Source: an uncultured Acidobacteriaceae bacterium | GTDB lineage: Bacteria; Acidobacteriota; Terriglobia; Terriglobales; Acidobacteriaceae | NCBI GenBank assembly: GCA_963703685.1 | Contig: CAVPFI010000007.1 | Location: 3,662-67,661 of the forward strand | DNA: 64,000 nt | Direction: 5' to 3' | Part shown: piece after piece, positions 1 through 64,000 of the stretch | How the letters are laid out: each line of letters begins with the position of its first letter | Position numbering within the stretch: the first letter of the stretch is position 1 | Translations under genes and position numbers: made by a program | The notes under the pieces: generated by a model | Told to the model about the DNA's origin: nothing | The model's database searches: none | What the model saw: the letters and a program-made list of their open reading frames with translations, nothing else

Positions 1-420
1 GTCTCCCCGATCACGGACACGAAATTTGCGTCCGCGACCCAGCGCGGCAGAATGTGCATGTGAATGTGTCCGGCGATGCCGGCGCCGGCGGCTTTGCCGA
101 TGTTCATGCCCGAGATTAATGCCGTCGGGGTGGTAGAGTTCGCGGAGGACGGATTCCATTCTTTGAGAAAGTGTCATCATTTCAGTGGCCGCTTCGGCGG
201 GGAGTTTCTGCAATTCGTCCAGATGGGCGTAGGGGACGATCATCACATGGCCGGGCGTGTAGGGATAAGCGTTCAGGATGACGTAGCAGTGCTGGCCGCG
301 AAGCACGATATAAGTCTTTGCGTCGTCTTTCTCTTTTGGCGCGTCGCAAAAGATGCAGCCTTCGGTTTTGTGTGTGCCGGAGACGTAGGCGTAGCGCCAC
401 GGCGTCCAGAGGTAATCCAT
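1..420 (-). CDS. HIT-family (histidine triad) nucleotide hydrolase/transferase, 3' end off window, apparent 1-nt frameshift
   Basis: Minus strand from ATG at 420 reads MDYLWTPWRYAYV..GCIFC..GHVMIVPYAHL..YHPDGINLG. At the CCC run 109-111 the sensible reading jumps one base to [36 protein letters not shown] (HxHxHxx triad). Absent from the ORF track because it runs off the edge. Confidence 0.6.
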   Translation of the reverse strand, partial: MDYLWTPWRYAYVSGTHKTEGCIFCDAPKEKDDAKTYIVLRGQHCYVILNAYPYTPGHVMIVPYAHLDELQKLPAEAATEMMTLSQRMESVLRELYHPDGINLGHEHRQSRRRRHRRTHSHAHSAALGRGRKFRVRDRGD

Positions 421-634
421 AGCAGGGGAGGGTAGCAGATGAACGCGAATCGAGAAAACTAGGGCGACACACACGCGAGATCCCTCGCCGCCGCTGTGAA
501 AACGCAGGGCTTCGGGATGACGCCTTCAAGGTCGGTGCGAATTTGCGCATGGCCTAATGGCCCGCATTTTCATCCCTTGCGGCACGCGTCAGGTCGCGCT
601 GAAACTTGGCTGTAACATTAGAACAGATTTGCGT

Positions 635-664
635 TTGACACTGTTCGCGGGCGATTGCTATAGT
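635..664 (+). promoter_or_regulatory. sigma70-like promoter upstream of rpsA
   Basis: TTGACA (635-640), 18-nt spacer, TATAGT (659-664), about 155 nt upstream of the rpsA start. Confidence 0.5.
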
Positions 665-818
665 CGAAGAGTTCCCATTGGACGCGGGTTCTCTGTTAAA
701 ACGTCCGACAGCTGGGATTGTCCAAGCTCACTCGCCAGGGTGAGCCCACCACAACCAAACGACTCATCCAGCAGTCCGCAGAGCAGGCCCCGCATCCGAT
801 TATCAGAGAGGCATAACC

Positions 819-2702
819 TTGTTCGACGAGACCACCGCCCACAACTCCGAATCCAATTCCTCTGTCGCAACCGAAGCCGAACCGACGACAGAACAGCAGC
901 ACCAGCCTGAACAAAATCAGGCTGCCGCCCCCACCGACGAATCCACCGAGACGCATACGGAGTCCGCCGCGGACGCCTCTTCAGATGTTACCTCGGACGT
1001 TACCTCAGACGACAAGGCGGCAGCTGGCGAGGACTTCGCCTCCGTCCTTGAGAATTTCACCACCGAAGCCGAAGAAGCGGTCAGTGAAGACCGGGTCATC
1101 AAAGGCACGGTGCTGAAGCTGACCGGGACGCACGTGGTGGTCGATGTCGGCGCCAAATCGGAAGGCATGTTGCCGCTGGCGGAAGTGCTCGATCACGAGG
1201 GCAAGCCGAAATTCAAGCCCGGCGACGAGATCGACGTAATGCGCGAGAAGGGCCCAGCCGAGGAGGGCTACATCAATCTCTCTCACCAAAAGGCGCAGCG
1301 CATCCATGCCTGGGAAGAGATCGAAAAGGCCTACAACGAAAAGAAGCCGATCAAGGCTGTGGTTGTTGACCGCATCAAGGGCGGGTTGACCGTCGACATT
1401 CTCGGGGCGCACGCGTTCCTGCCCGGCTCGCAGGTGGACCTGCGGCCGATCCGCAATCTGGATGGCATGAAGGGCCAGACGCTCGAAGTCGCCGTCATCA
1501 AACTGAACAAGAAGCGCGGCAACATCGTGGTTTCGCGCAAGGATTTGCTTGAAGGCGAGCAGAACGAAAAGCGCTCGAAGACGCTGGAGCATCTGGAAGA
1601 AGGATCGATACTTACCGGCGTAGTCAAGAATCTCACCGAGTACGGGGCATTCGTCGACTTGGGCGGGCTGGACGGTTTGCTGCACATCACCGACATGTCG
1701 TGGGGACGGTTGACTCATCCTAAAGATCTGGTCAACGTTGGCGACCAGATTCAGGTGAAGGTCCTGAAATACGACAAAGAAAAGCAGCGCGTTTCGCTGG
1801 GATTTAAGCAACTGACCCCGGATCCATGGCTGGACGCCGAGCACCGCTATCCCGAGGGCGCGCATGTCGGGGGTCGCGTGATAAGCGTTACCGACTATGG
1901 CGCGTTCGTGGAATTGGAGCAGGGCATTGAAGGACTGGTTCACGTCAGCGAAATGACGTGGTCAAAGCGCATGAAGCATCCGTCGAAGCTGGTCAACGTT
2001 GGCGACCATGTGGAATGCGTGGTTCTGAATGTGAATCCGACCGAACGGCGCATTTCCCTTGGAATGCGGCAACTGGCGGCCAATCCGTGGGATTCATTGC
2101 ACGAGAAGTTCCCGGTCGGCATGACAGTGGAAGGACGCGTGCGCAACCTGACCGACTTCGGCGCCTTCATTGAAATTGAGGACGGCATCGACGGGCTGGT
2201 ACATGTCAGCAACTTGAGTTGGACCAAGCGGGTGAAGCACCCTTCGGAAGTGTTGAAAAAAGGTGACCGCGTGAAGGCGGTTGTGCTGGCGATCGAACCC
2301 GACAAGCGGCGCTTGTCGCTAGGAGTCAAGCAGCTTCAACCGGATGTTTGGGAGTCCTTCTTTCAGGCGCATCACGTCGGCGATGTGGTTCACGGCAAAG
2401 TGCTGCGGGTAGCCGCATTCGGCGCATTCGTCGAAATCGCAGAGGGCGTGGAAGGCTTGTGCCACAAATCGGAGGCGGTCGACGAAAACGGCCAACCGCT
2501 CCACCTTGAGCCGGGATTCGAGCACGACTTCAAGATCATCAAGATGAATCCGGAAGAAAAGAAAGTCGGACTCAGCATCCGCGCTGTCGGTGAAGAAGCG
2601 TCACGCTCGGAAGTGGAAGCCTATAAGCAGCCCGTTTCCAGCACCAGTTCGACCATCGGCGAGTTGATTTCCTGGAAGCGCGCGAGCAACGAAAATAACT
2701 AA
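819..2702 (+). CDS. rpsA: 30S ribosomal protein S1
   Basis: 627-aa ORF with six tandem S1/OB repeats. Recurring motifs G.V..(L/I)..(Y/F)GAFV(D/E)(L/I)..G..GL(L/V)H(I/V)S. Low-complexity acidic N-terminal extension; TTG start in the track. Confidence 0.95.
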   Translation: MFDETTAHNSESNSSVATEAEPTTEQQHQPEQNQAAAPTDESTETHTESAADASSDVTSDVTSDDKAAAGEDFASVLENFTTEAEEAVSEDRVIKGTVLKLTGTHVVVDVGAKSEGMLPLAEVLDHEGKPKFKPGDEIDVMREKGPAEEGYINLSHQKAQRIHAWEEIEKAYNEKKPIKAVVVDRIKGGLTVDILGAHAFLPGSQVDLRPIRNLDGMKGQTLEVAVIKLNKKRGNIVVSRKDLLEGEQNEKRSKTLEHLEEGSILTGVVKNLTEYGAFVDLGGLDGLLHITDMSWGRLTHPKDLVNVGDQIQVKVLKYDKEKQRVSLGFKQLTPDPWLDAEHRYPEGAHVGGRVISVTDYGAFVELEQGIEGLVHVSEMTWSKRMKHPSKLVNVGDHVECVVLNVNPTERRISLGMRQLAANPWDSLHEKFPVGMTVEGRVRNLTDFGAFIEIEDGIDGLVHVSNLSWTKRVKHPSEVLKKGDRVKAVVLAIEPDKRRLSLGVKQLQPDVWESFFQAHHVGDVVHGKVLRVAAFGAFVEIAEGVEGLCHKSEAVDENGQPLHLEPGFEHDFKIIKMNPEEKKVGLSIRAVGEEASRSEVEAYKQPVSSTSSTIGELISWKRASNENN

Positions 2703-2708
2703 CCCGCA

Positions 2709-2772
2709 TTGTTATCTTGAGCGAAGTAGCAGCTTCGCGAACGCGAAGCTGCTACGCAGTCGAAGGATCCCT
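2709..2772. repeat. Family-B palindromic repeat (TGTTATCTTGAGCG / 14-bp perfect hairpin / GCAGTCGAAGGATCCCT) just after the rpsA stop; possible terminator
   Basis: Stem GTAGCAGCTTCGCG (2726-2739), loop AA, stem CGCGAAGCTGCTAC (2742-2755). Arms match copies at 4899, 19409, 21041, 35212 and 58656. Confidence 0.75.
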
Positions 2773-2836
2773 ACTCTACGTCATACTCGGTCGCCTGAAG
2801 GAATTTCCATCCATTCTACAACGCAAGGCGTCCCTC

Positions 2837-2866
2837 TTGGTCTCTTCCATCGTCCTGTTCTAGAAT
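2837..2866 (+). promoter_or_regulatory. possible promoter for lpdA
   Basis: TTGGTC (2837-2842), 18-nt spacer, TAGAAT (2861-2866). Weak -35 element. Confidence 0.3.
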
Positions 2867-2895
2867 CATTCGTTTGCCTTTCATCATCTCTTCTA

Positions 2896-4326
2896 TTGAG
2901 GATTACTCCATTGCCCGAAACTTTATACGACGTAGCCATCATCGGCAGCGGACCCGCGGGATACACAGCCGCGATTCGCGCCGGCCAATATGGCCTGAAG
3001 ACAGCCCTCATCGAGAAAGATGGATTCCTGGGCGGCACCTGCCTGCATGTCGGCTGCATCCCAACTAAGGCACTGCTGTTTAACGCGGAACTTTGGGATC
3101 ACCTGAAAGAGGCCAAGGAATTCGGAATCGAGGGCGTAGATTCGCGCAAACTCAACTGGGCCGCGATTCAGGAGCGCAAAGGAAAAATCGTTGCGAAGCA
3201 CACTAAGGGCCTCGAATTCCTGATGAAGAAGAATAAAGTGCAGACGGTGAAGGGCTACGGCAAACTCACGGGCCCGGCGCAGAATGGCGTGCATTCGATC
3301 GAAGTCACGAACGAAGGCAAGGCAACTCAGCTCAAAGCGAAAAATGTGATTCTCGCGACCGGGTCCGAAGCCCGCATGCTGCCTGGCCTTGAAGCCAGCG
3401 ATCGCATTCTTACTAACATTGAAATTCTCAGTCTGAAAGAGCTACCGAAGTCAATTGTGATTGTCGGCGCAGGAGCCGTGGGCGTAGAGTTCGCGTCCAT
3501 CTATCGCTCGTTCGATTGCGAAGTGACGATCATCGAAATGTTGCCGCGGCTCGTGCCGGTGGAAGACGAAGAAGTGTCGAAGGAGCTTGCCCGCGTCTTC
3601 CACAAGCGCGGCATTAACTTTCACACCGGCGCGAAGGTCGATAAGGTTGAGAAAACCAAAACTGGTATCACAGTGACGATCACGGCGGAAGGCAAACAGC
3701 AGAAGATCGAAGCGGAGAAAATTTTGATTGCAGTCGGCCGCAAGCCGCGCACACAGAACATCGGGCTGGAGCGTACGAAGATTAAGCCTGACCGCGAATT
3801 CATCAAAACCGATTCCTGGATGCAGACCGCCGAACCGGGAGTCTACGCCGTGGGCGACATCGTGCTGGGCACGCCGCAATTGGCCCACGTTGGAGCCATG
3901 GAAGCACTGGTGGCCGTCGCAAAAATCGCCGGCAAGCCGGGCAAGCCGATCAATCCTGAACACATTCCCGGCGCAACCTATTGCCATCCCGAAATCGGCA
4001 GTGTCGGTCTTACCGAAACCAGGGCTCGGGAAGCTGGATACAACGTGAAGATTGGCAAGTTCCCCTTTACGGCGAATTCGCGCGCTTCGATCGTCGGCCA
4101 GCACGAAGGTTTCATCAAAATCGTTTCTGACGCCGACTACGGCGAAATTCTCGGCGTGCACATCATCGGTCCGCAAGCGACAGAACTAATCGCCGAAGCC
4201 GTGGCCGCCATGGAACTCGAAGCCACGGTCGAAGATTTGATGTGGACCATCCATGCGCATCCAACCCTGGCCGAGGCCATGCTGGATGCGTCGAACAGCG
4301 TATATGGAATTGCGATTAATGCCTAA
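2896..4326 (+). CDS. lpdA: dihydrolipoyl dehydrogenase (E3)
   Basis: YDVAIIGSGPAGY FAD-binding fold and redox-active disulfide motif GGTCLHVGCIPTKALL, with a C-terminal dimerisation region HAHPTLAE. The true start may be the TTG at 2911, preceded by GAGGA. Confidence 0.93.
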   Translation: MRITPLPETLYDVAIIGSGPAGYTAAIRAGQYGLKTALIEKDGFLGGTCLHVGCIPTKALLFNAELWDHLKEAKEFGIEGVDSRKLNWAAIQERKGKIVAKHTKGLEFLMKKNKVQTVKGYGKLTGPAQNGVHSIEVTNEGKATQLKAKNVILATGSEARMLPGLEASDRILTNIEILSLKELPKSIVIVGAGAVGVEFASIYRSFDCEVTIIEMLPRLVPVEDEEVSKELARVFHKRGINFHTGAKVDKVEKTKTGITVTITAEGKQQKIEAEKILIAVGRKPRTQNIGLERTKIKPDREFIKTDSWMQTAEPGVYAVGDIVLGTPQLAHVGAMEALVAVAKIAGKPGKPINPEHIPGATYCHPEIGSVGLTETRAREAGYNVKIGKFPFTANSRASIVGQHEGFIKIVSDADYGEILGVHIIGPQATELIAEAVAAMELEATVEDLMWTIHAHPTLAEAMLDASNSVYGIAINA

Positions 4327-4334
4327 CTCACCAA

Positions 4335-4415
4335 AACCTCACCACGAGAGTCACAGAGGCATGAGAAAGACCAACAAAGAGGTCTCTCTGTGACTCTGTG
4401 TCTCTGTGGTGAAAA
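4335..4415. repeat. Family-C repeat pair (CACCACGAGAGTCACAGAGG ... TCTGTGACTCTGTGTCTCTGTGGTGAA) forming a long hairpin after lpdA
   Basis: Inverted copies of the CCTCTGTG(N)CCTCTGTGGT motif, which recurs at 11708, 20095, 23666 and 35411. Confidence 0.7.
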
Positions 4416-4460
4416 GGTTTTGATCCGTGTTAATCCGCGCGAATCCGTGGCAACAAGAAT

Positions 4461-5327
4461 TTGATCTCTATCGTCCAACTCGGCACCGTCGACTACGCCA
4501 GAGGCCTCCGCCTGCAGCAGAACCTAGTCGCGCTTCGCAAAGAAGAAAAGATCGGCGATGTCCTGCTCCTGCTCGAACACTCCCCCGTCATCACTCTGGG
4601 TCGTAATGCAAAAGCAGTGAATGTAATCGCGACCCCGGAAATCCTTGCCCGGCGTGGTGTTGAGCTCTTCGAATGTGACCGCGGCGGCGACGTAACCTTC
4701 CACGGCCCCGGCCAGATCGTCGGCTATCCCATCTTCGACCTGCGCGGATTCGCCGACCCCGACGGCAAACGCAAGACCTTAGGCGTCGTGGAATTCGTTC
4801 GCCGCCTGGAAGAAATCCTGATCCGCACCTGCGCCGACTTCGCAATCGATGCGAAGCGGGTTCCGGGTCTAACCGGCGTTTGGACGAATCCCAATTCCTT
4901 GTCATCCCGAGCGGAAGAGAACGATTCGCAGAATCGTTCTCTGCAGTCGAGGGACCTCGGGTTTCCGGCCCGTACCACGAACGCCGCGGAAGCCAAGATT
5001 GCCGCCATCGGCATCCACATCTCCCGCTTCGTCACCTCCCACGGCTTCGCTCTCAACGTAAATACGGATCTTAACTTTTTCGACCTGATCGTTCCCTGCG
5101 GCATTACCGCAAAGCCCGTCACGTCCATGCAGCAGGAACTCGGCAGAGAACTCGACCTAAACGCAGTTGCCGAATCCATCTCCCGCAACTTCGGCACAGT
5201 ATTTTCGAGCCAAATGCTTTGGGTCGATACTCTCGACGCGCTGCTCGGCCGTACAGTCGGCGTCCCGATGAAGCTGCCTAGCGAGCTCCGGCAGATTTCC
5301 AACGAAGATGATCTAAATTGGGCCTGA
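4461..5327 (+). CDS. lipB: lipoyl(octanoyl) transferase, carrying an in-frame repeat insertion
   Basis: HSPVITLGRNA, RGGDVTFHGPGQIVGYPI, KIAAIGIHISRFVTSHGFALNV and IVPCGI motifs. The segment NSLSSRAEENDSQNRSLQSRDLG between GVWTNPN and KIAAIG is encoded by a Family-B repeat. Confidence 0.9.
   Translation: MISIVQLGTVDYARGLRLQQNLVALRKEEKIGDVLLLLEHSPVITLGRNAKAVNVIATPEILARRGVELFECDRGGDVTFHGPGQIVGYPIFDLRGFADPDGKRKTLGVVEFVRRLEEILIRTCADFAIDAKRVPGLTGVWTNPNSLSSRAEENDSQNRSLQSRDLGFPARTTNAAEAKIAAIGIHISRFVTSHGFALNVNTDLNFFDLIVPCGITAKPVTSMQQELGRELDLNAVAESISRNFGTVFSSQMLWVDTLDALLGRTVGVPMKLPSELRQISNEDDLNWA
4899..4957. repeat. Family-B palindromic repeat inserted in frame inside lipB
   Basis: TTGTCATCCCGAGCG, then a 12-bp perfect hairpin AGAGAACGATTC gca GAATCGTTCTCT, then GCAGTCGAGGGACCT. 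Confidence 0.8.
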
Positions 5328-5431
5328 GCGGCGTCACCAGCAGTGGGACTTGACGGCGTTCCTTAGGACGAAACAAACTAACACGTGTGTTTCGCGGTAG
5401 CCCGTGTTTCGGATCCACCCGAATCAACATC

Positions 5432-5782
5432 ATGAAGCTAAACGGATGGAAAAGAATAGGGATCATCGCTTCTGCCGTCTGGATCCTCGGAGTGGGGATA
5501 TACACCTACGATTCAGAAGCTGAAAGGGCCTCACGGGCCATAGCTGCCGAACACGTCGCATGCGACAGCCACCTTCCTGAGTGGAGAAACGACGAGAAGG
5601 CTTACGAGGCCGCATTTCGTGCATGCGACAAACATGCTGAGGATTCTCTCTCATTGGCGATTAGCAATGCTCGATTCAGCGCTGCATTGTTTGCGTTTGT
5701 CCCCGTCCCTTTGGGCTGGGGCGTTACCTACCTAATCTTCTTTCTCGTGCGCTGGGTCAAGCGTGGATTTGTGACGCCCTAG
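5432..5782 (+). CDS. hypothetical small membrane protein (two predicted TM segments)
   Basis: MKLNGWKRIGIIASAVWILGVGIY... and a C-terminal hydrophobic stretch FAFVPVPLGWGVTYLIFFLV. Looks lower in GC than its neighbours by eye. No family recognised. Confidence 0.5.
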   Translation: MKLNGWKRIGIIASAVWILGVGIYTYDSEAERASRAIAAEHVACDSHLPEWRNDEKAYEAAFRACDKHAEDSLSLAISNARFSAALFAFVPVPLGWGVTYLIFFLVRWVKRGFVTP

Positions 5783-5838
5783 CCCTTCCTACCTCGCTCG
5801 CGATACCATCACTACATCGCGCCTGCCGCGCCGCAACC

Positions 5839-7182
5839 ATGCCCAACAAGAAAACGAAGTCCAAAACAAGCTCCAACGGCAACCGTCCGCGCAACGGGAC
5901 GTCCCGGTCAAAATCTCCACTTCTCGCAAAGAACGCGAGAAATGGGGCACCCGCGTCTGTTTCTGATGTCCGCACCTACACCATCCCCGATCTCCGCCTC
6001 GAGCAGCCCAACCTCTCCGTCCGCCAAACAATAGAAAAAGACAAAGACGGCGCCGAGCACGTCCGCTACGAAGTCACCGGCAATCTCGACGCGCCAGTCC
6101 CACCGATTCGCGACTCCAAATATCTGAGCAAAGAGCAGGCCATCGAGATCTACCGCTACATGCTGCTCAACCGCAAGATGGAAGTCGCGCTCGAAAATCT
6201 CTACAAGCAGGGCAAAGTCGTCGGCGGAGTTTATTTCGGACTCGGCCAGGAAGCCTGCTCCTGCGCCTCCGCTTACGCGCTCGATAAAGACGACTGGTTT
6301 GCGCCCATGATCCGCAATCAGGGATCGCTGCTGGTCCGCGGCTTCCGCGCCTCGGACACCATGATGCAGTACATGGCCAAGGCCGATTCGCCCACACGCG
6401 GCCGCGACGGCACCTCGCACTTCGGCGACATCGAAAAGCGCAATATGGTCTCGCCCATTTCGATGCTTGGCGATCTCATCCCTGTGCTCTCGGGGGTAGC
6501 TCTCGGCGCGCGTCTCCAGGGACGCAACGTCGCCGTCATGACCTACATCGGCGACGGAGGCCAATCCACCGGCGTCACCTACGAAGGCATCAACTTCGCT
6601 GCCGTGCAGAATCTCGGCCTCGTGCTCTTCGTCGAATCGAATCTCTGGGCTTACTCCACGCCGTCAGAACTGCAGTACCGCTGCAAAGACCTGGCCGAGC
6701 GCGCCATCGGATACGGCATCCCCGGCGTGATCGTCGACGGCACCGATGCCTGCCAGGTCTACGACGCCGCCCGCGCCGCCGTCGAACGCGCCCACCGCGG
6801 CGAAGGTCCCACACTCATCGAAGCAAAAATGATGCGCATGAAAGGCCATGCCATCCACGACGCCGCGGCGTACGTTCCCAAGCCGATGTTCGAATTCTGG
6901 AAGAAGCGCGACCCTATCGCGCGCTTTGAGAATTATCTGGTAAAAGAAAAGAAGTGGCTCACAGCGAAAGAGAATGCGGAATTAATTTCAGAAGTCGAGC
7001 GGGTGATCGAAGCTGAGCGCGAGATCGCGGTGAACTCGCCGATGCCGACGCCGGAATCCGCTGAGGGCGGGGTGTTCTGCGAAGACGGCTGCCATGAGAT
7101 TAAACCGAAGTATGGGATGCCGAAAGTGAAGAAGGGAACGGCTGGGTACAAAGAGACCGAAGCGGCGGTGCATCTGAGATAA
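5839..7182 (+). CDS. 2-oxoacid dehydrogenase E1 component, alpha subunit (TPP-dependent)
   Basis: 447-aa ORF with the TPP-binding region YIGDGGQSTGVTYEGINFAAV...ESN. The N-terminal extension contains the repeat-encoded peptide SKSPLLAKNARNGAP. Substrate (pyruvate, branched-chain or acetoin) is not resolvable by eye. Confidence 0.9.
   Translation: MPNKKTKSKTSSNGNRPRNGTSRSKSPLLAKNARNGAPASVSDVRTYTIPDLRLEQPNLSVRQTIEKDKDGAEHVRYEVTGNLDAPVPPIRDSKYLSKEQAIEIYRYMLLNRKMEVALENLYKQGKVVGGVYFGLGQEACSCASAYALDKDDWFAPMIRNQGSLLVRGFRASDTMMQYMAKADSPTRGRDGTSHFGDIEKRNMVSPISMLGDLIPVLSGVALGARLQGRNVAVMTYIGDGGQSTGVTYEGINFAAVQNLGLVLFVESNLWAYSTPSELQYRCKDLAERAIGYGIPGVIVDGTDACQVYDAARAAVERAHRGEGPTLIEAKMMRMKGHAIHDAAAYVPKPMFEFWKKRDPIARFENYLVKEKKWLTAKENAELISEVERVIEAEREIAVNSPMPTPESAEGGVFCEDGCHEIKPKYGMPKVKKGTAGYKETEAAVHLR
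5907..5952. repeat. Family-A repeat (reverse orientation) inside the E1-alpha N-terminal extension
   Basis: GTCAAAATCTCCACTTCTCGCAAAGAACGCGAGAAATGGGGCACCC is the reverse complement of the GGGTGCCCCA..TCGCG..GCGA..GGGGATTTTGAC type. Confidence 0.7.
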
Positions 7183-7195
7183 AATGAAGGTTTAG

Positions 7196-7567
7196 GTGAA
7201 TGTTCATGGCTTCCGGCGCTCAAGCTGCAAACGAGACTTATCGAATGATCCGGCAGCGATTTTGGATAAAGACATCGTGGTCGCTACCTACCATGGCTAT
7301 GTCCGAGATGTGTCCGCATGTGCTCGGGCAAAGAACGGTCGTCTTCAATCGTTGATGCATCAATTCGCGGGAGGCGCAGCAACGGTTGAACCCGACGGCT
7401 CTCCAGCCAACTGGCGCTGCGTTATCGTCGAAGAGTTGTTTAATGTTTCGATCAAAAAGTCCGCAGGGCAGTGGCACACAGCCCGAACTACGAGGCCGCA
7501 AACTTGCGTCAATCCCATCGAACATCTGGTAGAGTGTGTGGATGTTGCGTCCTTGGCCTCGACATAG
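7196..7567 (+). CDS. hypothetical protein in the insertion between E1 alpha and E1 beta
   Basis: 123-aa ORF with a GTG start. No motif recognised. The local composition looks different from the flanking operon. Confidence 0.3.
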   Translation: MNVHGFRRSSCKRDLSNDPAAILDKDIVVATYHGYVRDVSACARAKNGRLQSLMHQFAGGAATVEPDGSPANWRCVIVEELFNVSIKKSAGQWHTARTTRPQTCVNPIEHLVECVDVASLAST

Positions 7568-7595
7568 CCGGACTCGGTAGGACGAGGTGTCGTCG

Positions 7596-8153
7596 ATGGA
7601 AGTGGAAGTGATTCAAGCACAAGATTTCTTGGATGCCGGATCGAGTCCGTAAATCACGAACTCGACGGTGAAGTCTACGTGACCATGTTCTCCGGGCGTA
7701 CGCAAGGTTGCAGGCCGATCGATATGCAGCTTGGCTCCAACCGATCGCGAAGAGTTACTTGATCAAATCGAAGCTACATGGACCTCGGAGAAGTCCGTAC
7801 GAGATTGGCGCGAGCCGACGATTCCCCTGGCAGACGTTAAGAAAGAGCTTGGGCTCAAGTTCAGTTCGAATCTGCCCTACACGATTGAGTACGCATCCTC
7901 TCGCTGCGAGAACTACGATCTTTAGATCGCCAAATTCAACAAGGATCAGGCAATGATAGATTCCCGTGGTTGACGAATGAGATTGTCGAGATCCGTGATA
8001 TTTAATATGGCCGTTGACATCGGGTTCCTCCGCTGGCTACGTGAAGAAATTCAGGAGCGAGAGCCGGCGTACTCGAAGGCGAGTTGCATCGTCTATGCAT
8101 GGGTTTTATCAGATGCACGCCGAGGAGTGCAAGAATCATCGACTTGTAAATAA
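7596..8153 (+). pseudogene. decayed Phd/YefM-like antitoxin plus RelE/ParE-like toxin remnant (multiple frameshifts)
   Basis: Fragments in three frames. MEVEVIQAQDFLDAGSSP*, ESVNHELDGEVYVTMFSGRTQGCRPIDMQ and LAPTDREELLDQIEATW..IPLADVKKELGL are antitoxin-like. YTIEYASS, SLRELRSLDRQIQQ and IQEREPAYSKASCIVYA are RelE/ParE-like. Confidence 0.45.
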
Positions 8154-8256
8154 ACGAGCGTAATCAGCGATAACACCCTCCTCGTCACGACGTTAGCAGG
8201 ACTGCAAAAGCTTTGAAATTAGATTCCCGCTAATGTGGCAGTGAATCGCAGCTCCT

Positions 8257-9228
8257 ATGCAACTCACCTACCTCGAAGCCATCCGCCAGGGAATCTGGGA
8301 AGAAATGGACCGCGACTCCTCCGTCTTCTGCCTCGGCGAAGACATTGGCATCTACGGCGGCGCCTTCAAAGTCACCGATGGTTTCATCGACCGCTTCGGT
8401 GCCGAGCGCGTCATCGACACGCCCATCGCCGAGTCCGCCATCGTGGGTGCGGCGTTCGGAGCCTCGCTCACCGGCATGCGCCCCGTCGCCGAGTTCCAAT
8501 TCATGGACTTCATCGGCTGCGCTTTCAACCAGATCAGCAACATGGTCGCAAAGACGCATTACCTCTGGGGCGCGCCCGCTCCGCTCGTCCTCCGCGGACC
8601 CAGCGGCGGATACGTTCACGGCGGCCCGTTCCACTCGCAGAATCCCGAGATGTGGTTCGTCCACAATCCCGGCCTCAAAGTCATCTGCCCAGCCACGCCC
8701 TACGACGCCAAAGGCCTGATCAAAGCCGCCATTCGCGACAACAATCCCTGCATTTTTTTCGAGCACAAATATCTCTACCGCCGAATCAAAGGCGAAGTTC
8801 CCGCGGAAGATTACGTCGTCCCCATCGGCAAAGCGAACATCGCCCGTGAAGGCCGCGACCTCAGCATCATTACCTACGCTGCGATGGTCCACACCGCATT
8901 GGAAGCAGCCGAGGTTCTAAGTAAAGACGGAATTGATCTCGAAATTCTCGACCTGCGCACCGTCTCCCCCCTCGACCGCGAGGCCATCGCGCAGACCGTG
9001 AAGAAGACCAACAAGGTCATCATCCTGCACGAGCACTCCCGCACCGGAGGCCTCGCCGGCGAAATCGCCGCTATCATTAATGAAGAGGCGTTCGACGATC
9101 TCGACGGTCCCATCGTCCGCATCGCCGGCTTGGATTCCGCAATCCCCTTTTCTCCGCCACAAGAAGAGCACTATCTGCCAAAAGTAGACGATGTAGTCCG
9201 CGAAGCACGCAACCTCAAATCGTATTAA
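8257..9228 (+). CDS. 2-oxoacid dehydrogenase E1 component, beta subunit
   Basis: 323-aa ORF. MQLTYLEAIRQGIWEEMDRD..VFCLGEDIG.YGGAFKVT.GF...FG..RVIDTPIAE is typical of the transketolase-like beta subunit. Confidence 0.93.
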   Translation: MQLTYLEAIRQGIWEEMDRDSSVFCLGEDIGIYGGAFKVTDGFIDRFGAERVIDTPIAESAIVGAAFGASLTGMRPVAEFQFMDFIGCAFNQISNMVAKTHYLWGAPAPLVLRGPSGGYVHGGPFHSQNPEMWFVHNPGLKVICPATPYDAKGLIKAAIRDNNPCIFFEHKYLYRRIKGEVPAEDYVVPIGKANIAREGRDLSIITYAAMVHTALEAAEVLSKDGIDLEILDLRTVSPLDREAIAQTVKKTNKVIILHEHSRTGGLAGEIAAIINEEAFDDLDGPIVRIAGLDSAIPFSPPQEEHYLPKVDDVVREARNLKSY

Positions 9229-9287
9229 ATATGCGAGACAAGCGGAACGTGGGGGAAAGGAGGCCATGTGGGAACGGGCGCCTTCGT

Positions 9288-9348
9288 GAGCCTGCCCTGA
9301 GCGAAGCCGAAGGATTCAGCCGAGCGCAGCGAGGCTGCTCTGTCGGCC
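9288..9348. repeat. GAGCCTGCCCTGAGCGAAGCCGAAGGA-type repeat
   Basis: Shares the AGCCTGCCCTGAGCGAAGTCGAAGG core with copies at 20175, 20591, 21983 and 40199. Confidence 0.65.
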
Positions 9349-9401
9349 ACAACTAGCGTCCCACCCCGCCCATCTGCCACAATAGCCCCTCCGGAGGACT
9401 C

Positions 9402-9962
9402 ATGGGAAAATTCGCACTTGGTGTAGTCGTCACGCTCCTGGTATTCATCCTCGGTGGCCTCGGCTTCGCCATGCTCGGATTCTTCCCTACGGCTGCCAAC
9501 GTCGCGCCTCCGCGTCTGGAGCGCCGCCTGGCGATGGGAGCTGTCGACGCCTCCATGGAGCGCCACGCCCCGCGCGTCAACAACCCGCTCACGCCCACCG
9601 ATCCCAATCTTGAAGACGGCATGAAGCTCTATACCATGAACTGCGCTCTCTGCCACGGAGGCCTCGACCGCAAGCCTTCGCCGCTGGCCCATTCTTTTTA
9701 TCCGCAGCCGCCGAATCTCATCTCCGACCCGCCCGACGATCCCGAGTGGCACCTCTTCTACACCATCCGCACCGGCGTGCGTTACACCGGCATGCCCGCC
9801 TGGGATAAAGTCCTCAGCGAACAAGATATGTGGAAGATCACCATGCTGCTCTCTCACCTCGACAAACTTCCGCCCGCCGTGCAGGAATACTGGAAGACCA
9901 ACTTCAATGTCGAACCCGGTGTCGAGAAAAAAGAAGAAATGAAAGATCGCGATCACCACTAG
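9402..9962 (+). CDS. membrane-anchored mono-haem c-type cytochrome
   Basis: N-terminal TM helix FALGVVVTLLVFILGGLGFAMLGFF and a single CxxCH site (CALCHG). Sits between E1 beta and E2. Confidence 0.8.
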   Translation: MGKFALGVVVTLLVFILGGLGFAMLGFFPTAANVAPPRLERRLAMGAVDASMERHAPRVNNPLTPTDPNLEDGMKLYTMNCALCHGGLDRKPSPLAHSFYPQPPNLISDPPDDPEWHLFYTIRTGVRYTGMPAWDKVLSEQDMWKITMLLSHLDKLPPAVQEYWKTNFNVEPGVEKKEEMKDRDHH

Positions 9963-10033
9963 AGTCTCCGGAGCAAATGGGAAGGGTACGACTTCAGTGG
10001 TTGCGGAAAGAGTCCGCCTCTGTGTTCGTTTTG

Positions 10034-10190
10034 AAAGGGCGCGGCTGTAGCAGCGCCGTGAGGCGTGGAAATTGAATGACGGCTTTAGCCGCTGAGGCTG
10101 TATCAACCTCGCGAAATAGTTCTTCCGCAGCCTCTTCAGTCGTGCGTAACCATCACTCAGTTTTTGGCTTTAGTCGCTGGGGAAGCTCAA
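10034..10190. repeat. Family-D repeat cluster (GGGCGCGGCTGTAGC..GCGCC ... ATGACGGCTTTAGCCGCTGAGG)
   Basis: Near-identical core at 28163-28226. Related copies at 15065-15150, 16935-17060 and 41790-41860. Confidence 0.7.
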
Positions 10191-10317
10191 GGTCGATGAT
10201 CGTCAGGCTTGGGTAATCGGCCGGCCTACGTCGTACGCATCAACTCAGCCAAACGCTATAATATTTGTTTGCGTCCAGCCCTCTATTTTCGACTCTGGGC
10301 CTACGTGGAAGGAAAGT

Positions 10318-11694
10318 ATGCCAACTGACATCATCATGCCCCAGATGGGCGAATCCATCGTCGAGGGCACTATTACCAAGTGGCTGAAGAAGCCAGGGGA
10401 CAAAGTCCAGCGCGACGAGCCCCTTTTCGAGATCTCCACCGACAAGGTGGACGCCGAGATTCCCGCGCCCGCCTCCGGCGTCTTGCAGGAAATTAAAGTT
10501 ACCGAAGGTACAACCGTGGGCGTCAACACGATCGTCGGAACCATCGCCGTGGACGGCGAATCCGCTGCCCCTCCCGCGAAGGCCTCCTCTGCGAAGCCGT
10601 CCGACGCCAAGCTTGAAGAAAAAAAGCCTGAAGAGAAAAAGCCCGAGGTAAAAAAGGCGGAAGAGAAAAAATCCGCTCCATCCCCGGCGCCGCCAGCCAC
10701 ATCTGCGTCCGCTCCTCACAAAGACGAAGAGGAAGAAGAAGCCCGCTCTTCGCCGCTCGTCCGCAAAATCGCGCGCGAACATGGAGTAAGTCTGTCCCAA
10801 ATTTCCGGCACCGGCCTCGGCCGCCGCATCACCAAACAAGACATCATGCAGTTCATCGAAAGCCAGGCATCGCAACCCGCCCCAGTGGGGACGGACGCAT
10901 TCGTCCATCCCAGCGAGCGAAGCGAGGCGCCAACAACTCCCGCAGCAGCAGCGCCCGCCGCGCCACGCCCATCCGCTCCCGCGCCTTACCCCGGCGATCT
11001 CGTCCCCATGACGAACATGCGCAAACTGATCGCCAAGCACATGATCGAGTCCCGCCGCACCAGCGCTCACGTGCACTGCATGTATGAAGTGGACTTCACC
11101 CGCATCGTCAATCTGCGTAACAAGCACAAAGCGGGATTCGAGCAGCGCCACGGCGCGCGCCTCACCTTCATGCCCTTCTTCGTGCGCGCCGCCGTCATCG
11201 CCCTTCAGCAGTGGCCCATCATCAACGCTTCCATCGAAGGCGAAAATATTCGCTATCATCGCCAGATCAACATGGGCATCGCGGTCGCTCTCGACTGGGG
11301 CCTGATCGTTCCCGTCCTGAAGAATGCCGGAGACCTGAACTTCCTCGGCCTGCAGCGCGGCATCTCCGATCTCGGCGAGCGCGCCCGCACCAAAAAGCTC
11401 AAGCCCGAGGACGTCGAAGGTTCCACCTTCACCATCACCAACCCCGGTCAGTTCGGCGCCGTGTTTGGCCTTCCCATCATCAACCAGCCGAACTCCGCAA
11501 TCATGGGCGTCGGCGGAATCACCAAGCAGCCCATGGTGATCACCGACAAGGATGGAAACGATTCCATCGCCATTCGTTCCGTCGTCCACCTGACTCTTGG
11601 CTACGATCACCGCCTCATTGACGGCGCCGTCGCCGATCAGTTCATGGCACAGGTAAAGAAGAATCTCGATACCTGGAGCGAAGAAATCGGATAA
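10318..11694 (+). CDS. dihydrolipoamide acyltransferase (E2)
   Basis: Lipoyl domain (EISTDKVDAEIPAP), a KKPEEKK-rich linker, an E3-binding domain (SPLVRKIAREHGVSL..ISGTG..GRITKQDI) and a catalytic domain ending LTLGYDHRLIDGA. Confidence 0.93.
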   Translation: MPTDIIMPQMGESIVEGTITKWLKKPGDKVQRDEPLFEISTDKVDAEIPAPASGVLQEIKVTEGTTVGVNTIVGTIAVDGESAAPPAKASSAKPSDAKLEEKKPEEKKPEVKKAEEKKSAPSPAPPATSASAPHKDEEEEEARSSPLVRKIAREHGVSLSQISGTGLGRRITKQDIMQFIESQASQPAPVGTDAFVHPSERSEAPTTPAAAAPAAPRPSAPAPYPGDLVPMTNMRKLIAKHMIESRRTSAHVHCMYEVDFTRIVNLRNKHKAGFEQRHGARLTFMPFFVRAAVIALQQWPIINASIEGENIRYHRQINMGIAVALDWGLIVPVLKNAGDLNFLGLQRGISDLGERARTKKLKPEDVEGSTFTITNPGQFGAVFGLPIINQPNSAIMGVGGITKQPMVITDKDGNDSIAIRSVVHLTLGYDHRLIDGAVADQFMAQVKKNLDTWSEEIG

Positions 11695-11707
11695 AGAATT
11701 TGTAGTT

Positions 11708-11735
11708 ACCTCTGTGCCCTCTGTGGTAAATAGCT
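11708..11735. repeat. Family-C repeat (ACCTCTGTGCCCTCTGTGGTAAATAGC) after E2
   Basis: Same motif as at 20095, 23666 and 35411. Confidence 0.65.
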
Positions 11736-11771
11736 TTTTCGCTGGCCAATTCGGAGGATGTGGGCTTTAGC

Positions 11772-12062
11772 TCAAGGCTGAGGAGTGACACCCATTGTCT
11801 GAGAATTTCCGCTCGCCCAGGCAGAAGCGTTCAAGCACTCGACGGTTCCGTCAATAATTTTAGAAATTCCGTCCCTGAATTTTCCGGGATCGACAATCTC
11901 CCGCGCCGCGACCGCGTCGACAGTAGCCAGCGCACTCTCCAGAAACGACATCGCGGCATCCTTCTTCTCGTTTCCCGACTTGCACCCGAAAAGCCCTTCA
12001 ATTCCATTCACCAACGCAGGGATAAACGCGATCCCTCTCAAAAGCTGACTTAGAAAATTCAT
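11772..12062 (-). CDS. small phage-associated protein, possibly holin-like
   Basis: MNFLSQLLRGIAFIPALVNGIEGLF hydrophobic N-terminus followed by a soluble tail. GGAGGAGGA RBS before the ATG at 12062. Last gene of the cluster. Function is a guess. Confidence 0.4.
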   Translation of the reverse strand: MNFLSQLLRGIAFIPALVNGIEGLFGCKSGNEKKDAAMSFLESALATVDAVAAREIVDPGKFRDGISKIIDGTVECLNASAWASGNSQTMGVTPQP

Positions 12063-12214
12063 AGTGTCCTCCTCCAATGGATGTGAAACGCAATGCTCCG
12101 CTTTTCCGTTCAATCAGAACGGAAAACGTTGTAACAAATTTGTATCGGTTTCCAGCGTGGGGTGCCACTCAACGCTTTCGCTCTGACTCAACCCCGATTC
12201 GCTCTTTCCGCATA

Positions 12215-12682
12215 CTATTTTGGCTGCGGAACTTTCCGGATCGCATTCTCTTGCGCCACGATCAACACTTTGATCTCGGCCAGTTCATCTCGCAGTCCTC
12301 TCAGTTCCACTTCAGTACGTATGCGAGCTTCGGTATTGGTTGTCCCAATCTGCTCCAGAGTAACCACCCTCGCCTTGGTCGTCTCGATTTCACTTTCTTG
12401 TCTCGCGGTATTACGCGCATCTTGAATCACATAGCCGGCAACGGAAAGCGCAACCGCTCCCAAAGCGATCAGGGTTCGACTGTCGAATTTCACCAATCGC
12501 TTCTCCTGAACCGTATCCAGCCTGCTGCTCCGGGATTCCTCCAAAGACTCCGCCAGATTCTGCATCTCTTCCAACTTGCCAAGCACTTCCAGCTGGAAGT
12601 CCTTGGCGGTATAGGGCACCACCGGTACCGCTTTGTCCGTGCCCGCGCGCCGCGGCCTGCTTCCCACAAAATCTTCGCTCAT
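12215..12682 (-). CDS. coiled-coil protein with one central TM segment (phage cluster)
   Basis: 155-aa ORF with TM segment LIALGAVALSVAGYVI flanked by heptad-like charged regions. ATGA overlap with the upstream ORF at 12679-12682. Confidence 0.55.
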   Translation of the reverse strand: MSEDFVGSRPRRAGTDKAVPVVPYTAKDFQLEVLGKLEEMQNLAESLEESRSSRLDTVQEKRLVKFDSRTLIALGAVALSVAGYVIQDARNTARQESEIETTKARVVTLEQIGTTNTEARIRTEVELRGLRDELAEIKVLIVAQENAIRKVPQPK

Positions 12683-15022
12683 AACGGATAGTCCACATGC
12701 AGCGCCGCTGCGTAGCGTGAATACCGTGGCGGCGTTGAACTGTCATACAGCCGCAAGAAATAATTCTGCGTGCGCGCGAACCGCGCTAAGCTGAACGTCT
12801 GCGTGTTAAAACGGCCCAGCAGGTTTCTGTCGTTCGCTACTCCCCAACCAAAATCCCTGGCCCTGACTTCGATTCCGAATCCGCTGCCGGGCGCGATTCC
12901 CGCATCCACCTGCACGGTCGTCGAAGTCACCTGCGTAATCTGAGCGTCCGTCAAGTTCGCCAAATAGTATGTTCCCTACCTGTGATGTCGAAAGCCGGAC
13001 CGGCAGAGCCTGCAACGGCACCGTCGTCGCACTCGACGCATCCTGCAGCGCCAATGGCGCCGCCAGATCATTGGCAAACTCAATCATATACATCCCGCGA
13101 TCGTCAGCGAGATCGACAACATCAATGCCGACACTACGCACAATCGCGGTAAAAACCGCACTTCGCGAAGCTACGTTCACAGTCAGCGCATCTCCGGGGA
13201 AGATGTCGGCCGCTCCGCTCGGCAGGAAATCACTCCAAATCTCATATGTGCCCATCCATGCCAACCCGCCCGCGTCATCCAGAATGGCCAGCGCCGCGTT
13301 TTCACAATCTGCCTGTGTTCGAGTGTCGGGATTCTTCATCGTCCGCACTATCCCTCGCACTCCGTTGTCCGCGCCATCCTGCAGAGCCGCGACGCTCGCG
13401 CTGTTCACGACTTCCGCCACCGCACGCCCAGTCCCGCGATAACTGGCAACGATGAGCGTATTCAATGCCGGCACATACTGCGGATAAAAATCCAGCGACG
13501 TAGAACTCGCGATCGAGCATTCTCCACCGTCCGAAAGAGGCGCGACCAGTTCCGTCACGTAACTCGCACCCGGCAGGGCCGTCCGCACTTCGGCAAGAGA
13601 AATATGAGTTACATAGCTGTACGCGATGCTGCATTGCATGCTGGTCGCGTTCACCAAAACGTATTCACAGAACCCCGGTGCATTTTCGATTAGGTCATCG
13701 AACAACACGGTCGCGGGTGCGACCATGGTTGCCGGATTCGCGGAATCGATGTCCTGCACCTCCAGCACAAACCTCACATCCGCCGCAACTGCTGCCCCTC
13801 CCACGCCGCTGCCCGCGGGATGCAGCGACGAGTGATAAGTCCCGCTTCCGCGATACACCTCCGCGCAGTAAAGATAAGTCGTCAAAACGTACAAGTGTCC
13901 GGCCGTAGTCGTAATTACGGGCCCAGTCGCAGTTCCATTGATAAGCGCCTGAATCGTAGACGCTGCACCGGAGGGTGCGATCTGAAACCCCGCCAGACAT
14001 CCCGCCGCAGAAATCGCTCCTGCATACAATCCGCCCAGCACTCCGGTCGATGGTCCCGTGAAACTCACGTTCCCATGCTGCAACTGCACAGCCCCGCCGA
14101 GTTCAACCTTCTCGATGAACTGAACCGTTGTTTGCCCATCGAGTCCCGTGCCCCCATTCACTTGCAACGTTTGTGCAAGCACCGAAACTGCGGATGCCGG
14201 ATCGCTCACCACCCACGTGGCCGGATCGAGCGTCGGCCCCAGGTACTGCTCATCAATCAAAGCAGGCTTGGTCTGCGGAAACGGTTTTTGCGATAAGTAA
14301 AACCGCAAACTGAGCCCATCTCCCACAAAATAGTCCCGGACGTAAGCTTGAGGCTCCTCGAGTCCGATGACCGTTATGTCATTCACCAGCAGCTTCGGAC
14401 AAGCCAGCTTCAGATTCGTCGGAGAAAAATTCGCATCGCTCTCGTTCAAGGCATAGCTCGCCGCTCCTATCGGCGCCAACAAGAGCGCCCCATTCATCGC
14501 CCGGTAGCTCGCCCTCGCAGCCAGCGCGATCTCCGCCGCATGATAAGAAAACTTCTTCTGCGGATTGACTTGATATGCCGCCAGAGTATCCACGTCCTGC
14601 ACCGCGCTGGTGTCGAACCATCCCGGCAGTAAATCCTGCGCCAGTTGCCGCAGCGCCGCTCCCGCAGTCCGCTCCACAAAAGGAGCTCGATTCGGCAGCG
14701 CCTTCTGATCCAGCAACAACTCATCGCTCTCCGCGGCCAGTTCGTACCTATATACCGCCCCTTGCTCGCCCCACCCCAAATATTCGAACTCGGGTGATTG
14801 AATCAAGTATCCCGTGAAGACAAAGCTGCCGCTCGTCTTAGCCAGAATCACTCGCGCCCCCGCCACCGGAACTGCGAATCCGGGTGCGCTACCCGTCAGG
14901 CTGCATCGAAAACGGGTGGGCTGGTTCATTTTTCTCTCAACCCGCGGCGCAACCGCCCCATCCAGCGCGCCCGTATAGTCCACCGCTCCCAGTCCCTGCA
15001 GATTGTCGATCGTAAGTTTCAT
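12679..15022 (-). CDS. large distal tail / host-specificity-like structural protein, split by an apparent frameshift near 12960-12975
   Basis: The likely real start is MKLTIDNLQGLG at 15022; the upstream part of the track ORF is repeat-derived. The 811-aa frame degenerates after ..STSQVGNI. The 94-aa frame continues plausibly (YLANLTDAQITQVTSTTVQVDAG..FGIEVRARDFGWG..). Confidence 0.6.
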
Positions 15023-15176
15023 AGATGTTTCCGAAAATGACGTGAATGTGTTTCCCGACACATCTCTAAAATGTCTTGGGAAGGGCGCGGGCTTCAGCCC
15101 TGCCATCAGATCGCGAATGATTCGGGCTTTAACCCTGAGCGCCCTGTGGTTGAAATCTAACTTCCGAAGGGAACAT

Positions 15177-16271
15177 TCAATACGCCGCCGCCATCCCCGC
15201 TGGAAAATAGCTTCGAAAGCAAAGCACGCTCTGCCCGTCATTCGTATCGACGTAAGGTAACGCCAGGAAAGAACCCCGCAGCGAGATCGCCGACAACGAC
15301 GGCTCGATCGCGCTAAATTCCTCGCGCATAAACTTCCCCCCTGAATTCGTCAGTCCTTTTTGTGCGCCGCCGCTACCTTTCGAAGTTCCCTGGACTATCC
15401 CCGTCCCAGCGCCGGAACTCCAATTGACTCCGCTCGATCCCGTCCCCGGATTCGGACTCAGCCGCGGATAATAAAAACAAACTCTCCCGCCCGACTCTGC
15501 CTCCGCCACAAACAGCGCTGACCATTCTTGAAAGAACGATCCGCCCTCTCGATCGACAAACGCCACGATCACTTGTGCCGATGCCCCCGCCGCGGGCACT
15601 CCTCCCAAAAGCGGCTGCGCCAGCACCACTGACGTAGCCGTGACTTCCGCTACTCGCCCAACATTGAACGTAACTCGCCGCACATAATTCGGATCTTGTC
15701 GCACCGCCGCCGCGCTGCTCACGTACGCTGCCGCTATTCCCGATCCCACGTACCCGGTCTGTTGCTGGTAATCGAGATCCACTGCAATCAACTCTCCCAC
15801 GCTAAACGCGCTGGCCACACCCGCGCCAAAAACTAATTGACTCGCAGTCGATCCCGGAAGCACCGCCACTCCCGCCGCTGGTGTTCCCCCTGAAGGCGCT
15901 GGCGAAGTCGTTCCTGACGCCGGGGCCAGCACGTTCATGTGCTCCGACCCACCAGCGAGTGCCATCTGCAGCTTGCCCCACTCTCGAAAATTAAATTCAA
16001 CTCGCGCTTCTTGCGGCCCGCGAACCTGAACAGCCGGCAGCATCCGCGCTCCAGATCGCACAATGTCTGTCGTCGTGTCATAGGACCGTGTGAAATTCTC
16101 GATCCATCCCAAATCCAGCCACGGTGCCGGCGGCAAGCCCAGCGGAAACACTCCGCTCAGGCCAGGATCGAAAATCGTCGGCGTTTCCGTTGTCCGGTTC
16201 ACCGGCGCAAAGTATGCCCGCATCTGCCGTGTCACTGGAACCATTGCCGCGCGTAAGGGAGAAGTGCTCAT
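15177..16271 (-). CDS. phage structural protein, tail-tube-like by position
   Basis: 364-aa ORF. ATGA overlap with the upstream gene at 16268-16271. Role is assigned by synteny only. Confidence 0.5.
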   Translation of the reverse strand: MSTSPLRAAMVPVTRQMRAYFAPVNRTTETPTIFDPGLSGVFPLGLPPAPWLDLGWIENFTRSYDTTTDIVRSGARMLPAVQVRGPQEARVEFNFREWGKLQMALAGGSEHMNVLAPASGTTSPAPSGGTPAAGVAVLPGSTASQLVFGAGVASAFSVGELIAVDLDYQQQTGYVGSGIAAAYVSSAAAVRQDPNYVRRVTFNVGRVAEVTATSVVLAQPLLGGVPAAGASAQVIVAFVDREGGSFFQEWSALFVAEAESGGRVCFYYPRLSPNPGTGSSGVNWSSGAGTGIVQGTSKGSGGAQKGLTNSGGKFMREEFSAIEPSLSAISLRGSFLALPYVDTNDGQSVLCFRSYFPAGMAAAY

Positions 16272-16837
16272 GCCAAAATCACCTCAGAAAAGAAATAAAG
16301 CGTCAGCCTCGCTTTACGCTCGACCCGCGCATCCTGAAGACTTTCAGCCGCATCGGTCACTCCGCTCCTGATGCGCTCCGGAAACGACACCTGTCCCCAA
16401 AACAATCCCCCGCCTTTGCCTTCTGTAAACGACGGTTGCCCCCAAAAGACGCTCGTGCCTAAATCTGCACTCGGTGCTTGCGTGTAATCTCGCTTCTCGG
16501 TATTCGGCGGCTGGCAAATACTAAGCAGCTCATCATCCAACTGGGCAAGCAACCTTCCTCGGTCCACCATGCTCTGAACCGAACCCAGGGTGTAGTAGGA
16601 AACAACCACGTTCAGGCTCATCACCGGCCCGTTGCCCGCGTGTCCTTCCACCACATCCGCTGCTCCCCATTCGATGTAAAACGTATTTGGCTGCGGTTCC
16701 GCCGAAGATGGTGGAAGATTCTCCACCACAACTATCGCCGGAACCGTCGCCCCATTCAGAGTCACCGTCCGCGCCGGATTCAGTGCGGCCAGCCGCTGCT
16801 GCAGCGCAAGAAAAAAACTGTCCTTCGCAAATTGCAT
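16268..16837 (-). CDS. phage neck / tail-completion-like protein
   Basis: 189-aa ORF, translationally coupled to the tube-like gene. No motif recognised. Confidence 0.5.
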   Translation of the reverse strand: MQFAKDSFFLALQQRLAALNPARTVTLNGATVPAIVVVENLPPSSAEPQPNTFYIEWGAADVVEGHAGNGPVMSLNVVVSYYTLGSVQSMVDRGRLLAQLDDELLSICQPPNTEKRDYTQAPSADLGTSVFWGQPSFTEGKGGGLFWGQVSFPERIRSGVTDAAESLQDARVERKARLTLYFFSEVILA

Positions 16838-16849
16838 ATAACCAGCTTT

Positions 16850-17075
16850 CAGTTGTCAGCCATCAGCCTTCAGCTCGACCAAGTCGAATGTTGACTATCA
16901 CGCCCCGCTACAGACTTCTAGCCCACGGCATCACGAAAAAGTAACGCCGTGAGAAATTCCAGCCGCGAAGCGGCGATAGATTACAGCCCACGGCGCAAGC
17001 CGTGGGTGGAGGCAAAGAAGTAACACCACAAGCCCCGGAGGGGCGCAAGAAACAACCTCAGACGCTAACTGACCA
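16850..17075. repeat. cluster of short palindromic host-type repeats inside the phage operon
   Basis: CAGCTTTCAGTTGTCAGCCATCAGCCTTCAGC, hairpin CCCACGGCGCAAGCCGTGGG and AAGCCCCGGAGGGGCGCAAG motifs. Confidence 0.6.
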
Positions 17076-17096
17076 ACTAATAACGACGCCACCCCC

Positions 17097-17504
17097 TCAC
17101 TCCACCGCCGTCACAACATAAAAATAAGCGGTCCCCGCAAAATTCTCCGGCACCACCTTCTCGATGTGAAACAAATCGCCGGTATAACTGAGTCCAAGCG
17201 CTGCATTGAACAAGTCTTCCGCCGTGCCCATGCCCAACCCAGGCAATTGATCCGCGATCGCCGACGCGGGCAGCGTGAACTCGATCCGCCGCCGGGGCCC
17301 AGTATTCCCCGTCTCTAACGCTCGACTCACGACCGGCGAGATCAAAACTTCCTGCACTCCCGGATCCACCAATCCCAATTGCCCCGCCGCGTCGCTCGCT
17401 GTCGCGCCTCCGGGCAATAACAGACTCACCGTATCTCCTCCCAACGCCCTCAACAACGCATCCGCCGCTCGCACCAGCGCCGACCCGCAAATTCCCCCGC
17501 CCAT
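17097..17504 (-). CDS. phage structural protein (head-tail joining region)
   Basis: The start MGGGICGS at 17504 is preceded by AAGGGGGAAATT. The longer track ORF begins inside a Family-F repeat. Confidence 0.5.
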   Translation of the reverse strand: MGGGICGSALVRAADALLRALGGDTVSLLLPGGATASDAAGQLGLVDPGVQEVLISPVVSRALETGNTGPRRRIEFTLPASAIADQLPGLGMGTAEDLFNAALGLSYTGDLFHIEKVVPENFAGTAYFYVVTAVE

Positions 17505-17564
17505 AATTTCCCCCTTGTGTGGCGCGGGCACTCCTGCCCGCGAGAACCAATCACGACCTCTTTG

Positions 17565-18191
17565 CTAGGAACCCTTCCGCGACACGTACGGCTCCAATAA
17601 ACTGCGGACCGTGTCATCCAGCAGCGTGTCGCCAAAATAGTCCAGCCTCATCCGGTCTAACTTCCCCGACTTCACGTTCAGCCCCGGAGTCACCTGCGCA
17701 TTCTTCACCACCTGCGCGCACGCCACCTTCACACCCGCAGGAATCGTTGCCAGCCCCGCGTTGTAGACCACGTCCACTTCATTGAAGAACAACCCCATCG
17801 CGTTCACCGGAAACGTCAACTCTCCGCTGGCCGCCCAAATATCAATCGTCGTCGGATCAATCGTGGTCCACGATCCCGGCAATGCAAACACCAGCGCAAA
17901 CTCCAAACTCATTTCCGGATACGGCCATTCCCCACGCCGTGGAATTCCGTACCGCCCCTGTAGTGTCACAATCGGCGTCGTAGCCGGCGCCACCGCCACC
18001 AGAGGCAAATAGCTGACCCGCACCGTATTCAACTCTGGCGGCATCTTCAACCGCTCTTCGTACTGATTCACTCCCAGCGTGGCCCGCCGGCAGTGTGCGT
18101 CAATAATCGCTGACGCCGCCGTCACCCACGATGGGTCCGTCGCCGCATCCAGCCCGTAAGTCAAATATTCCGTCGTATCCAGATAGTTCAT
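17565..18191 (-). CDS. phage head-completion / connector-like protein
   Basis: 208-aa ORF immediately downstream of the capsid gene. Assigned by synteny only. Confidence 0.5.
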   Translation of the reverse strand: MNYLDTTEYLTYGLDAATDPSWVTAASAIIDAHCRRATLGVNQYEERLKMPPELNTVRVSYLPLVAVAPATTPIVTLQGRYGIPRRGEWPYPEMSLEFALVFALPGSWTTIDPTTIDIWAASGELTFPVNAMGLFFNEVDVVYNAGLATIPAGVKVACAQVVKNAQVTPGLNVKSGKLDRMRLDYFGDTLLDDTVRSLLEPYVSRKGS

Positions 18192-18216
18192 AAGAGTTCT
18201 CGGTTCTCAATCGAAT

Positions 18217-18270
18217 GGTTGCCCCACCCTTGTCGCGCTTTTGCGACAGGATGGGGATTTTGACTTTCCT
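18217..18270. repeat. Family-A repeat (GGTTGCCCCACCCTTGTCGCGCTTTTGCGACAGGATGGGGATTTTGAC)
   Basis: Internal hairpin TTGTCGCG/CGCGACAA-like. Copies at 20141, 22611, 27166, 35716, 40751 and 40922. Confidence 0.75.
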
Positions 18271-18347
18271 CCCTCACCCTGCCGCGCTCGCGCATCGCAT
18301 AGTGGCGGTTTTTGCTGGCAACCGGCCACTGACAACTGGCAACTGCC

Positions 18348-19319
18348 TTACCTCTGCACCTTCACTTCGTAATGCGCAAAGTTCGCCCCCTTCACCACCG
18401 GAGCCCCAAACTTCACCACCACTTGTTGTTGTGTCAACGCGCTGGGCAGTCCGAGCTTGAACACTCGCGGATTCGGATCGGTCAGCCAGTGATACTCGAT
18501 CAGATCCTCGGTGACGATGTACGCCGGCAGCACCGCGGTTCCCGACCCAGGCGTCCCCGTATAGCCCACCGCCCACTCCGGAATCAGCGGCAGATCTCCC
18601 GCCTGCGTGCTCAACGCCTTCACCTTGAAACCCGCGGTGATTTCCACGGTATTCAACACCACGTTGAACTCCGTCTTCATCTCCCGGTCGATCAAGTCCA
18701 ACAGCACGGGATTGGCATAAATCGCCGTCGGCCGCACCTGGTACGAAGAATTCGACACCATTGATGCGATCGTGCTCTTCAGCCCATCCACAATGCTTGC
18801 TGTCGTCGCAATCGTGGTCGTGTTCCCGCCCGCCTCAATCTGCCCGATCACTCCGAAATACTGCGTCGTGGTCGGGGCGCTCAACGAGGTGTCCGTACCA
18901 TTCCACAGCGCCACATCGTGAGTGCGCATCAGTCCATCCACCGCATCCGCCAGGTCTTTCGCCTGCAAATACGCGAACTGGCTCTGCTGCGCCGTCACCT
19001 CCAGATCGAACAGGTTGTAGTTGATTTGCGACACCAGCGCCTTCAGCGGCACTGCCAGCTCAATCCGTGTTGGCGATTGCAATGTTGGAGCGATGTTGCG
19101 CGGATCCATGAAACCCTGCGCCGCAGTCGGAGACGCAATTGCCGTCTCCTCAAAAAACCGTGACGGATGCCCGGTCGCCGGCACCTGCTTGATCCGTTGT
19201 CCAAACGCTCCCCGCCGCCTCACGATGTCGAAAATCTCGGTTTGATACCGGTCAACTTCAATCGCGCCCGGCCCCAGAAAATCCGCCGCCGCCATCAAAT
19301 CCACAAATCGTCCTGCCAT
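18348..19319 (-). CDS. major capsid protein (HK97-fold type inferred)
   Basis: 323 aa from MAGRFVDLM (ATG at 19319, GGAGGAG RBS). Follows the scaffold gene. Size and composition are typical of major capsid proteins. Confidence 0.7.
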   Translation of the reverse strand: MAGRFVDLMAAADFLGPGAIEVDRYQTEIFDIVRRRGAFGQRIKQVPATGHPSRFFEETAIASPTAAQGFMDPRNIAPTLQSPTRIELAVPLKALVSQINYNLFDLEVTAQQSQFAYLQAKDLADAVDGLMRTHDVALWNGTDTSLSAPTTTQYFGVIGQIEAGGNTTTIATTASIVDGLKSTIASMVSNSSYQVRPTAIYANPVLLDLIDREMKTEFNVVLNTVEITAGFKVKALSTQAGDLPLIPEWAVGYTGTPGSGTAVLPAYIVTEDLIEYHWLTDPNPRVFKLGLPSALTQQQVVVKFGAPVVKGANFAHYEVKVQR

Positions 19320-19408
19320 GTTTTCTCCTCCATTAGTTTTTGTGCTCGAAATCAAAATCTGCTGTCAAAACTTTCTGTAATCCCAAACTGTCGTTGTCCA
19401 AAACGGGC

Positions 19409-19470
19409 TGTCATCCTGAGCGTAGGAGTTGCTTCACAAAGTGAAGCAACGCCGCAGTCGAAGGATCCCT
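19409..19470. repeat. Family-B palindromic repeat
   Basis: TGTCATCCTGAGCG, hairpin GTTGCTTCAC aaa GTGAAGCAAC, then GCAGTCGAAGGATCCCT. Confidence 0.8.
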
Positions 19471-19621
19471 TTCTGTGTTATGCAACGGCGGCCTCAAAAG
19501 AAATTCTCAAGAACGCCTTCGAATGTCCGCATAGGCTCTCCCTTTGCGCGCAAAACAAAAGGCACGACGAAAGTCGTGCCCTTGTTAAGAGCCAAAAGTA
19601 AAAGCCAGAAGCTAAAAGCCC

Positions 19622-20065
19622 CTACTCGATCATCCCCGCCCGCGCCAACTCCGCCTTCACCGCAATCCGCTGCTCCACACTCAAACTCTGCAACGTCTTA
19701 TCCAACACTCCCTTTTCAATTTTCTCGCTGCCAGTGTCCGTCCCACTCTTCGCCAGAATCGCCGAGACCATGGGCGGAAGCGTCTTCCGCACCATTCGCG
19801 CCGCCTGCGCTTTCAGATCGGTATTGGATTTCTCCAACTCGGAAACCCGTTCCTGCAATTGTCGCGCCGCCTCGACGTTCGACAATTCACGGTTCGCCGG
19901 TTCATACGATGCGTGCTCATCGACCGCCGCAACAATCCGGTCCACCTTCGCATTCAACGCATCCTGCTGCGAATCCAACCGCCCCAACACGCGATCCAAC
20001 GATTCAGCCGCACTCGCCAGCCGTTCCGCTGTCGCCATCAACTGCTGCACTATTTCATCACTCAT
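19622..20065 (-). CDS. head scaffolding-like coiled-coil protein
   Basis: 147 aa, strongly alpha-helical and charged (..LDSQQDALNAKVDRIVAAVDE..VSELEKSNTDLKAQAARM..). Located directly upstream of the capsid gene. Confidence 0.55.
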   Translation of the reverse strand: MSDEIVQQLMATAERLASAAESLDRVLGRLDSQQDALNAKVDRIVAAVDEHASYEPANRELSNVEAARQLQERVSELEKSNTDLKAQAARMVRKTLPPMVSAILAKSGTDTGSEKIEKGVLDKTLQSLSVEQRIAVKAELARAGMIE

Positions 20066-20094
20066 ACGCTTCCTTCCTCCTCTAACTCGTCGAA

Positions 20095-20220
20095 ACCTCT
20101 GTGAGCCCCTGTGCCCTCTGTGGTTAAAATGTTTCCATCTGGGTGCCCCACCCTTGTCGCGCTTTTTGCGACAGAGCCTGCCCTAAGCGAAGTCGAAGGG
20201 GTGGGGATTTTGATCCCCCG
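20095..20220. repeat. composite of a Family-C repeat and a Family-A repeat with an embedded AGCCTGCCCTAAGCGAAGTCGAAGG core
   Basis: CCTCTGTGAGCCCCTGTGCCCTCTGTGGTTAAA, then GGGTGCCCCACCCTTGTCGCGCTTTTTGCGACAG..GGGGTGGGGATTTTGATCCCC. Confidence 0.75.
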
Positions 20221-20232
20221 ACGCCCCGCGCC

Positions 20233-21021
20233 CTAGCCGCTCAACTCAATCCAAGTGTCCTGATACGCCGCCTTGTCCTTCCGCAAAATAGCCGCGCCCG
20301 TAAAAGTCACCTTCATCAATGTCCACACTTTCATTCGCGAATCCGCCACCACCACATCCGTGACTTCGAACGACATTCCCAACTCCCCCGCAGCGAGCGT
20401 ATTTGCACTGGCTCGCAAGGCAAGGGATGCAGGGGTTTCACTCGTACGTCCTCGCATAGTCATCGCCAAATTACGAATGCATTGCACCGCGGACGAAAGC
20501 GAAACTGTCAACCGAATTCCTCCGCGCTCGGTCGCCGCGTGCATCGCCAATCTTCCGCGTGTCCCATCCTTGCGCGCATTTTGCGCAAGAACCTGCCCTG
20601 AGCCCAGCCCGGCCGCATGGCCAGGCCGGATCGAGAGCGTGGGGACCTTGACTTCTTTTCTTTCACTCCGCCGACCCGACTTCTCAATCTCCCCCACGAT
20701 GTCAGGAAAATCCTTCGCGTACAGATATCCGCTAACCTCCAGATTGCGCCCGACCACATCCGCGCTCGTGATCACCCCAATCTTGCGCCGCACATCGTGC
20801 CGGTCAAACGTTGGAGCATAATCCACCGCCATCCCCAGCAACGAAGCCAACGCCGCCTCTGCAGCCCCTTTCGTCAGCACTACCCGTCGTCCGTTCGACC
20901 CCGAAGGCGCCCTCTGCGAGGGCGCATCCACCACCGTCAACACGCCCCGAAACGCCGCCCGGTTCGGATGCCCCTCCACTTCCGGCATCGCCACCGCCAT
21001 ACTCTCCAATGCAATCGTCAT
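20233..21021 (-). CDS. prohead protease/scaffold-like protein (by position), carrying an in-frame repeat insertion
   Basis: 262-aa ORF between portal and scaffold. The central stretch ..PGHAAGLGSGQVLAQNARKDGTRG.. is encoded by the repeat at 20559-20655. Protease catalytic residues could not be verified by eye. Confidence 0.5.
   Translation of the reverse strand: MTIALESMAVAMPEVEGHPNRAAFRGVLTVVDAPSQRAPSGSNGRRVVLTKGAAEAALASLLGMAVDYAPTFDRHDVRRKIGVITSADVVGRNLEVSGYLYAKDFPDIVGEIEKSGRRSERKEVKVPTLSIRPGHAAGLGSGQVLAQNARKDGTRGRLAMHAATERGGIRLTVSLSSAVQCIRNLAMTMRGRTSETPASLALRASANTLAAGELGMSFEVTDVVVADSRMKVWTLMKVTFTGAAILRKDKAAYQDTWIELSG
20559..20655. repeat. composite Family-A repeat inside the protease-like gene
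   Basis: GTGTCCCATCCTTGCGCGCATTTTGCGCAAGAACCTGCCCTGAGCC..hairpin GGCCGCATGGCC..GCGTGGGGACCTTGAC has the same architecture as 20141-20220. Confidence 0.7.
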
Positions 21022-21040
21022 GCAATCCTCATTTCTGTCC

Positions 21041-21143
21041 TGTCATCCTGAGCGAAGCAGACGAGCCGAGAAGGCTCGCCTGCGCAGTCGAAGGATCCCT
21101 ATACCCTTTCATCACACGAAGCCGGGTGGGATTTTGACTTCCC
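21041..21143. repeat. Family-B repeat followed by a Family-A 3' arm
   Basis: TGTCATCCTGAGCGAAGCAGACGAGCC gaga AGGCTCGCCTGCGCAGTCGAAGGATCCCT ... GGGTGGGATTTTGACTTCCC. Confidence 0.75.
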
Positions 21144-21161
21144 TAACTCCCCGCGACGAAC

Positions 21162-22499
21162 TCACGGCGTCCCCAACTCCGGCAACCCCCGCATCCGCCT
21201 CACCTCATTCACCGTCAGCACTCCGTTCTGCAACAGAATCTGCTGGATCTGCACCTCCTCCAGCGGATCCGTCGTATCCACATCCGCAAACACAAACTCC
21301 AGATCGTTCCATCCCAACTTCTTTGCGATCGCATCTCGCGTCAGCGACTCCGCCAGCAATCGCGCCGTCGGCACGATCGCCTGCCGAAACGCCAGGTCAT
21401 TCAATTCCTCCGCGGTGGAGCGATTCACGTCCCGCTCCACCCCGAGATAAAACGGAGGAAGGTCGAAAGCATCGGCGACAACTCGCAGCAGAAATTCCTG
21501 CCACTGCAGTCGTAAGTCTGCATCGGTGCCTCCACCGAACCTCAGTACCTCCGGTTTGCTTTCGGCCGATAGGATGGGCACCTTTCCCGTGCCCTCAATC
21601 TCGTCCTGCCACCACCGGATCAGTCGCTCGTGATGCTCCGGCGTCAAATCCTGCAACCACAGTGCATACTGCACGACGGTATTCGACGCCAGCCGCGAGG
21701 CGTACCGGTGCGCTCCCATAAAAGAATTGATCGTCTCGAACGCCACTTCCAGCCGCCCCAACCCAAACGGCGTATGGGTTCGCGGATTTAGCCGGATGTA
21801 AATCAACTCATCGTCATCCAGCTTGATCTGCGAATTCGCCCCCGATTGATCGTTCACCTGCATGTACCGTTGCGACTGCGGCGACCCATCCCACTCCAGG
21901 TTCATCCGAATCGACGCTCCATCCACCGGCCACAACACCAGCGGCAAGGTTTGTGTGGGGATAGCCGCTGGGGGCCCCATAGCTTGCCCTGAGCTTGTCG
22001 AAGGGTCTCGCCGCTTTTGCGAGACATGGGACTCTTCTCCCGACCGAGGCAAATCAGTTCGATCCCACTCCGGCCGGAGCTGCACTTCAATCGCACCAAA
22101 TCCGCCGACAATAATGTCTTCCAGCACCTGCTCCGCCAACGACCGGAACGAATCATCCGGATTCGGCGCATGAAAGTTATCCGTCAGCAGCCGCACCCGC
22201 TGCGCCCCAGCCGATATCGCCTCCAGCGCATACCCCTGCCGCGGCTGAATCCTCCACCGCATCCCCGCGATGCGATCCTTAATGCAGTTGATCGCCCGTC
22301 GTGCGATCGGTGTCTCCGAAAACCGCCGCAAGTTGTACGGAGTCGGTTTGGGCATCGCATCCGTCAGCGGCCCGTAAGAATTAAAGATCGAAGGCAGCGC
22401 CGAAGTCCGCCGCCTCTTCTCGATTTGCACTGAGGAGCTCCCCGAAGACACTCCCGCCACCCGGCGCCAGGCGCCGCGTACCGCCTCTGTAATTTTCAT
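21162..22499 (-). CDS. phage portal protein, carrying an in-frame repeat insertion
   Basis: 445-aa ORF. Size and position (after the terminase region, before protease/scaffold/capsid) fit a portal. The segment SHVSQKRRDPSTSSGQAMGPP is encoded by the repeat at 21971-22037. Confidence 0.7.
   Translation of the reverse strand: MKITEAVRGAWRRVAGVSSGSSSVQIEKRRRTSALPSIFNSYGPLTDAMPKPTPYNLRRFSETPIARRAINCIKDRIAGMRWRIQPRQGYALEAISAGAQRVRLLTDNFHAPNPDDSFRSLAEQVLEDIIVGGFGAIEVQLRPEWDRTDLPRSGEESHVSQKRRDPSTSSGQAMGPPAAIPTQTLPLVLWPVDGASIRMNLEWDGSPQSQRYMQVNDQSGANSQIKLDDDELIYIRLNPRTHTPFGLGRLEVAFETINSFMGAHRYASRLASNTVVQYALWLQDLTPEHHERLIRWWQDEIEGTGKVPILSAESKPEVLRFGGGTDADLRLQWQEFLLRVVADAFDLPPFYLGVERDVNRSTAEELNDLAFRQAIVPTARLLAESLTRDAIAKKLGWNDLEFVFADVDTTDPLEEVQIQQILLQNGVLTVNEVRRMRGLPELGTP
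21971..22037. repeat. Family-A/CCTGCCCTGAGC composite repeat inside the portal gene
   Basis: GGGGCCCCATAGCTTGCCCTGAGCTTGTCGAAGGGTCTCGCCGCTTTTGCGAGACATGGGACTCTTC. Confidence 0.7.
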
Positions 22500-22523
22500 G
22501 ATTATTTTTTCCTACCCCAACTC

Positions 22524-22665
22524 ACGTAGCGACAGCCGCCTCGGCTGTCCAAAAAGATTGTGTGGCGCGGGCACTCCTGCCCGCGAACTCTATGCATCGA
22601 TAAGTAATGCGGGTGCCCCATCCCTTGTCGCGTCGTTTGCGACAGGGTGGGGATTTTGACTCTCC
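22524..22665. repeat. three adjacent repeats: Family E (GACAGCCGCCTCGGCTGTCC), Family F (TGTGGCGCGGGCACTCCTGCCCGCGA) and Family A
   Basis: Family E copies also at 24521, 35828 and 63407. Family F copy at 17516. Family A as listed above. Confidence 0.75.
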
Positions 22666-22840
22666 CAAACTTCCTCGAAACTCTGCGCTCAGCTTTGCGC
22701 TCGTTCCACGCCAACGAGAAAGGATGCGATCCCCACTCAAAAACACTCCGCAGCATGTGAGCCTTCAGTCAACTCACTCTGTCTTATCTAAGTCACGTCA
22801 TCCTAAGGTAAACGAGGATCTCTGCGCTCGGGCAGCACAG

Positions 22841-23650
22841 TCACGCCCTCAACTCCGTCCGCGCTACCTCCGCAATCCCACTAATCTCCCCCACCCCCAC
22901 AATCCGAATCTTCTCCTCCTCCATCGCGCTCAACGCAAACTGCATAACCTCCTGCGTCCGATCCAACCCGTCATCGACCACCGCCGTCAATCGCGGAGTG
23001 GCCGCAGTCATCAGTTCCATTGCGGAAGCGATCTTCGGATATCGTGCCGCCAGCAGCACCGCAGCATCAACATTCGCCTTCAACGAAACCGCATGAAACA
23101 ACTTAATCTCGTTCCCCACTCGATACCCAAAATCAAACTTGAACGGATCCCCTGGCTTCGTGTAGGGAGCCACCGGCACCGAACTCAGAAACTTCGCCAC
23201 CCCCGCCTGCTCAAATGCATCCCGCATCGCTTCCAAAATACGCCCTCGACCGGTCGGCGCCCTGGCCGGCGAGACTTTGGCCTCATCCACGAAAATCGAG
23301 GCCAGTGTTTCGATCTCTGCAGCCGGCGTCGCCGTCACCACCTGCATCGGTGCGGAAAGCTGAATCACATTCGAAAACGAGTCCTCCATCCTTCTTAAGA
23401 GCATCGCGCGATCCTTGATTTCTCCAACCTCTGCTCGAATCTCACGCAGCAACGCCTCGATCACTTCCACGTCCGCCTGCGGATCCAGACGTTGCACCCG
23501 CTGCCAATCCTTGGCGAAACGAACATCCGCAAGCACCGATCCGTTTGCACCTGCTTCCACCATCAAAACCCCAATATTTACAAACTCCTGCCTGATCGCG
23601 TGAGGCACGTACCGCAGTAGAAAGAACTCGAGTTGCAATTGCTCACCCAT
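22841..23650 (-). CDS. DUF3037-like protein
   Basis: 269 aa. The N-terminus LEFFLLRYVPHAIRQEFVNIGVLMVE matches my recollection of the DUF3037 signature (..RF.P....EF.N.GV..). Same strand as the HipA-like kinase and 61 nt downstream of it. Confidence 0.6.
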   Translation of the reverse strand: MGEQLQLEFFLLRYVPHAIRQEFVNIGVLMVEAGANGSVLADVRFAKDWQRVQRLDPQADVEVIEALLREIRAEVGEIKDRAMLLRRMEDSFSNVIQLSAPMQVVTATPAAEIETLASIFVDEAKVSPARAPTGRGRILEAMRDAFEQAGVAKFLSSVPVAPYTKPGDPFKFDFGYRVGNEIKLFHAVSLKANVDAAVLLAARYPKIASAMELMTAATPRLTAVVDDGLDRTQEVMQFALSAMEEEKIRIVGVGEISGIAEVARTELRA

Positions 23651-23665
23651 TAAGAATTGCTTTTC

Positions 23666-23698
23666 CCCTGTGCGCCTCTGTGTCCTCTGTGATTAAAG
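23666..23698. repeat. Family-C repeat between the kinase and DUF3037 genes
   Basis: CCTGTGCGCCTCTGTGTCCTCTGTGATTAAAGT. Confidence 0.65.
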
Positions 23699-23711
23699 TC
23701 TTTGCTCTTCG

Positions 23712-24515
23712 TCAAGCCTGCTCCGCCCACCCCGGAAACGGCCTCCTCGGCGAAATCCGAAACGCCTCAATCAATTCCCGCACCGTTCCCCTTCGTTCAA
23801 TCAAAGTCCGTGCCAGTTGCTCCAACGCTTCCCACTCCCCTCCGTACCATTCCGGAGGAATCTCTCCCGCCAGCTTCCACACCAACTCCTGTTCCATATT
23901 CTCAACCCGCGACAACCAGGGCTCAAACGATCCCCACCCGCGCACGCCCTCATACACTTCATTCCGCGCATAAACTCCGCGCAGCGGATAATCCGGAAAT
24001 GTCCACTCTCCCGCGTTGAAACAATATCCCTGGTCGATAAATGACGCCGTATACTTCCTTTCCCGAAGCCGCTTCCAAAACGCCGCTTGCCGTCCATTCG
24101 CGTTCCCAGTCCATTTATCCAGCACGAGCATCCCAGAAAACGTCTCCAGATTTCTCACCATCCCCAGCATCTCCACCGGAAGATAATCCAACACCTGCCC
24201 CTCCAGCGGACTCACCACATACCGCGATCCAAATTGTAGTCCCGCCTGGCACCGAATCGTATTGTGCGCTAGTTGAATACTCAGCTCCGGCGTGTGCTCC
24301 ACCAGCCACTCGTCCACCTCCACAACTTCCGTCACCGGAACGGGAAGCCCCGCTCGCTCTGCTAACCGCGTAGCCAGCATCTCATTCGCCAGCACCCGCA
24401 AATGCTGCGGATTATTCCGAAACTTCACCACATAAAAGTTTCCATCCGAGCAGCGCATCAAATGCCCCTGCGCCCCGCCCCGCATCCGCCGCACGTGTTG
24501 TACCGCCTCTACCAA
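23712..24515 (-). CDS. HipA-like Ser/Thr kinase family protein
   Basis: 267 aa. VRRMRGGAQGHLMRCSDGNFYVVKF (Gly-rich loop plus VxK), LVLDKWTGNANGRQ (catalytic-loop-like D...N) and SFIDQGYCF (DxG). TTG start in the track. Confidence 0.6.
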   Translation of the reverse strand: MVEAVQHVRRMRGGAQGHLMRCSDGNFYVVKFRNNPQHLRVLANEMLATRLAERAGLPVPVTEVVEVDEWLVEHTPELSIQLAHNTIRCQAGLQFGSRYVVSPLEGQVLDYLPVEMLGMVRNLETFSGMLVLDKWTGNANGRQAAFWKRLRERKYTASFIDQGYCFNAGEWTFPDYPLRGVYARNEVYEGVRGWGSFEPWLSRVENMEQELVWKLAGEIPPEWYGGEWEALEQLARTLIERRGTVRELIEAFRISPRRPFPGWAEQA

Positions 24516-24863
24516 ATCATCCTACGTAGGGACAGCCGTCTCGGCTGTCCGTCAAGTGCAGCTCGACACTCTCTCCGTTCACAAAGCCCGCCATCTTACC
24601 CCAACCTCGCTGTTTTTCGCTGTGACGTATGAACATCCAATAGTGATATTTCAAGGCTGGTTGGAAATGCGCCGTCAATCCCGCCTATCATGTCGCCTGG
24701 CAATGCTTTTTGGTAAGAAGTCAGAGAACCGCGATCACGCAGTTGCGCGGTTGTTATTACACTATAATTTTTCGGGATTCACAGATCGTTGCGCGTGAAA
24801 CCAGCGCTGGACATTCCGCGCTCGGCTTTCGGAATCATTAAATCCGGGCCTCGAAGAACTTAC

Positions 24864-25079
24864 TTATGCGCTACGGCGCTCCGCATGAATAGTGTCGCGG
24901 TCTCGATTTAGGGCTTTGCTCCGAGTACGGTGGAACTCGGCAAACGACATCTTCGCCGCCGTTTCCTTAACGCCGCCCTTCGGCGGAGGCTCAGGCGAAA
25001 AGCCCTTCAGACCGAACCCCAACGCTCCAACCAATCCAAAAAATATAGCCAATATCCCCAGTACACTCGAATATTCCAT
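24864..25079 (-). CDS. small single-pass membrane protein with a basic tail
   Basis: 71 aa. MEYSSVLGILAIFFGLVGALGFGL TM segment followed by a Lys/Arg-rich C-terminus. Starts 1 nt after the stop of the upstream ORF. Confidence 0.5.
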   Translation of the reverse strand: MEYSSVLGILAIFFGLVGALGFGLKGFSPEPPPKGGVKETAAKMSFAEFHRTRSKALNRDRDTIHAERRSA

Positions 25080-25080
25080 T

Positions 25081-25425
25081 TCATCTCCTACGCTCTAGCC
25101 ATGCGCCCACGAAGAATGCACCAATACTAAGAAGCAGTGTAAGAGCCAGCCCTTTCGACTTGATCCCCTTCGGTATCAGAAAATCCAAAGGTACAAAAAT
25201 CAGGACCAACACTGCTGCTTCTCGGAGATACTCTCCCAACATCTCCCAAATCTGCTTAGGTTTGGGAGCGAACTTTTCTAACGCCGCCGTGATGTCGACT
25301 ACTGCTGGCCGAACTATTTGTTCATCAAGGTACCGGGCGAAACTGTCCAGCACCTCAACAGCTTCATCTTCGGTCATTACAGGCGCTGCCTCTAGCGAAT
25401 CCAACGTGCCCAAAGTACCTTGCAC
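25081..25425 (-). CDS. small membrane protein (soluble N-terminus plus two TM segments)
   Basis: 114 aa. C-terminal AAVLVLIFVPLDFLI and LALTLLLSIGAFFVGAWL. Lies in a segment that looks lower in GC by eye. Confidence 0.5.
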   Translation of the reverse strand: MQGTLGTLDSLEAAPVMTEDEAVEVLDSFARYLDEQIVRPAVVDITAALEKFAPKPKQIWEMLGEYLREAAVLVLIFVPLDFLIPKGIKSKGLALTLLLSIGAFFVGAWLERRR

Positions 25426-25615
25426 TTCTACACCAACGTAATTCAGACCGCTATAGGAATCTCGTGCCTGTTCGGATTCCCGTACAGGCTAACACGCATT
25501 TCAGATGCCATTTGGCCATTTTCGGATGTTTTCCTTTGTGATCGAGCGCTCCGCCGCAAATGCCTTTCTCAAAAGCCGATAATGGAACACCCAGAACTGA
25601 CACCGGAAACCCAAC

Positions 25616-27158
25616 CTACCCCACCACCAAACTCCCCACCTCCACCGTCCTCTTCCGCCCCACCCGCCCCGCATCCTCTCGCCGCACCGCCAGCGCAATC
25701 GCCATCGCCATCACGCAATCGTCATGCGCTCCCTCGGCGGCCGCTCCATGTCCATCGGCATGCCGCACAAATGTCCTAAGCTCTCCTAACAATCGCGGAC
25801 TATGAAACAACTCCGGTTTCTCGATCAGCACTGCCGCCAGGTTCTCGATCATCGCCGGCCGCGTCACCACCGACGTCAGCCATCCCTCCTGCCCGCCCTG
25901 ATGAAAAATGTTCTCGTAATGCAAATCCTTCAAATGCGCCAGCACGCCGTATCCATGATTATTCCGTTCCACCGCCACCAGCGCATTTCCATACTCGTGA
26001 CCGAGCGCCACCACTCGCCGCGCCAGTTCAAACGGAGGAAAATGCCCACGCAACTCCGCACATTGCAGCCCGATCATTCGGTCAATCACCTGCACGCACC
26101 CGTAGTCCCCCTCCGACCCGCCGCCCGACGTGTCCACTCCAATGATGTACTGTCGCTGCCCCCCCAGACTCGGCGGAAGCCACACCAACATCCTTCCATT
26201 ATCCTTGGACTCGAACGGTGGCGACGCTCGCCCCGCGGCCGCGTCAACTGCCTCCATATCAAACACGCATTCTCCCGATGCCAAAAAACAAGACACTGCG
26301 TCTTCCGCATACTCCTGGCCCGCCAGTCCCCGCAGAACCTGCCACCGCGCCCGCCGCCACGCGATCTGTTCATTACTCAGCCCATGCCGCTTCATCAATT
26401 CTTTTTCTTCATCGGTAAACGGAAGCCCGACTTTTTTTCGGAAAATCCTCTTTATAAGACGGCTCATACCACCAGGGAAAAAAGTGTTGCGTGTATCCCG
26501 TCTCCGCCGCCTTTTGCCATTCCTCGTAAAACAATCCCGCCGCCCCATTCGCCGTCGACTCCAGCACAATCTCTCCGTCTGGCACCACCGCCGCCCGCAA
26601 CGACGCCAGCGTTTCCCCGCCGCCACGCGGCCAGCGGGAGACCTCCGAGCAATGTAAATTGTGGATGGTCATCCCGCGGCCCGCATTGTCATCCGCCGTT
26701 TCCACCCGGTACTCGCTGTCGAGTTTTGGAAACACAATCTGGCGGACGTTTGAGCGCGACTTCACCAGCGCTCCTCGATGCACCCGATTGTTGGGCAGTT
26801 TTTCCCAAAATCGATGCACGATGTTAAAAATCGCCTGTGCCGATTCCTCACTGTGCGCCACCTGCACGGTCAACGTCCCCGGCCGCGTAATCGTCTGCAT
26901 GAAATACCGCGCCGCAATATAAGTCGTGATCCCCACTTGCCGTGCCTTCAACACAATGTTCCGCTTGCTGCATCGTCGCGAATACTCCTGCTGCGCCCGG
27001 TTCAACTTCAGATATCTCAATCCGCCCTTCTTGATGCGAATCTTCAGCATCTTCCGGATCAGCAGATCCCGTATCGTCTGCTCCTTCGACCAATGATCCA
27101 GAAACGGCCCGAATTGTTCCACCAACTGAAGATCAGTCCACACAATGCCATCCCTCAA
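25616..27158 (-). CDS. terL: terminase large subunit, interrupted by a frameshift in an A7 run
   Basis: The 249-aa ORF holds the ATPase half (NIVLKARQVGITTY Walker A, ESTANGAAGLFYEEW, HFFPWWYEPSY). The 336-aa ORF holds the nuclease half (IIGVDTSGGGSEGDYG.., HDDCVMAMAIAL). The frames meet at T7/A7 26432-26438; removing one A gives ..KEDFPKKVGLPFTDEEK.. Confidence 0.8.
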
Positions 27159-27165
27159 TTAATCC

Positions 27166-27275
27166 GGGTGCCTCACCCTTGTCGCGTCATTTGCGACAGG
27201 GGTGGGGTTTTGACTTTCCCCGCACCGCCTCGGGTACCCCAGGTCTCGCCGATTTTGCGAGACCTGGGAATCTCG
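27166..27275. repeat. two tandem Family-A repeats upstream of the terminase
   Basis: GGGTGCCTCACCCTTGTCGCGTCATTTGCGACAGGGGTGGGGTTTTGAC and GGGTACCCCAGGTCTCGCCGATTTTGCGAGACCTGGGAATCTCG. Confidence 0.75.
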
Positions 27276-27330
27276 TATATCCGACTCCGCCACTCTTGCC
27301 AGAAAACTTGGCACAGGACGTGAAGTATTC

Positions 27331-28005
27331 CTACTTCAACAATCCCGCCGTAGCCCACCGCGCAATCTTCCCGTGCATATGAATCTGAAGTCCCCCCGTC
27401 GCCCGGTCCAGTCCCGCATTCCCCGTCTTCGCAGTTAACGTCGCATTAAACGAAGAGACAAATTCCCTCGCCGTCAACGGCATTTGAGGCTGCCCCATCC
27501 TGGCCGCGTTCTTTGCGGCTACGGTGGGAGTCTCAGCCTTCCCACTCACCAGCGGCACGATCGCCGCCAGCGATTGCACCTCCGACAGCACGATCCCCAC
27601 CACGGCCGTCACCTTAGCCTGCGTCGCCGCATCCTGAATGTGCAGCGCCGGCAACAATCCTTGCAGACTAGCCTGCACCGCTCCTATCGCCGCCTGAATC
27701 TGATTGAGAATTCCCGGCTGCGCCGTCGCATCCGCTTTCTGATACGCCGCAATCAGCGACTGCACCAGCTGCAGATCCGCTCCCGCCTGCGTCCCCGCTT
27801 TCTGAATCGTTTCTAAATCTGCCGCTGAAACACTCTTCCCTTGCAGCGCCGCCACCAGCGTAATAATATTTGCCGCTGCCGGAATCAGCGCCGCCACAAT
27901 CTGCTCTGCCTCTCCAATCCACGCCGTCGAACATCCGCCCAGGGTAATCGTCAGGCACAACACCAGCGCCAAAGCCACTTTCACCAAAGTAAAGTTATTC
28001 TTCAT
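27331..28005 (-). CDS. lipoprotein, alpha-helical and Ala/Gln-rich, containing an in-frame Family-A repeat
   Basis: MKNNFTLVKVALALVLCLTITLGGC has a lipobox (ATG at 28005, GGAGG RBS). The peptide VAAKNAARMGQP is encoded by the repeat at 27488-27538. Confidence 0.65.
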   Translation of the reverse strand: MKNNFTLVKVALALVLCLTITLGGCSTAWIGEAEQIVAALIPAAANIITLVAALQGKSVSAADLETIQKAGTQAGADLQLVQSLIAAYQKADATAQPGILNQIQAAIGAVQASLQGLLPALHIQDAATQAKVTAVVGIVLSEVQSLAAIVPLVSGKAETPTVAAKNAARMGQPQMPLTAREFVSSFNATLTAKTGNAGLDRATGGLQIHMHGKIARWATAGLLK

Positions 28006-28162
28006 ATCGATTCCTCCATGTAATTTTTCGATCGTTCTCTTAACTCGCAAATACACTCCAGCGCCGTGACCGAAATTCAGTCACCGCCGGGACAAGCCTG
28101 AATTATTTTGGGATCGCCCTGCCGCTAAGAACTGCTAACTCTAGAGTCGTTTGTCTTGATAG

Positions 28163-28226
28163 GGCGCGGCTTGTAGCCGCGCCGTAAATCAAGAAAATGA
28201 ATGACGGCTTTAGCCGCTGAGGGAGC
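28163..28226. repeat. Family-D repeat
   Basis: GGGCGCGGCTTGTAGCCGCGCCGTAAATCAAGAAAATGAATGACGGCTTTAGCCGCTGAGGGAG, near-identical to 10037-10100. Confidence 0.75.
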
Positions 28227-31200
28227 CTAAGGCGCCAACCTCACGATGAACACATCTCCCCGCCCGTTGCCCGAACCTTGGCACGTATAAACCACGCCAT
28301 TGGAATCCGTAACCGCGTTTCCTGCGCTTCCGGAGTTGCATACAAACCAGGTTGGCGGTGTCGCCGAGCTCGTCCCCCCAACCGTGATTTTGTATACCCC
28401 ATAATTAGTTCCACCGCCGCCCGGCGCGCTGAACGGATTCACGTACTGCCCCGTGCTGTAGACCGCGCCTCCAACCCACGGGGCCCCGCACAGAGAGGAA
28501 CTTCCGCCCGCAATACTGCCCAGCGTGCAATTCCAATCCGACGAGAAAGCCAAAAACTTCCCATCCGTCGATTCCTGGCTGATGGCAAACTGCACATCCA
28601 AGAAAGCGTTGCTTCCTGTATTGAATTCGTGCGTGAAACGCCAGGGCGCGTTTTGTCCCACCGGACTGGCGCCGCTGGCCCATCTCGGAGACGTGGGCAC
28701 GCAGATCACTTCTCCTTGAAAAGGAGCGTAGGGAACCGGAGACAACGTTTCATAGTTGAAAATACTTCCGCAAACCGGAGAAGCGTCGGCGCCTCCCGGA
28801 TTGTATGCAGCACTAAGATGCGAATCATAGGCATTCGCAAATTCACACGGAGGATTCGTATAAGTGATCCCCACCGCATACGCTCTACTATCACATGGTG
28901 TTGGCTGCCAACTGATCAGCGTATCCCCCAACGTATACGGATTCGCCGACTGGTAGACATCGAGATAAGCTCCGGTGGCATATCCAAATGTGCCAACCGG
29001 ACAAGCCGATCCTCCAATGCTGTTGTCCAGGCAGCCTTGGCCATTGTCAAACAGACGACCATTGCCCATGGCGTAATGGTTGAGTCCCGCGCGGTACATG
29101 TTGATCCCGGACGACCCGGACGAGAGCAGATTGACGGCAAATACATCTCCACGGCAGTTGCCGCTGGAGCCAGTTGTGCAGGTAGCCGAACCAGTCGTTG
29201 ATCCTAGAGTGGATTGCCAGTCGGAAGTAAACAAAAACCACCGCCCGGTCTGCGACATGGCACCGATCGCCTCATCGGTGGTGAAGTCCGGATTCGCCGC
29301 GGTATTTTCGGTCGAAGCAAATCTCCATGGATTCCAAGCTCCATAGGTCGGGGTAAAGCAAAGAATCTCATTGGACCACGCCTTCGTGGTCCCCCCCGCA
29401 ACAAAGGTAGAACCGCAAAATGGCCATGAATCGTTGAGCTCATTCCAGCCGAAGTGCATGTCTAGGCCAGACTGAATCCCGCCACTTGGCAGAGCATAGG
29501 TGAGACCGGTTGGAGTCGGACACGTCCCAATCGTGCAGATGTTAATAAATTTTGGGATACCGTTCCCTGGATTGTTAACCCACTGAAGCAGTCCCTGTGT
29601 GTCGTGCCCTCCGCATTCCGCTGGCGAGATTTCACACAGAGAGAACAGGCTTCCGGTCAAAAAGGAGGCGGCGTAGTTCCACTCGAAATACGAACTGCCG
29701 GAGCAATTCGACGCCGAGGTCCAATCCAACCACCCCTGCGACCCTCCAACCTTGCCGAGTTTGGCGTTGTGAAGATAAGCAGAGCACGGCGTTCCAGAAA
29801 TCGCTCCCGTGGGTCCCCAATCTCCCGCCACTGCGTCAGTGACAGTGTTGAGCACGCGCACGCCAGAACCGACTCGATACACCGCAACATATTGCGCTCC
29901 TTGATCGCCCTGGGTTCCCGTGCCGATGTTCGTCCACGTACATGTTCCATCCGAGGTAGTCCCCGCCACCGTTTGATTCCACGGATTCGGCTCGGTTGAT
30001 CCGCTCGTGCAGTTCGAGGAAATCTGGTAGAGATAAGAACCGGAGTTATGTAAGCTGGGAAAAATGATCGAGGCGGAGATAACTCCGGTCACATAGCCGC
30101 TCGCGCTATAAGCGTTGCTGGCGGTCCAATCCGGGCCGCCGCCGAAACCAACCGCGAAGTCAGAATCGCCCTGCGTAAGACTTCCAGTCGTGGAATAGCT
30201 CACGCGAAATCCCGATCCCAAACCATTCGCGGAACTGGTGAAGTTGTAAACGGTCGTCGGGCTAGGCGGCGTACAGGTCGCGCAATTGCCGGCGAAGTTG
30301 TAGGACTCGATGGTGGACCCGCTCAAAACGTAGAGCAGATTATTCCTCGCTGGACAAACTCGGCTCCAGCCGATCACTGCTGCCCCGGTCACGAAACCAT
30401 TCGTTGAGCTCAAGGTCGTGCTATACATCCGCGGGTTCGAGGAGAAATTAAAATTCAGTGGATAGGACCAGCCTCCCGTGTTCGAGACCACGATCATCGA
30501 ATCGTCGCAACTGAAGAGATTCTCTTCGCCTGAGCCCGAGGCCGTGGTGTTGATAGTGTAGTACTGATTTGTCGGCTGGTTCGTGCTGGAATCCGTAATC
30601 CGATAAATGGTGGTACCAAAATTCGGGTCGGTAAAACTGGTTCCGGCACCCGTTAAATTCCCGCAGGCATTCAGCGATCCTGTGCAGGGGTTGGGGCCAA
30701 CCTGCGGGGGAACCGATGGCAACGTAACAGCATTCAGATCCGTACGCGCGCAGTAATTGGGCGGCCCGCAAGAAGCGAAGCTGGCAAACGGATTCCAGAC
30801 GTAGTTGTTGCCGGTGTCGCATCCATTCGATCCAATAAGGTTCGCCTGCACCCCGATCGAGACGTAGGTCATCGCGTAGCTGCCGCGGTTGTCCCGGGTA
30901 AAGAAGCCGCACCCTCCGCTGGTCAGCGCCGGATAAGAGCCCGCCGGATTCATGGCAAACGTTCCGCCCGAGCAGTTGTAGCCCGTCCCTCCACTACAGG
31001 TGGTTACCGACTGCCATCCAGTCGTGGTGTTTAAGGTCACATACTCATTCAGGGCGGAGCTGTAACAGATCTCCCAGTTCCCCGAGCCCTGCGTGCCATT
31101 GATATTGGAGTAGCTCGCGTTGTAACCGTACACATTGGTTGAGGTCGTTTGACAGAACCGTGTCCCGTCATAAGACACGCCAGCGAAGCTTTCGTAAGCC

Positions 31201-33839
31201 GGACCAATCGCGACTCCGGTATTAGTCCAGGTCAATGACCCATCCGCAACGGTAGTCATTAAATCAGGATGGCCGGTGGCCGCCGGAATGAAAGCCGGCA
31301 CAGAAGACCCCGAGGTACCGCTGGCGCTCGTCAGTTGATAGGTGAAAACCGGAGGCCCTCCCAGACTTTCCCACGCCGCCGTGCCATCAGAATAGGCACC
31401 CCACGAAGTTGTATGGCACGGGCTACCCGCCGTGCTCCAGATCGGCTCCGAAGAGCTCGTCGTTCCCGCAGTCACCAACTTAAACGAGCAGCCCACGGGA
31501 TTGTTCAGCACTGGAAGAATAATGTCGCCCGCCGCATAAAACGCGTAACTTGCCTGCCAGTCCGGAGCCTGCGACTGAATAAAATTCACATCGTCCAGAT
31601 ACTCCGTCGCCGTCCCACCGCTCCCGTTAAGGTCGATCTGAAATTGAATCCCGGAAGTCTCCGCCCACCCGCTCGGCAAAGGTCCCGCCGGTTCCGTGAG
31701 ATTAATTTGGTGCACCGTTCCGTCGATCGTCAGACTGTCGTAATGCATGCACGGCCAACCGGCTGTGCAGGACACGTCTCCAGCCACGCGATGCACGTTC
31801 CAAGTGAGGTGATGCCAGGTCCCCGTCGACAGACTACAGGCCAGCGATGTTGGCACCCAAGTCCCCAGATACTGATTAAAAATATCCCACACCCCGCCAA
31901 TCACGCATTGCGTGCCGAACATGAACTCCGTACCTGTCCCCCCGATATAAATAAACTGGAACATATCGTACTCGAGTTCCCCCACATTGCTTTCCGAAGG
32001 AACATAGACTTCGTAGTCTCCGGTAAATTGCGTGGCCTTGTCATCCGCTCCAGGCTTGTTGATGAAAAGCGCATTGGAATTGGCCGTGCCCGTGATGCTG
32101 ATTTGCATCGCCTCCCCATCCAACGAAGGCGTCGAATTGTTGACAGTCTGCGTTCCGGCAGGCGTTCCCGACCCTCCCGGATTACACGACGGCAACACGC
32201 AAATCGACCAGTTAGTAAGACTGTCATCCAGACTGCTGGTCGTATTTACTTCGCTATAAGTAACATACTGCCCGCTGGTATAACTATGGCTCGGCTGCCA
32301 TGCCGCCACCAACGACCCCATCGGAAGTCCGTATTGAAAATCAACCTCCGGGGCGCCGGTAATTCCCACGCCCCCACCTACACCGACCGTGAATGTCCCT
32401 GTAGACGAGTTGATCGTGTAGGGCGTGACTTGCGTGCTATTAGTGGCTCCATGATAGATAGCAGTGTTCGTCCAGTCGAAGTATCCGGAGCCGAAATTAA
32501 AGCTGGAACTGCTCGATCCAGGATTTGATTGATTCAAATTCGCAGCGATCGCCGGGCTGCAGACCAGCGTCGTAGGATTGAAGGGAACAATCCAGTTGTC
32601 TCCTTGATTGTCGTTCACGTGCAGCAGCGTGTCATTCGCATTAAACAGCGGTGCGGCATCGCCAGAACCTTGGAGCCCCGCTGATTTGCTTGCATTCGGC
32701 GAGGTTCCAGAGGCCGCCGTCGCCCCGTCCGTGCACCGCACTACGGGGCTCGGAGTTCCGCTCGGAAAAGACGTGTCATAAAAAACCGACCCGTTCTTCG
32801 TCAGTCCTCCCATATTCGGGACCGCAGGCCAATCTACAATGCCCGTACCGGTATATGCACAGTAGTTAGGAGGCTCGCACGGACTCGACACTTCACCTAT
32901 CGTGAAGTGCGAACTTGTCGGCGGAGTCGCTCCATAGATCGAGTACCCCGCAAACACATGCGCTCCAATCTCCCACCCACTCCCGTAGCTGTTCTGATTC
33001 ATCCCATTAATGTCGATCTGATATGCCGTCCCCAGATTTTCTCCCGCATCCACCACCGGAGACTTCGCCGTCGGTCGAAAGTCAACCACCATGCTCGAAG
33101 CCGGCGACTTGTAATAGAAACTCCCGTCCGTTCCAGCCTCAAGCGTTCCGCTCGTCAGCCAGTTCACCAGTCCCGTGTTCGTCTTGATCGTCGCCCCGCT
33201 GTTCTGCAGATCCTGCATCAGATTCGTGATCTCACTCCCACCCACCGGATCGTTATTCACCAGTTCATTCAAATGCCAGAAAATGCCCCACGGTACGCCC
33301 CACAGCATCTGTTTCCACACCAGCGCCTGCACCTTCTGATTCAACGCCGCCGGCGCGATCCCCATCCATGTCGGATTCACTCCAAAGCTGGTCACATTCT
33401 GTACATCGAACCCGCTTGCATACGTGTCCTTCACACCCAGATCTTCCTTGAGCGCCCCACGCGCGCCGCCATAAGGCACGCCCGCCGTAATCCCCTGCAT
33501 CGTCGGCGTCTCATATCCGCCGGGATAAACATACACCGGAGTCACCGGCAGTCCCGTCAGGTTTGTCGTCATCCACTGCCGCGACAACGTGATTTCATCC
33601 GACGTGAGTCGCGTCGCATCCAACTGCATGTGATACACCGCGCTCTTCACGTCCTGCGGACTCACATCCGCCAAATCCTGCGCCAATAGCGCCGACTCCG
33701 TGTTATACGAACATCCAGTCCCATATGGCCCCTGGCACACAGTAATCTCCGTAGCCGTGAACTTTCCGGTTGCCAGCAGCGCTAGCCGTAACGCCTTGAT
33801 TGTTCCCTGCGCCTGACCTTGCGCCAGGTTATAACTCAC
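28227..33839 (-). CDS. giant Cys/Trp/Gly/Thr-rich secreted carbohydrate-active-like protein; probably the C-terminal 1,870 aa of a larger protein
   Basis: The N-terminus carries the distal NodB-deacetylase-like motifs (VYVYPGGYETP; VPWGIFWHLNEL). A lectin/jelly-roll-like segment (..EYDMFQFIYIGGTGTEFMFG..TWHHLTWNVH..) follows. The module starts CEPPNYCAYTG and CGPPNYCARTD precede ..FTDPNFGTTIYRITD propeller-like regions. Confidence 0.75.
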   Translation of the reverse strand: MSYNLAQGQAQGTIKALRLALLATGKFTATEITVCQGPYGTGCSYNTESALLAQDLADVSPQDVKSAVYHMQLDATRLTSDEITLSRQWMTTNLTGLPVTPVYVYPGGYETPTMQGITAGVPYGGARGALKEDLGVKDTYASGFDVQNVTSFGVNPTWMGIAPAALNQKVQALVWKQMLWGVPWGIFWHLNELVNNDPVGGSEITNLMQDLQNSGATIKTNTGLVNWLTSGTLEAGTDGSFYYKSPASSMVVDFRPTAKSPVVDAGENLGTAYQIDINGMNQNSYGSGWEIGAHVFAGYSIYGATPPTSSHFTIGEVSSPCEPPNYCAYTGTGIVDWPAVPNMGGLTKNGSVFYDTSFPSGTPSPVVRCTDGATAASGTSPNASKSAGLQGSGDAAPLFNANDTLLHVNDNQGDNWIVPFNPTTLVCSPAIAANLNQSNPGSSSSSFNFGSGYFDWTNTAIYHGATNSTQVTPYTINSSTGTFTVGVGGGVGITGAPEVDFQYGLPMGSLVAAWQPSHSYTSGQYVTYSEVNTTSSLDDSLTNWSICVLPSCNPGGSGTPAGTQTVNNSTPSLDGEAMQISITGTANSNALFINKPGADDKATQFTGDYEVYVPSESNVGELEYDMFQFIYIGGTGTEFMFGTQCVIGGVWDIFNQYLGTWVPTSLACSLSTGTWHHLTWNVHRVAGDVSCTAGWPCMHYDSLTIDGTVHQINLTEPAGPLPSGWAETSGIQFQIDLNGSGGTATEYLDDVNFIQSQAPDWQASYAFYAAGDIILPVLNNPVGCSFKLVTAGTTSSSEPIWSTAGSPCHTTSWGAYSDGTAAWESLGGPPVFTYQLTSASGTSGSSVPAFIPAATGHPDLMTTVADGSLTWTNTGVAIGPAYESFAGVSYDGTRFCQTTSTNVYGYNASYSNINGTQGSGNWEICYSSALNEYVTLNTTTGWQSVTTCSGGTGYNCSGGTFAMNPAGSYPALTSGGCGFFTRDNRGSYAMTYVSIGVQANLIGSNGCDTGNNYVWNPFASFASCGPPNYCARTDLNAVTLPSVPPQVGPNPCTGSLNACGNLTGAGTSFTDPNFGTTIYRITDSSTNQPTNQYYTINTTASGSGEENLFSCDDSMIVVSNTGGWSYPLNFNFSSNPRMYSTTLSSTNGFVTGAAVIGWSRVCPARNNLLYVLSGSTIESYNFAGNCATCTPPSPTTVYNFTSSANGLGSGFRVSYSTTGSLTQGDSDFAVGFGGGPDWTASNAYSASGYVTGVISASIIFPSLHNSGSYLYQISSNCTSGSTEPNPWNQTVAGTTSDGTCTWTNIGTGTQGDQGAQYVAVYRVGSGVRVLNTVTDAVAGDWGPTGAISGTPCSAYLHNAKLGKVGGSQGWLDWTSASNCSGSSYFEWNYAASFLTGSLFSLCEISPAECGGHDTQGLLQWVNNPGNGIPKFINICTIGTCPTPTGLTYALPSGGIQSGLDMHFGWNELNDSWPFCGSTFVAGGTTKAWSNEILCFTPTYGAWNPWRFASTENTAANPDFTTDEAIGAMSQTGRWFLFTSDWQSTLGSTTGSATCTTGSSGNCRGDVFAVNLLSSGSSGINMYRAGLNHYAMGNGRLFDNGQGCLDNSIGGSACPVGTFGYATGAYLDVYQSANPYTLGDTLISWQPTPCDSRAYAVGITYTNPPCEFANAYDSHLSAAYNPGGADASPVCGSIFNYETLSPVPYAPFQGEVICVPTSPRWASGASPVGQNAPWRFTHEFNTGSNAFLDVQFAISQESTDGKFLAFSSDWNCTLGSIAGGSSSLCGAPWVGGAVYSTGQYVNPFSAPGGGGTNYGVYKITVGGTSSATPPTWFVCNSGSAGNAVTDSNGVVYTCQGSGNGRGDVFIVRLAP

Positions 33840-35193
33840 GCTGTCTACCGCTCCTGTTACGCGTAATGGTCAGCGTCTTCCCACTAATGCTCATCGACGC
33901 TGCCGTTCCCGTTCCGGTGTACTGAATTTCCAGCGCATCGGTATTTGTATAATACGTATGCGACATCGAATGCGACGTCACATCCCGCCCCGCATTCACC
34001 CATCCCTGAAATTCCGACACCAGCGTCTGCGCCAGCGGATACCCCACCGTAATCGCCGCTCCCACCGGTACTCCCAACCCATCCGCAATCGGCAGCACCG
34101 TATTCGCGTAATACGTATCCGCTCCGGCCGTCATTCCCGCATCGTCCACCGTCAACGTCACCTGCGCCGGATACCTCTGCCACGCCTGCACCGCCGGCGC
34201 GGTGTCCTGAGCAACATTACCCGCTCCCGCCACCGGACCCGTCCCGCTCGTCCACTCCACATCCGTCGATCCCGCCACCGCCAAACTTGACGCATAAAAA
34301 TGACAGTATGAATAAGTTACAGCTGCGGTATTGTCGACCAGCGCCCCGTCGCGATTCCCATATGCCTTGTCATTCACCATCGTGATCGCGGTCGCCGCTC
34401 CATCAAAGCGGAATCCGTCGTAATTCATATGCGCTTCCGAGTTGTAGATCTTGATATCCCCCGGCCCCGGCGCGCTCTCGTTCACATAAAATCCCAGCGG
34501 TTGCGTCCCTTGCGGGATCATGGAGTCGACTTCCATATTCGCGAAGACCAGATGATCGCTCGCCCCCTGCACATACACGCCATATTGATCGAACCAGTCC
34601 ACCAGCAAATGCTGAAATGTAAGCCATGACTTTCCATTGACGTTGATCACCGGCGTATTACTCAACGCCATCGGCACAATCGGCCCGCTATAGTAGTTAG
34701 CTGGAGTGCCCACTGAGAAAACATAAATAAATCCGTTCGCCAGATAAAAATCCCACTGCGCCGTAAGATTCGACGTCGATGCAGCCACCTTCTGTCCCCA
34801 CACCGATCCGAACAAACAAAAATTAACCGTAGAAAAAGTCGCAGGCACCGCCGCCTTCCACGCATTCCCTGTCACCAGCACCCACGGCGACGAAGGCACC
34901 GCGTAGTATCCGGTCAAATTCGGTGGCGCCCCCATCCCATAGGCGTCAAACGTAATCGGATTTCCTGCAGCCCCCGAAGAACCCGGCGTCAAACTCTCAT
35001 TCCAAACATCTCCCCGACGAAACAAAATCGAATCTCCCGGCAAGAAGGCCTGCGCATTCACCTTAGCCACCGTTTGCCAGGCCGCACCCGACGAAGTCCC
35101 CGCATTCGAATCGCTCCCCGCGCTCGAACTCACGTAGTAAGTAGTCGCCGACGCCGAACTCAACAAACACGCGAAGACGCCACACATCAACAT
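33829..35193 (-). CDS. secreted right-handed beta-helix protein with the proximal half of a NodB polysaccharide-deacetylase domain
   Basis: Signal peptide MLMCGVFACLLSSASA (an alternative start at 35217 lies in a repeat). TTYYVSSSAGSDSNAGTS..AWQTVAKVN..PGDSILFRRGDVW is typical of pectate-lyase-fold N-termini. C-terminus has TLTVDDAG and SHSMSH (NodB motifs 1-2). Overlaps the next ORF by 11 nt. Confidence 0.7.
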   Translation of the reverse strand: MLMCGVFACLLSSASATTYYVSSSAGSDSNAGTSSGAAWQTVAKVNAQAFLPGDSILFRRGDVWNESLTPGSSGAAGNPITFDAYGMGAPPNLTGYYAVPSSPWVLVTGNAWKAAVPATFSTVNFCLFGSVWGQKVAASTSNLTAQWDFYLANGFIYVFSVGTPANYYSGPIVPMALSNTPVINVNGKSWLTFQHLLVDWFDQYGVYVQGASDHLVFANMEVDSMIPQGTQPLGFYVNESAPGPGDIKIYNSEAHMNYDGFRFDGAATAITMVNDKAYGNRDGALVDNTAAVTYSYCHFYASSLAVAGSTDVEWTSGTGPVAGAGNVAQDTAPAVQAWQRYPAQVTLTVDDAGMTAGADTYYANTVLPIADGLGVPVGAAITVGYPLAQTLVSEFQGWVNAGRDVTSHSMSHTYYTNTDALEIQYTGTGTAASMSISGKTLTITRNRSGRQREL

Positions 35194-35211
35194 TGTGTTC
35201 CTGACTAGCCT

Positions 35212-35310
35212 TGTCATCCTGAACAGCCCTGTCATTCTGAGCGGACCTGTCATCCTGAGCGGAGCGGGACGATTCGCAAAGCGAATCGCCCCGCGCCGTC
35301 GAAGGATTCC
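35212..35310. repeat. Family-B repeat with a triplicated 5' arm
   Basis: TGTCATCCTGAAC..TGTCATTCTGAGCGG..TGTCATCCTGAGCGG, then hairpin GCGGGACGATTCGC aaa GCGAATCGCCCCGC, then GTCGAAGGATTCC. Confidence 0.8.
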
Positions 35311-35448
35311 TTCCCTGTCTGACCGACCAACGCCTCTGATAGGAATTTCCACCACGCCATCTCCTGACTCATCCAGCCCGCCAACAAAAAAGCCACCAGC
35401 ATCGCCGATGGCCTCTGTAAACCTCTGTGTCCTCTGTGGTTAAAGCTC

Positions 35449-35676
35449 TTAAAACTCGCCCGCCTGCACCAAAATCCGCTCACACCCCTTCCGATACTTC
35501 ACTCGCGCACTCGCGCACTTCGGCGGATCGATCCGCTCATCACAATGCAACAACGTAATCTCCGAAGCGCAATCGAGGGGGATCGCAAGATTCGGCAGCG
35601 ACGACCGCACCGCCCGCCGCCCGCATCCCAACCCACAAAACAAAACCGCCAGAAACAAAATCAATTTATGCCCCAT
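35449..35676 (-). CDS. small Cys-rich lipoprotein
   Basis: MGHKLILFLAVLFCGLGC has a lipobox. 75 aa with six further Cys residues. GAGGAAGTT lies before the ATG at 35676. Confidence 0.55.
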   Translation of the reverse strand: MGHKLILFLAVLFCGLGCGRRAVRSSLPNLAIPLDCASEITLLHCDERIDPPKCASARVKYRKGCERILVQAGEF

Positions 35677-35893
35677 AACTTCCTCGCCAAAATAAACTCC
35701 AAGAAAAGTCCACAAGGGTGCCCCATTTCTCGCAGCCTCTGCGAGAAGTGGGAGTCTCCACTCTAGTGCCAATAAAAAAGCCACCAGCTCTAGCCAGTGG
35801 CCACGAATCCACCCACATCTCTTTATATGGGGACAGCCGCCCCCGGCTGTCCTTCGAGCGCAGCTCGATCTTCAGCCCGCAAGCTAAGCTCCC

Positions 35894-38800
35894 TCACTGC
35901 AACTGTCTCACCGCAATCCGCACCGCATAAGTCCCGGTCCCCGTCGTGCAACCCGTATACGAAGTCGAATAAGTAATGTTGGCGCTCCCTGCGGACCACA
36001 GCGTCAAAGTTCCACTCCCGAAATTCGTAGCGTTCCCCAACGGCAACGAATTCCCTCCCGAAACCCCCGCTCCACTCAACGGTACTTGCAAAGTCTTCGC
36101 GCCCACCTCATCCGTCCAGCCGATCGTCACCGCCGTGGCCGCGCTCCCCGCCGTAGTGCAAGCCAATGTCGAGTCGAGATAGTAATTCACCACATACTGC
36201 CCCGCCCCACACGTCGCGCTCGCGCACAATGCCGTAGACGCAACCGCCGCCGTCAACCCAGTCGACGATGCCGTCCCATACACCGGCGCCAGCCCCGTGC
36301 CCGCCGTAGTCTTCCCGTTGTAAGTCGTCGCCGTACCGCTCATCACCAAATTTCGCCCCAGGTAAAAGTCTCTTACCCGCAGCGACGACGTTCCAATATC
36401 CCGCGTATTGTCGTTGAACGGTTTGAACGCCGTATTTGTATCCACTGCCCACTTGCACGAATTATTTACTCCGAAGCAAAGCCCGCGCTGCGATCCCCCT
36501 CCAGATCCCTGCTGGGTCTGCAATTCGTAATACGTGTCCCCCGGAACATACGCCAGCGACGCCCGCTCGTAACTCGTCGCACTCGTATAAGTCCCATACA
36601 CGTTGAAGGTCTGCACGTTTGGCCCGTTGTACTGCTCCACCGTATTCGCGTTCGTCACGTAAACCGGCGCTGCTCCCAGCCCATTCGTATTCGTCCAGTA
36701 TGCGAATTGCGAAACCGCCCCGCTCCCCCCAATCGTCCCGGTCCCCGGTGGGCACCCCACCGTCGTAATCGTCAGATTCCCCGTACCATCCGTGCACAGC
36801 GGCTGTCCCGTCCCAGTCACCGTCCCCGCCGTCATTAAGTTCGCCGACGGCGTCCCAATCGCACTCGTAAGCGCCGTCCCGTTCAAAGTCAGACTCGGCG
36901 TAACCACTCCCGTGCCAAAATATCCATTCCGCACTCGAAACGCCGTCGCTCCCAAGTCGTACGAGTTGTCGACGAACGGTTTCAAGAAGTCATTCTGATC
37001 AATCCCCCACCGCGCTGCACCATTCACCCAAAAAGCCAATCCGCGTTTCGTCCCCGTCCCCAACCCCTGCGCATCGATCTTGAAATAATTCGTATTCACC
37101 GTGTCGTAGCCTAGGAACATCCTCTCGTAGTCGCTCGCATCGCTCCGCGTCCCGTAAACGTTCAGTCCCTGCGGAGTCGTCCCGTTGTACTCTCCTAGAT
37201 CATTGGCATCTTCCTGCCACAAATTCGAAAAGTAAGAACTCGTCGCGGTCGTCGCCACTTTTACCGGCGTCCCACCATTCGCCGAGATATAGAAATTCCC
37301 ATCATTGGAGATCCCTAAAGCCGAAGTCCCCGCCCCCGCCGCCGCCATCGCCGTTCCCGGAACCGGCGAACTCACCATCCACGGCCCCGCAACTTGCAGT
37401 TGTCCATTCACTGTCAGGTTTCCGTTCACCACTGCCGAACTCCCGCTTCCAGGATTCACAGTGACATTCGTCGCGGCTGAGATGTCCGTCGTCCCTCCGT
37501 GCGCCGTGGCAAACGGAATAATTCCACCGGCCGTCTCATCCCGAATCCACAGCGATTGATCGCCGCCTGATCCCACGGCATAGATTTGCCAACGATTAGT
37601 ACTGCCGTAATCAAGAATCGCAAGTCCGCAATCCTGATAGGCCGTCGCTCCGCACTGGAGCTGAAAGAATCCACCGCTATTCACCGGGTCATTCAGCGAG
37701 AACGACTGCGAGATGAGCTGGTCATTGATCGTCCACCATCGCGGCACGCCCCAGCTGTAGTCGAAACTCATGTCGCCGCCCGTAACGAAGTTCGCCGAAG
37801 TCATCTTCGACGGCGGCTGATCGGCTTCCCAGTAAGGTGTGATCCATGTATTCGCAACCGCGGTCGTACTGCTAAAGAAAGGTCCGTGCGAAATTCCGCC
37901 GCCATAGCTGGTCAGCGCATTCGTCACCGCCGTAATGCAGTTCGCGGCCAGCTGCACCGTGTATTCGTTAAGCACCGAGGAGATCGTCGTAGTCAGCAGC
38001 CCACCGGAACTCCCAGCTCCCGCAACGTTGATCGCAGCTCCGGCCTGCGTATCCTTGCCGAACTGCGCGGACTGTGACGTAACTATAGCCTGTCCCGCCG
38101 GGCACGAAGCATCTCCCACTGTGCGAGTGGCATTGGCAAACATGTGCGTGGAACTATCCACACTGATCGTGCCCGAACTTTCACCGGCCACACTTGCGGC
38201 TACCCGAGAAAACGAAAAGTTGGTTGTACTGGTAAACCCAGTAACGTAATAGACGCCGTTGTAGTTGACCGTTCCCGCGATAACGATCCAGATGCCCTTC
38301 TGAATTCCCGGAACCGCACTCGCCGTCACAACGCTGCACGTAAACGAGGAAGCCGAGCAACTGATGCTCGATAGGTTGGAACTCGCTCCTGCCGCAATGC
38401 CCGCGTCGCGCCCGTTCGCCGTCGTGAAGGAACTGATGTGCGTATTCCCCAGGTTGGCATCATCCTCAATTCCCCAACCGCCCGCGTTGTAAGCCATGAA
38501 TCGAGTTTCCACGCCCGCGCTCGAATCGCCGCCGTGAATATAAAGGTTGTCATGCCAGTTGCCGTCGCCTTGCCCGCCCTTTACTTCCCATGAATCCGGC
38601 TGGCCGGTAAATCCGTTGATGACAACATTCGTCCCGTCAATATGAATCCCGTCGCGCGGATTGCAGTTCGCCTCCACCCGCTCAATCGTCGGCTCCCCGC
38701 CATAAACTAGAACCCCATCCGCAGCGCCCGTGAACGGATAAACCAGCGCATTGCCCGAACTGTAGCAAGCCGCCCCGCCGTTCGGCCAAGGCTTCCCTCC

Positions 38801-40130
38801 GCCAATTTCTTCAATGTCCCGTAGCGCGCACCCCATACACGACGGGTCGATCTGGAACCCCGTCACTCCGGCGGCAAATAGGAATACTGGAGCTCCCTGC
38901 CACATTTCATTCGCATTGCCTTCAATGACTGTTCCGTTGTATTTCAAGTGAAAAGTGCAACTCGAATAATAGTCGACGGTTGAATACGAGTCCCCGCCCT
39001 GCGTAGACGCGGCAACTTTCCTGACCAGCAACCGCTTCCCCGGATTCGCGTCAATGAACGCTTGAAAACTCGCGCAGTTGTCCGTCGTTCCATCCGCAAC
39101 CACCGCTGGATAGTCCGCCACGTCTGCAATAGCTTTCGTCTGATAAATGCCCGGTTGTCCGACTCCGTTCGAAACCAGTGCCGAGCCGTCCGCCACGCCC
39201 GTCGCGCCGATGCAAGCACCCCAAGTCCCATTCCCCAGCAAACAACTTCCCGCGGTTGCGCTGCCCGTTCCCAATTCGCTCGCCGGTACCAGTCCGGAAA
39301 TCAAATCCGCCTTCACCGACACTCCCTGATCCACATATTGCTTGGTCGCGGCCTGCAGCGCCGACGAAGGATTCGCCGGGAGATTTATTGGCCCCGTCAT
39401 CGTGCCGCCTGCGGTCGGTAAGAAAATTCCCCCTCCCAGGTTCGATACCGACTGATCCACATAGCGCCTTATTCGCAACCTGCCCCGTGCTCGTCGGAGC
39501 CGGAACGTTCGGCGCCGCCGAGAATGTCTTGGCCCCACTGATCGTTTCCGTTCCACTCAGATGCACCACGGCACTGTCATTCGCCTTCGTCGCCAGCTCC
39601 GAATTCACGTACTGCATCGACACTGGTTGACCCGCCACGCCCGACCCGGGTGTCGTCCGCACCGTCGCCAGGTTCGCCGGAGAAGTTGTTGGCACCATCC
39701 AGTACTCCGTCCTCACTTCGCCCGGCCCCAGCTGATAGACCACCGTGTAATACACCTCAGCCGGACTCGCTCCCACATTCGGCACCAGCGCTACGCTCAG
39801 CGTCCCATTCGCACCCAGCGTCGTAGTCGTCGTGCCCCCAGCCACCGCCGCTCCGCTTGCGGTCAGAAACGCCGGCCACGTAATGATCAGGCTTCCCTGC
39901 GCAGTGCTCCCGTCCGCCAGATAAACTGTATCCGCGATCGTGGTCGTCGCCGGTCCACTCTGCGGGGCAGGCGCCGCTCCCGAAGCCGTCAGCCCAAACC
40001 CGGCAACCATCGCCACGGCCATCCACCAATAAAAAAGCCGCCCACTAGGGCGGCGACCCGCGTCAAACATCGTCTCCTCCATCCACCTAGCCTCGGACGC
40101 ATTCGCCCGGGCCCTCTTCTTCGAACTCAA
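35894..40130 (-). CDS. tail-fibre-like / pectate-lyase-fold secreted protein of about 1,400 aa, split by an apparent 1-nt frameshift near 39467
   Basis: The 359-aa ORF is sensible up to ..APTSTGQVANK. The 1,220-aa ORF is sensible from RYVDQSVSNLGGGIFLPTAGGTMTGPINL..AATKQYVDQGV (phage-fibre-collar-like repeats). ADVADYPAVVADGTTDNCASFQAFIDA marks a beta-helix start. N-terminal signal/TM segment LFYWWMAVAMVAGFGLTASGA. Confidence 0.7.
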
Positions 40131-40277
40131 TTAGAACTTCTCAACTTCTAACTCAATTAGACTTCTCAACCCCTTGTCATCCCCACCGAAGCAGTGGAGA
40201 GCCTGCCCTGAGCGAAGTCGAAGGGGATCTGCTGTTCTCGGTAGCCAAGCAGTCCCTATCTAATCTGCCCAACGTCC

Positions 40278-40712
40278 TTACTGCCCCAGAAATTCCTCGA
40301 CGCTCCGCACATACACATCGGCAAAATCCGCTACCGGACGCTCTCTTTCAATCAGTTCCATCGCATTATGCAGGCTCCATCCCATCGAGCCCAAAAGAGC
40401 CAGCGCCATCATCGGCGCCCGGTGTACTCCAGCCGCACAATGGATCAACACCTTCGCATTCGATCCGGCCAGCGCCGCCTGCGCAAAATTCACGCCCCGC
40501 TCAAACAGGGCCGCCGGCTTCTCCTCGAAATCGTCGTCCGTCGGATTCCACAGCACCTCGATGCCGTGCATCGCGGCCAGCGGCGTGTCATCAAACTCGA
40601 TCTGCATGTCGATGATGTGCGTGATTCCCGCCTCCGCCACCTTCGCCATGTTATCCGCCGTCCAAATCCCGCCTCCGACCGCGATCCGATCGGTCAACCA
40701 TGTAATATCCAT
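40278..40712 (-). CDS. dual-specificity protein phosphatase (Cys-based)
   Basis: The HCxxGxxR P-loop IHCAAGVHRAP is present. The start MDITWLTDRIAVGG at 40712 is preferred, because the upstream part of the track ORF is repeat-derived. Confidence 0.75.
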   Translation of the reverse strand: MDITWLTDRIAVGGGIWTADNMAKVAEAGITHIIDMQIEFDDTPLAAMHGIEVLWNPTDDDFEEKPAALFERGVNFAQAALAGSNAKVLIHCAAGVHRAPMMALALLGSMGWSLHNAMELIERERPVADFADVYVRSVEEFLGQ

Positions 40713-40988
40713 CCCCGTCCTGTATCGCCTCTCGCGGGTGCCGCCCGTCTGGGTGCCCCATTTCTCGCGTCCTTTGCGAGAAGTGGGGACTTTCGTCCGC
40801 GGCCCCACCCAAACCGCCACCGCCGATTCTCGTCGCACCGTTCCGCCCTCATTCTACGGTATCGTTCACACTCATCAGAGAAACGTCAGTACTCGCGCCG
40901 CTCTTCCCCCAGCCTGTGGCCGGGTACCCCATCCTAGCCGCGTCCTTGGCGGCTAGGGTGCCGACTTTCATCGGTCCATTCCAAACGC

Positions 40989-41489
40989 TTACCGCGCTTC
41001 CTCGCCGCCATCGGCCAGCCCACTCAGAGAAGCATCCTGACTCTTTTCCTCGTCCGTCGCGTCCTCTGAACTCTTCTGCTCTATGCTTTGCTTGTTCGAT
41101 TCCTTCTCGCCCGCGTCTTTCCCCGAGGCCGGGGTCGGTTTCGCCGGTCTCACCGGTTCATCCTCTTCATCGCGCCCCACCGGTTCCGTCGGAAGGTCCA
41201 ATCGATTCAGCAAAGTCCTCGCCAGGCAATCTTCGTCCTCAGTGGCATGGCTTCCATCCGTCGACGCCGGATAAATTGCCGCCATCTCGAACAGATACTT
41301 CACCGTGGCCAGTTGTCCCTTCTCTCCCTCATCAATGACTGCCTTCGTCATCTTGTTGGCATGCGATTCCACCATTCGAGAGATGCCCTTTCGCACCTCC
41401 GCCGGATTCAACTCTTTCTTGCGCTTTGTCCCATTGCTCTTCTTCGCTTTCGTGTTCGCCGTCTTACTCTTCGCCTTTTTCTTGGTCAT
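40989..41489 (-). CDS. hypothetical protein with a Lys-rich N-terminus and an acidic C-terminus
   Basis: 166 aa. MTKKKAKSKTANTKAKKSNGTKRKK.. then ..GQLATVKYLFEMAAIYP.. then a D/E-rich tail. GGAGA RBS. No family recognised. Confidence 0.55.
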   Translation of the reverse strand: MTKKKAKSKTANTKAKKSNGTKRKKELNPAEVRKGISRMVESHANKMTKAVIDEGEKGQLATVKYLFEMAAIYPASTDGSHATEDEDCLARTLLNRLDLPTEPVGRDEEDEPVRPAKPTPASGKDAGEKESNKQSIEQKSSEDATDEEKSQDASLSGLADGGEEAR

Positions 41490-41526
41490 TGCCCCATACC
41501 CAAATCTCCTTGAACCACATCCTCGC

Positions 41527-41715
41527 CAAAAGCAAAGGGCGCGCTCTCAAAGCGCGCCCTTCACAGAGAGTTTATTTTTCCAACTCTCTATTTCCAGAAT
41601 ATCAAATTGCTAAGGGGTAACCGGCAAAATTTTAAACTTTATATTTCCCATCGTCGCAATCACTTGCGTCGATTCGATCCCTTTTACCCCCTTGACAACA
41701 TTTTTTCCGAATCGA
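41527..41715. repeat. copy A of a direct repeat unit of about 190 bp (terminator hairpin plus conserved ~70-nt core plus TTGACAA box)
   Basis: The core AACTCTCTATTTCCAGAATATCAAATTGCTAAGGGGTAACCGGCAAAATTTTAAACTTTATATTT is nearly identical to 41925-41990. The hairpin AGGGCGCGC tctcaaa GCGCGCCCT (41536-41560) is followed on the minus strand by a T-run. Confidence 0.8.
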
Positions 41716-41867
41716 CTTCTCTTGTCATTCCGACCCCCGAGCGAACGCGAGGGGCGGAGGAATCTGCTTTTCCTCGCCGCCTAATCAACGGTTTCAGGAA
41801 CGGCATGGCTTCAGCTGCGCCGCTCAAAGCCGCAAGTGATGCGGCCTTTGGCGCCTGAGCCTCTCTC

Positions 41868-42060
41868 CCAAAAAAGAAAGGCGCGCCCTGAACGACGCGC
41901 CTTCCACCATAAATTTCTTTTTTCTAACTCTCTATTTCCAGAATATCAAATCGCCAAGGGGTAACCGGCAAAATTTTAAACTTTATATTTGCCCTCCTCA
42001 CAATCACTTGAAGGGATTTGATCGTTTTTCCCCTCTTGACAAGAATTTTGTCGCGTCGAG
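41868..42060. repeat. copy B of the ~190-bp direct repeat unit; overlaps the 3' end of the 223-aa gene
   Basis: Hairpin AGGCGCG ccctgaacga CGCGCCT (41879-41902) with a minus-strand T-run, then the conserved core. The stop codon of the 223-aa ORF (41976-41978) lies inside the core. Confidence 0.8.
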
Positions 42061-42647
42061 ACCATCCGCTTCATCAATCCCACATCGATCAGAATCTCCG
42101 TCAACACATCCAACACCACCGGCATATAGTTCCGCACCGTCCTCTCCGTGCAGTGCAGCAGTTTGCCGGTTGCGACCTGGTCGTGCTCCTGCAGGATGTG
42201 CCGCGCGATCAATTGCCGCGAAAATTCATCCAGCCGGTCCAGGCATTTTTCCATGTCATGCACGAAGATGACGCGATCCTCGAACGTGACCACCGTGTAC
42301 GAAGTCACCTTCGCCCGAAAAAACTCCCGCCCCAGCAGCGAAGGCAGTCGTCCCGTTTCAATCGAGTAACGCATGTAGCGCCGCAACATCGCGACCGTCC
42401 TTCCCCGGTAGGTTCGCCGTTCCCGTTCGCGATCTTCCTCCGCCCGCAACCGCTGCTGGAACGAATCCAGTTCTACGATTTCCTCGGGCCGCCGCCGCCG
42501 GAATCTGCGCGCTCGAATCTGGTGCGCGGGTAAGTGTTGCGCCGCTGGTTGCTCCTCCGAGCGTCGCGTCCGCCGCGGAAATCCGGGGCTCGCCCCAATC
42601 TCCGGACGTTCCGCCTCGGCTGCCATCCATGCAATCAGTGTGCTCAT
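41976..42647 (-). CDS. putative HTH / sigma-70 region-4-like regulator
   Basis: 223 aa. An Arg-rich N-terminal half, then LDEFSRQLIARHILQEHDQVATGKLLHCTERTVRNYMPVVLDVL (HTH-like). Its start overlaps the stop of the upstream zinc-ribbon gene (ATGA at 42644-42647). Confidence 0.5.
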   Translation of the reverse strand: MSTLIAWMAAEAERPEIGASPGFPRRTRRSEEQPAAQHLPAHQIRARRFRRRRPEEIVELDSFQQRLRAEEDRERERRTYRGRTVAMLRRYMRYSIETGRLPSLLGREFFRAKVTSYTVVTFEDRVIFVHDMEKCLDRLDEFSRQLIARHILQEHDQVATGKLLHCTERTVRNYMPVVLDVLTEILIDVGLMKRMVSTRQNSCQEGKNDQIPSSDCEEGKYKV

Positions 42648-42916
42648 GCCGCACCTCCCGCCGCTTCGAAGTCGTTGAAGTCGTCAGTTTCGACTTCGAA
42701 CTCATAGTCCTCGACTACCGTGGGCGGCCTTACTGGCAGGACGATCCGGCTCGGTTTCTGCTTCCCAGCGGGCAAGTCCGCCACCTTGAGCTGACAGCTG
42801 TTGCAGTAAACTCCTGCTCCGCGCTCCCGCACCCATAAACTTCCGCAGTGCTCGCAGTACTTCAATTCCACTCCGACTTCCTTCTTCACTTCGCCCTTCT
42901 CTTCGCTTTTCATCAC
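42644..42916 (-). CDS. small zinc-ribbon protein
   Basis: 90 aa with CEHC..(15)..CNSC and an acidic C-terminus. Translationally coupled to the HTH-like gene. Confidence 0.55.
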   Translation of the reverse strand: MMKSEEKGEVKKEVGVELKYCEHCGSLWVRERGAGVYCNSCQLKVADLPAGKQKPSRIVLPVRPPTVVEDYEFEVETDDFNDFEAAGGAA

Positions 42917-43011
42917 CCCTCCAGATTTTGTTGCTTTGGAATTTCTACCTGCTTCGCGCCTTGTGCCGTCCTCTGGCGGGCCCGCCAGCTCTCTGCCTCA
43001 AGCTCATGTCC

Positions 43012-43061
43012 AAAAAAAGCCCTGCGCCGATTCCGCGGCTTGCGGAACCGAACGCAGGGCT
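43012..43061 (-). terminator. rho-independent terminator after the DUF2292-like gene
   Basis: Minus strand: AGCCCTGCG..loop..CGCAGGGCT followed by TTTTTTT (A-run 43012-43018 on the plus strand). Confidence 0.6.
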
Positions 43062-43174
43062 CGTTTCTCTTACGATGACCTGCTTGAGCTATTTAGTTTG
43101 ATTACGTTCTACAACAACCGCTCGGCATCGGTACGTCATAACTGACTTGTATCGGGGCAGTTTCTAACCACGCT

Positions 43175-43414
43175 CTACAGTTTGTGCGTACTCTCGTCAT
43201 CTGCACTTCCTTTCTGCCGCTGATGGAAATAATTTTCCTCGTAGCCGGACTTGAGTACGCGCCCGTTTTGCATCATCACGGTCACTTTTCCCGAGAAGTG
43301 GAGCGACATCAGCAGGTGCTCCATGGACGCAGACAATACTTCGGCCGACTTCACCTTGCGCCGAAATTCGCCGAAATCCCTTTCTTCGTTTGGATTTCCT
43401 AGATGACTCGTCAT
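43175..43414 (-). CDS. small DUF2292-like (YezD-like) protein
   Basis: 79 aa. GKVTVMMQNGRVLKSGYEE resembles the G.V.(I/V).VQ.G..V..E motif of DUF2292. Confidence 0.45.
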   Translation of the reverse strand: MTSHLGNPNEERDFGEFRRKVKSAEVLSASMEHLLMSLHFSGKVTVMMQNGRVLKSGYEENYFHQRQKGSADDESTHKL

Positions 43415-43558
43415 GGCTTTCCACCGCGGAGCATAGTGGCCTCTAAGATTTTGCGATCCTATAGCTGTGAATTTTCTCAGTCAAGGTTGGATAGACCAAC
43501 GCGACCTGTGGAAATCTTTCCGACGACGCGCCCTGCTAAAAGCCGCTGCTAGCTTCGC

Positions 43559-43588
43559 GCTTCTCCAATCGATGCTTCTCCAATCGAT
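43559..43588. repeat. perfect tandem duplication of a 15-mer (GCTTCTCCAATCGAT x2)
   Basis: Each unit contains the palindrome ATCGAT. Lies about 145-175 nt upstream of the ATG at 43414 (minus-strand sense). Confidence 0.7.
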
Positions 43589-43793
43589 GGCAGGAAGCCA
43601 CAACTACGTATCCACGGCTGATACCCGGGATAGCCTTGCTGATCGACCGTCATTACAACTCACTTAAGCTATATCGCAAAGATGCGCTCAATATGTACGC
43701 TGTTCTGAAAACGATACTTGCGTGGTGCGATACGCCGAAGTCGCCGGAAATCCAGCAATGGCAACGCAAACGGTTCCGAATCGCACTCGGCCG

Positions 43794-43902
43794 TAGAGAC
43801 GTTGCTTGCCACGTCTCTGCCGCCATCATTTGGAATTTTCGCAGCGGTAATGTTCGCAGGTGGAATGGTCGCAGGCAGAGACGTAGCGAGCTACGTCTCT
43901 AC
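43794..43902. repeat. two Family-G hairpins with an identical stem (AGAGACGT ... ACGTCTCT)
   Basis: 43794-43819 is TAGAGACGTtgcttgccACGTCTCTG. 43875-43902 is GCAGAGACGTagcgagctACGTCTCTAC. Confidence 0.7.
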
Positions 43903-43918
43903 ACACATTCGCGGAGCT

Positions 43919-44764
43919 TCACTTCAAATCCGCCAAATCCGCCTGTAACTGCTGCATGCTGAAGCCTTGCGGAGCCTGTTCTTTTCCATTCAGATAGTCC
44001 GTGCTGAGGATGGCATAGGCTTCGTCGCAATAGGCTTCCCAGAACGACCAGGTCATAACCTGCAACGCCCCCCAGGTCACCACCGTGACGCCGCGGACAT
44101 CGTAAGCCACTACAGGAATGGCATGTCCGCCCCAGGACCCGGGCTTTCCATCCCCCGTCGGGCCGCCAGGAGGAACCGACCAGGGCTGATGATTCTGCAC
44201 CTGGCCTTGCGCGCTGATGGGCAGCTGCACTCCGATATAGCAGCCTTCGAAGATATATACCGAATCCATGATGTGGTTGTGGTTGGCGGGTTCGAGCGCC
44301 ATATACGCGCCAATCTTGTGACCGGCGATTCCGGTTTGCCGCCAGTAATTCAGAACGTCAATCTCCTGGGCGCCATTGTCATTGGCTCCGGTCACGGGAT
44401 TGTAGCCAGTGATGGCCGAATACGCGGCCACGATCTGCTGATCGGTGGGCGTCGCCATTTTCTTCCCGGCATTTGCCGTCCATTCCATGATCAGGTGGCC
44501 CGCGGCCGCGCAGGTGCAATCGCCAATCTGATCGTTGTCCATCATGCCCCACGAGGCGCCGACCTTCGGCGAAAGATCAAAACTCGCCGGCGGCACTGGC
44601 AGGCTCGGCGTAATATAAGAGGCCAGCAACAGCGTGCGCGGATCGTGCCGCGCCACTCCCTTGCCCAGTTTGAGTTTACGGGGATCTATCCGCGTAGGAT
44701 CCTGCCGCATGGTGACGCCAGTTCGAGAGTCGGGTACTGAACGGTCCAGCTTTCTCACAGCCAT
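43919..44764 (-). CDS. papain-like (C1-like) cysteine peptidase family protein
   Basis: 281 aa. NDQIGDCTCAAAGH (Gln/Cys nucleophile context) and GGHAIPVVAYD (catalytic His context), followed by W-rich VTWGALQVMTWSFW. GAAGGAGA RBS. Confidence 0.55.
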   Translation of the reverse strand: MAVRKLDRSVPDSRTGVTMRQDPTRIDPRKLKLGKGVARHDPRTLLLASYITPSLPVPPASFDLSPKVGASWGMMDNDQIGDCTCAAAGHLIMEWTANAGKKMATPTDQQIVAAYSAITGYNPVTGANDNGAQEIDVLNYWRQTGIAGHKIGAYMALEPANHNHIMDSVYIFEGCYIGVQLPISAQGQVQNHQPWSVPPGGPTGDGKPGSWGGHAIPVVAYDVRGVTVVTWGALQVMTWSFWEAYCDEAYAILSTDYLNGKEQAPQGFSMQQLQADLADLK

Positions 44765-45180
44765 GGGAGTCTCCTTCGGAGAGAATCGAAATTGCTGAGA
44801 ATTTGCGCAACTCGAAAAAGGGTTCGGGCCGCTCGCAGCAATGCCGGTCGCGAACGGGAGTTACCGGGGGAGGACGTTGGGCGAATCCTAGATCCCGAAC
44901 GGAGGCGAGATCGGGCGAGGCGATAAAATTGTTACGAAAAACGAACAAGAGGAGGCCGTTCAGATGGGAACCCGTCGATCTTCTGTTTAATGAAACGGAT
45001 TCCACGGTCAGGTCCCGCTTCGACCTTCCTTGAGCTGCAACCGCACTTCCCTACGCAGCCGTGCTGCAAGCGCGATTCGTCAGGGATGCCTTCAACACTG
45101 AAAAGGTCCCGACCCGTCCTACACGTTGAACGTGCAGGCAAAGTCAGGACCCGTATCGGCACTGAGTCTTCGCGTCCGTT

Positions 45181-45666
45181 CTAATCGCCCTCCTCGGAGA
45201 ACAACTTGTTTCCCTCAACGGTTATGACAACCGGAATGGGAGTACCGTCGGGTAGCGTCAGCGACTCTTGGACCATGAGAGCTTTCCTCGAGTTGTCGAC
45301 AAAAACGACGGCCAGGACGGATGTGCGCACCAAAACTCCGGACTCGAAGATGTTCACAGTCAGGGTGGCCGTGCAGTCAGAATTCACACTCCACGATCCT
45401 GTGATGGTCTCGTTGGCGAAGCCGCCGCCCACATTTCTGGCCTCCGTGCCAGAGACGTTCCCGGCCGCGTCTATTCTGGCTCTAGCTACCGCCGCACCCG
45501 GAACGGGGCCGGTTGGAGGAAGAAGGGTTCCCGTGAGGATGAGTCCCCAATTTCCCGCTGCTTTGGCGTTTGAACATGTTTCAGCCGCGTGCAGTACCGG
45601 TGCCATACCCAGGCAGAGGGCCGCGACTGATGTCACAAGCGTTGTCCGTGCAAACTTGCGTTTCAT
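45181..45666 (-). CDS. secreted hypothetical protein
   Basis: MKRKFARTTLVTSVAALCLGMAPVLHA signal peptide. AGGAGG RBS before the ATG at 45666. Confidence 0.6.
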   Translation of the reverse strand: MKRKFARTTLVTSVAALCLGMAPVLHAAETCSNAKAAGNWGLILTGTLLPPTGPVPGAAVARARIDAAGNVSGTEARNVGGGFANETITGSWSVNSDCTATLTVNIFESGVLVRTSVLAVVFVDNSRKALMVQESLTLPDGTPIPVVITVEGNKLFSEEGD

Positions 45667-45852
45667 GAGAAACCTCCTGATGGATCGCATTCGACCGCTT
45701 CCCGGCCATGGTTTTACGCGGCCATCCAGCAGAAAGTCCCGAGGGAAAGACGAAATTCGGGAGAGGTTCTCCCGAGGCCGTGCTTCCCGAATCTTTCAAC
45801 CGGCCTGCACGAGCGGTATATAATCCAGCCACTTTGTTCGCCGGGGCAGGTC

Positions 45853-47643
45853 GTGGACCTAGACTTCCGACTCGGAACCTGGCTGGTACAGCCCAGCCTT
45901 GACGCCATCACACGCGACGGCGCGACAATTCACCTCGAGCCGAAAGTGATGGAGGTGTTGGTCTGCCTGGCTCAGCATCCGGGCGAGCCTCTCACTAAAG
46001 AAAAACTGCTCCAGACCGTTTGGGCGGACACGTTCGTTACCGACGACGTACTGACGCGGTCGATTTCGGAATTGCGGCGCGCGTTCGAAGATGACGCGCG
46101 GGAATCCACCGTCATTCAAACCATCCCCAAGCGGGGCTACCGGTTGCTGGCGCCGGTTACATTTGTGAATGGAACCATTGCTACTCCGGGCGGCCAGGAG
46201 GCGGTCCGGCCTGCAGATCGAAGCCGGAGAGATGCCAAGACCATAAATTCCTTGGTGGTTCTGCCGTTCACTAATGCCAGCGGTGATCCTGATGCGGAAT
46301 ACTTGAGCGAAGGGATTACGGAAGCGATCATCAACCATCTTTCACAGCTGTCGAAGCTGCGCGTCGTACCCCGGAACACCGCGTTCCGTTACAAGACGCG
46401 GGAGGCCGACGCCGCAAGGCTGATGCGTGAGCTCGGCGTCGACGCCGTAGTTACGGGAAGGGTAGTGCAGCGAGGCGAACGTCTCATCGTTTGCTCAGAG
46501 CTCGTGGATCTGGCCAGTGAGGCACAGCTTTGGGGCGAACGTTACAATCGTCATCTCTCTGAAATATTCTCGGTCCAGGAAGAAATTGCCGCGCAGGTGT
46601 CCGAGGCGCTCAGACTGCAGTTGACAGGCGAGGAGAAGCAGCGTCTCTCCAGACAACACACTCAGAGCCGTGAGGCGTATCTGCTTTATCTCAAGGGCCG
46701 CTACCACTGCGCCAGGCGCACGGCGGAGGATGTCAAGCACGCTCTCCCTTACTTCCAGCGGGCGATTCAGGAAGACCCCGGCTATGCCCTGGCCTATGCC
46801 GGGCTAGCCGAGGGCTCAATCTTATTGACATGGACCGACGTCTGCTCGCCAAGCGAGGGGATCGAACAGGCCAAGAGAGCGGCTCGTAAGGCTGTAGAGA
46901 TCGATCCATGGCTCGCCGATGGATATACGGCACTCGGTTTCGTGAGTGCATGTGACCGAGACTGGGCGACCGTTGAACCCGCTTTCCGGCAGGCCATACG
47001 ACTCAATCCTGGTAGCTCCTTGGCCCACAGTTGGTATGCAGTATCCCTAGCTGCAATGGGGCGCTTCGATGAGGCGATTGCTTCAATTCGCGAAGCTCAA
47101 CAGATCGAACCGCTATCTCTCGTGCTTCTCCACCATGCGGCGTGGGTTCACTTGCTTGCGCGCCGTTACGATGAGGCCATCACTTACTGCCGTGAAGCGT
47201 TGGAGATGGAACCCAACTTTCCTTTGTGCGCCTTCTGGCTTGGAATTGCCTGTACAGAAAAAGGGATGCACGAGGAAGCGCTGACCTTTTTGCAGAGGGC
47301 CCGGGGGGATGGTCGCGGCGGTATACACTTTTTGATCGCGGCCCACGGCCACGCGTTGGCTCGTGCAGGGCGCAGGGCGGAGGCAGAAGACGTCCTCGGC
47401 CAATTAGTGAAGCCGGGCCAGTCGCTCTGTCGCGATTCATATGGGGAGTCGCTCATCCAAGTCGGCCTCGGAGAATTCGAGCAGGCCCTCGATTCCTTAG
47501 AAAAGGCGTACCGGGAAAGGTCCCTATCGCTAGCCTGCTGGGCTAAGTGCGACCCGAGGCTCGATCCACTTCGGGACTACCCGCGGTTTGATGATCTGCT
47601 TCGCCTGATCGGCGTGGGGACCGAGCGACCCAATTCGACGTAA
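45853..47643 (+). CDS. CadC/OmpR-type winged-helix transcriptional regulator with a C-terminal TPR domain
   Basis: N-terminus LEPKVMEVLVCLAQHPGEPLTKEKLLQTVWADTFVTDDVLTRSISELRRAF (trans_reg_C), a TolB-N-like segment (VVLPFTNASGDPD.EYLSEGITE), then TPR repeats. Confidence 0.85.
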   Translation: MDLDFRLGTWLVQPSLDAITRDGATIHLEPKVMEVLVCLAQHPGEPLTKEKLLQTVWADTFVTDDVLTRSISELRRAFEDDARESTVIQTIPKRGYRLLAPVTFVNGTIATPGGQEAVRPADRSRRDAKTINSLVVLPFTNASGDPDAEYLSEGITEAIINHLSQLSKLRVVPRNTAFRYKTREADAARLMRELGVDAVVTGRVVQRGERLIVCSELVDLASEAQLWGERYNRHLSEIFSVQEEIAAQVSEALRLQLTGEEKQRLSRQHTQSREAYLLYLKGRYHCARRTAEDVKHALPYFQRAIQEDPGYALAYAGLAEGSILLTWTDVCSPSEGIEQAKRAARKAVEIDPWLADGYTALGFVSACDRDWATVEPAFRQAIRLNPGSSLAHSWYAVSLAAMGRFDEAIASIREAQQIEPLSLVLLHHAAWVHLLARRYDEAITYCREALEMEPNFPLCAFWLGIACTEKGMHEEALTFLQRARGDGRGGIHFLIAAHGHALARAGRRAEAEDVLGQLVKPGQSLCRDSYGESLIQVGLGEFEQALDSLEKAYRERSLSLACWAKCDPRLDPLRDYPRFDDLLRLIGVGTERPNST

Positions 47644-47754
47644 TTTGCGACCAGTAAGCGACACCTTTTCTTTCCCGATTCGAAACACCAATCCAAATTG
47701 ACGTTACCGGCGTAACTTTGGACGTTGTTACTTCTTCCCTATCATTGAACAGTT

Positions 47755-49200
47755 ATGAATTTAACGTCATTGTTAATCTGCTCGGACGACCGCGCCTTGC
47801 GCGTGCTGCGCAGCGTCCTGGGCGAATTAGAAATTGACGTGGAACATTGCGCGGACGATGTGAGCGCCGCCAAAGAGTTGGCTCAGCGCAGCTATGGAGC
47901 CGTCATTATCGACTGCAAAGACGAGCGCAGCTTCGGCCTGCTGAGCAGCCTGCGTGCCGGAAAACACAACAGCAAATCCATGGCGATTGCGATTATCGAA
48001 GCGCGAACAAATTTGCAGGCTGCATTCAAGCTGGGCGCGAACTTCGTTGTCTTTAAACCCATCTCGACCGAAAAAGCGAAGTCGAGTTTTCGCGCCGCCC
48101 GCGCCCTCATGAAGCGGGAGCGCCGCCGCTCGGTGCGGCTGCAAGTGAATATCGCCGCGTATTTCCGCTTCCAGAATGGAGAGGGCGAGCAGGTCTCCAT
48201 CTCCAGCTTGAGCGAGGGCGGCATGGCGGTCCGATTTTCCGGAGCGCCGGGCAAGAGAAGCGGTCCCATCGCATTCAGCTTTGCGCTGCCTGACACCACC
48301 ACCGTGATTGAAGCGACGGGAACGATTGCCTGGCAGGATTCGCGCCAACACGCCGGCATCCAGTTTGCTTCGCTTTCCGACGCCTCGCTGCAGAGTCTCA
48401 AAGAATGGTTGCAACTGCAGTCCGGAGAGAAGCACGATCCGCCCATCCGCTGCGCTCTCGTGGGGCTAAGTTCTGGCGGATGCTTCTTGCGTACCCAGTC
48501 GCCCTTTCCTCCCCAGACCCGGGTCGAGATGCTGCTCCGGGCCGCAGATTGTTCCGTCAAGACGCAGGGAAGAGTGCAGCTCATGGATCCCGAACTCGGC
48601 ATGGGAATCGAATTCCTGGCCCGGACCCCGGAGCACCAGCAGCGTTTGCAAGAGTTAATCCAGCAGATGACAGCCAGCCCCGACTGTGTCTCCGAGGTGC
48701 TGGTGGAGCCGGATGGAATCGATTGGGAGCGGGCCTCTGCGTCGTCGGCCGGAACGACTAGCCAGGAACTGAAGAATGAGCCCAATCAGGATCCTCTGCT
48801 GGAATTGTTCCGCACCGGGGCCTCGCTCACCAAAGGACAGTTCCTGGCCGAACTGGAAAAGCACAAGTTGGCAGCTTCCGCGGGGCTTCCCGACGAAGCG
48901 TTGGACCTGAATCTTTCCGACCCTTTCGCTTATCAACGCCGGGAACCACGCATCGCCGTATCCCTGCCGGTTCAAGTGCGGGCACAGGAAAATCAGGAAG
49001 CTTCCATCGAGACGACTCATTTCATCGATGTCAGTCATCGCGGCGCGCGGCTCGGCGGGATTTCATTCCAACTGAAGGCCGGCGAAGTCGTGAATCTGGT
49101 TTCAGACGGCTGCGACGCGCGATTTCTAGTCATCTGGGTGGGAGAGCCGGGTACGCCGCAAGAAGGCCAGATCGGCTTGCAGAGCCTAGCCACGGACTGA
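47755..49200 (+). CDS. receiver-domain protein with three PilZ-like domains (c-di-GMP effector candidate)
   Basis: REC-like N-terminus (LLICSDD..VIIDCKD..FVVFKPIS). PilZ motifs RRRSVRL..SSLSEGGMAV and RREPRIAV..IDVSHRGARL, with a degenerate middle copy (VGLSSGGCFLRT). Confidence 0.75.
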   Translation: MNLTSLLICSDDRALRVLRSVLGELEIDVEHCADDVSAAKELAQRSYGAVIIDCKDERSFGLLSSLRAGKHNSKSMAIAIIEARTNLQAAFKLGANFVVFKPISTEKAKSSFRAARALMKRERRRSVRLQVNIAAYFRFQNGEGEQVSISSLSEGGMAVRFSGAPGKRSGPIAFSFALPDTTTVIEATGTIAWQDSRQHAGIQFASLSDASLQSLKEWLQLQSGEKHDPPIRCALVGLSSGGCFLRTQSPFPPQTRVEMLLRAADCSVKTQGRVQLMDPELGMGIEFLARTPEHQQRLQELIQQMTASPDCVSEVLVEPDGIDWERASASSAGTTSQELKNEPNQDPLLELFRTGASLTKGQFLAELEKHKLAASAGLPDEALDLNLSDPFAYQRREPRIAVSLPVQVRAQENQEASIETTHFIDVSHRGARLGGISFQLKAGEVVNLVSDGCDARFLVIWVGEPGTPQEGQIGLQSLATD

Positions 49201-49375
49201 GCGCCGCCCCCTCCCAGATTTGCCTCTAAGTCTTCCTTCGCGCCCTCCGCGATTTCCTTTGCGCCCTCAGCGATCAAAAGCTTTTTATCGCAGAGTTCGC
49301 AAAGAACCCCGCCAGGAACGCAAAGAACAGCCAGACCGAACCGCCCACCAACGATGTTCTTTTTCTTTGCCAACT

Positions 49376-49858
49376 CTACTGCTGCGCGGTCACAGACTTT
49401 AAATAGGCAACCACCGCTTCTGCATCCCCGCGGTTCATGCGGAACTGTGGCATGGGAGGGCGAAGCCGATTCCCCGTGGTCCAGATCCCAGTCGTCAGTA
49501 GCTTGACCATGTCCGCGTCGCTGGCGGGCAAGGGAGTGCCACCGATTCGCGGCGCGTTGATCGGCCAATTCGGGTCGGGCGTCACCGGCGTCCAAGGCAC
49601 GGGTGCGCCTTGCAACCAATGGGCCCGGTCAGGACTTCCGCCAGGGTCGCGCGGGGTGTGGCACTGTCCGCACATGGCCACGCTCTCCACGACATATTTT
49701 CCGCGAGCGACTCCGCCACCGCCGGCTTTCCCCCCATGCTGAGGTTTCTGACTTTGCGCAATAGCCAAAGTACCCGAGAGCAGGACCCCAACGGCGCAAA
49801 TACAGATGAACGCAAAGTGCACCACCACACGTCGCGGGGAAATTAATTTCCGAAGCAT
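49376..49858 (-). CDS. c-type cytochrome (mono-haem)
   Basis: A signal/TM segment followed by the CGQCHTP haem-binding site. Confidence 0.8.
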   Translation of the reverse strand: MLRKLISPRRVVVHFAFICICAVGVLLSGTLAIAQSQKPQHGGKAGGGGVARGKYVVESVAMCGQCHTPRDPGGSPDRAHWLQGAPVPWTPVTPDPNWPINAPRIGGTPLPASDADMVKLLTTGIWTTGNRLRPPMPQFRMNRGDAEAVVAYLKSVTAQQ

Positions 49859-49910
49859 GGATTTGACCTCATGGCTAATCTACGCTACGCAGCGCGAGTA
49901 CGGTATTGGG

Positions 49911-50732
49911 TCAAGCCTTACTCTGGCAGAGCGTTACGGCGATTATCTGGCGGGAATCGAAGCTGGCTGGCCGGGGGCTCTGCTGCCGGACCACACGATC
50001 CTGAATGCGAAACACGAATGCCGGCATGTGGGAGGTCACTATTTGGCGGATGCCCGGCCCAAACTCGTGCAGCAGGTTCCTGCCCGCGTCGCCGCCAATC
50101 GTCGAACCGAAATCTGTGAGCGGCGCCGCACCGGACCGCGCTCGATAGCGACGGGAAGCACTATCGGCAGCGACCGAGGTCAACACCCGGAGGAAGTAGT
50201 TAGTGTTCAGCTTGCGGTTTCCCGACTCGTCGCGCGTGACAAAAATTCTCGAAGCCGCATCAGTCGCTCGATCCATCACCTTATCTCGGGATGAAGGTTG
50301 ATAACGGGGTGCCTGATTCAGCTTCGACGGATTCAGGTATTTGCTGAAGAAGGCGTCGCCCTTGTTTGGCGCTTCGTTTCGTACTTCGATGTTTTGAAGC
50401 GGGACAGGCTTGTAGAGCAAAATCGCGCTCGGCGCCTCGGGAAGAACAATTCCGGCATGAGCCTCGCGAACCACGGCTGCGTTTACTCCCGCAGGACCCG
50501 CCGCCGCAGGCAGATGGGGCAAAGCCGCTTCCTTGCTGACTGTCTGTAGTTCTTCCTGGCCTGGAATCGTCCGGTTAAGAACCTGTGCCGACGGAGCATC
50601 CGGCAAGGTTTTGAATGGCGTACGCTGCTGCTGCTTTGCACTTTTCAACCCAGCATGTCCGCTCTGACACAGACCGGCACAAGCCGCTACTAGGCAAAAA
50701 ACCACGACCCGGATTGGTGCAATTCGTTTCAT
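49911..50732 (-). CDS. secreted hypothetical protein
   Basis: MKRIAPIRVVVFCLVAACAGLCQS signal peptide. Directly upstream of the cytochrome c gene on the same strand. Confidence 0.6.
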   Translation of the reverse strand: MKRIAPIRVVVFCLVAACAGLCQSGHAGLKSAKQQQRTPFKTLPDAPSAQVLNRTIPGQEELQTVSKEAALPHLPAAAGPAGVNAAVVREAHAGIVLPEAPSAILLYKPVPLQNIEVRNEAPNKGDAFFSKYLNPSKLNQAPRYQPSSRDKVMDRATDAASRIFVTRDESGNRKLNTNYFLRVLTSVAADSASRRYRARSGAAPLTDFGSTIGGDAGRNLLHEFGPGIRQIVTSHMPAFVFRIQDRVVRQQSPRPASFDSRQIIAVTLCQSKA

Positions 50733-51114
50733 ACTAACTGCAATTTGCGAGGTGGCCCGCCGCTTCCCGGCTCCGGCTTCTGCACGATTCCGACCACCGC
50801 TACTCTCGAAACTAGCACTTTACGTGCCACTCTTCTGAGCTATGTAGCTCGCATCTGTCGCTTTAGAGTTGGTTGAGGAACAGGGAGGGTGGGTTGGCGT
50901 CTCAAGGTTTTCCGGGTCCGATCTAAGGTATAGCGGTTATGGCAGCGCCGCCGTCCCGGCGGTTGTCCGATGGGGCGTCCCCGCCCGCCGTGATGGGCGG
51001 CGCTACGGCCTGAGAAAGTTTTACCACCCGCTCGACAGTTTTCTTAGCGTTGTTGCCCGCTTGCCTGCGGCGGCACAAAAGCAGCGGGCAAAAGTGCCCG
51101 CTCCACACAAGCTG

Positions 51115-51588
51115 TTACCAGGCTTCGAGCAGCCTTTTGAGGATTTCCACAGCTTCGTCGAGCTTCGCCAGGTCAACCGGTGCGAGCGCATCCAGATGAG
51201 AGGCGAGGTAGGCGATGCGCAGGTGGCGTCCTTTCTGCAGCAGCCGGACGCCTTTGTTGGTGGGCCGAATCTGCATGCAGCGCCCGTCCCGCGGGTCGGC
51301 AATGATGTTCACCAAGCGGCTGCGCGCCAGCCCGGCCACAATCCGGCTCATGGTGGGCGGCTTCACCTGCTCGGCGGCGGCGAGTTCTCCCAGCGTCTTA
51401 GGGCCCCCGAAAACCAGCACTGACAGCGCCGAGAGGCGAGCCGGCCCCTGGCCGGTGGCGACATCCTGCTTGCGCACCCGGCGCAGCAGGTGGATGGCGG
51501 CAGAATGCAATCGGTCGGCAATCGCCAACACATCAGGATTTGCGGGGAAATCTGCGTGCACTCGGTCTCCGATTTTCATCATCATCAA
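51115..51588 (-). CDS. MarR-family transcriptional regulator
   Basis: ..ARLSALSVLVFGGPKTLGELAAAEQVKPPTMSRIVAGLARSRLVNIIADPRDGRCMQIRPTNKG.. is a winged-HTH typical of MarR. Confidence 0.85.
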   Translation of the reverse strand: MMMMKIGDRVHADFPANPDVLAIADRLHSAAIHLLRRVRKQDVATGQGPARLSALSVLVFGGPKTLGELAAAEQVKPPTMSRIVAGLARSRLVNIIADPRDGRCMQIRPTNKGVRLLQKGRHLRIAYLASHLDALAPVDLAKLDEAVEILKRLLEAW

Positions 51589-51638
51589 TCGAATTTTTCG
51601 AGCAATCGAATTTTGCGCTTGACGGGCCCGGCCAAATA

Positions 51639-51657
51639 TAGTTAGCTATGCTAACTA
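51639..51657. promoter_or_regulatory. perfect palindrome, candidate MarR operator in the divergent intergenic region
   Basis: TAGTTAGC tat GCTAACTA lies between the MarR gene (minus strand) and the VOC gene (plus strand). TTGACG is 13 nt upstream. Confidence 0.5.
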
Positions 51658-51679
51658 ATTACCCATTGGAGGTCAAGAC

Positions 51680-52072
51680 ATGGATACGGTTACGGCTGGA
51701 ATCGGAATCTCGCGCATCGGTCAAATCGCCATCAACGCCCATGACGTTGAGCGCGCCTGCGGGTTCTATCAGGATATGCTTGGCCTGAAGTTGCTATTCA
51801 AGGCTGGCCCGGGACTCGCGTTTTTCGATTGCGGCGGCGTGCGCCTGATGCTGACGCGTCCCGAGAAGCCGGAGTTTGATCATCCCGGCTCGGTCCTCTA
51901 CTTTGCCGTCCCCGACATTCAGGCCGCCCACGCGGCGATGAAAGATAAGGGCGTGCGCTTTGAGGACGAGCCGCACGTGATCGCCAGAATGCCTGACCAC
52001 GATTTATGGATGGTGTTCTTCCGCGACACCGAAGGGAATTTGATGGGACTGATGAGCGAGGTGAAGAACTAG
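51680..52072 (+). CDS. VOC-family (glyoxalase/bleomycin-resistance/dioxygenase) protein
   Basis: 130 aa. IGQIAINAHDVERACGFYQDMLGLKL...GNLMGLMSE is typical of the VOC fold. Confidence 0.8.
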   Translation: MDTVTAGIGISRIGQIAINAHDVERACGFYQDMLGLKLLFKAGPGLAFFDCGGVRLMLTRPEKPEFDHPGSVLYFAVPDIQAAHAAMKDKGVRFEDEPHVIARMPDHDLWMVFFRDTEGNLMGLMSEVKN

Positions 52073-52200
52073 GGGCTTTCGGCTTTCGGCTTTGGGTTCT
52101 CAACCTCAGTTCAAAGTTCAAGGGATTCGTGGCGGAAGCCGGAAGCCAAACCCGAAAGCCGGCTCTGCTATCATCGCTGGCGGAGCATTTCGCAACTACT

Positions 52201-52485
52201 ATGCAGGATTTCGAGGACGAGGACGACGAAGTACCGATTCGTACCGGAAGAGGAGAAGGATTCATGGACGAAGTTCCCGCCACAGGCTCGGGCCACGCAC
52301 GCCGCAACGAAGATATCGCCCTGGATTTGATGAAGTTTATCGCCATGACCACCGGCTACGGCCGAACTACGTCTTCCGGCGTGGGATTTCAAGGCACCGG
52401 CTCCGCCGCCAAACCAGAAGATTACGCCGCCCACCTGCTCGAGTTGTACGGAAAGTGCCTAGGCGCAGTGGCCGCGAAGAAGTAA
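52201..52485 (+). CDS. small hypothetical protein with an acidic N-terminus
   Basis: The start MQDFEDEDDEV at 52201 is preferred, because the upstream part of the track ORF covers a palindromic GCTTTCGGCTTTGGG/CCCGAAAGCC repeat. Confidence 0.4.
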   Translation: MQDFEDEDDEVPIRTGRGEGFMDEVPATGSGHARRNEDIALDLMKFIAMTTGYGRTTSSGVGFQGTGSAAKPEDYAAHLLELYGKCLGAVAAKK

Positions 52486-52521
52486 GGAGCAGATCCAGAT
52501 CGAGTTAACACGGGTGCGGCG

Positions 52522-53379
52522 ATGAGCAACTTGAACCGAGGCACGGCAGCGCGTTGGTTGAGTATGCTCCAGCTTGCAGCGACGCTCGCCGCAGTGACGA
52601 TTGCCGCAGCGATCACTGGCGGGATTACAGCAGACGCACAGTCAGCCTCGGTTGACTGGGATCGGTGGACGTCCTGCACCGCTACCGGGCTGATCGGAGA
52701 TCGTCACCACGAGGGCCCGGATTTCAACGTACGAGTTTCTTTTCGTGAGCAGCCGGTGTCTGGAGTGAAGGTTGTCCTGATAGACGAAACTGCTCAGCCG
52801 AGCTCTGGAGTGGTAGCTGCCGCAGACACTGATCGGGATGGTGCCGCTCACTTTTTCATGATCTTCCCAGGAATATATCAGGCTCACATCGATCAGGGAC
52901 TGCTGGCGCCGAGCCCGGAAATTGAAGTAGAGGCGAACAACGGCAGGGCGGAAGAAGTTCGGATTGAATGGCCGTGGTCGCCGGCCGTCACTCGCAGCTT
53001 GCGCGGCCAGATCACTTCCTGGCAAAAAGACAGCCCGCAGAATCGGAGCGAGCGACGGCCTTTTGCGCGCGCGCTGGTCCAATTGCTCGACTTGCGAAGC
53101 GGTAAACTGCTCGCGAGCACACCCACAAACACCGATGGCTATTACGAGTTTCCAGTTTCGAGAGACGGCCTTTACGTTGTAAGGGTAAGCGAAGCTCGAG
53201 ACCCGAGTGAAACCGCTTATGACAAAGCGGTTGAAGTTGCGTGGCAGGCAAGCAGGGATTTCATGCCGGGGCTGGAAGTCGTCCACACATGTGGCGGCGG
53301 GCTGGTCGAGTTGCCGGATACGATCGATTGGCAAGACGCAGCAGTTACGGTGGCAAGCGGGTCCATTTCGACAAAATAA
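52522..53379 (+). CDS. secreted protein with two carboxypeptidase-regulatory-like (Ig-like) domains
   Basis: Signal peptide, then SGVKVVLID..AADTDRDGAAHF and ARALVQLLD..TPTNTDGYYEF patterns. Confidence 0.6.
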   Translation: MSNLNRGTAARWLSMLQLAATLAAVTIAAAITGGITADAQSASVDWDRWTSCTATGLIGDRHHEGPDFNVRVSFREQPVSGVKVVLIDETAQPSSGVVAAADTDRDGAAHFFMIFPGIYQAHIDQGLLAPSPEIEVEANNGRAEEVRIEWPWSPAVTRSLRGQITSWQKDSPQNRSERRPFARALVQLLDLRSGKLLASTPTNTDGYYEFPVSRDGLYVVRVSEARDPSETAYDKAVEVAWQASRDFMPGLEVVHTCGGGLVELPDTIDWQDAAVTVASGSISTK

Positions 53380-53380
53380 A

Positions 53381-53406
53381 AAGCCGCGCACTGAAATGCG
53401 CGGCTT
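53381..53406. terminator. bidirectional hairpin terminator between convergent genes
   Basis: AAGCCGCGCA ctgaaa TGCGCGGCTT, flanked by an A-run upstream and TT downstream. Confidence 0.6.
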
Positions 53407-53441
53407 TAGACAACTGGAGGCGCTCGAGGCCAAGCTCCGAC

Positions 53442-53840
53442 TTAACGGCGTCTCTTGCCTTTCTTCCCCGCTTTTTTCGCAGCTTTCTTCGCGGGACGCT
53501 TCGCCGCTTTTTTCTTCGCGGTTTTCTTGGCAGCCTTCTTTTTCGCAGGCTTCTTCGCTGCTTTTTTCTTCGCAGGCTTTTTGGCCGCCTTCTTTTTCGC
53601 GCTGGGCTTGCTGCCGCCACCTCCGCCGCTTGGGGCGGACGGCGCGGGTTTGGGCTTGGGGGCAGGAGGCGGCGGAACGCTGATGGATGCCGGCGTGCTG
53701 CCTTCGGGAGCCGGTGTACCGGACTCTTCTTCCTCCTCCTCTTCTTCGAAATCTTCTTCCAGCGACTCGCTGTAAGCGCCGCTGTCGCCGAATTCCTCTT
53801 CTTCATCACGTGCGTACAGCGTGGGATCGTAGAACGTCAT
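53442..53840 (-). CDS. histone-H1-like / AKP-repeat lysine-rich protein with an acidic N-terminal half
   Basis: 132 aa. An EEEFGDSG..EEDFEEEEEEEE block, a Pro-rich linker, then seven or more KKAAKKPAKKKAA-type repeats. Confidence 0.7.
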   Translation of the reverse strand: MTFYDPTLYARDEEEEFGDSGAYSESLEEDFEEEEEEEESGTPAPEGSTPASISVPPPPAPKPKPAPSAPSGGGGGSKPSAKKKAAKKPAKKKAAKKPAKKKAAKKTAKKKAAKRPAKKAAKKAGKKGKRRR

Positions 53841-54122
53841 TGCTCCTCCTGATTTCAGTGGCGGCCGGGTGCGGATAGGGCTGCCCGGCTGCGGGCACGA
53901 AGAATTTAAAAGACCACCGGAAACTTCTGCTGGAACGGCGCGCGATTATAGCACGACATTCCGTGTAGCCTGCAAGGACAAGGACTGCCACGGACCGCTC
54001 GCTATCCTGTTATCACAGTGACGTGGGTTAAGGGAAGAAGAAAAGGAAGAAAACCGATCTCGGACCGAAAACTGAAAGAATCCTACGCCCATGGCCCCCG
54101 CGTTTCTTTTTGACCATGAGTC

Positions 54123-56150
54123 CTAGCGCGACGATTGCACGATCAGAATCATGCCGGGACGGATGACCGCGACATTGCGGTTGTCACGCTTGAGGGCGGC
54201 GACGGTGGTCCGGTAGGCATTGGCGATGGAGTAGAGAGTCTCGCCGTGCTTCACTTTGTGATGAACCACTGCGGCCTGCAGGTGTTCGATCTGCGCCGAC
54301 TTGGTGGCTGGAGGCTTGACCGTGGCGGTCTCCGTGGACTTCGATCCGGCAGCGGGGTGTTTCGACTTGGTTCGCGAAGACACTCGCGAGGACGCTACTT
54401 CGGCGTCATGCGCACCTGGAGAAATCGGCAGGTGCAGGGCCAGTACTCTGCGTCCGCGCAGACTGTCCCCGTGAATGCCGTTCCACCGGCGGAGCATCTG
54501 CGTGGAAATGCCAAAGTTGTCGGCCACGCTTTCGACCGTGTCTCCGGAACGTACGTGGTAGCGGGTGATGCGGCGGGCGTAAGTCGCAGTGTCGCTCAGC
54601 GGATGCTTGCCCGGCGCGACGGGGATCACCAGCTTGGCATCAGCTCCCAATTCCGTGTCTTCCAGGTGGTTGGCGGCCACAATGGACTTGGCCGTAGTGT
54701 GATAATTCCGGGCCAGGGAAGCGAGCGTGTCGCCGGGATGAACGGTGTGATATCGCCACCACAGCCGCATGTCAGGCGGAATCGAGGCGATCGCTGTTTC
54801 GTACTGATCTCTGGTCCCGGCCGGCAGGTGCAGCTCAAACTTGCCCGTGCGCGGCGTGGCCAGGCGCAACAAGCTGGGATTTAGATCCTGCAGCTCGTTG
54901 GACGTGGAACCCACGCACTCAGCCACCAGCCGCAGATCCACCGGATAATTGATGGTGACGGCGTCGTAATCCGCAGGATGGTCCATCGCAACACTATCCA
55001 ATCCATACTGCGACGGATTCTTGGTCATGATGGTCACGGCCAGAATGATAGGCACGTAGTTGCGCGTCTCTTTGGGAAGAACGTTGCGCCGGTAGAGTTC
55101 CCAGAAATCCGCGAAGCCAGTGCGCTTCACGGCAGCCTGCACCGTGCCGGGACCGGAGTTGTAAGCGGCCATGGCGAGATACCAGTCGCCAAACTGGTTA
55201 TAGAGATCTTTCAGATGGTGCGCCGCGGCGCGAGTGGATTTTTCGGGATCCTGGCGATCGTCAACCCACATGTTGTGCGAGAGACCGTATCCGCGGGCGC
55301 GGCTTCCCATGAACTGCCAGATGCCGCGGGCGCCCACGCGTGACACAGCCAGCGGATGGAATCCCGACTCGGCTTGGGCCAGATAGATCAGATCCTGGGG
55401 AACGCCTTCCTGCTTCAAGGTCGCCACGATCATGTCGTGGTAGCGTCCCGACCGGGCAAAAGCGCGCTCAAAGGTATCGCGCCCGCGGCCAGAGAAGTAA
55501 GTGATGTAGCCGGCGACCTGATCGGTCATCATCAGCGGAAGATCAGAACGGGTATTCTTGATTTCTGCCTGGGCTTTGGCTTTGATATTGGCGTCGGGCG
55601 CGGGAGTAAGACCGTTGGTCTCATCGATCGGCGCCGGTTCGGACTTCTGCTGCTGCGCCTCGGCGTCGGGCGCCGTGCCCCCCGGTTCGAGTTGGTTCAC
55701 GCCGGCGACGATCCGGTCGAATTCCTGTTGCAGCCGCTCGTCCGATCGAACGTCAAGATTGCTGCTGAGCAGGGCGTTCAGCGCGTTGTCGAAATTCTGC
55801 TTCGCCTCTTCCGTCTTGCCGGCCTGCTGATTCGCCATTCCTTGCCGGTATTCCTTTTCGGCCCGTGCAATCAAGTCGGCGACCGCATCCGATGCCGGGG
55901 TCGGCGTGGAGTCAGGCGAAGCGGCAGATTCTGTGAGACCAGCCTTTTGCGGCGGAGCATCCTCCGCCTGAGGCGAAGTGGTTGTCGAAGAAGTGCTGGG
56001 AGCTTGCGCAGGAGTCGTTTGCGACTGGAGTGCCGGAGCTTTCCCTGGCGGCAGAAGAGAGGCCGGTTTCTGCGCCGTCTGACAGGCGCAGGCAGCCAAG
56101 GCCAAAGAGGCCAGCACAGCGGTCCGGACATAGAGCTTTGCTAATCGCAT
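54123..56150 (-). CDS. mltD: membrane-bound lytic murein transglycosylase D-like protein with LysM domains
   Basis: Lipoprotein-like signal LALAACAC. SLT catalytic region AESGFHP..VSRVGARGIWQFM..AAYNSGPG. Three LysM-like repeats (YHTVHPGDTLASLARNY.., HVRSGDTVESVADNF.., HKVKHGETLYSIANAY..). Confidence 0.88.
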   Translation of the reverse strand: MRLAKLYVRTAVLASLALAACACQTAQKPASLLPPGKAPALQSQTTPAQAPSTSSTTTSPQAEDAPPQKAGLTESAASPDSTPTPASDAVADLIARAEKEYRQGMANQQAGKTEEAKQNFDNALNALLSSNLDVRSDERLQQEFDRIVAGVNQLEPGGTAPDAEAQQQKSEPAPIDETNGLTPAPDANIKAKAQAEIKNTRSDLPLMMTDQVAGYITYFSGRGRDTFERAFARSGRYHDMIVATLKQEGVPQDLIYLAQAESGFHPLAVSRVGARGIWQFMGSRARGYGLSHNMWVDDRQDPEKSTRAAAHHLKDLYNQFGDWYLAMAAYNSGPGTVQAAVKRTGFADFWELYRRNVLPKETRNYVPIILAVTIMTKNPSQYGLDSVAMDHPADYDAVTINYPVDLRLVAECVGSTSNELQDLNPSLLRLATPRTGKFELHLPAGTRDQYETAIASIPPDMRLWWRYHTVHPGDTLASLARNYHTTAKSIVAANHLEDTELGADAKLVIPVAPGKHPLSDTATYARRITRYHVRSGDTVESVADNFGISTQMLRRWNGIHGDSLRGRRVLALHLPISPGAHDAEVASSRVSSRTKSKHPAAGSKSTETATVKPPATKSAQIEHLQAAVVHHKVKHGETLYSIANAYRTTVAALKRDNRNVAVIRPGMILIVQSSR

Positions 56151-56434
56151 ATTTCTCTATGAGATACGTGCTTCTCCGTAGGATTAAGGGCCGGTGGCTT
56201 CTACCAAATCGTACTCGGTGCCTCCCTTGGGGTCAACGCGGAAAAGGCTTCCTAGCCGTTACTTTAGACATCGGTTCCAGCGGTTACTCCCCAAAGTCTG
56301 CGTCAGGACCCAGACCTAAGTTGGATGACTCGCCGTTTGCCGCGGTTGTTGCGCCTCCAGACTGATCGCAGCCCAAACCTATGGCTCGACGTGCCCCTTT
56401 CGAATCTGGGCCAAATTCTATCGCGGGTCAGGTC

Positions 56435-56926
56435 TCAGTTCTGCAGCGGCAACAGGTATGCCGGATTGCTCGCCAGAACGCCGCCGAAGAATTGGCGGTC
56501 TGCCTCGCGCATGTCCCACGCGATCACCGACTGCGGGGTAATCTGGATCGTGACATCATCCCATGCGGCGAATACCGGACCCACCCTCGCGTCCGCTAGA
56601 GCAGCTTCGCTGAGATACTTGCTATGAATCTCGGCATTCCGTTTTCGGGATAAGTCGCCGGTCAAGATCTGCGCGCTTCCGGCGATGGTGATTCCGCAGG
56701 ATGCCGCCGGATCGCGAGAGTCGATCATTAACGAAGCTTCGGGGTTTGATGTGAGGTTTCTGGCCTTGCGGCTGCGCGACGACGTCGCTACAAAAACGTG
56801 CCCACCGTCGAACCGGTACCACACAGCAACCATGTGAGTCGAGCCGTTAGGGTTCTGAGTCGCGAACGACGCGATGTATCGGCCGTCCAAAAACTGCCTG
56901 ACCAGAGCATCTGTAAGGGAAGCCAT
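56435..56926 (-). CDS. pyridoxamine 5'-phosphate oxidase-family (possibly F420-dependent) protein
   Basis: The start MASLTDALVRQFLDGRYIASFATQNPNGSTHMVAVWY has an AGGGGA RBS before the ATG at 56926. Typical PPOX split-barrel N-terminus. Confidence 0.65.
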   Translation of the reverse strand: MASLTDALVRQFLDGRYIASFATQNPNGSTHMVAVWYRFDGGHVFVATSSRSRKARNLTSNPEASLMIDSRDPAASCGITIAGSAQILTGDLSRKRNAEIHSKYLSEAALADARVGPVFAAWDDVTIQITPQSVIAWDMREADRQFFGGVLASNPAYLLPLQN

Positions 56927-57045
56927 CAGAAAATTTCCCCTTTCCTCGGTGCAATATTTTGGCCGACTATCTAGACGACTACGCGGCGCCTTCTTTCGGT
57001 GCATTCCTAGCAATCAGAGCCTAGGCCTCGGCTCTGAGGTCGGGT

Positions 57046-57504
57046 TCACACCCGCCAGTAATCGGGACGCCAGTTCTGGATTGCCTTCTTGATGTCGGCT
57101 CGCGACATTTTTTCGTTCAGGGCGCGCTCGGCCAGTTTCGGAAGCTCAGCGTCCGATGCGAAGCGCAGCGCGCACAGCTGGCCTTCGGTCAATTCGGGAA
57201 TGCGGGAACGCAAGGGCTCCGGCAGCAGCCGCATCAGTCGCAACTGCTCTTCCAGGCGAATGATGCGATCCTGCACCCTAATCGCGTAGAAGCGCGTTTT
57301 GGTCGCCCATATTAGTAAGGCTAGCGCCAGCAAGATCAGCAGGACGGCATGAATCTGATCGTGCATATCGCCGTGGGTGATATGGGCGAAAAAATGGATA
57401 AGCGTCAGGAGCAGCCCCAGCAGAAGAATCGGAAGCACGAAAAAGTGAAAAGGCGGGTCCCAGCGCGTGTGATTCGCGAAAGTCTGCGGTTTCTTTTCGG
57501 CCAT
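57046..57504 (-). CDS. membrane protein (two TM segments) with a C-terminal helical domain
   Basis: The start MAEKKPQTF has an AAGGAGA RBS before the ATG at 57504. TM segments FHFFVLPILLLGLLLTLIHFF and AVLLILLALALLIW. Confidence 0.55.
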   Translation of the reverse strand: MAEKKPQTFANHTRWDPPFHFFVLPILLLGLLLTLIHFFAHITHGDMHDQIHAVLLILLALALLIWATKTRFYAIRVQDRIIRLEEQLRLMRLLPEPLRSRIPELTEGQLCALRFASDAELPKLAERALNEKMSRADIKKAIQNWRPDYWRV

Positions 57505-57657
57505 GTGGATCTCCTTGCGGAAAAGACGTGCCAGTGTAGCAGAGTCGGCGGCGACGCAAAGCGACTTAATCCAGAGCAACGATCGTCCGAAGCGACGGTC
57601 GCATGTAAAATTACTTGTCGACGATCTTCGTGCGAGATTTGCGAATCCCAGAACTTT

Positions 57658-58628
57658 ATGAAAGCCATTCAAGTGAAACAACCTGGCGGGCCGGAGGCGA
57701 TGGAACTAGTCGACTTGCCGGTTCCGCAGCCGAAGGCAAATGAGGCGGTAGTGAAGCTGTCCGCTTCGGGCGTCAACTTTATCGATGTATACGTTCGGGA
57801 AGGGCGCTATAAAGCGCTCACGCCATTTGTGCTGGGGCAGGAGGGAGCGGGCGTCGTCAACGCCGTGGGCGCCGACGTCACGTCGGTTAAAAATGGCGAT
57901 CGCGTCGCCTGGGCCGGCGTCTTGGGATCGTACGCGGAATATGCGGCCGTGCCCGCGGACCGTCTGGTGCCCATTCCTGACGGCGTCACCGACCAGCAAG
58001 CGGCAGCGGCCATGTTGCAAGGCATGACCGCGCACTATCTCTCGCATGACACGTATCCCTTGAAGCGCGGCGAAACGGCGCTGGTGCACGCCGCCGCCGG
58101 CGGCGTAGGACTGCTGCTGGTGCAGATGGCGCACACAATATTGGCGCGCGCGTGATTGCCACGGTCTCGACCGACGAGAAAGCGAAGCTGGCGCGCGAGG
58201 CGGGGGCGGACGAAATCATTCTCTATACAAAAACGGACTTCGAAGCTGAGACAAAGAGGATTACCGGCGGCAAGGGCGTCGACGTCGTTTACGACTCGGT
58301 GGGCAAGACCACTTTCGAGAAGGGCCTCAACGTTCTGCGCCCGCGCGGCATGATGGCCTTGTTCGGCGGATCGAGCGGCGCGGTGCCTCCGTTTGATCCG
58401 ATGGTGCTGGCGCAAAAGGGATCGCTTTACGTGACGCGGCCCACGCTGGTGGCCTACATCGCAACGCGGGAGGAATTGGTCGCGCGATCCGGCGCAGTGT
58501 TCGCCATGATTGCGGCCGGCAAACTTAAGCTACGGATCGAACACATCTATCCGCTGGCCGAAGTGCAGCGGGCGCATCGCGATCTGGAAGGACGAAAGAC
58601 GACTGGGAAGTTGCTGCTGATTCCGTAG
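57658..58628 (+). CDS. qor: NADPH:quinone oxidoreductase (zeta-crystallin/MDR family), copy 1, with a 2-nt frameshift
   Basis: [21 protein letters not shown]...[16 protein letters not shown], then the frame breaks at AATATT (58137-58142) and resumes as [25 protein letters not shown]... Removing one AT restores alignment with copy 2. Confidence 0.75.
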
Positions 58629-58655
58629 GCGGAACGTCAGTCCCACACAAAGCTC

Positions 58656-58761
58656 TGTCATCCTGCGCGAAGCGAAGGACCTCTGTACTCTTTGGCGGTG
58701 TCGGCGCTGCTGAGAGTGCATAGATCCTTCGGCCCGCAAGAGCGCGGACCTCAGGATGACA
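58656..58761. repeat. Family-B-related element with terminal inverted repeats (TGTCATCCTG ... CAGGATGACA) between the two qor copies
   Basis: The 5' end TGTCATCCTGCGCGAAGCGAAGGACCTC and the 3' end GCGGACCTCAGGATGACA are inverted complements. Confidence 0.75.
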
Positions 58762-58786
58762 ATGCTGTGTTCGCAGAAGGAACACT

Positions 58787-59758
58787 ATGAAAGCCATTCG
58801 CGTGCAACACACCGGCGGCCCCGAGGTCATGGAACTCGTCGAGCTTCCCGACGCCGCAGCCGAAACCCACCGAGGCAGTGGTGAAAGTCTCCGTTGCCGG
58901 GGTGAACTCGATTGATGGCCACTTCCGCGATGGAAGCCTGCGGACGCCGCTGCCGTTTATTCCCGGCCAGGAAGGCGCGGGAGTGGTGACGGCAGTAGGC
59001 ACGCAAGGCGAAGGCGGTGAAAGTCGGCGACCGTGTGGCGTGGAGCGGGACGCTCGGATCCTACGCCGAATACGTGGCAGCGGCGGCAGACAGCTTGGTG
59101 CCGGTTCCGGACGAAGTGACCGACCAGCAAGCCGCCGCCGCAATGATGCACGGCCTGACCGCGCACTATCTGGTGAACGATGCGCACAAACTGAAAGCGG
59201 GCGAAACCGCTCTGGTGCACGCAGCTGCGGGCGGCGTTGGACTTCTGTTGGTGCAAATGGCGCGCATCATCGGAGCCCGCGTGATCGGCACGGCCTCCAG
59301 CGAAGAGAAAGCTGGACTGGCGCGGGAAGCAGGCGCGGACGAAGTCATCGTCTTCACCCAGCAGGATTTTGAACCCGAAGTAAAGCGCCTGACCGGCGGC
59401 GCGGGCGTCGACGTGGTGTACGACGGCGTGGGCAAAGCGACGTTCGAGAAAAATCTAAATGTCCTGCGCCCGCGCGGCATGCTCGTGCTCTATGGCATGT
59501 CGAGCGGTCCGGTGCCGCCGGTGGATCCCGCCAAGTTGTCGGAGAAAGGTTCGCTCTACATGGCGCGCACTACGCTGGCGCACTTCACCGCGACGCGCGA
59601 GGAACTGCTGGCGCGCACGAGCGCGCTGTTTGCCATGATCGCTGAAGGCAAGCTCAAGCTGCGGATCGCAAAAACTTATCCACTGGCCGAAGCGCCGCAG
59701 GCCCACCGCGACATGGAAGCGCGCAAGACTCGCTGGGAAACTGCTGCTGGTTCCGTGA
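58787..59758 (+). pseudogene. qor: NADPH:quinone oxidoreductase, copy 2, with three 1-nt frameshifts
   Basis: Alignment to copy 1 needs frame changes at CCC 58847-58849 (..VELP / TPQPKPTEAVVKV), at GG 59016-59017 (..GTQGEG / VKVGDRVAW) and near 59731-59734 (..EARKT. / GKLLLVP*). Confidence 0.7.
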
Positions 59759-59788
59759 GAAGGGTCGTCGACGCCATCGTGACTTTCT

Positions 59789-60202
59789 TCAAATCAGCCG
59801 TAGTTTCGGAAAGTCCACACCATAGCGGCCTGCGTCGCGTGTCATAAGCCTGTCCGCTTTCAGCAGCGCGTGCGACGCGATGATGAAGTCCACCAGAAGA
59901 CGCTTTGGCGAACCTCCGCCCGAACGGCGACGGCGAATGGCATAGGCCGCAAAGCTTTCTGCCGCTAGCAGCCAGACATCCTCTTCAAGGTCAAAATCAA
60001 TAGCGATGGCCATTTCCCCAAGCGCTTTCCGAACCAACTTCACATTCAGCCCAGGGACTGCTGATAACTCGACGAAGACCGGAGCGCTTATGACTAGCGC
60101 CCCCTGTGCGCGAACTCTTGACAACTCAGCAACAATCGTGACCGCTGCGGGCGTTCCCGACCAAACGGGCGATAGAATGTTGGTGTCCAGCGCTGTCCTC
60201 AT
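59789..60202 (-). CDS. vapC: PIN-domain toxin (VapC family)
   Basis: 137 aa. LDTNIL N-terminal acidic motif and a later ..DFIIASHAL..DRLMTRD. ATGA overlap with the upstream antitoxin gene. Confidence 0.8.
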   Translation of the reverse strand: MRTALDTNILSPVWSGTPAAVTIVAELSRVRAQGALVISAPVFVELSAVPGLNVKLVRKALGEMAIAIDFDLEEDVWLLAAESFAAYAIRRRRSGGGSPKRLLVDFIIASHALLKADRLMTRDAGRYGVDFPKLRLI

Positions 60203-60450
60203 TCGTAGTCTTTATCGCTTCGCATATCGTCGATCCAAGCCTTTATCCCCTCGTCCCCGCCGGGGAACGGACCTGCAATTCCGATAAACTTCTCGAAGGG
60301 GTTGATGTCCGAACGTAGCGGCCGGATCACGGTGCGATCTTCCTCCACTACAAATTCGACGCGGTCGCCGGTTTCCAACCCGAGGCGTTTTCGAATCTCC
60401 TGCGGGACGGTAATCTGGCCCTTGCTGCTGATTGTGCTGGAGTTCTTCAT
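60199..60450 (-). CDS. vapB: AbrB/MazE/SpoVT-type antitoxin (VapB)
   Basis: 83 aa. TISSKGQITVPQEIRKRLGLETGDRVEFVV is the swapped-hairpin SpoVT/AbrB motif. Confidence 0.8.
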   Translation of the reverse strand: MKNSSTISSKGQITVPQEIRKRLGLETGDRVEFVVEEDRTVIRPLRSDINPFEKFIGIAGPFPGGDEGIKAWIDDMRSDKDYE

Positions 60451-60524
60451 TCTTTACCACCAAGCTTTACAGTAAAGATATCAATCTTTACCGCCGAAGT
60501 CAATACCCAGTTTTCCCCTTTCCT

Positions 60525-61475
60525 TCACGGCCAGTCTGGGAACACTAGCGACATGGGACTCTCCCAGAAGCAACTGTAAAGAGCGGCGTCGAATTTCCTG
60601 ATGGGCGCTCCGTAGGTCTTCGCGAAGTGGCGTCCCCAATGCGGGCGGCTGCCGTCCGCATCGGTGAAGCCGTATTCTTCCGAGAGATCCCAGGAACTGA
60701 AAACTTGCCCGGACTTCTTCTTCAGGCTCGGGTCGGCCGCCAGGGTGGCAACGGCCCGTCCCACAAAGAGCGGCGTCTCCGAATGCAGGAAGTTGGGATC
60801 TTTCTTTGCGGCTTCTCGCCAGTTTTCTTCTTTCACGCCGAAGTTATCCAGCATGGCTTCGGAGCGCAGGAATCCGGGCGTAACCGCCAGAGCAGTGATA
60901 TCTGTCTTGCGCAGTTCGTAGGCCATGATCATAGCGAGCCGAATGACGGAAGTCTTCACCAGATCGTAGAACAGGTTTCCGCGGTAGCCGAAGAAGTTGC
61001 CGTCGGTAATTTCGACGATGAGTCCGTGCCCTTTCTCAACCATGAGCGGGGCCAAATGGCGGCTGGTGATGATGTGCGAATGCACCGCTTGATTTAGCAT
61101 GGCCAGGCCTTTGTCGAGCGAGACCTGCCAGAAAGTTTTTCCGAACTCGGTCAGCGAGTCGCCGCCCCAGACGTCGTTGACTAGGATATCGAGCTTGCCC
61201 TTCTGCTCCCGCAAGATGCGGGCGGCGAGTTTCTTGACGTCACCTTCCTTCGTATGATCGCAACGCACGGCGATGCCTTTGCCGCCATTGGCAGTGACCA
61301 TCTCCGCGGTCTCGTTGATGGTCTCGCGTCGGCCCTTGGTAGCGGGTTTGCCAGGCACGCTCCGTCCGGTGCAATAGACGGTGGCGCCGGCTTCGCCGAG
61401 AGCGCACGCGATGCCGCGTCCAGCGCCGCGAGTCGCGCCGGCAACGAGAGCGACACGGCCTTCGAGCGGTTTCAT
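60525..61475 (-). CDS. SDR-family oxidoreductase
   Basis: GRVALVAGATRGAGRGIA Rossmann motif. The later FFGYRGNLFYDLVK region plausibly holds the catalytic YxxxK. Confidence 0.8.
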   Translation of the reverse strand: MKPLEGRVALVAGATRGAGRGIACALGEAGATVYCTGRSVPGKPATKGRRETINETAEMVTANGGKGIAVRCDHTKEGDVKKLAARILREQKGKLDILVNDVWGGDSLTEFGKTFWQVSLDKGLAMLNQAVHSHIITSRHLAPLMVEKGHGLIVEITDGNFFGYRGNLFYDLVKTSVIRLAMIMAYELRKTDITALAVTPGFLRSEAMLDNFGVKEENWREAAKKDPNFLHSETPLFVGRAVATLAADPSLKKKSGQVFSSWDLSEEYGFTDADGSRPHWGRHFAKTYGAPIRKFDAALYSCFWESPMSLVFPDWP

Positions 61476-61525
61476 GCAGCAGATGTTATACGCAAGCGCG
61501 GGAATCGCTCAACCGGAAGCGCGAC

Positions 61526-62215
61526 CTATCGATTTCTCGTGTAGCGTTTTGCGTAGGCGGGGACTTCCTGCGCGGGATCGAGTCGCGGATCATTGTTTAG
61601 CAGATCAGTGTTTAGCAGATCAGTGATCGGCGCGCCTGCCGTCATTTCCAGCGGAACAACTCCCGCCCAAGTAGGGAACGAGTAATCCTCTTCGTCGTCG
61701 ATAGGCGCACCGGTGCGCACCTTGGCGGAAAATTCTTCGATAGGCAGTCTCAAAACCGAGGTTTGCTTGAGTTCGCGTTCGTTGGGCTGACGCGCGTCCT
61801 CCCAGCGGCCGGGCAGAATGTGTTCTGACAAAATTCGCAAAGCGGCCAGCTTCTCTTCCGGATCGTCCACCGGCGTGGCCTTGCCCAGAATCACCACCGA
61901 GCGGTAGTTCATCGAGTGATTGAAAACCGAGCGGGCGAGCACGAGTCCGTCCAGCAATGTGACGGTGATGCAGACGGGAATCCCATCTTTCAACTGGCGC
62001 AGCATGCGGCTCGCAGCCGAGCCGTGAATATAAAGGCTGGCGTCCTTGCGGCCATACGAAGTTGGAATCACGAAGGGCTGGCCGTTCATCACGAAGCCGG
62101 CGTGGCAGAGAAATCCTTCATCGAGGATGCGGTAGACGGTCTCGCGATCATAGACGCCACGGTGAGCTTCGCGAACCACGCGGGTGCGCGCGGTGGGCAT
62201 TTGCGTTTCAGACAT
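61526..62215 (-). CDS. pyridoxamine 5'-phosphate oxidase-family flavin-binding protein
   Basis: The start MSETQMPTARTRV is at 62215. ..GFLCHAGFVMNGQPFVIPTSYGRKDASLYIHGSAASRM.. is typical of the PNPOx-like split barrel. An in-frame 15-bp tandem duplication lies at 61595-61624. Confidence 0.7.
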   Translation of the reverse strand: MSETQMPTARTRVVREAHRGVYDRETVYRILDEGFLCHAGFVMNGQPFVIPTSYGRKDASLYIHGSAASRMLRQLKDGIPVCITVTLLDGLVLARSVFNHSMNYRSVVILGKATPVDDPEEKLAALRILSEHILPGRWEDARQPNERELKQTSVLRLPIEEFSAKVRTGAPIDDEEDYSFPTWAGVVPLEMTAGAPITDLLNTDLLNNDPRLDPAQEVPAYAKRYTRNR

Positions 62216-62412
62216 TGGGGAGTGAACTCCGGCAAGCGCCAAGGATGGGTGAACACAAAGTGTATCACCGAGCCGGACGCACACTTCAGACCTCGGACCT
62301 CGGTAGTGGGGCCATCTTGAAATTTATGAGCTGGCGGACGGCTGTGGAAGTCACGTTCGGAGTTTCGACAAGTTTGTGGGATTATTGGAGCAAAGGGGGA
62401 GGAGGCTGCGGC

Positions 62413-62697
62413 ATGAGTAAAGCGAAGAAATTCGCACTAATCGGCGCAGGTGTAGGATTTTGCCTGGCGCTCTTTATGTCCGAATTTGCCTATTATGCAA
62501 ATTCCCACCACCTCGCCTACGATCTCTCTCTTCTTTACCTTTGCTTGGCTCCGACCTCGATTCTGCTGATCGCGACGGAACGGGTAACGCCATCAGATGT
62601 GGCGACGATAGTTCTGATATTTGCGCTCTCGAATGGTCTTAGCTACGGGATTGTGTTTCTCGTAATTGGGAAGATTTGGGATGTGATTTCACGGTGA
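62413..62697 (+). CDS. small membrane protein (three hydrophobic segments)
   Basis: MSKAKKFALIGAGVGFCLALFMS.., preceded by GGGGGAGGAGG. Flanked by GACCTCGGAC-type repeats at 62286-62312 and 62718-62745. Confidence 0.45.
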   Translation: MSKAKKFALIGAGVGFCLALFMSEFAYYANSHHLAYDLSLLYLCLAPTSILLIATERVTPSDVATIVLIFALSNGLSYGIVFLVIGKIWDVISR

Positions 62698-62830
62698 GTT
62701 CTAATACAGTCCACTACCCGGACCTCGGACTTCAGACCACGGATCAATTAACTTCATCTCCTTTCCGCCGATCCTCTCTTGACGCCGGGCCTTGCCAGCC
62801 CCCAGAATGTAATTTCGTTCGAGGTGATTC

Positions 62831-63391
62831 ATGCTGGCCTACCTATTCGTACTACTAACTATCGCCGTCCGCTTTCTGCCGTTCGCCGGTCCTCTGAACG
62901 TTCTGCCGCACGCTTGGCACTTCACACCGCTAGCGGCGTCGTTGCTGTTTTTCGGAGCACGCGGGTCGCGCCGCCAAATGTGGGTTCCGCTAGTGCTGCT
63001 GGCAGCTACTGACGTGGTTCTAACCAAGTTCATCTACGTCTACCCGTTCTCCTGGGACCAACTGGTTATCTGGGCTTGGTATGCCGGAATTCTCTGGCTG
63101 GGCACAAATCTGCGCGAAAAAGCCGGCTTCTGGCGGGTCGTGGGCGCGGCTGTGACTAGTTCAGTCTCGTTCTTCCTGATCAGTAACTTTGCAGTATGGG
63201 CGGCCTCGCCGCAAATGTATCCCAGAACTTTCAGCGGCCTGATGATGTCCTACACCGCCGGGATTCCGTTCTTCCGCGGAACGGCCGAGAGCGACCTCTT
63301 TTTCTCCATTGCGATGTTCGGGACGCCGGTCCTGCTGCACACTCTTGCCGGATGGCTCGACAAATCCAGCGACCGCCCCGCAGCCGCGTAG
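62831..63391 (+). CDS. polytopic membrane protein (DUF6580-like, uncertain)
   Basis: 186 aa with five or six hydrophobic helices (MLAYLFVLLTIAVRFLPF.., VSFFLISNFAVW..). Confidence 0.55.
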   Translation: MLAYLFVLLTIAVRFLPFAGPLNVLPHAWHFTPLAASLLFFGARGSRRQMWVPLVLLAATDVVLTKFIYVYPFSWDQLVIWAWYAGILWLGTNLREKAGFWRVVGAAVTSSVSFFLISNFAVWAASPQMYPRTFSGLMMSYTAGIPFFRGTAESDLFFSIAMFGTPVLLHTLAGWLDKSSDRPAAA

Positions 63392-63468
63392 TAGAGATGC
63401 TCATGTGGGGACAGCCGCCCCCGGCTGTCCCAGCCGCGACGCCCTCTGTCCCGGCTGCAGTGCTTCAT

Positions 63469-64000
63469 CTAGTAAGGATAATCATCGTATCCCCACCACG
63501 GGCTATACCAGTACGGTGGCCAATACCAGAAAGGATCCCAACCGAGCCCCCACCCAAAACCAAAGCCAAACCCGCAACCCCAGCATCCCCAGCCAAAGCC
63601 GCGTCCACCGAACCCGCCTCGCCAGCCAATCCCACGCCCAAAGCCCTCGCCGCGGCCAAACCCACCGCGGTCCCCTCCGAACGAATGCCACCGCCCATCA
63701 GCAATCGCTGCCCGTTGGCCTCCAGCTATGCCCCCAGTGTTTCCGGATCTTCCAAATCCCGATCTCCCTAATGAAGATCTCCCCGACGAAGATCCCCCGA
63801 ACGAATGCCATCCTGGCGAAGTGGCACGACTACTTCGGCCCGCCGAGGACCAGCTTCTTCCTCCGCTGTAACTGCGCGCCGATGACGAACCTCCGTACCG
63901 GCCGCCGCCGTAACCATATCCGCCGCCGCGGTAACCGCCGTATCCGTATCCTCCTGCGTGATAGCCGCCGCCACGATAGCCACCACCAGAAAAACCGCCA
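63469..64000 (-). CDS. glycine/aromatic-rich protein, 5' end off window
   Basis: Minus-strand reading GGYRGGGYHAGGYGYGGYRGGGYGYGGG ... GFGWGCWGCGFGFGFGWGLGWDPFWYWPPYWYSPWWGYDDYPY* with the stop at 63471-63469. Absent from the ORF track because it is truncated. Confidence 0.55.
   Translation of the reverse strand, partial: GGFSGGGYRGGGYHAGGYGYGGYRGGGYGYGGGRYGGSSSARSYSGGRSWSSAGRSSRATSPGWHSFGGSSSGRSSLGRSGFGRSGNTGGIAGGQRAAIADGRWHSFGGDRGGFGRGEGFGRGIGWRGGFGGRGFGWGCWGCGFGFGFGWGLGWDPFWYWPPYWYSPWWGYDDYPY

Follow-up and report, generated by a model that had tools for sequence, protein, structure and literature searches.

Two overlapping reading frames in an Acidobacteriaceae prophage are one frameshifted gene for a giant, putatively carbohydrate-active protein

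Two overlapping open reading frames (ORFs) on the minus strand of an Acidobacteriaceae genome are one gene with a private frameshift, because a 99.67%-identical contig, an orthologue and further relatives carry it intact and because dN/dS is about 0.09 on both sides of the break. The gene lies in a prophage. Its repaired product is probably a single exported multidomain carbohydrate-active protein of 2,329 residues, encoded by a temperate phage that resides as a prophage in a genome of the Acidobacteriaceae/Sulfotelmatobacter type. To judge from sequence, its most likely role is that of an exported phage-encoded polysaccharide depolymerase/deacetylase, with a tailspike as the main rival. The window analysed here is a stretch of 64,000 nucleotides from contig CAVPFI010000007.1 (assembly GCA_963703685.1), and all positions refer to it.

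Gene structure and position of the extra base

The upstream ORF (33829..35355, 508 aa from the first GTG) and the downstream ORF (28227..33839, 1870 aa) overlap by 11 nt on the minus strand. Counted from the Met codon at 35217, the upstream ORF comprises 462 aa and starts with MTRLVRNTMLMCGVFACLLSSASA|TTYYV. Its translation contains TLTVDDAG and SHSMSH, and that of the downstream ORF contains VYVYPGGYETP, GARGAL and VPWGIFWHLNEL. The downstream frame continues 5' of its own GTG as ...VTGAVDSVSYNLAQG, and a join between the frames is possible only within about 42 nt. The ORF listing and translations confirm the ORF lengths, the overlap and the motifs given in the first-pass annotation, which had also predicted an indel near position 33860. 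DNA alignment with two relatives, L001 (90.5% identical) and L003 (99.67% identical), places it at 33861-33863; the minus strand reads ATTACGCGTAAC in the window, ATTAGCGTAAC in L003 and ATCACGGTGACG in L001. On these alignments, a single extra base breaks the frame.

28227..35217, minus strand: whole gene, a single coding sequence of 2,329 codons once the extra base is removed, with the stop codon at 28227-28229 and no internal stop in the repaired translation
33861..33863, minus strand: site of the one additional base, a coding-strand C inside ACGCGT, which causes the frameshift; absent from L001 and L003 in the DNA alignments

L003 (ERZ25039506 contig_53424) is 99.67% identical to the window over 20.7 kb and, without the extra base, carries an intact ORF of 2,391 aa. 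The orthologue P0121 (2,374 aa) is 93.5% identical to the repaired protein across all 2,329 residues, and dN/dS against it is at most about 0.09 on both sides of the break (0.08 upstream and 0.075 downstream). A 90%-clustered protein set contains 378 homologues (E <= 0.001). Those read residue by residue continue through the junction, where the sequence is KTLTI(T/S)VTGA(A/S)DSVSYNLAQGQ, and the best-scoring ones cover 95-100% of the 778-aa N-module within single proteins. The earlier proposal of one protein cut by a 1-nt indel is supported by the two intact relatives and by continuity across the junction; the arrangement is fused, with none split there among the homologues read across it. Family members with a source name are all called "hypothetical protein" or named solely after the beta-helix domain.

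Domain architecture of the repaired protein

The repaired protein consists of a predicted signal peptide, a conserved N-module and a long C-terminal region, with the following features.

35146..35217, minus strand: predicted Sec-type signal peptide, residues 1-24 (MTRLVRNTMLMCGVFACLLSSASA), with an n-h-c layout and an ASA motif abutting the conserved TTYYVSSS
34222..35145, minus strand: right-handed beta-helix, residues 25-332 (Pfam Beta_helix)
33117..34221, minus strand: CE4/NodB-like deacetylase domain, residues 333-700, with the frameshift inside (weak Polysacc_deac_1 match, motifs, Foldseek)
33621..33948, minus strand: beta-rich insertion of about 105 aa between CE4 motifs 2 and 3, with the frameshift inside (strand-rich subdomain in the AF2 model)
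32961..33080, minus strand: short conserved tail of the N-module, residues 713-752 (SPVVDAG...WEIGAH), with invariant residues in the alignment and an NCBIfam "choice-of-anchor Q" match below threshold
32247..32891, minus strand: predicted propeller-class domain, first segment, residues 776-990, starting with CEPPNYCAYT (contiguity in homologues)
31575..32246, minus strand: inserted module of about 225 aa, residues 991-1214, described earlier as a jelly-roll (missing from P0124, P0127 and P0129)
30771..31574, minus strand: predicted propeller-class domain, second segment, residues 1215-1482 (homologue contiguity, AF2 model)
29115..30770, minus strand: inserted second unit, residues 1483-2034 (CGPPNYCART ... 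RGDVFAVNLL; start and end motifs as in a complete C-terminal unit)
28230..29114, minus strand: predicted propeller-class domain, last segment, residues 2035-2329, ending with RGDVFIVRLAP (46-68% identity to the C-termini of P0122-P0134)

Signal peptides were judged by hydrophobicity and AxA motifs. A hydrophobic stretch and a small-x-small motif occupy this position in 134 of 139 family members, and the predicted signal peptide is followed directly by the beta-helix cap, so that no anchor domain intervenes. The beta-helix, already recognised in the first-pass annotation, is matched by PF13229 with 31.2 bits (gathering 25.9, E 2e-7) over residues 237-355 of the 508-aa ORF, as it is in 17 of 41 distant relatives. 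The first 77 residues (about 72-88 aligned) match the N-terminus of GH136 lacto-N-biosidases (PDB 7v6m and 5gqc) with E 2e-12. No GH136 homology was found over the catalytic beta-helix; the NCBIfam score is 45 bits, with the cut-off at 2500.

The assignment of the following domain to the NodB/CE4 class, made earlier from motifs, is supported by conservation of motifs 1, 2 and 5, by Pfam matches in distant relatives and by weak Foldseek matches, with the window protein itself below the Pfam cut-off. It scores 15.4-17.2 bits against PF01522 (gathering 23.1), matching profile positions 8-80 of 124. PF01522 (Polysacc_deac_1) is matched by 23 of the 41 distant relatives (E <= 0.01, best 2e-10), and the related DUF2334 by three. 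CE4 motifs 1 and 2, TLTVDDAG (D358, D359) and HSMSH (H416, H420), do not vary among the 51 sequences aligned. The family-invariant residues are D358, D359, H416, S417, S419, H420, Y564, P565, G566, G567, R586, W643, F646, W647 and H648. Toward CE4 motifs 3-5, conservation covers YPGG (564-567), R586 and WGIFWH (H648); motif 3 is non-canonical and no DxxDW is assigned.

The AF2 model of the CE4 region has a mean pLDDT of 65.9, with residues 233-283 and 358-430 poorly predicted and about half of the model at low confidence. The beta insertion corresponds to model residues 95-200 and has block-mean pLDDT values of 81-97, bar one ten-residue block at 60. Foldseek matches of the model to 7bkf and 6hm9 (probability 0.93-0.98, TMt 0.39-0.45) and to 2vyo (TMt 0.50) are weak: TM-scores to CE4 structures reach only 0.3-0.5, and other barrel-plus-insert folds, such as pyruvate kinase, score like CE4. 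The best Foldseek matches of the beta insertion are phage 812 neck/baseplate chains (E 3e-5), with a TM-score of only 0.19. A PDB sequence search with the CE4 region returned no match.

In the C-terminal region, the two Cys-rich starts of the form C(E/G)PPNYCA(Y/R)T noted earlier were located at repaired residues 780 (CEPPNYCAYT) and 1483 (CGPPNYCART), and RGDVF(A/I)V occurs at 2023 and 2320. Segments 776-990, 1215-1482 and 2035-2329 are contiguous in the homologues P0124, P0127, P0129 and P0131. The module at 991-1214 also occurs in unrelated architectures (P0138-P0145, 38-53% identity), matches nothing in Pfam and is inserted in a predicted loop (model residues 216-221). The unit at 1483-2034 is inserted in another (model residues 486-490). 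With about 25% identity it matches a stretch of P0128, P0130 and P0135 to which residues 780-990 can be aligned as well, and it is shared at full length only with P0121 and L003. A weak CBM_5_12 match at residues 972-990 is the sole Pfam result for the isolated C-terminal segments (E <= 10); by inspection, the last segment contains a PD40-like STDGKFLAFSSDW motif.

Residues 823-1587 of the insertion-free homologue P0129 were modelled with AF2 as an all-beta structure (pTM 0.70). This model has 89 PDB and 32 BFVD matches at E <= 0.001, and beta-propellers dominate the matches listed, with TM-scores of only 0.1-0.3. The earlier description as propeller-like can therefore stand at the level of fold class, from a model of the insertion-free homologue and not of the window protein. 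At that level, the C-terminal region is predicted to be of the beta-propeller class with two inserted modules. A PDB sequence search with the 1,557-aa C-terminal part gave no match, and BLASTP (E <= 1e-3) showed no repeats within the giant protein.

Prophage context

The gene is located within a prophage, together with two conserved neighbours.

11750..45800, minus strand: enclosing prophage of about 34 kb, ends approximate, every gene on the minus strand (portal, TerL, head-tail adaptor, DSPc phosphatase)
35894..40130, minus strand: upstream partner, gene for a giant protein resembling a tail fibre (1,391 aa in L001), interrupted at 39464 by an extra base (BppL_N E 1.7e-5, weak tail-spike PHROG)
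27331..28005, minus strand: downstream conserved lipoprotein, 224 aa, lipobox LGGC, identical in L003

The prophage is marked by the portal (PF04860, E 5e-47), TerL (PHROGs, E 1e-14 to 2e-19), the head-tail adaptor (phrog_442) and the DSPc phosphatase. It is flanked by host genes, GC skew is negative across it, and neither a tRNA gene nor an att-like direct repeat was found at its ends. The same prophage slot is seen in L001, L004-L007 and L088, and relatives in 78 Acidobacteriaceae/Sulfotelmatobacter genomes occupy it behind the giant fibre-like gene, whose product has a signal-peptide-like N-terminus. Upstream of the giant gene, 67 of 67 loci have the fibre-like gene and the DSPc phosphatase; downstream of it, 60 of 65 have TerL. 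Lipoprotein homologues come after the giant gene in L004 and L006 and, counted over 78 loci, in 65. The remnant L088 keeps both giant genes and has no head genes.

Terminator-like hairpins bracket the pair of giant gene and lipoprotein gene; no sigma-70-like promoter was found upstream of the giant gene. PHROGs contain no family for either of its ORFs, tblastn against 50,697 GenBank phages found nothing, and IMG/VR holds a single matching contig. The neighbouring 1,220-aa ORF was considered as a paralogue and rejected, having no significant BLASTP match.

Origin of the frameshift

We infer that the copy in the window either was assembled wrongly or has lost its function only recently. An assembly or base-calling error, with the gene intact in the real genome, is somewhat probable. 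The extra base is private to the window with respect to both the 99.67%-identical contig and the outgroup, and dN/dS does not indicate relaxed selection. Private single-base indels occur in the prophage genes of both assemblies, the window and the ERZ contig, and some of them form compensating pairs 16-24 nt apart. Across 78 genome loci, 13 N-module frameshifts fall in 7 of 47 long-read bins versus 1 in 31 short-read MAGs, with up to 3-4 per 2.3 kb in some long-read bins. Against an error, the lesion site is not a homopolymer, and over the roughly 8 kb of host coding sequence on the flanks no frameshifting indel distinguishes the two assemblies, which is weak evidence because about two would be expected under uniform noise. 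The other reading, a genuine mutation that inactivated the gene very recently, in a prophage already in decay, is quite possible while falling short of probable. It draws on TerL, split at an A7 tract shared by the window and the ERZ contig and intact in L001, on the fibre-like gene, broken independently in both, on an indel at 12972 that distinguishes an 811-aa gene between them, and on host genes free of frameshifting indels. However, two independent frameshifts about 40 nt apart in one gene of near-identical strains are likelier to be noise than biology, the long-read bins carry an excess of frameshifts across the whole family, and dN/dS gives no sign of relaxation, with just 15 substitutions between the window and L003. 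The A_AAA_AAG tract in TerL was considered as a -1 slippery site and rejected, because the shift needed is +1/-2.

A genuine two-subunit enzyme, which the first-pass annotation had kept as an alternative, or a full-length protein made by programmed +1 frameshifting, is very improbable. An AGGAG-like sequence lies 11 nt 5' of the downstream GTG, and rare AGG/AGA codons are seen by inspection within the overlap; yet a similar GGGAG is present in the intact orthologue, where it is ordinary coding sequence, and the extra base is simply missing from the closest relative. Relatives read across the junction are not split there, and no conserved site for programmed frameshifting was found, the homologues and the 99.67%-identical relative having a continuous ORF. 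A split enzyme is not supported because the break falls among the strands of the inserted beta subdomain, away from a domain boundary. Neither fragment could be an active deacetylase, as judged from the motifs, because the break inside the beta insertion parts DD and HSxSH from YPGG, the invariant Arg and FWH. Truncated homologues (P0075 and others, about 490-560 aa) were considered as a conserved split point and rejected, as they read through the junction; they end at differing sites farther downstream, several on long Microflora Danica-type contigs. L068 has a frameshift about 15 codons from the lesion of the window, at a site that is not identical.

Proposed role

The intact protein would leave the cell via the Sec pathway, given the predicted signal peptide. 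The conserved N-module would combine a putative beta-helix glycanase/lyase with a metal-dependent CE4 de-O/N-acetylase acting on host envelope or extracellular polysaccharide, and the highly variable propeller-class C-terminal modules, two of them loop-inserted, may supply glycan targeting. The purpose would be receptor/EPS remodelling, either for lysogenic conversion and superinfection exclusion or for matrix clearing at release. The first-pass annotation had named a phage depolymerase as an alternative, which gains weight because the gene lies within a prophage.

Against the exported enzyme speaks the size of the gene, 20% of the phage genome, and its constant pairing with a fibre-like gene, features to be expected of a protein that binds the receptor as part of the virion. 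Depolymerases built on a beta-helix are classic tailspikes. The protein may instead be the tailspike, or a receptor-binding depolymerase, on the virion of a short-tailed phage, its conserved N-module forming the structural and enzymatic core, its variable C-terminal propellers setting host range and its hydrophobic N-terminus not functioning in export; we consider this possible but unlikely. The gene does lie in a phage genome (portal, TerL, adaptor) with a fibre-like gene (BppL_N motif, tail-fibre sequence motifs) immediately upstream at every locus. The tail module is small, with no other receptor-binding candidate recognised; a conserved N-terminal and mosaic C-terminal part is typical of receptor-binding proteins; and one distant relative of the CE4 module also has the podophage GP4 fibre domain PF23140. 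Nevertheless, a cytoplasmic protein with an N-terminal virion-attachment domain is not what we find: a canonical n-h-c signal peptide is predicted in 134 of 139 members, and the mature N-terminus is a beta-helix cap homologous to secreted GH136 enzymes. Neither ORF has a PHROG match, the terminase and head modules separate the gene from the tail genes, hairpins bracket it, and the remnant without head genes retains it.

An extension of the exported-enzyme reading, which we offer tentatively and hold to be doubtful, is that a widespread temperate Acidobacteriota phage lineage devotes about one-third of its genome to two giant fibre/spike-like proteins with cleavable Sec signal peptides. Exported to the envelope of the lysogen together with the conserved lipoprotein, they would form a system for editing and binding surface glycans and would not be virion parts. 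Hypervariable domain-in-domain propellers would track host glycans, and the system would be kept in head-less remnants.

Annotation of the locus should join the two ORFs or mark them as one gene with a frameshift, and should not report a split deacetylase. The split is a trivial lesion or an assembly error in an otherwise interesting phage protein family, and it has no biological meaning unless sequencing reads show it to be genuine. The gene represents an unnamed family with 378 relatives in the 90%-clustered set, found in at least 78 species-level peat and soil Acidobacteriaceae/Sulfotelmatobacter genomes. The family is uncharacterised yet assembled from known parts (beta-helix, CE4-like esterase and propeller modules after a predicted signal peptide) and is a fixed part of one prophage lineage. 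Acidobacteria are dominant, EPS-rich soil bacteria, and their phages are, to our knowledge, barely known. An enzyme this large, whether exported or carried on the virion, that is directed at their surface polysaccharides would touch on phage host range, lysogenic conversion and soil polysaccharide turnover.

Comparison with known systems

The protein resembles CE4 enzymes (PF01522; peptidoglycan and chitin deacetylases, fold of Bacillus anthracis BA3943) in its family-invariant DD, HSxSH and C-terminal (F)WH; distant relatives reach Pfam significance and Foldseek recovers CE4 structures, though weakly. It differs in the beta subdomain of about 105 aa between motifs 2 and 3, in a motif 3 made of YPGG and a separate invariant Arg instead of RxPY, in the lack of a clear DxxDW motif 4, and in a score under the Pfam gathering threshold.

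With GH136 LnbX (PDB 5GQC, 7V6I, 7V6M) it shares clear homology over the N-terminal residues, about 77 (TTYYVSSSxGSDSNxGT..., E 2e-12), and the character of a secreted (here predicted) beta-helix glycan-active protein. This likeness is confined to the N-terminal cap, and the remaining architecture is unrelated.

Like the beta-helix and deacetylase/esterase tailspikes of the P22 gp9 type, it is phage-encoded, joins a beta-helix to a putative polysaccharide-modifying activity, has a mosaic, rapidly diversifying C-terminal part and is adjoined by another fibre gene. In contrast to them, it has a predicted Sec signal peptide and no N-terminal particle-binding domain, and with 2,329 aa it is several times larger. 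Its enzyme is conserved and its propeller variable, whereas classic tailspikes combine a conserved anchor with a variable beta-helix. Its esterase resembles CE4, and the tailspike deacetylases known to us so far are of the SGNH type.

Approximately 5% of 64,678 prophage CAZymes carry signal peptides (PMC13507307). The present gene resembles these as a temperate-phage gene for a putative exported carbohydrate-active enzyme, but it belongs to the fixed core of the phage family (67 of 67 syntenic loci) and is not occasional cargo, and its product is giant and multidomain.

One gene interrupted by a single base

The giant gene appears in the ORF listing as two reading frames:

33829..35355, minus strand: upstream ORF, 508 aa
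28227..33839, minus strand: downstream ORF, 1870 aa

All motifs quoted in the first-pass annotation are present in the translations of both. The ORFs overlap by 11 nt, and the frame of the 1870-aa ORF is open for eleven codons 5' of its GTG (translation PLRVTGAVDSV). Joining of the two frames is possible only inside ~42 nt, and a one-base deletion, with the start at the Met at 35217, gives a 2,329-residue protein with zero internal stops. DNA alignments with two related contigs, L001 and L003, place one extra base of the window at 33861-33863; the coding strand at the lesion reads ATTACGCGTAAC in the window, ATTAGCGTAAC in L003 and ATCACGGTGACG in L001.

With the repaired 778-residue N-terminal part as query, 378 relatives were found. 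The best matches are single proteins with a coverage of 95-100% and an identity of 73-81%, and the repair proposed in the first-pass annotation reproduces their exact junction sequence, ...KTLTITVTGA(A/S)DSVSYNLAQGQ.... P0121, a protein of 2,374 aa encoded by L001 (a JGI metagenome contig), is 93.5% identical across all 2,329 residues. L003, the ENA contig ERZ25039506:contig_53424 (hereafter the ERZ contig), encodes a portal protein identical to that of the window, is 99.67% identical to window 17332..38005, and carries the giant gene as an uninterrupted ORF of 2,391 aa. The dN/dS ratio against L001 is 0.09 for the whole gene, with 0.08 upstream and 0.075 downstream of the break, so each half has been evolving as a coding region.

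The comparisons with intact relatives lacking the base exclude a programmed frameshift, and also the split enzyme that the first-pass annotation had offered as an alternative, since relatives read through the junction in single proteins. Its main proposal, a single protein broken by a 1-nt indel near 33860, was correct. What looks like a deacetylase divided between two ORFs comes down to an ordinary one-base lesion or an artefact, not present in the nearest relatives. The frameshift lies inside the inserted beta subdomain of the CE4/NodB-like domain, where it parts the metal-binding motifs from a putative catalytic-acid histidine, H648 (FWH motif; by analogy with CE4 motif 5).

Domain organization of the giant protein

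Residues 1-24 read as a canonical n-h-c signal peptide, which ends in ASA immediately before the conserved TTYYVSSS. A hydrophobic stretch with a small-x-small motif is found at this position in 134 of 139 relatives; its sequence varies and its character is constant. Two domains follow in the conserved N-terminal module (N-module, residues 1-775):

Residues 25-332: right-handed beta-helix (Pfam PF13229, 31.2 bits vs a cut-off of 25.9)
Residues 333-700: CE4/NodB-like domain (conserved motifs, Pfam matches of distant relatives, Foldseek)

The above-threshold match bears out the beta-helical N-terminus of the earlier annotation. For the second domain, the window protein reaches 17.2 bits against PF01522 (cut-off 23.1), covering motifs 1-2 only. 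An exhaustive HMMER search recovered 244 relatives, down to ~25% identity; 23 of 41 distant relatives match Polysacc_deac_1 (best E 2e-10) and three match DUF2334. An alignment of 51 family members shows no variation at D358, D359, H416, S417, S419, H420, Y564-G567, R586 and W643/F646/W647/H648.

The AlphaFold2 model of residues 333-762 has a mean pLDDT of 65.9. Its first half and a beta insertion of ~105 aa are confident, while model residues 233-283 and, towards the C-terminus, 358-407 and 412-430 are poorly predicted. Foldseek matches this model to the CE4 protein BA3943 (7bkf, 6hm9; probability 0.93-0.98, TMt 0.39-0.45) and to 2vyo (TMt 0.50), and also to other barrel-plus-insert folds. 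The beta insertion matches neck/baseplate chains of phage 812 (E 3e-5, with a low TM-score). The NodB deacetylase claimed previously is therefore upheld at the level of the superfamily, by invariant motifs, distant Pfam matches and Foldseek, and the domain looks catalytically competent, but its membership of the family in the strict sense is demonstrated only in part.

The C-terminal region comprises 1,550 residues. In BLAST mapping against the relatives P0124, P0127, P0129 and P0131, residues 780-990, 1215-1482 and 2035-2329 correspond to one unbroken stretch, which makes residues 991-1214 and 1483-2034 inserted modules. The first insert also occurs in unrelated architectures (P0138-P0145). 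The second begins with CGPPNYCA and ends with RGDVFAVNL, as does a complete C-terminal unit, and has a full-length counterpart only in P0121 and the ERZ contig. For P0129, a homologue without the insertions, the AF2 model of residues 823-1587 is all-beta (pTM 0.70, pLDDT 67.6), and both insertion points sit in predicted loops. This model has 89 PDB and 32 BFVD matches at E <= 0.001, with low TM-scores, and those listed are mostly beta-propellers: WD40 double propellers, tricorn, DDB1, FG-GAP and a podophage tail tubular protein B. No Pfam family covers the C-terminal segments; a sub-threshold CBM_5_12 match sits on one of several W-x5-Y-x2-G-(D/Q)-x-V motifs.

Prophage context

The giant gene belongs to a prophage, flanked by a host 2-oxoacid dehydrogenase operon on one side and a TPR/PilZ region on the other:

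~11.75-45.8 kb: prophage, ~34 kb, all genes on the minus strand
35894-40130, minus strand: tail-fibre-like gene, 1,391 aa, directly upstream of the giant gene (BppL_N match, weak tail-spike PHROG match, fibre-type motifs)
25616-27158, minus strand: terminase large subunit (TerL) in two ORFs, 249 aa + 336 aa, with an A7 tract at about 26430-26437
Portal gene (PF04860, E 5e-47)

A head-tail adaptor and a DSPc phosphatase were also recognized, and a conserved 224-aa lipoprotein gene comes after the giant gene. L001, L004-L006 and L007, a contig from IMG/VR, repeat the gene order: S24 repressor ... DSPc, fibre-like giant, beta-helix/CE4 giant, lipoprotein, TerL, HipA_2, DUF3037, portal. We surveyed synteny in 78 species-representative genomes, nearly all of them MAGs of Acidobacteriaceae or Candidatus Sulfotelmatobacter. 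In all 67 loci with sufficient flank, the fibre-like gene and DSPc lie upstream; downstream, TerL is found in 60 of 65 loci and the portal in 52 of 65. The locus of the distant relative P0172 (L088) has a repressor, DSPc, a 1,770-aa gene and the beta-helix/CE4 gene, has no head genes, and looks like a prophage remnant.

The prophage adjoins the E2 gene of the dehydrogenase operon (window 10318-11750), as does L088 (16138-17454), and this gene lies within 10 kb in 9 of 78 loci. The recurrent neighbour hints that the site of integration is conserved; neither an att repeat nor a tRNA gene nor an integrase turned up at the prophage. Terminator-like hairpins, identified by consensus match only, flank the giant gene-lipoprotein pair (35802..35779 upstream, 27170-27208 downstream), which would fit an independently transcribed unit.

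The downstream hairpin has a 17-bp stem between the lipoprotein and terminase genes, and could serve as a terminator or in packaging. Between terminase and portal, a HipA_2-type kinase and a DUF3037 gene (22841-24515, minus strand), present also in L004, L006 and 64 of 78 loci, look like conserved toxin- or defence-like cargo inside the head module. An 811-aa putative tail gene (12806-15241, minus strand) differs from the 780-aa ERZ version by a one-base indel at 12972, 55 codons before the stop, which changes the C-terminus. The ERZ contig lacks ~2.7 kb (window 44963-47711) between the left end of the prophage and the PilZ response-regulator gene, including a TPR/Trans_reg_C gene (45853..47643), so that sequence has been gained or lost at the junction of the prophage.

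Origin of the frameshift

An assembly or sequence error is, by a little, the probable source of the extra base. Private single-base indels occur inside prophage genes in both the window and the ERZ contig, some as compensating pairs 16-24 nt apart. Across 78 genome loci (L010-L087), the 2.3-kb N-module contains 13 frameshifts in 7 of 47 long-read bins (Microflora Danica, Flye-style), up to 3-4 per module in some, vs one in 31 short-read MAGs; with frameshifts so concentrated, pseudogene calls in these assemblies need caution.

A recent mutation in a decaying prophage has somewhat less than an even chance. Real lesions would account for the fibre-like gene, which is broken in both assemblies at different sites, by a private extra base at 39464 in the window and by another ~25-40 nt downstream in the ERZ contig (the L001 copy is intact). 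They would also account for the TerL split at an A7 tract common to both near-identical assemblies (CCGAAAAAAAGTC in the window; the ERZ contig is 99.7% identical), where L001 has AAAAAGGG and an intact TerL of 509 aa. The shift needed there is +1/-2, so the tract is not a classic -1 slippery site; the split may reflect a homopolymer error, slippage during transcription or a terminase that is dead. The ~8 kb of flanking host coding sequence has zero frameshifting indels between window and ERZ contig, which is weak evidence for mutation because only ~2 would be expected under uniform noise.

Proposed role

The giant protein is encoded by one phage-owned gene, has a conserved export-type N-terminus, and couples a conserved enzymatic N-module to C-terminal modules of mosaic make-up. 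We propose that the protein, when intact, is exported and that its target is a polysaccharide of the envelope or outside the cell, which the beta-helix would cleave and the CE4 domain deacetylate, while the propeller modules would direct it to host-specific glycans. Such an activity may contribute to lysogenic conversion and the exclusion of superinfecting phage, or may clear the matrix when phage is released.

The chief alternative is that the giant protein is a tailspike or receptor-binding protein of the virion. The obligatory pairing with the fibre gene, a small tail module without other recognizable receptor-binding proteins, the share of the phage genome devoted to the giant gene and a podophage fibre domain in one distant relative all point this way, but the giant protein has a signal peptide, lacks an anchor domain and has zero PHROG matches. 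The N-terminus of the fibre-like protein is itself signal-peptide-like (MFDAGRRPIGWLFYWLMAVAMIAGFGLTVSGAAFA, then PQ, in L001); export signals on fibre- or spike-like phage proteins are mildly surprising.

Signal-peptide-bearing CAZymes are a known minority in prophages, about 5% (PMC13507307), and polysaccharide deacetylase is among the predicted genes of Acidobacteriota viruses (PMC11924767). The first ~77 beta-helix residues are homologous to the N-terminus of the secreted GH136 lacto-N-biosidases (E 2e-12), which have no similarity to the giant protein beyond this stretch. Where sources name family members, they do so as 'hypothetical protein' or after the beta-helix domain only. The family is uncharacterized, but its proposed kind, the phage-encoded polysaccharide depolymerase/deacetylase, is already known.
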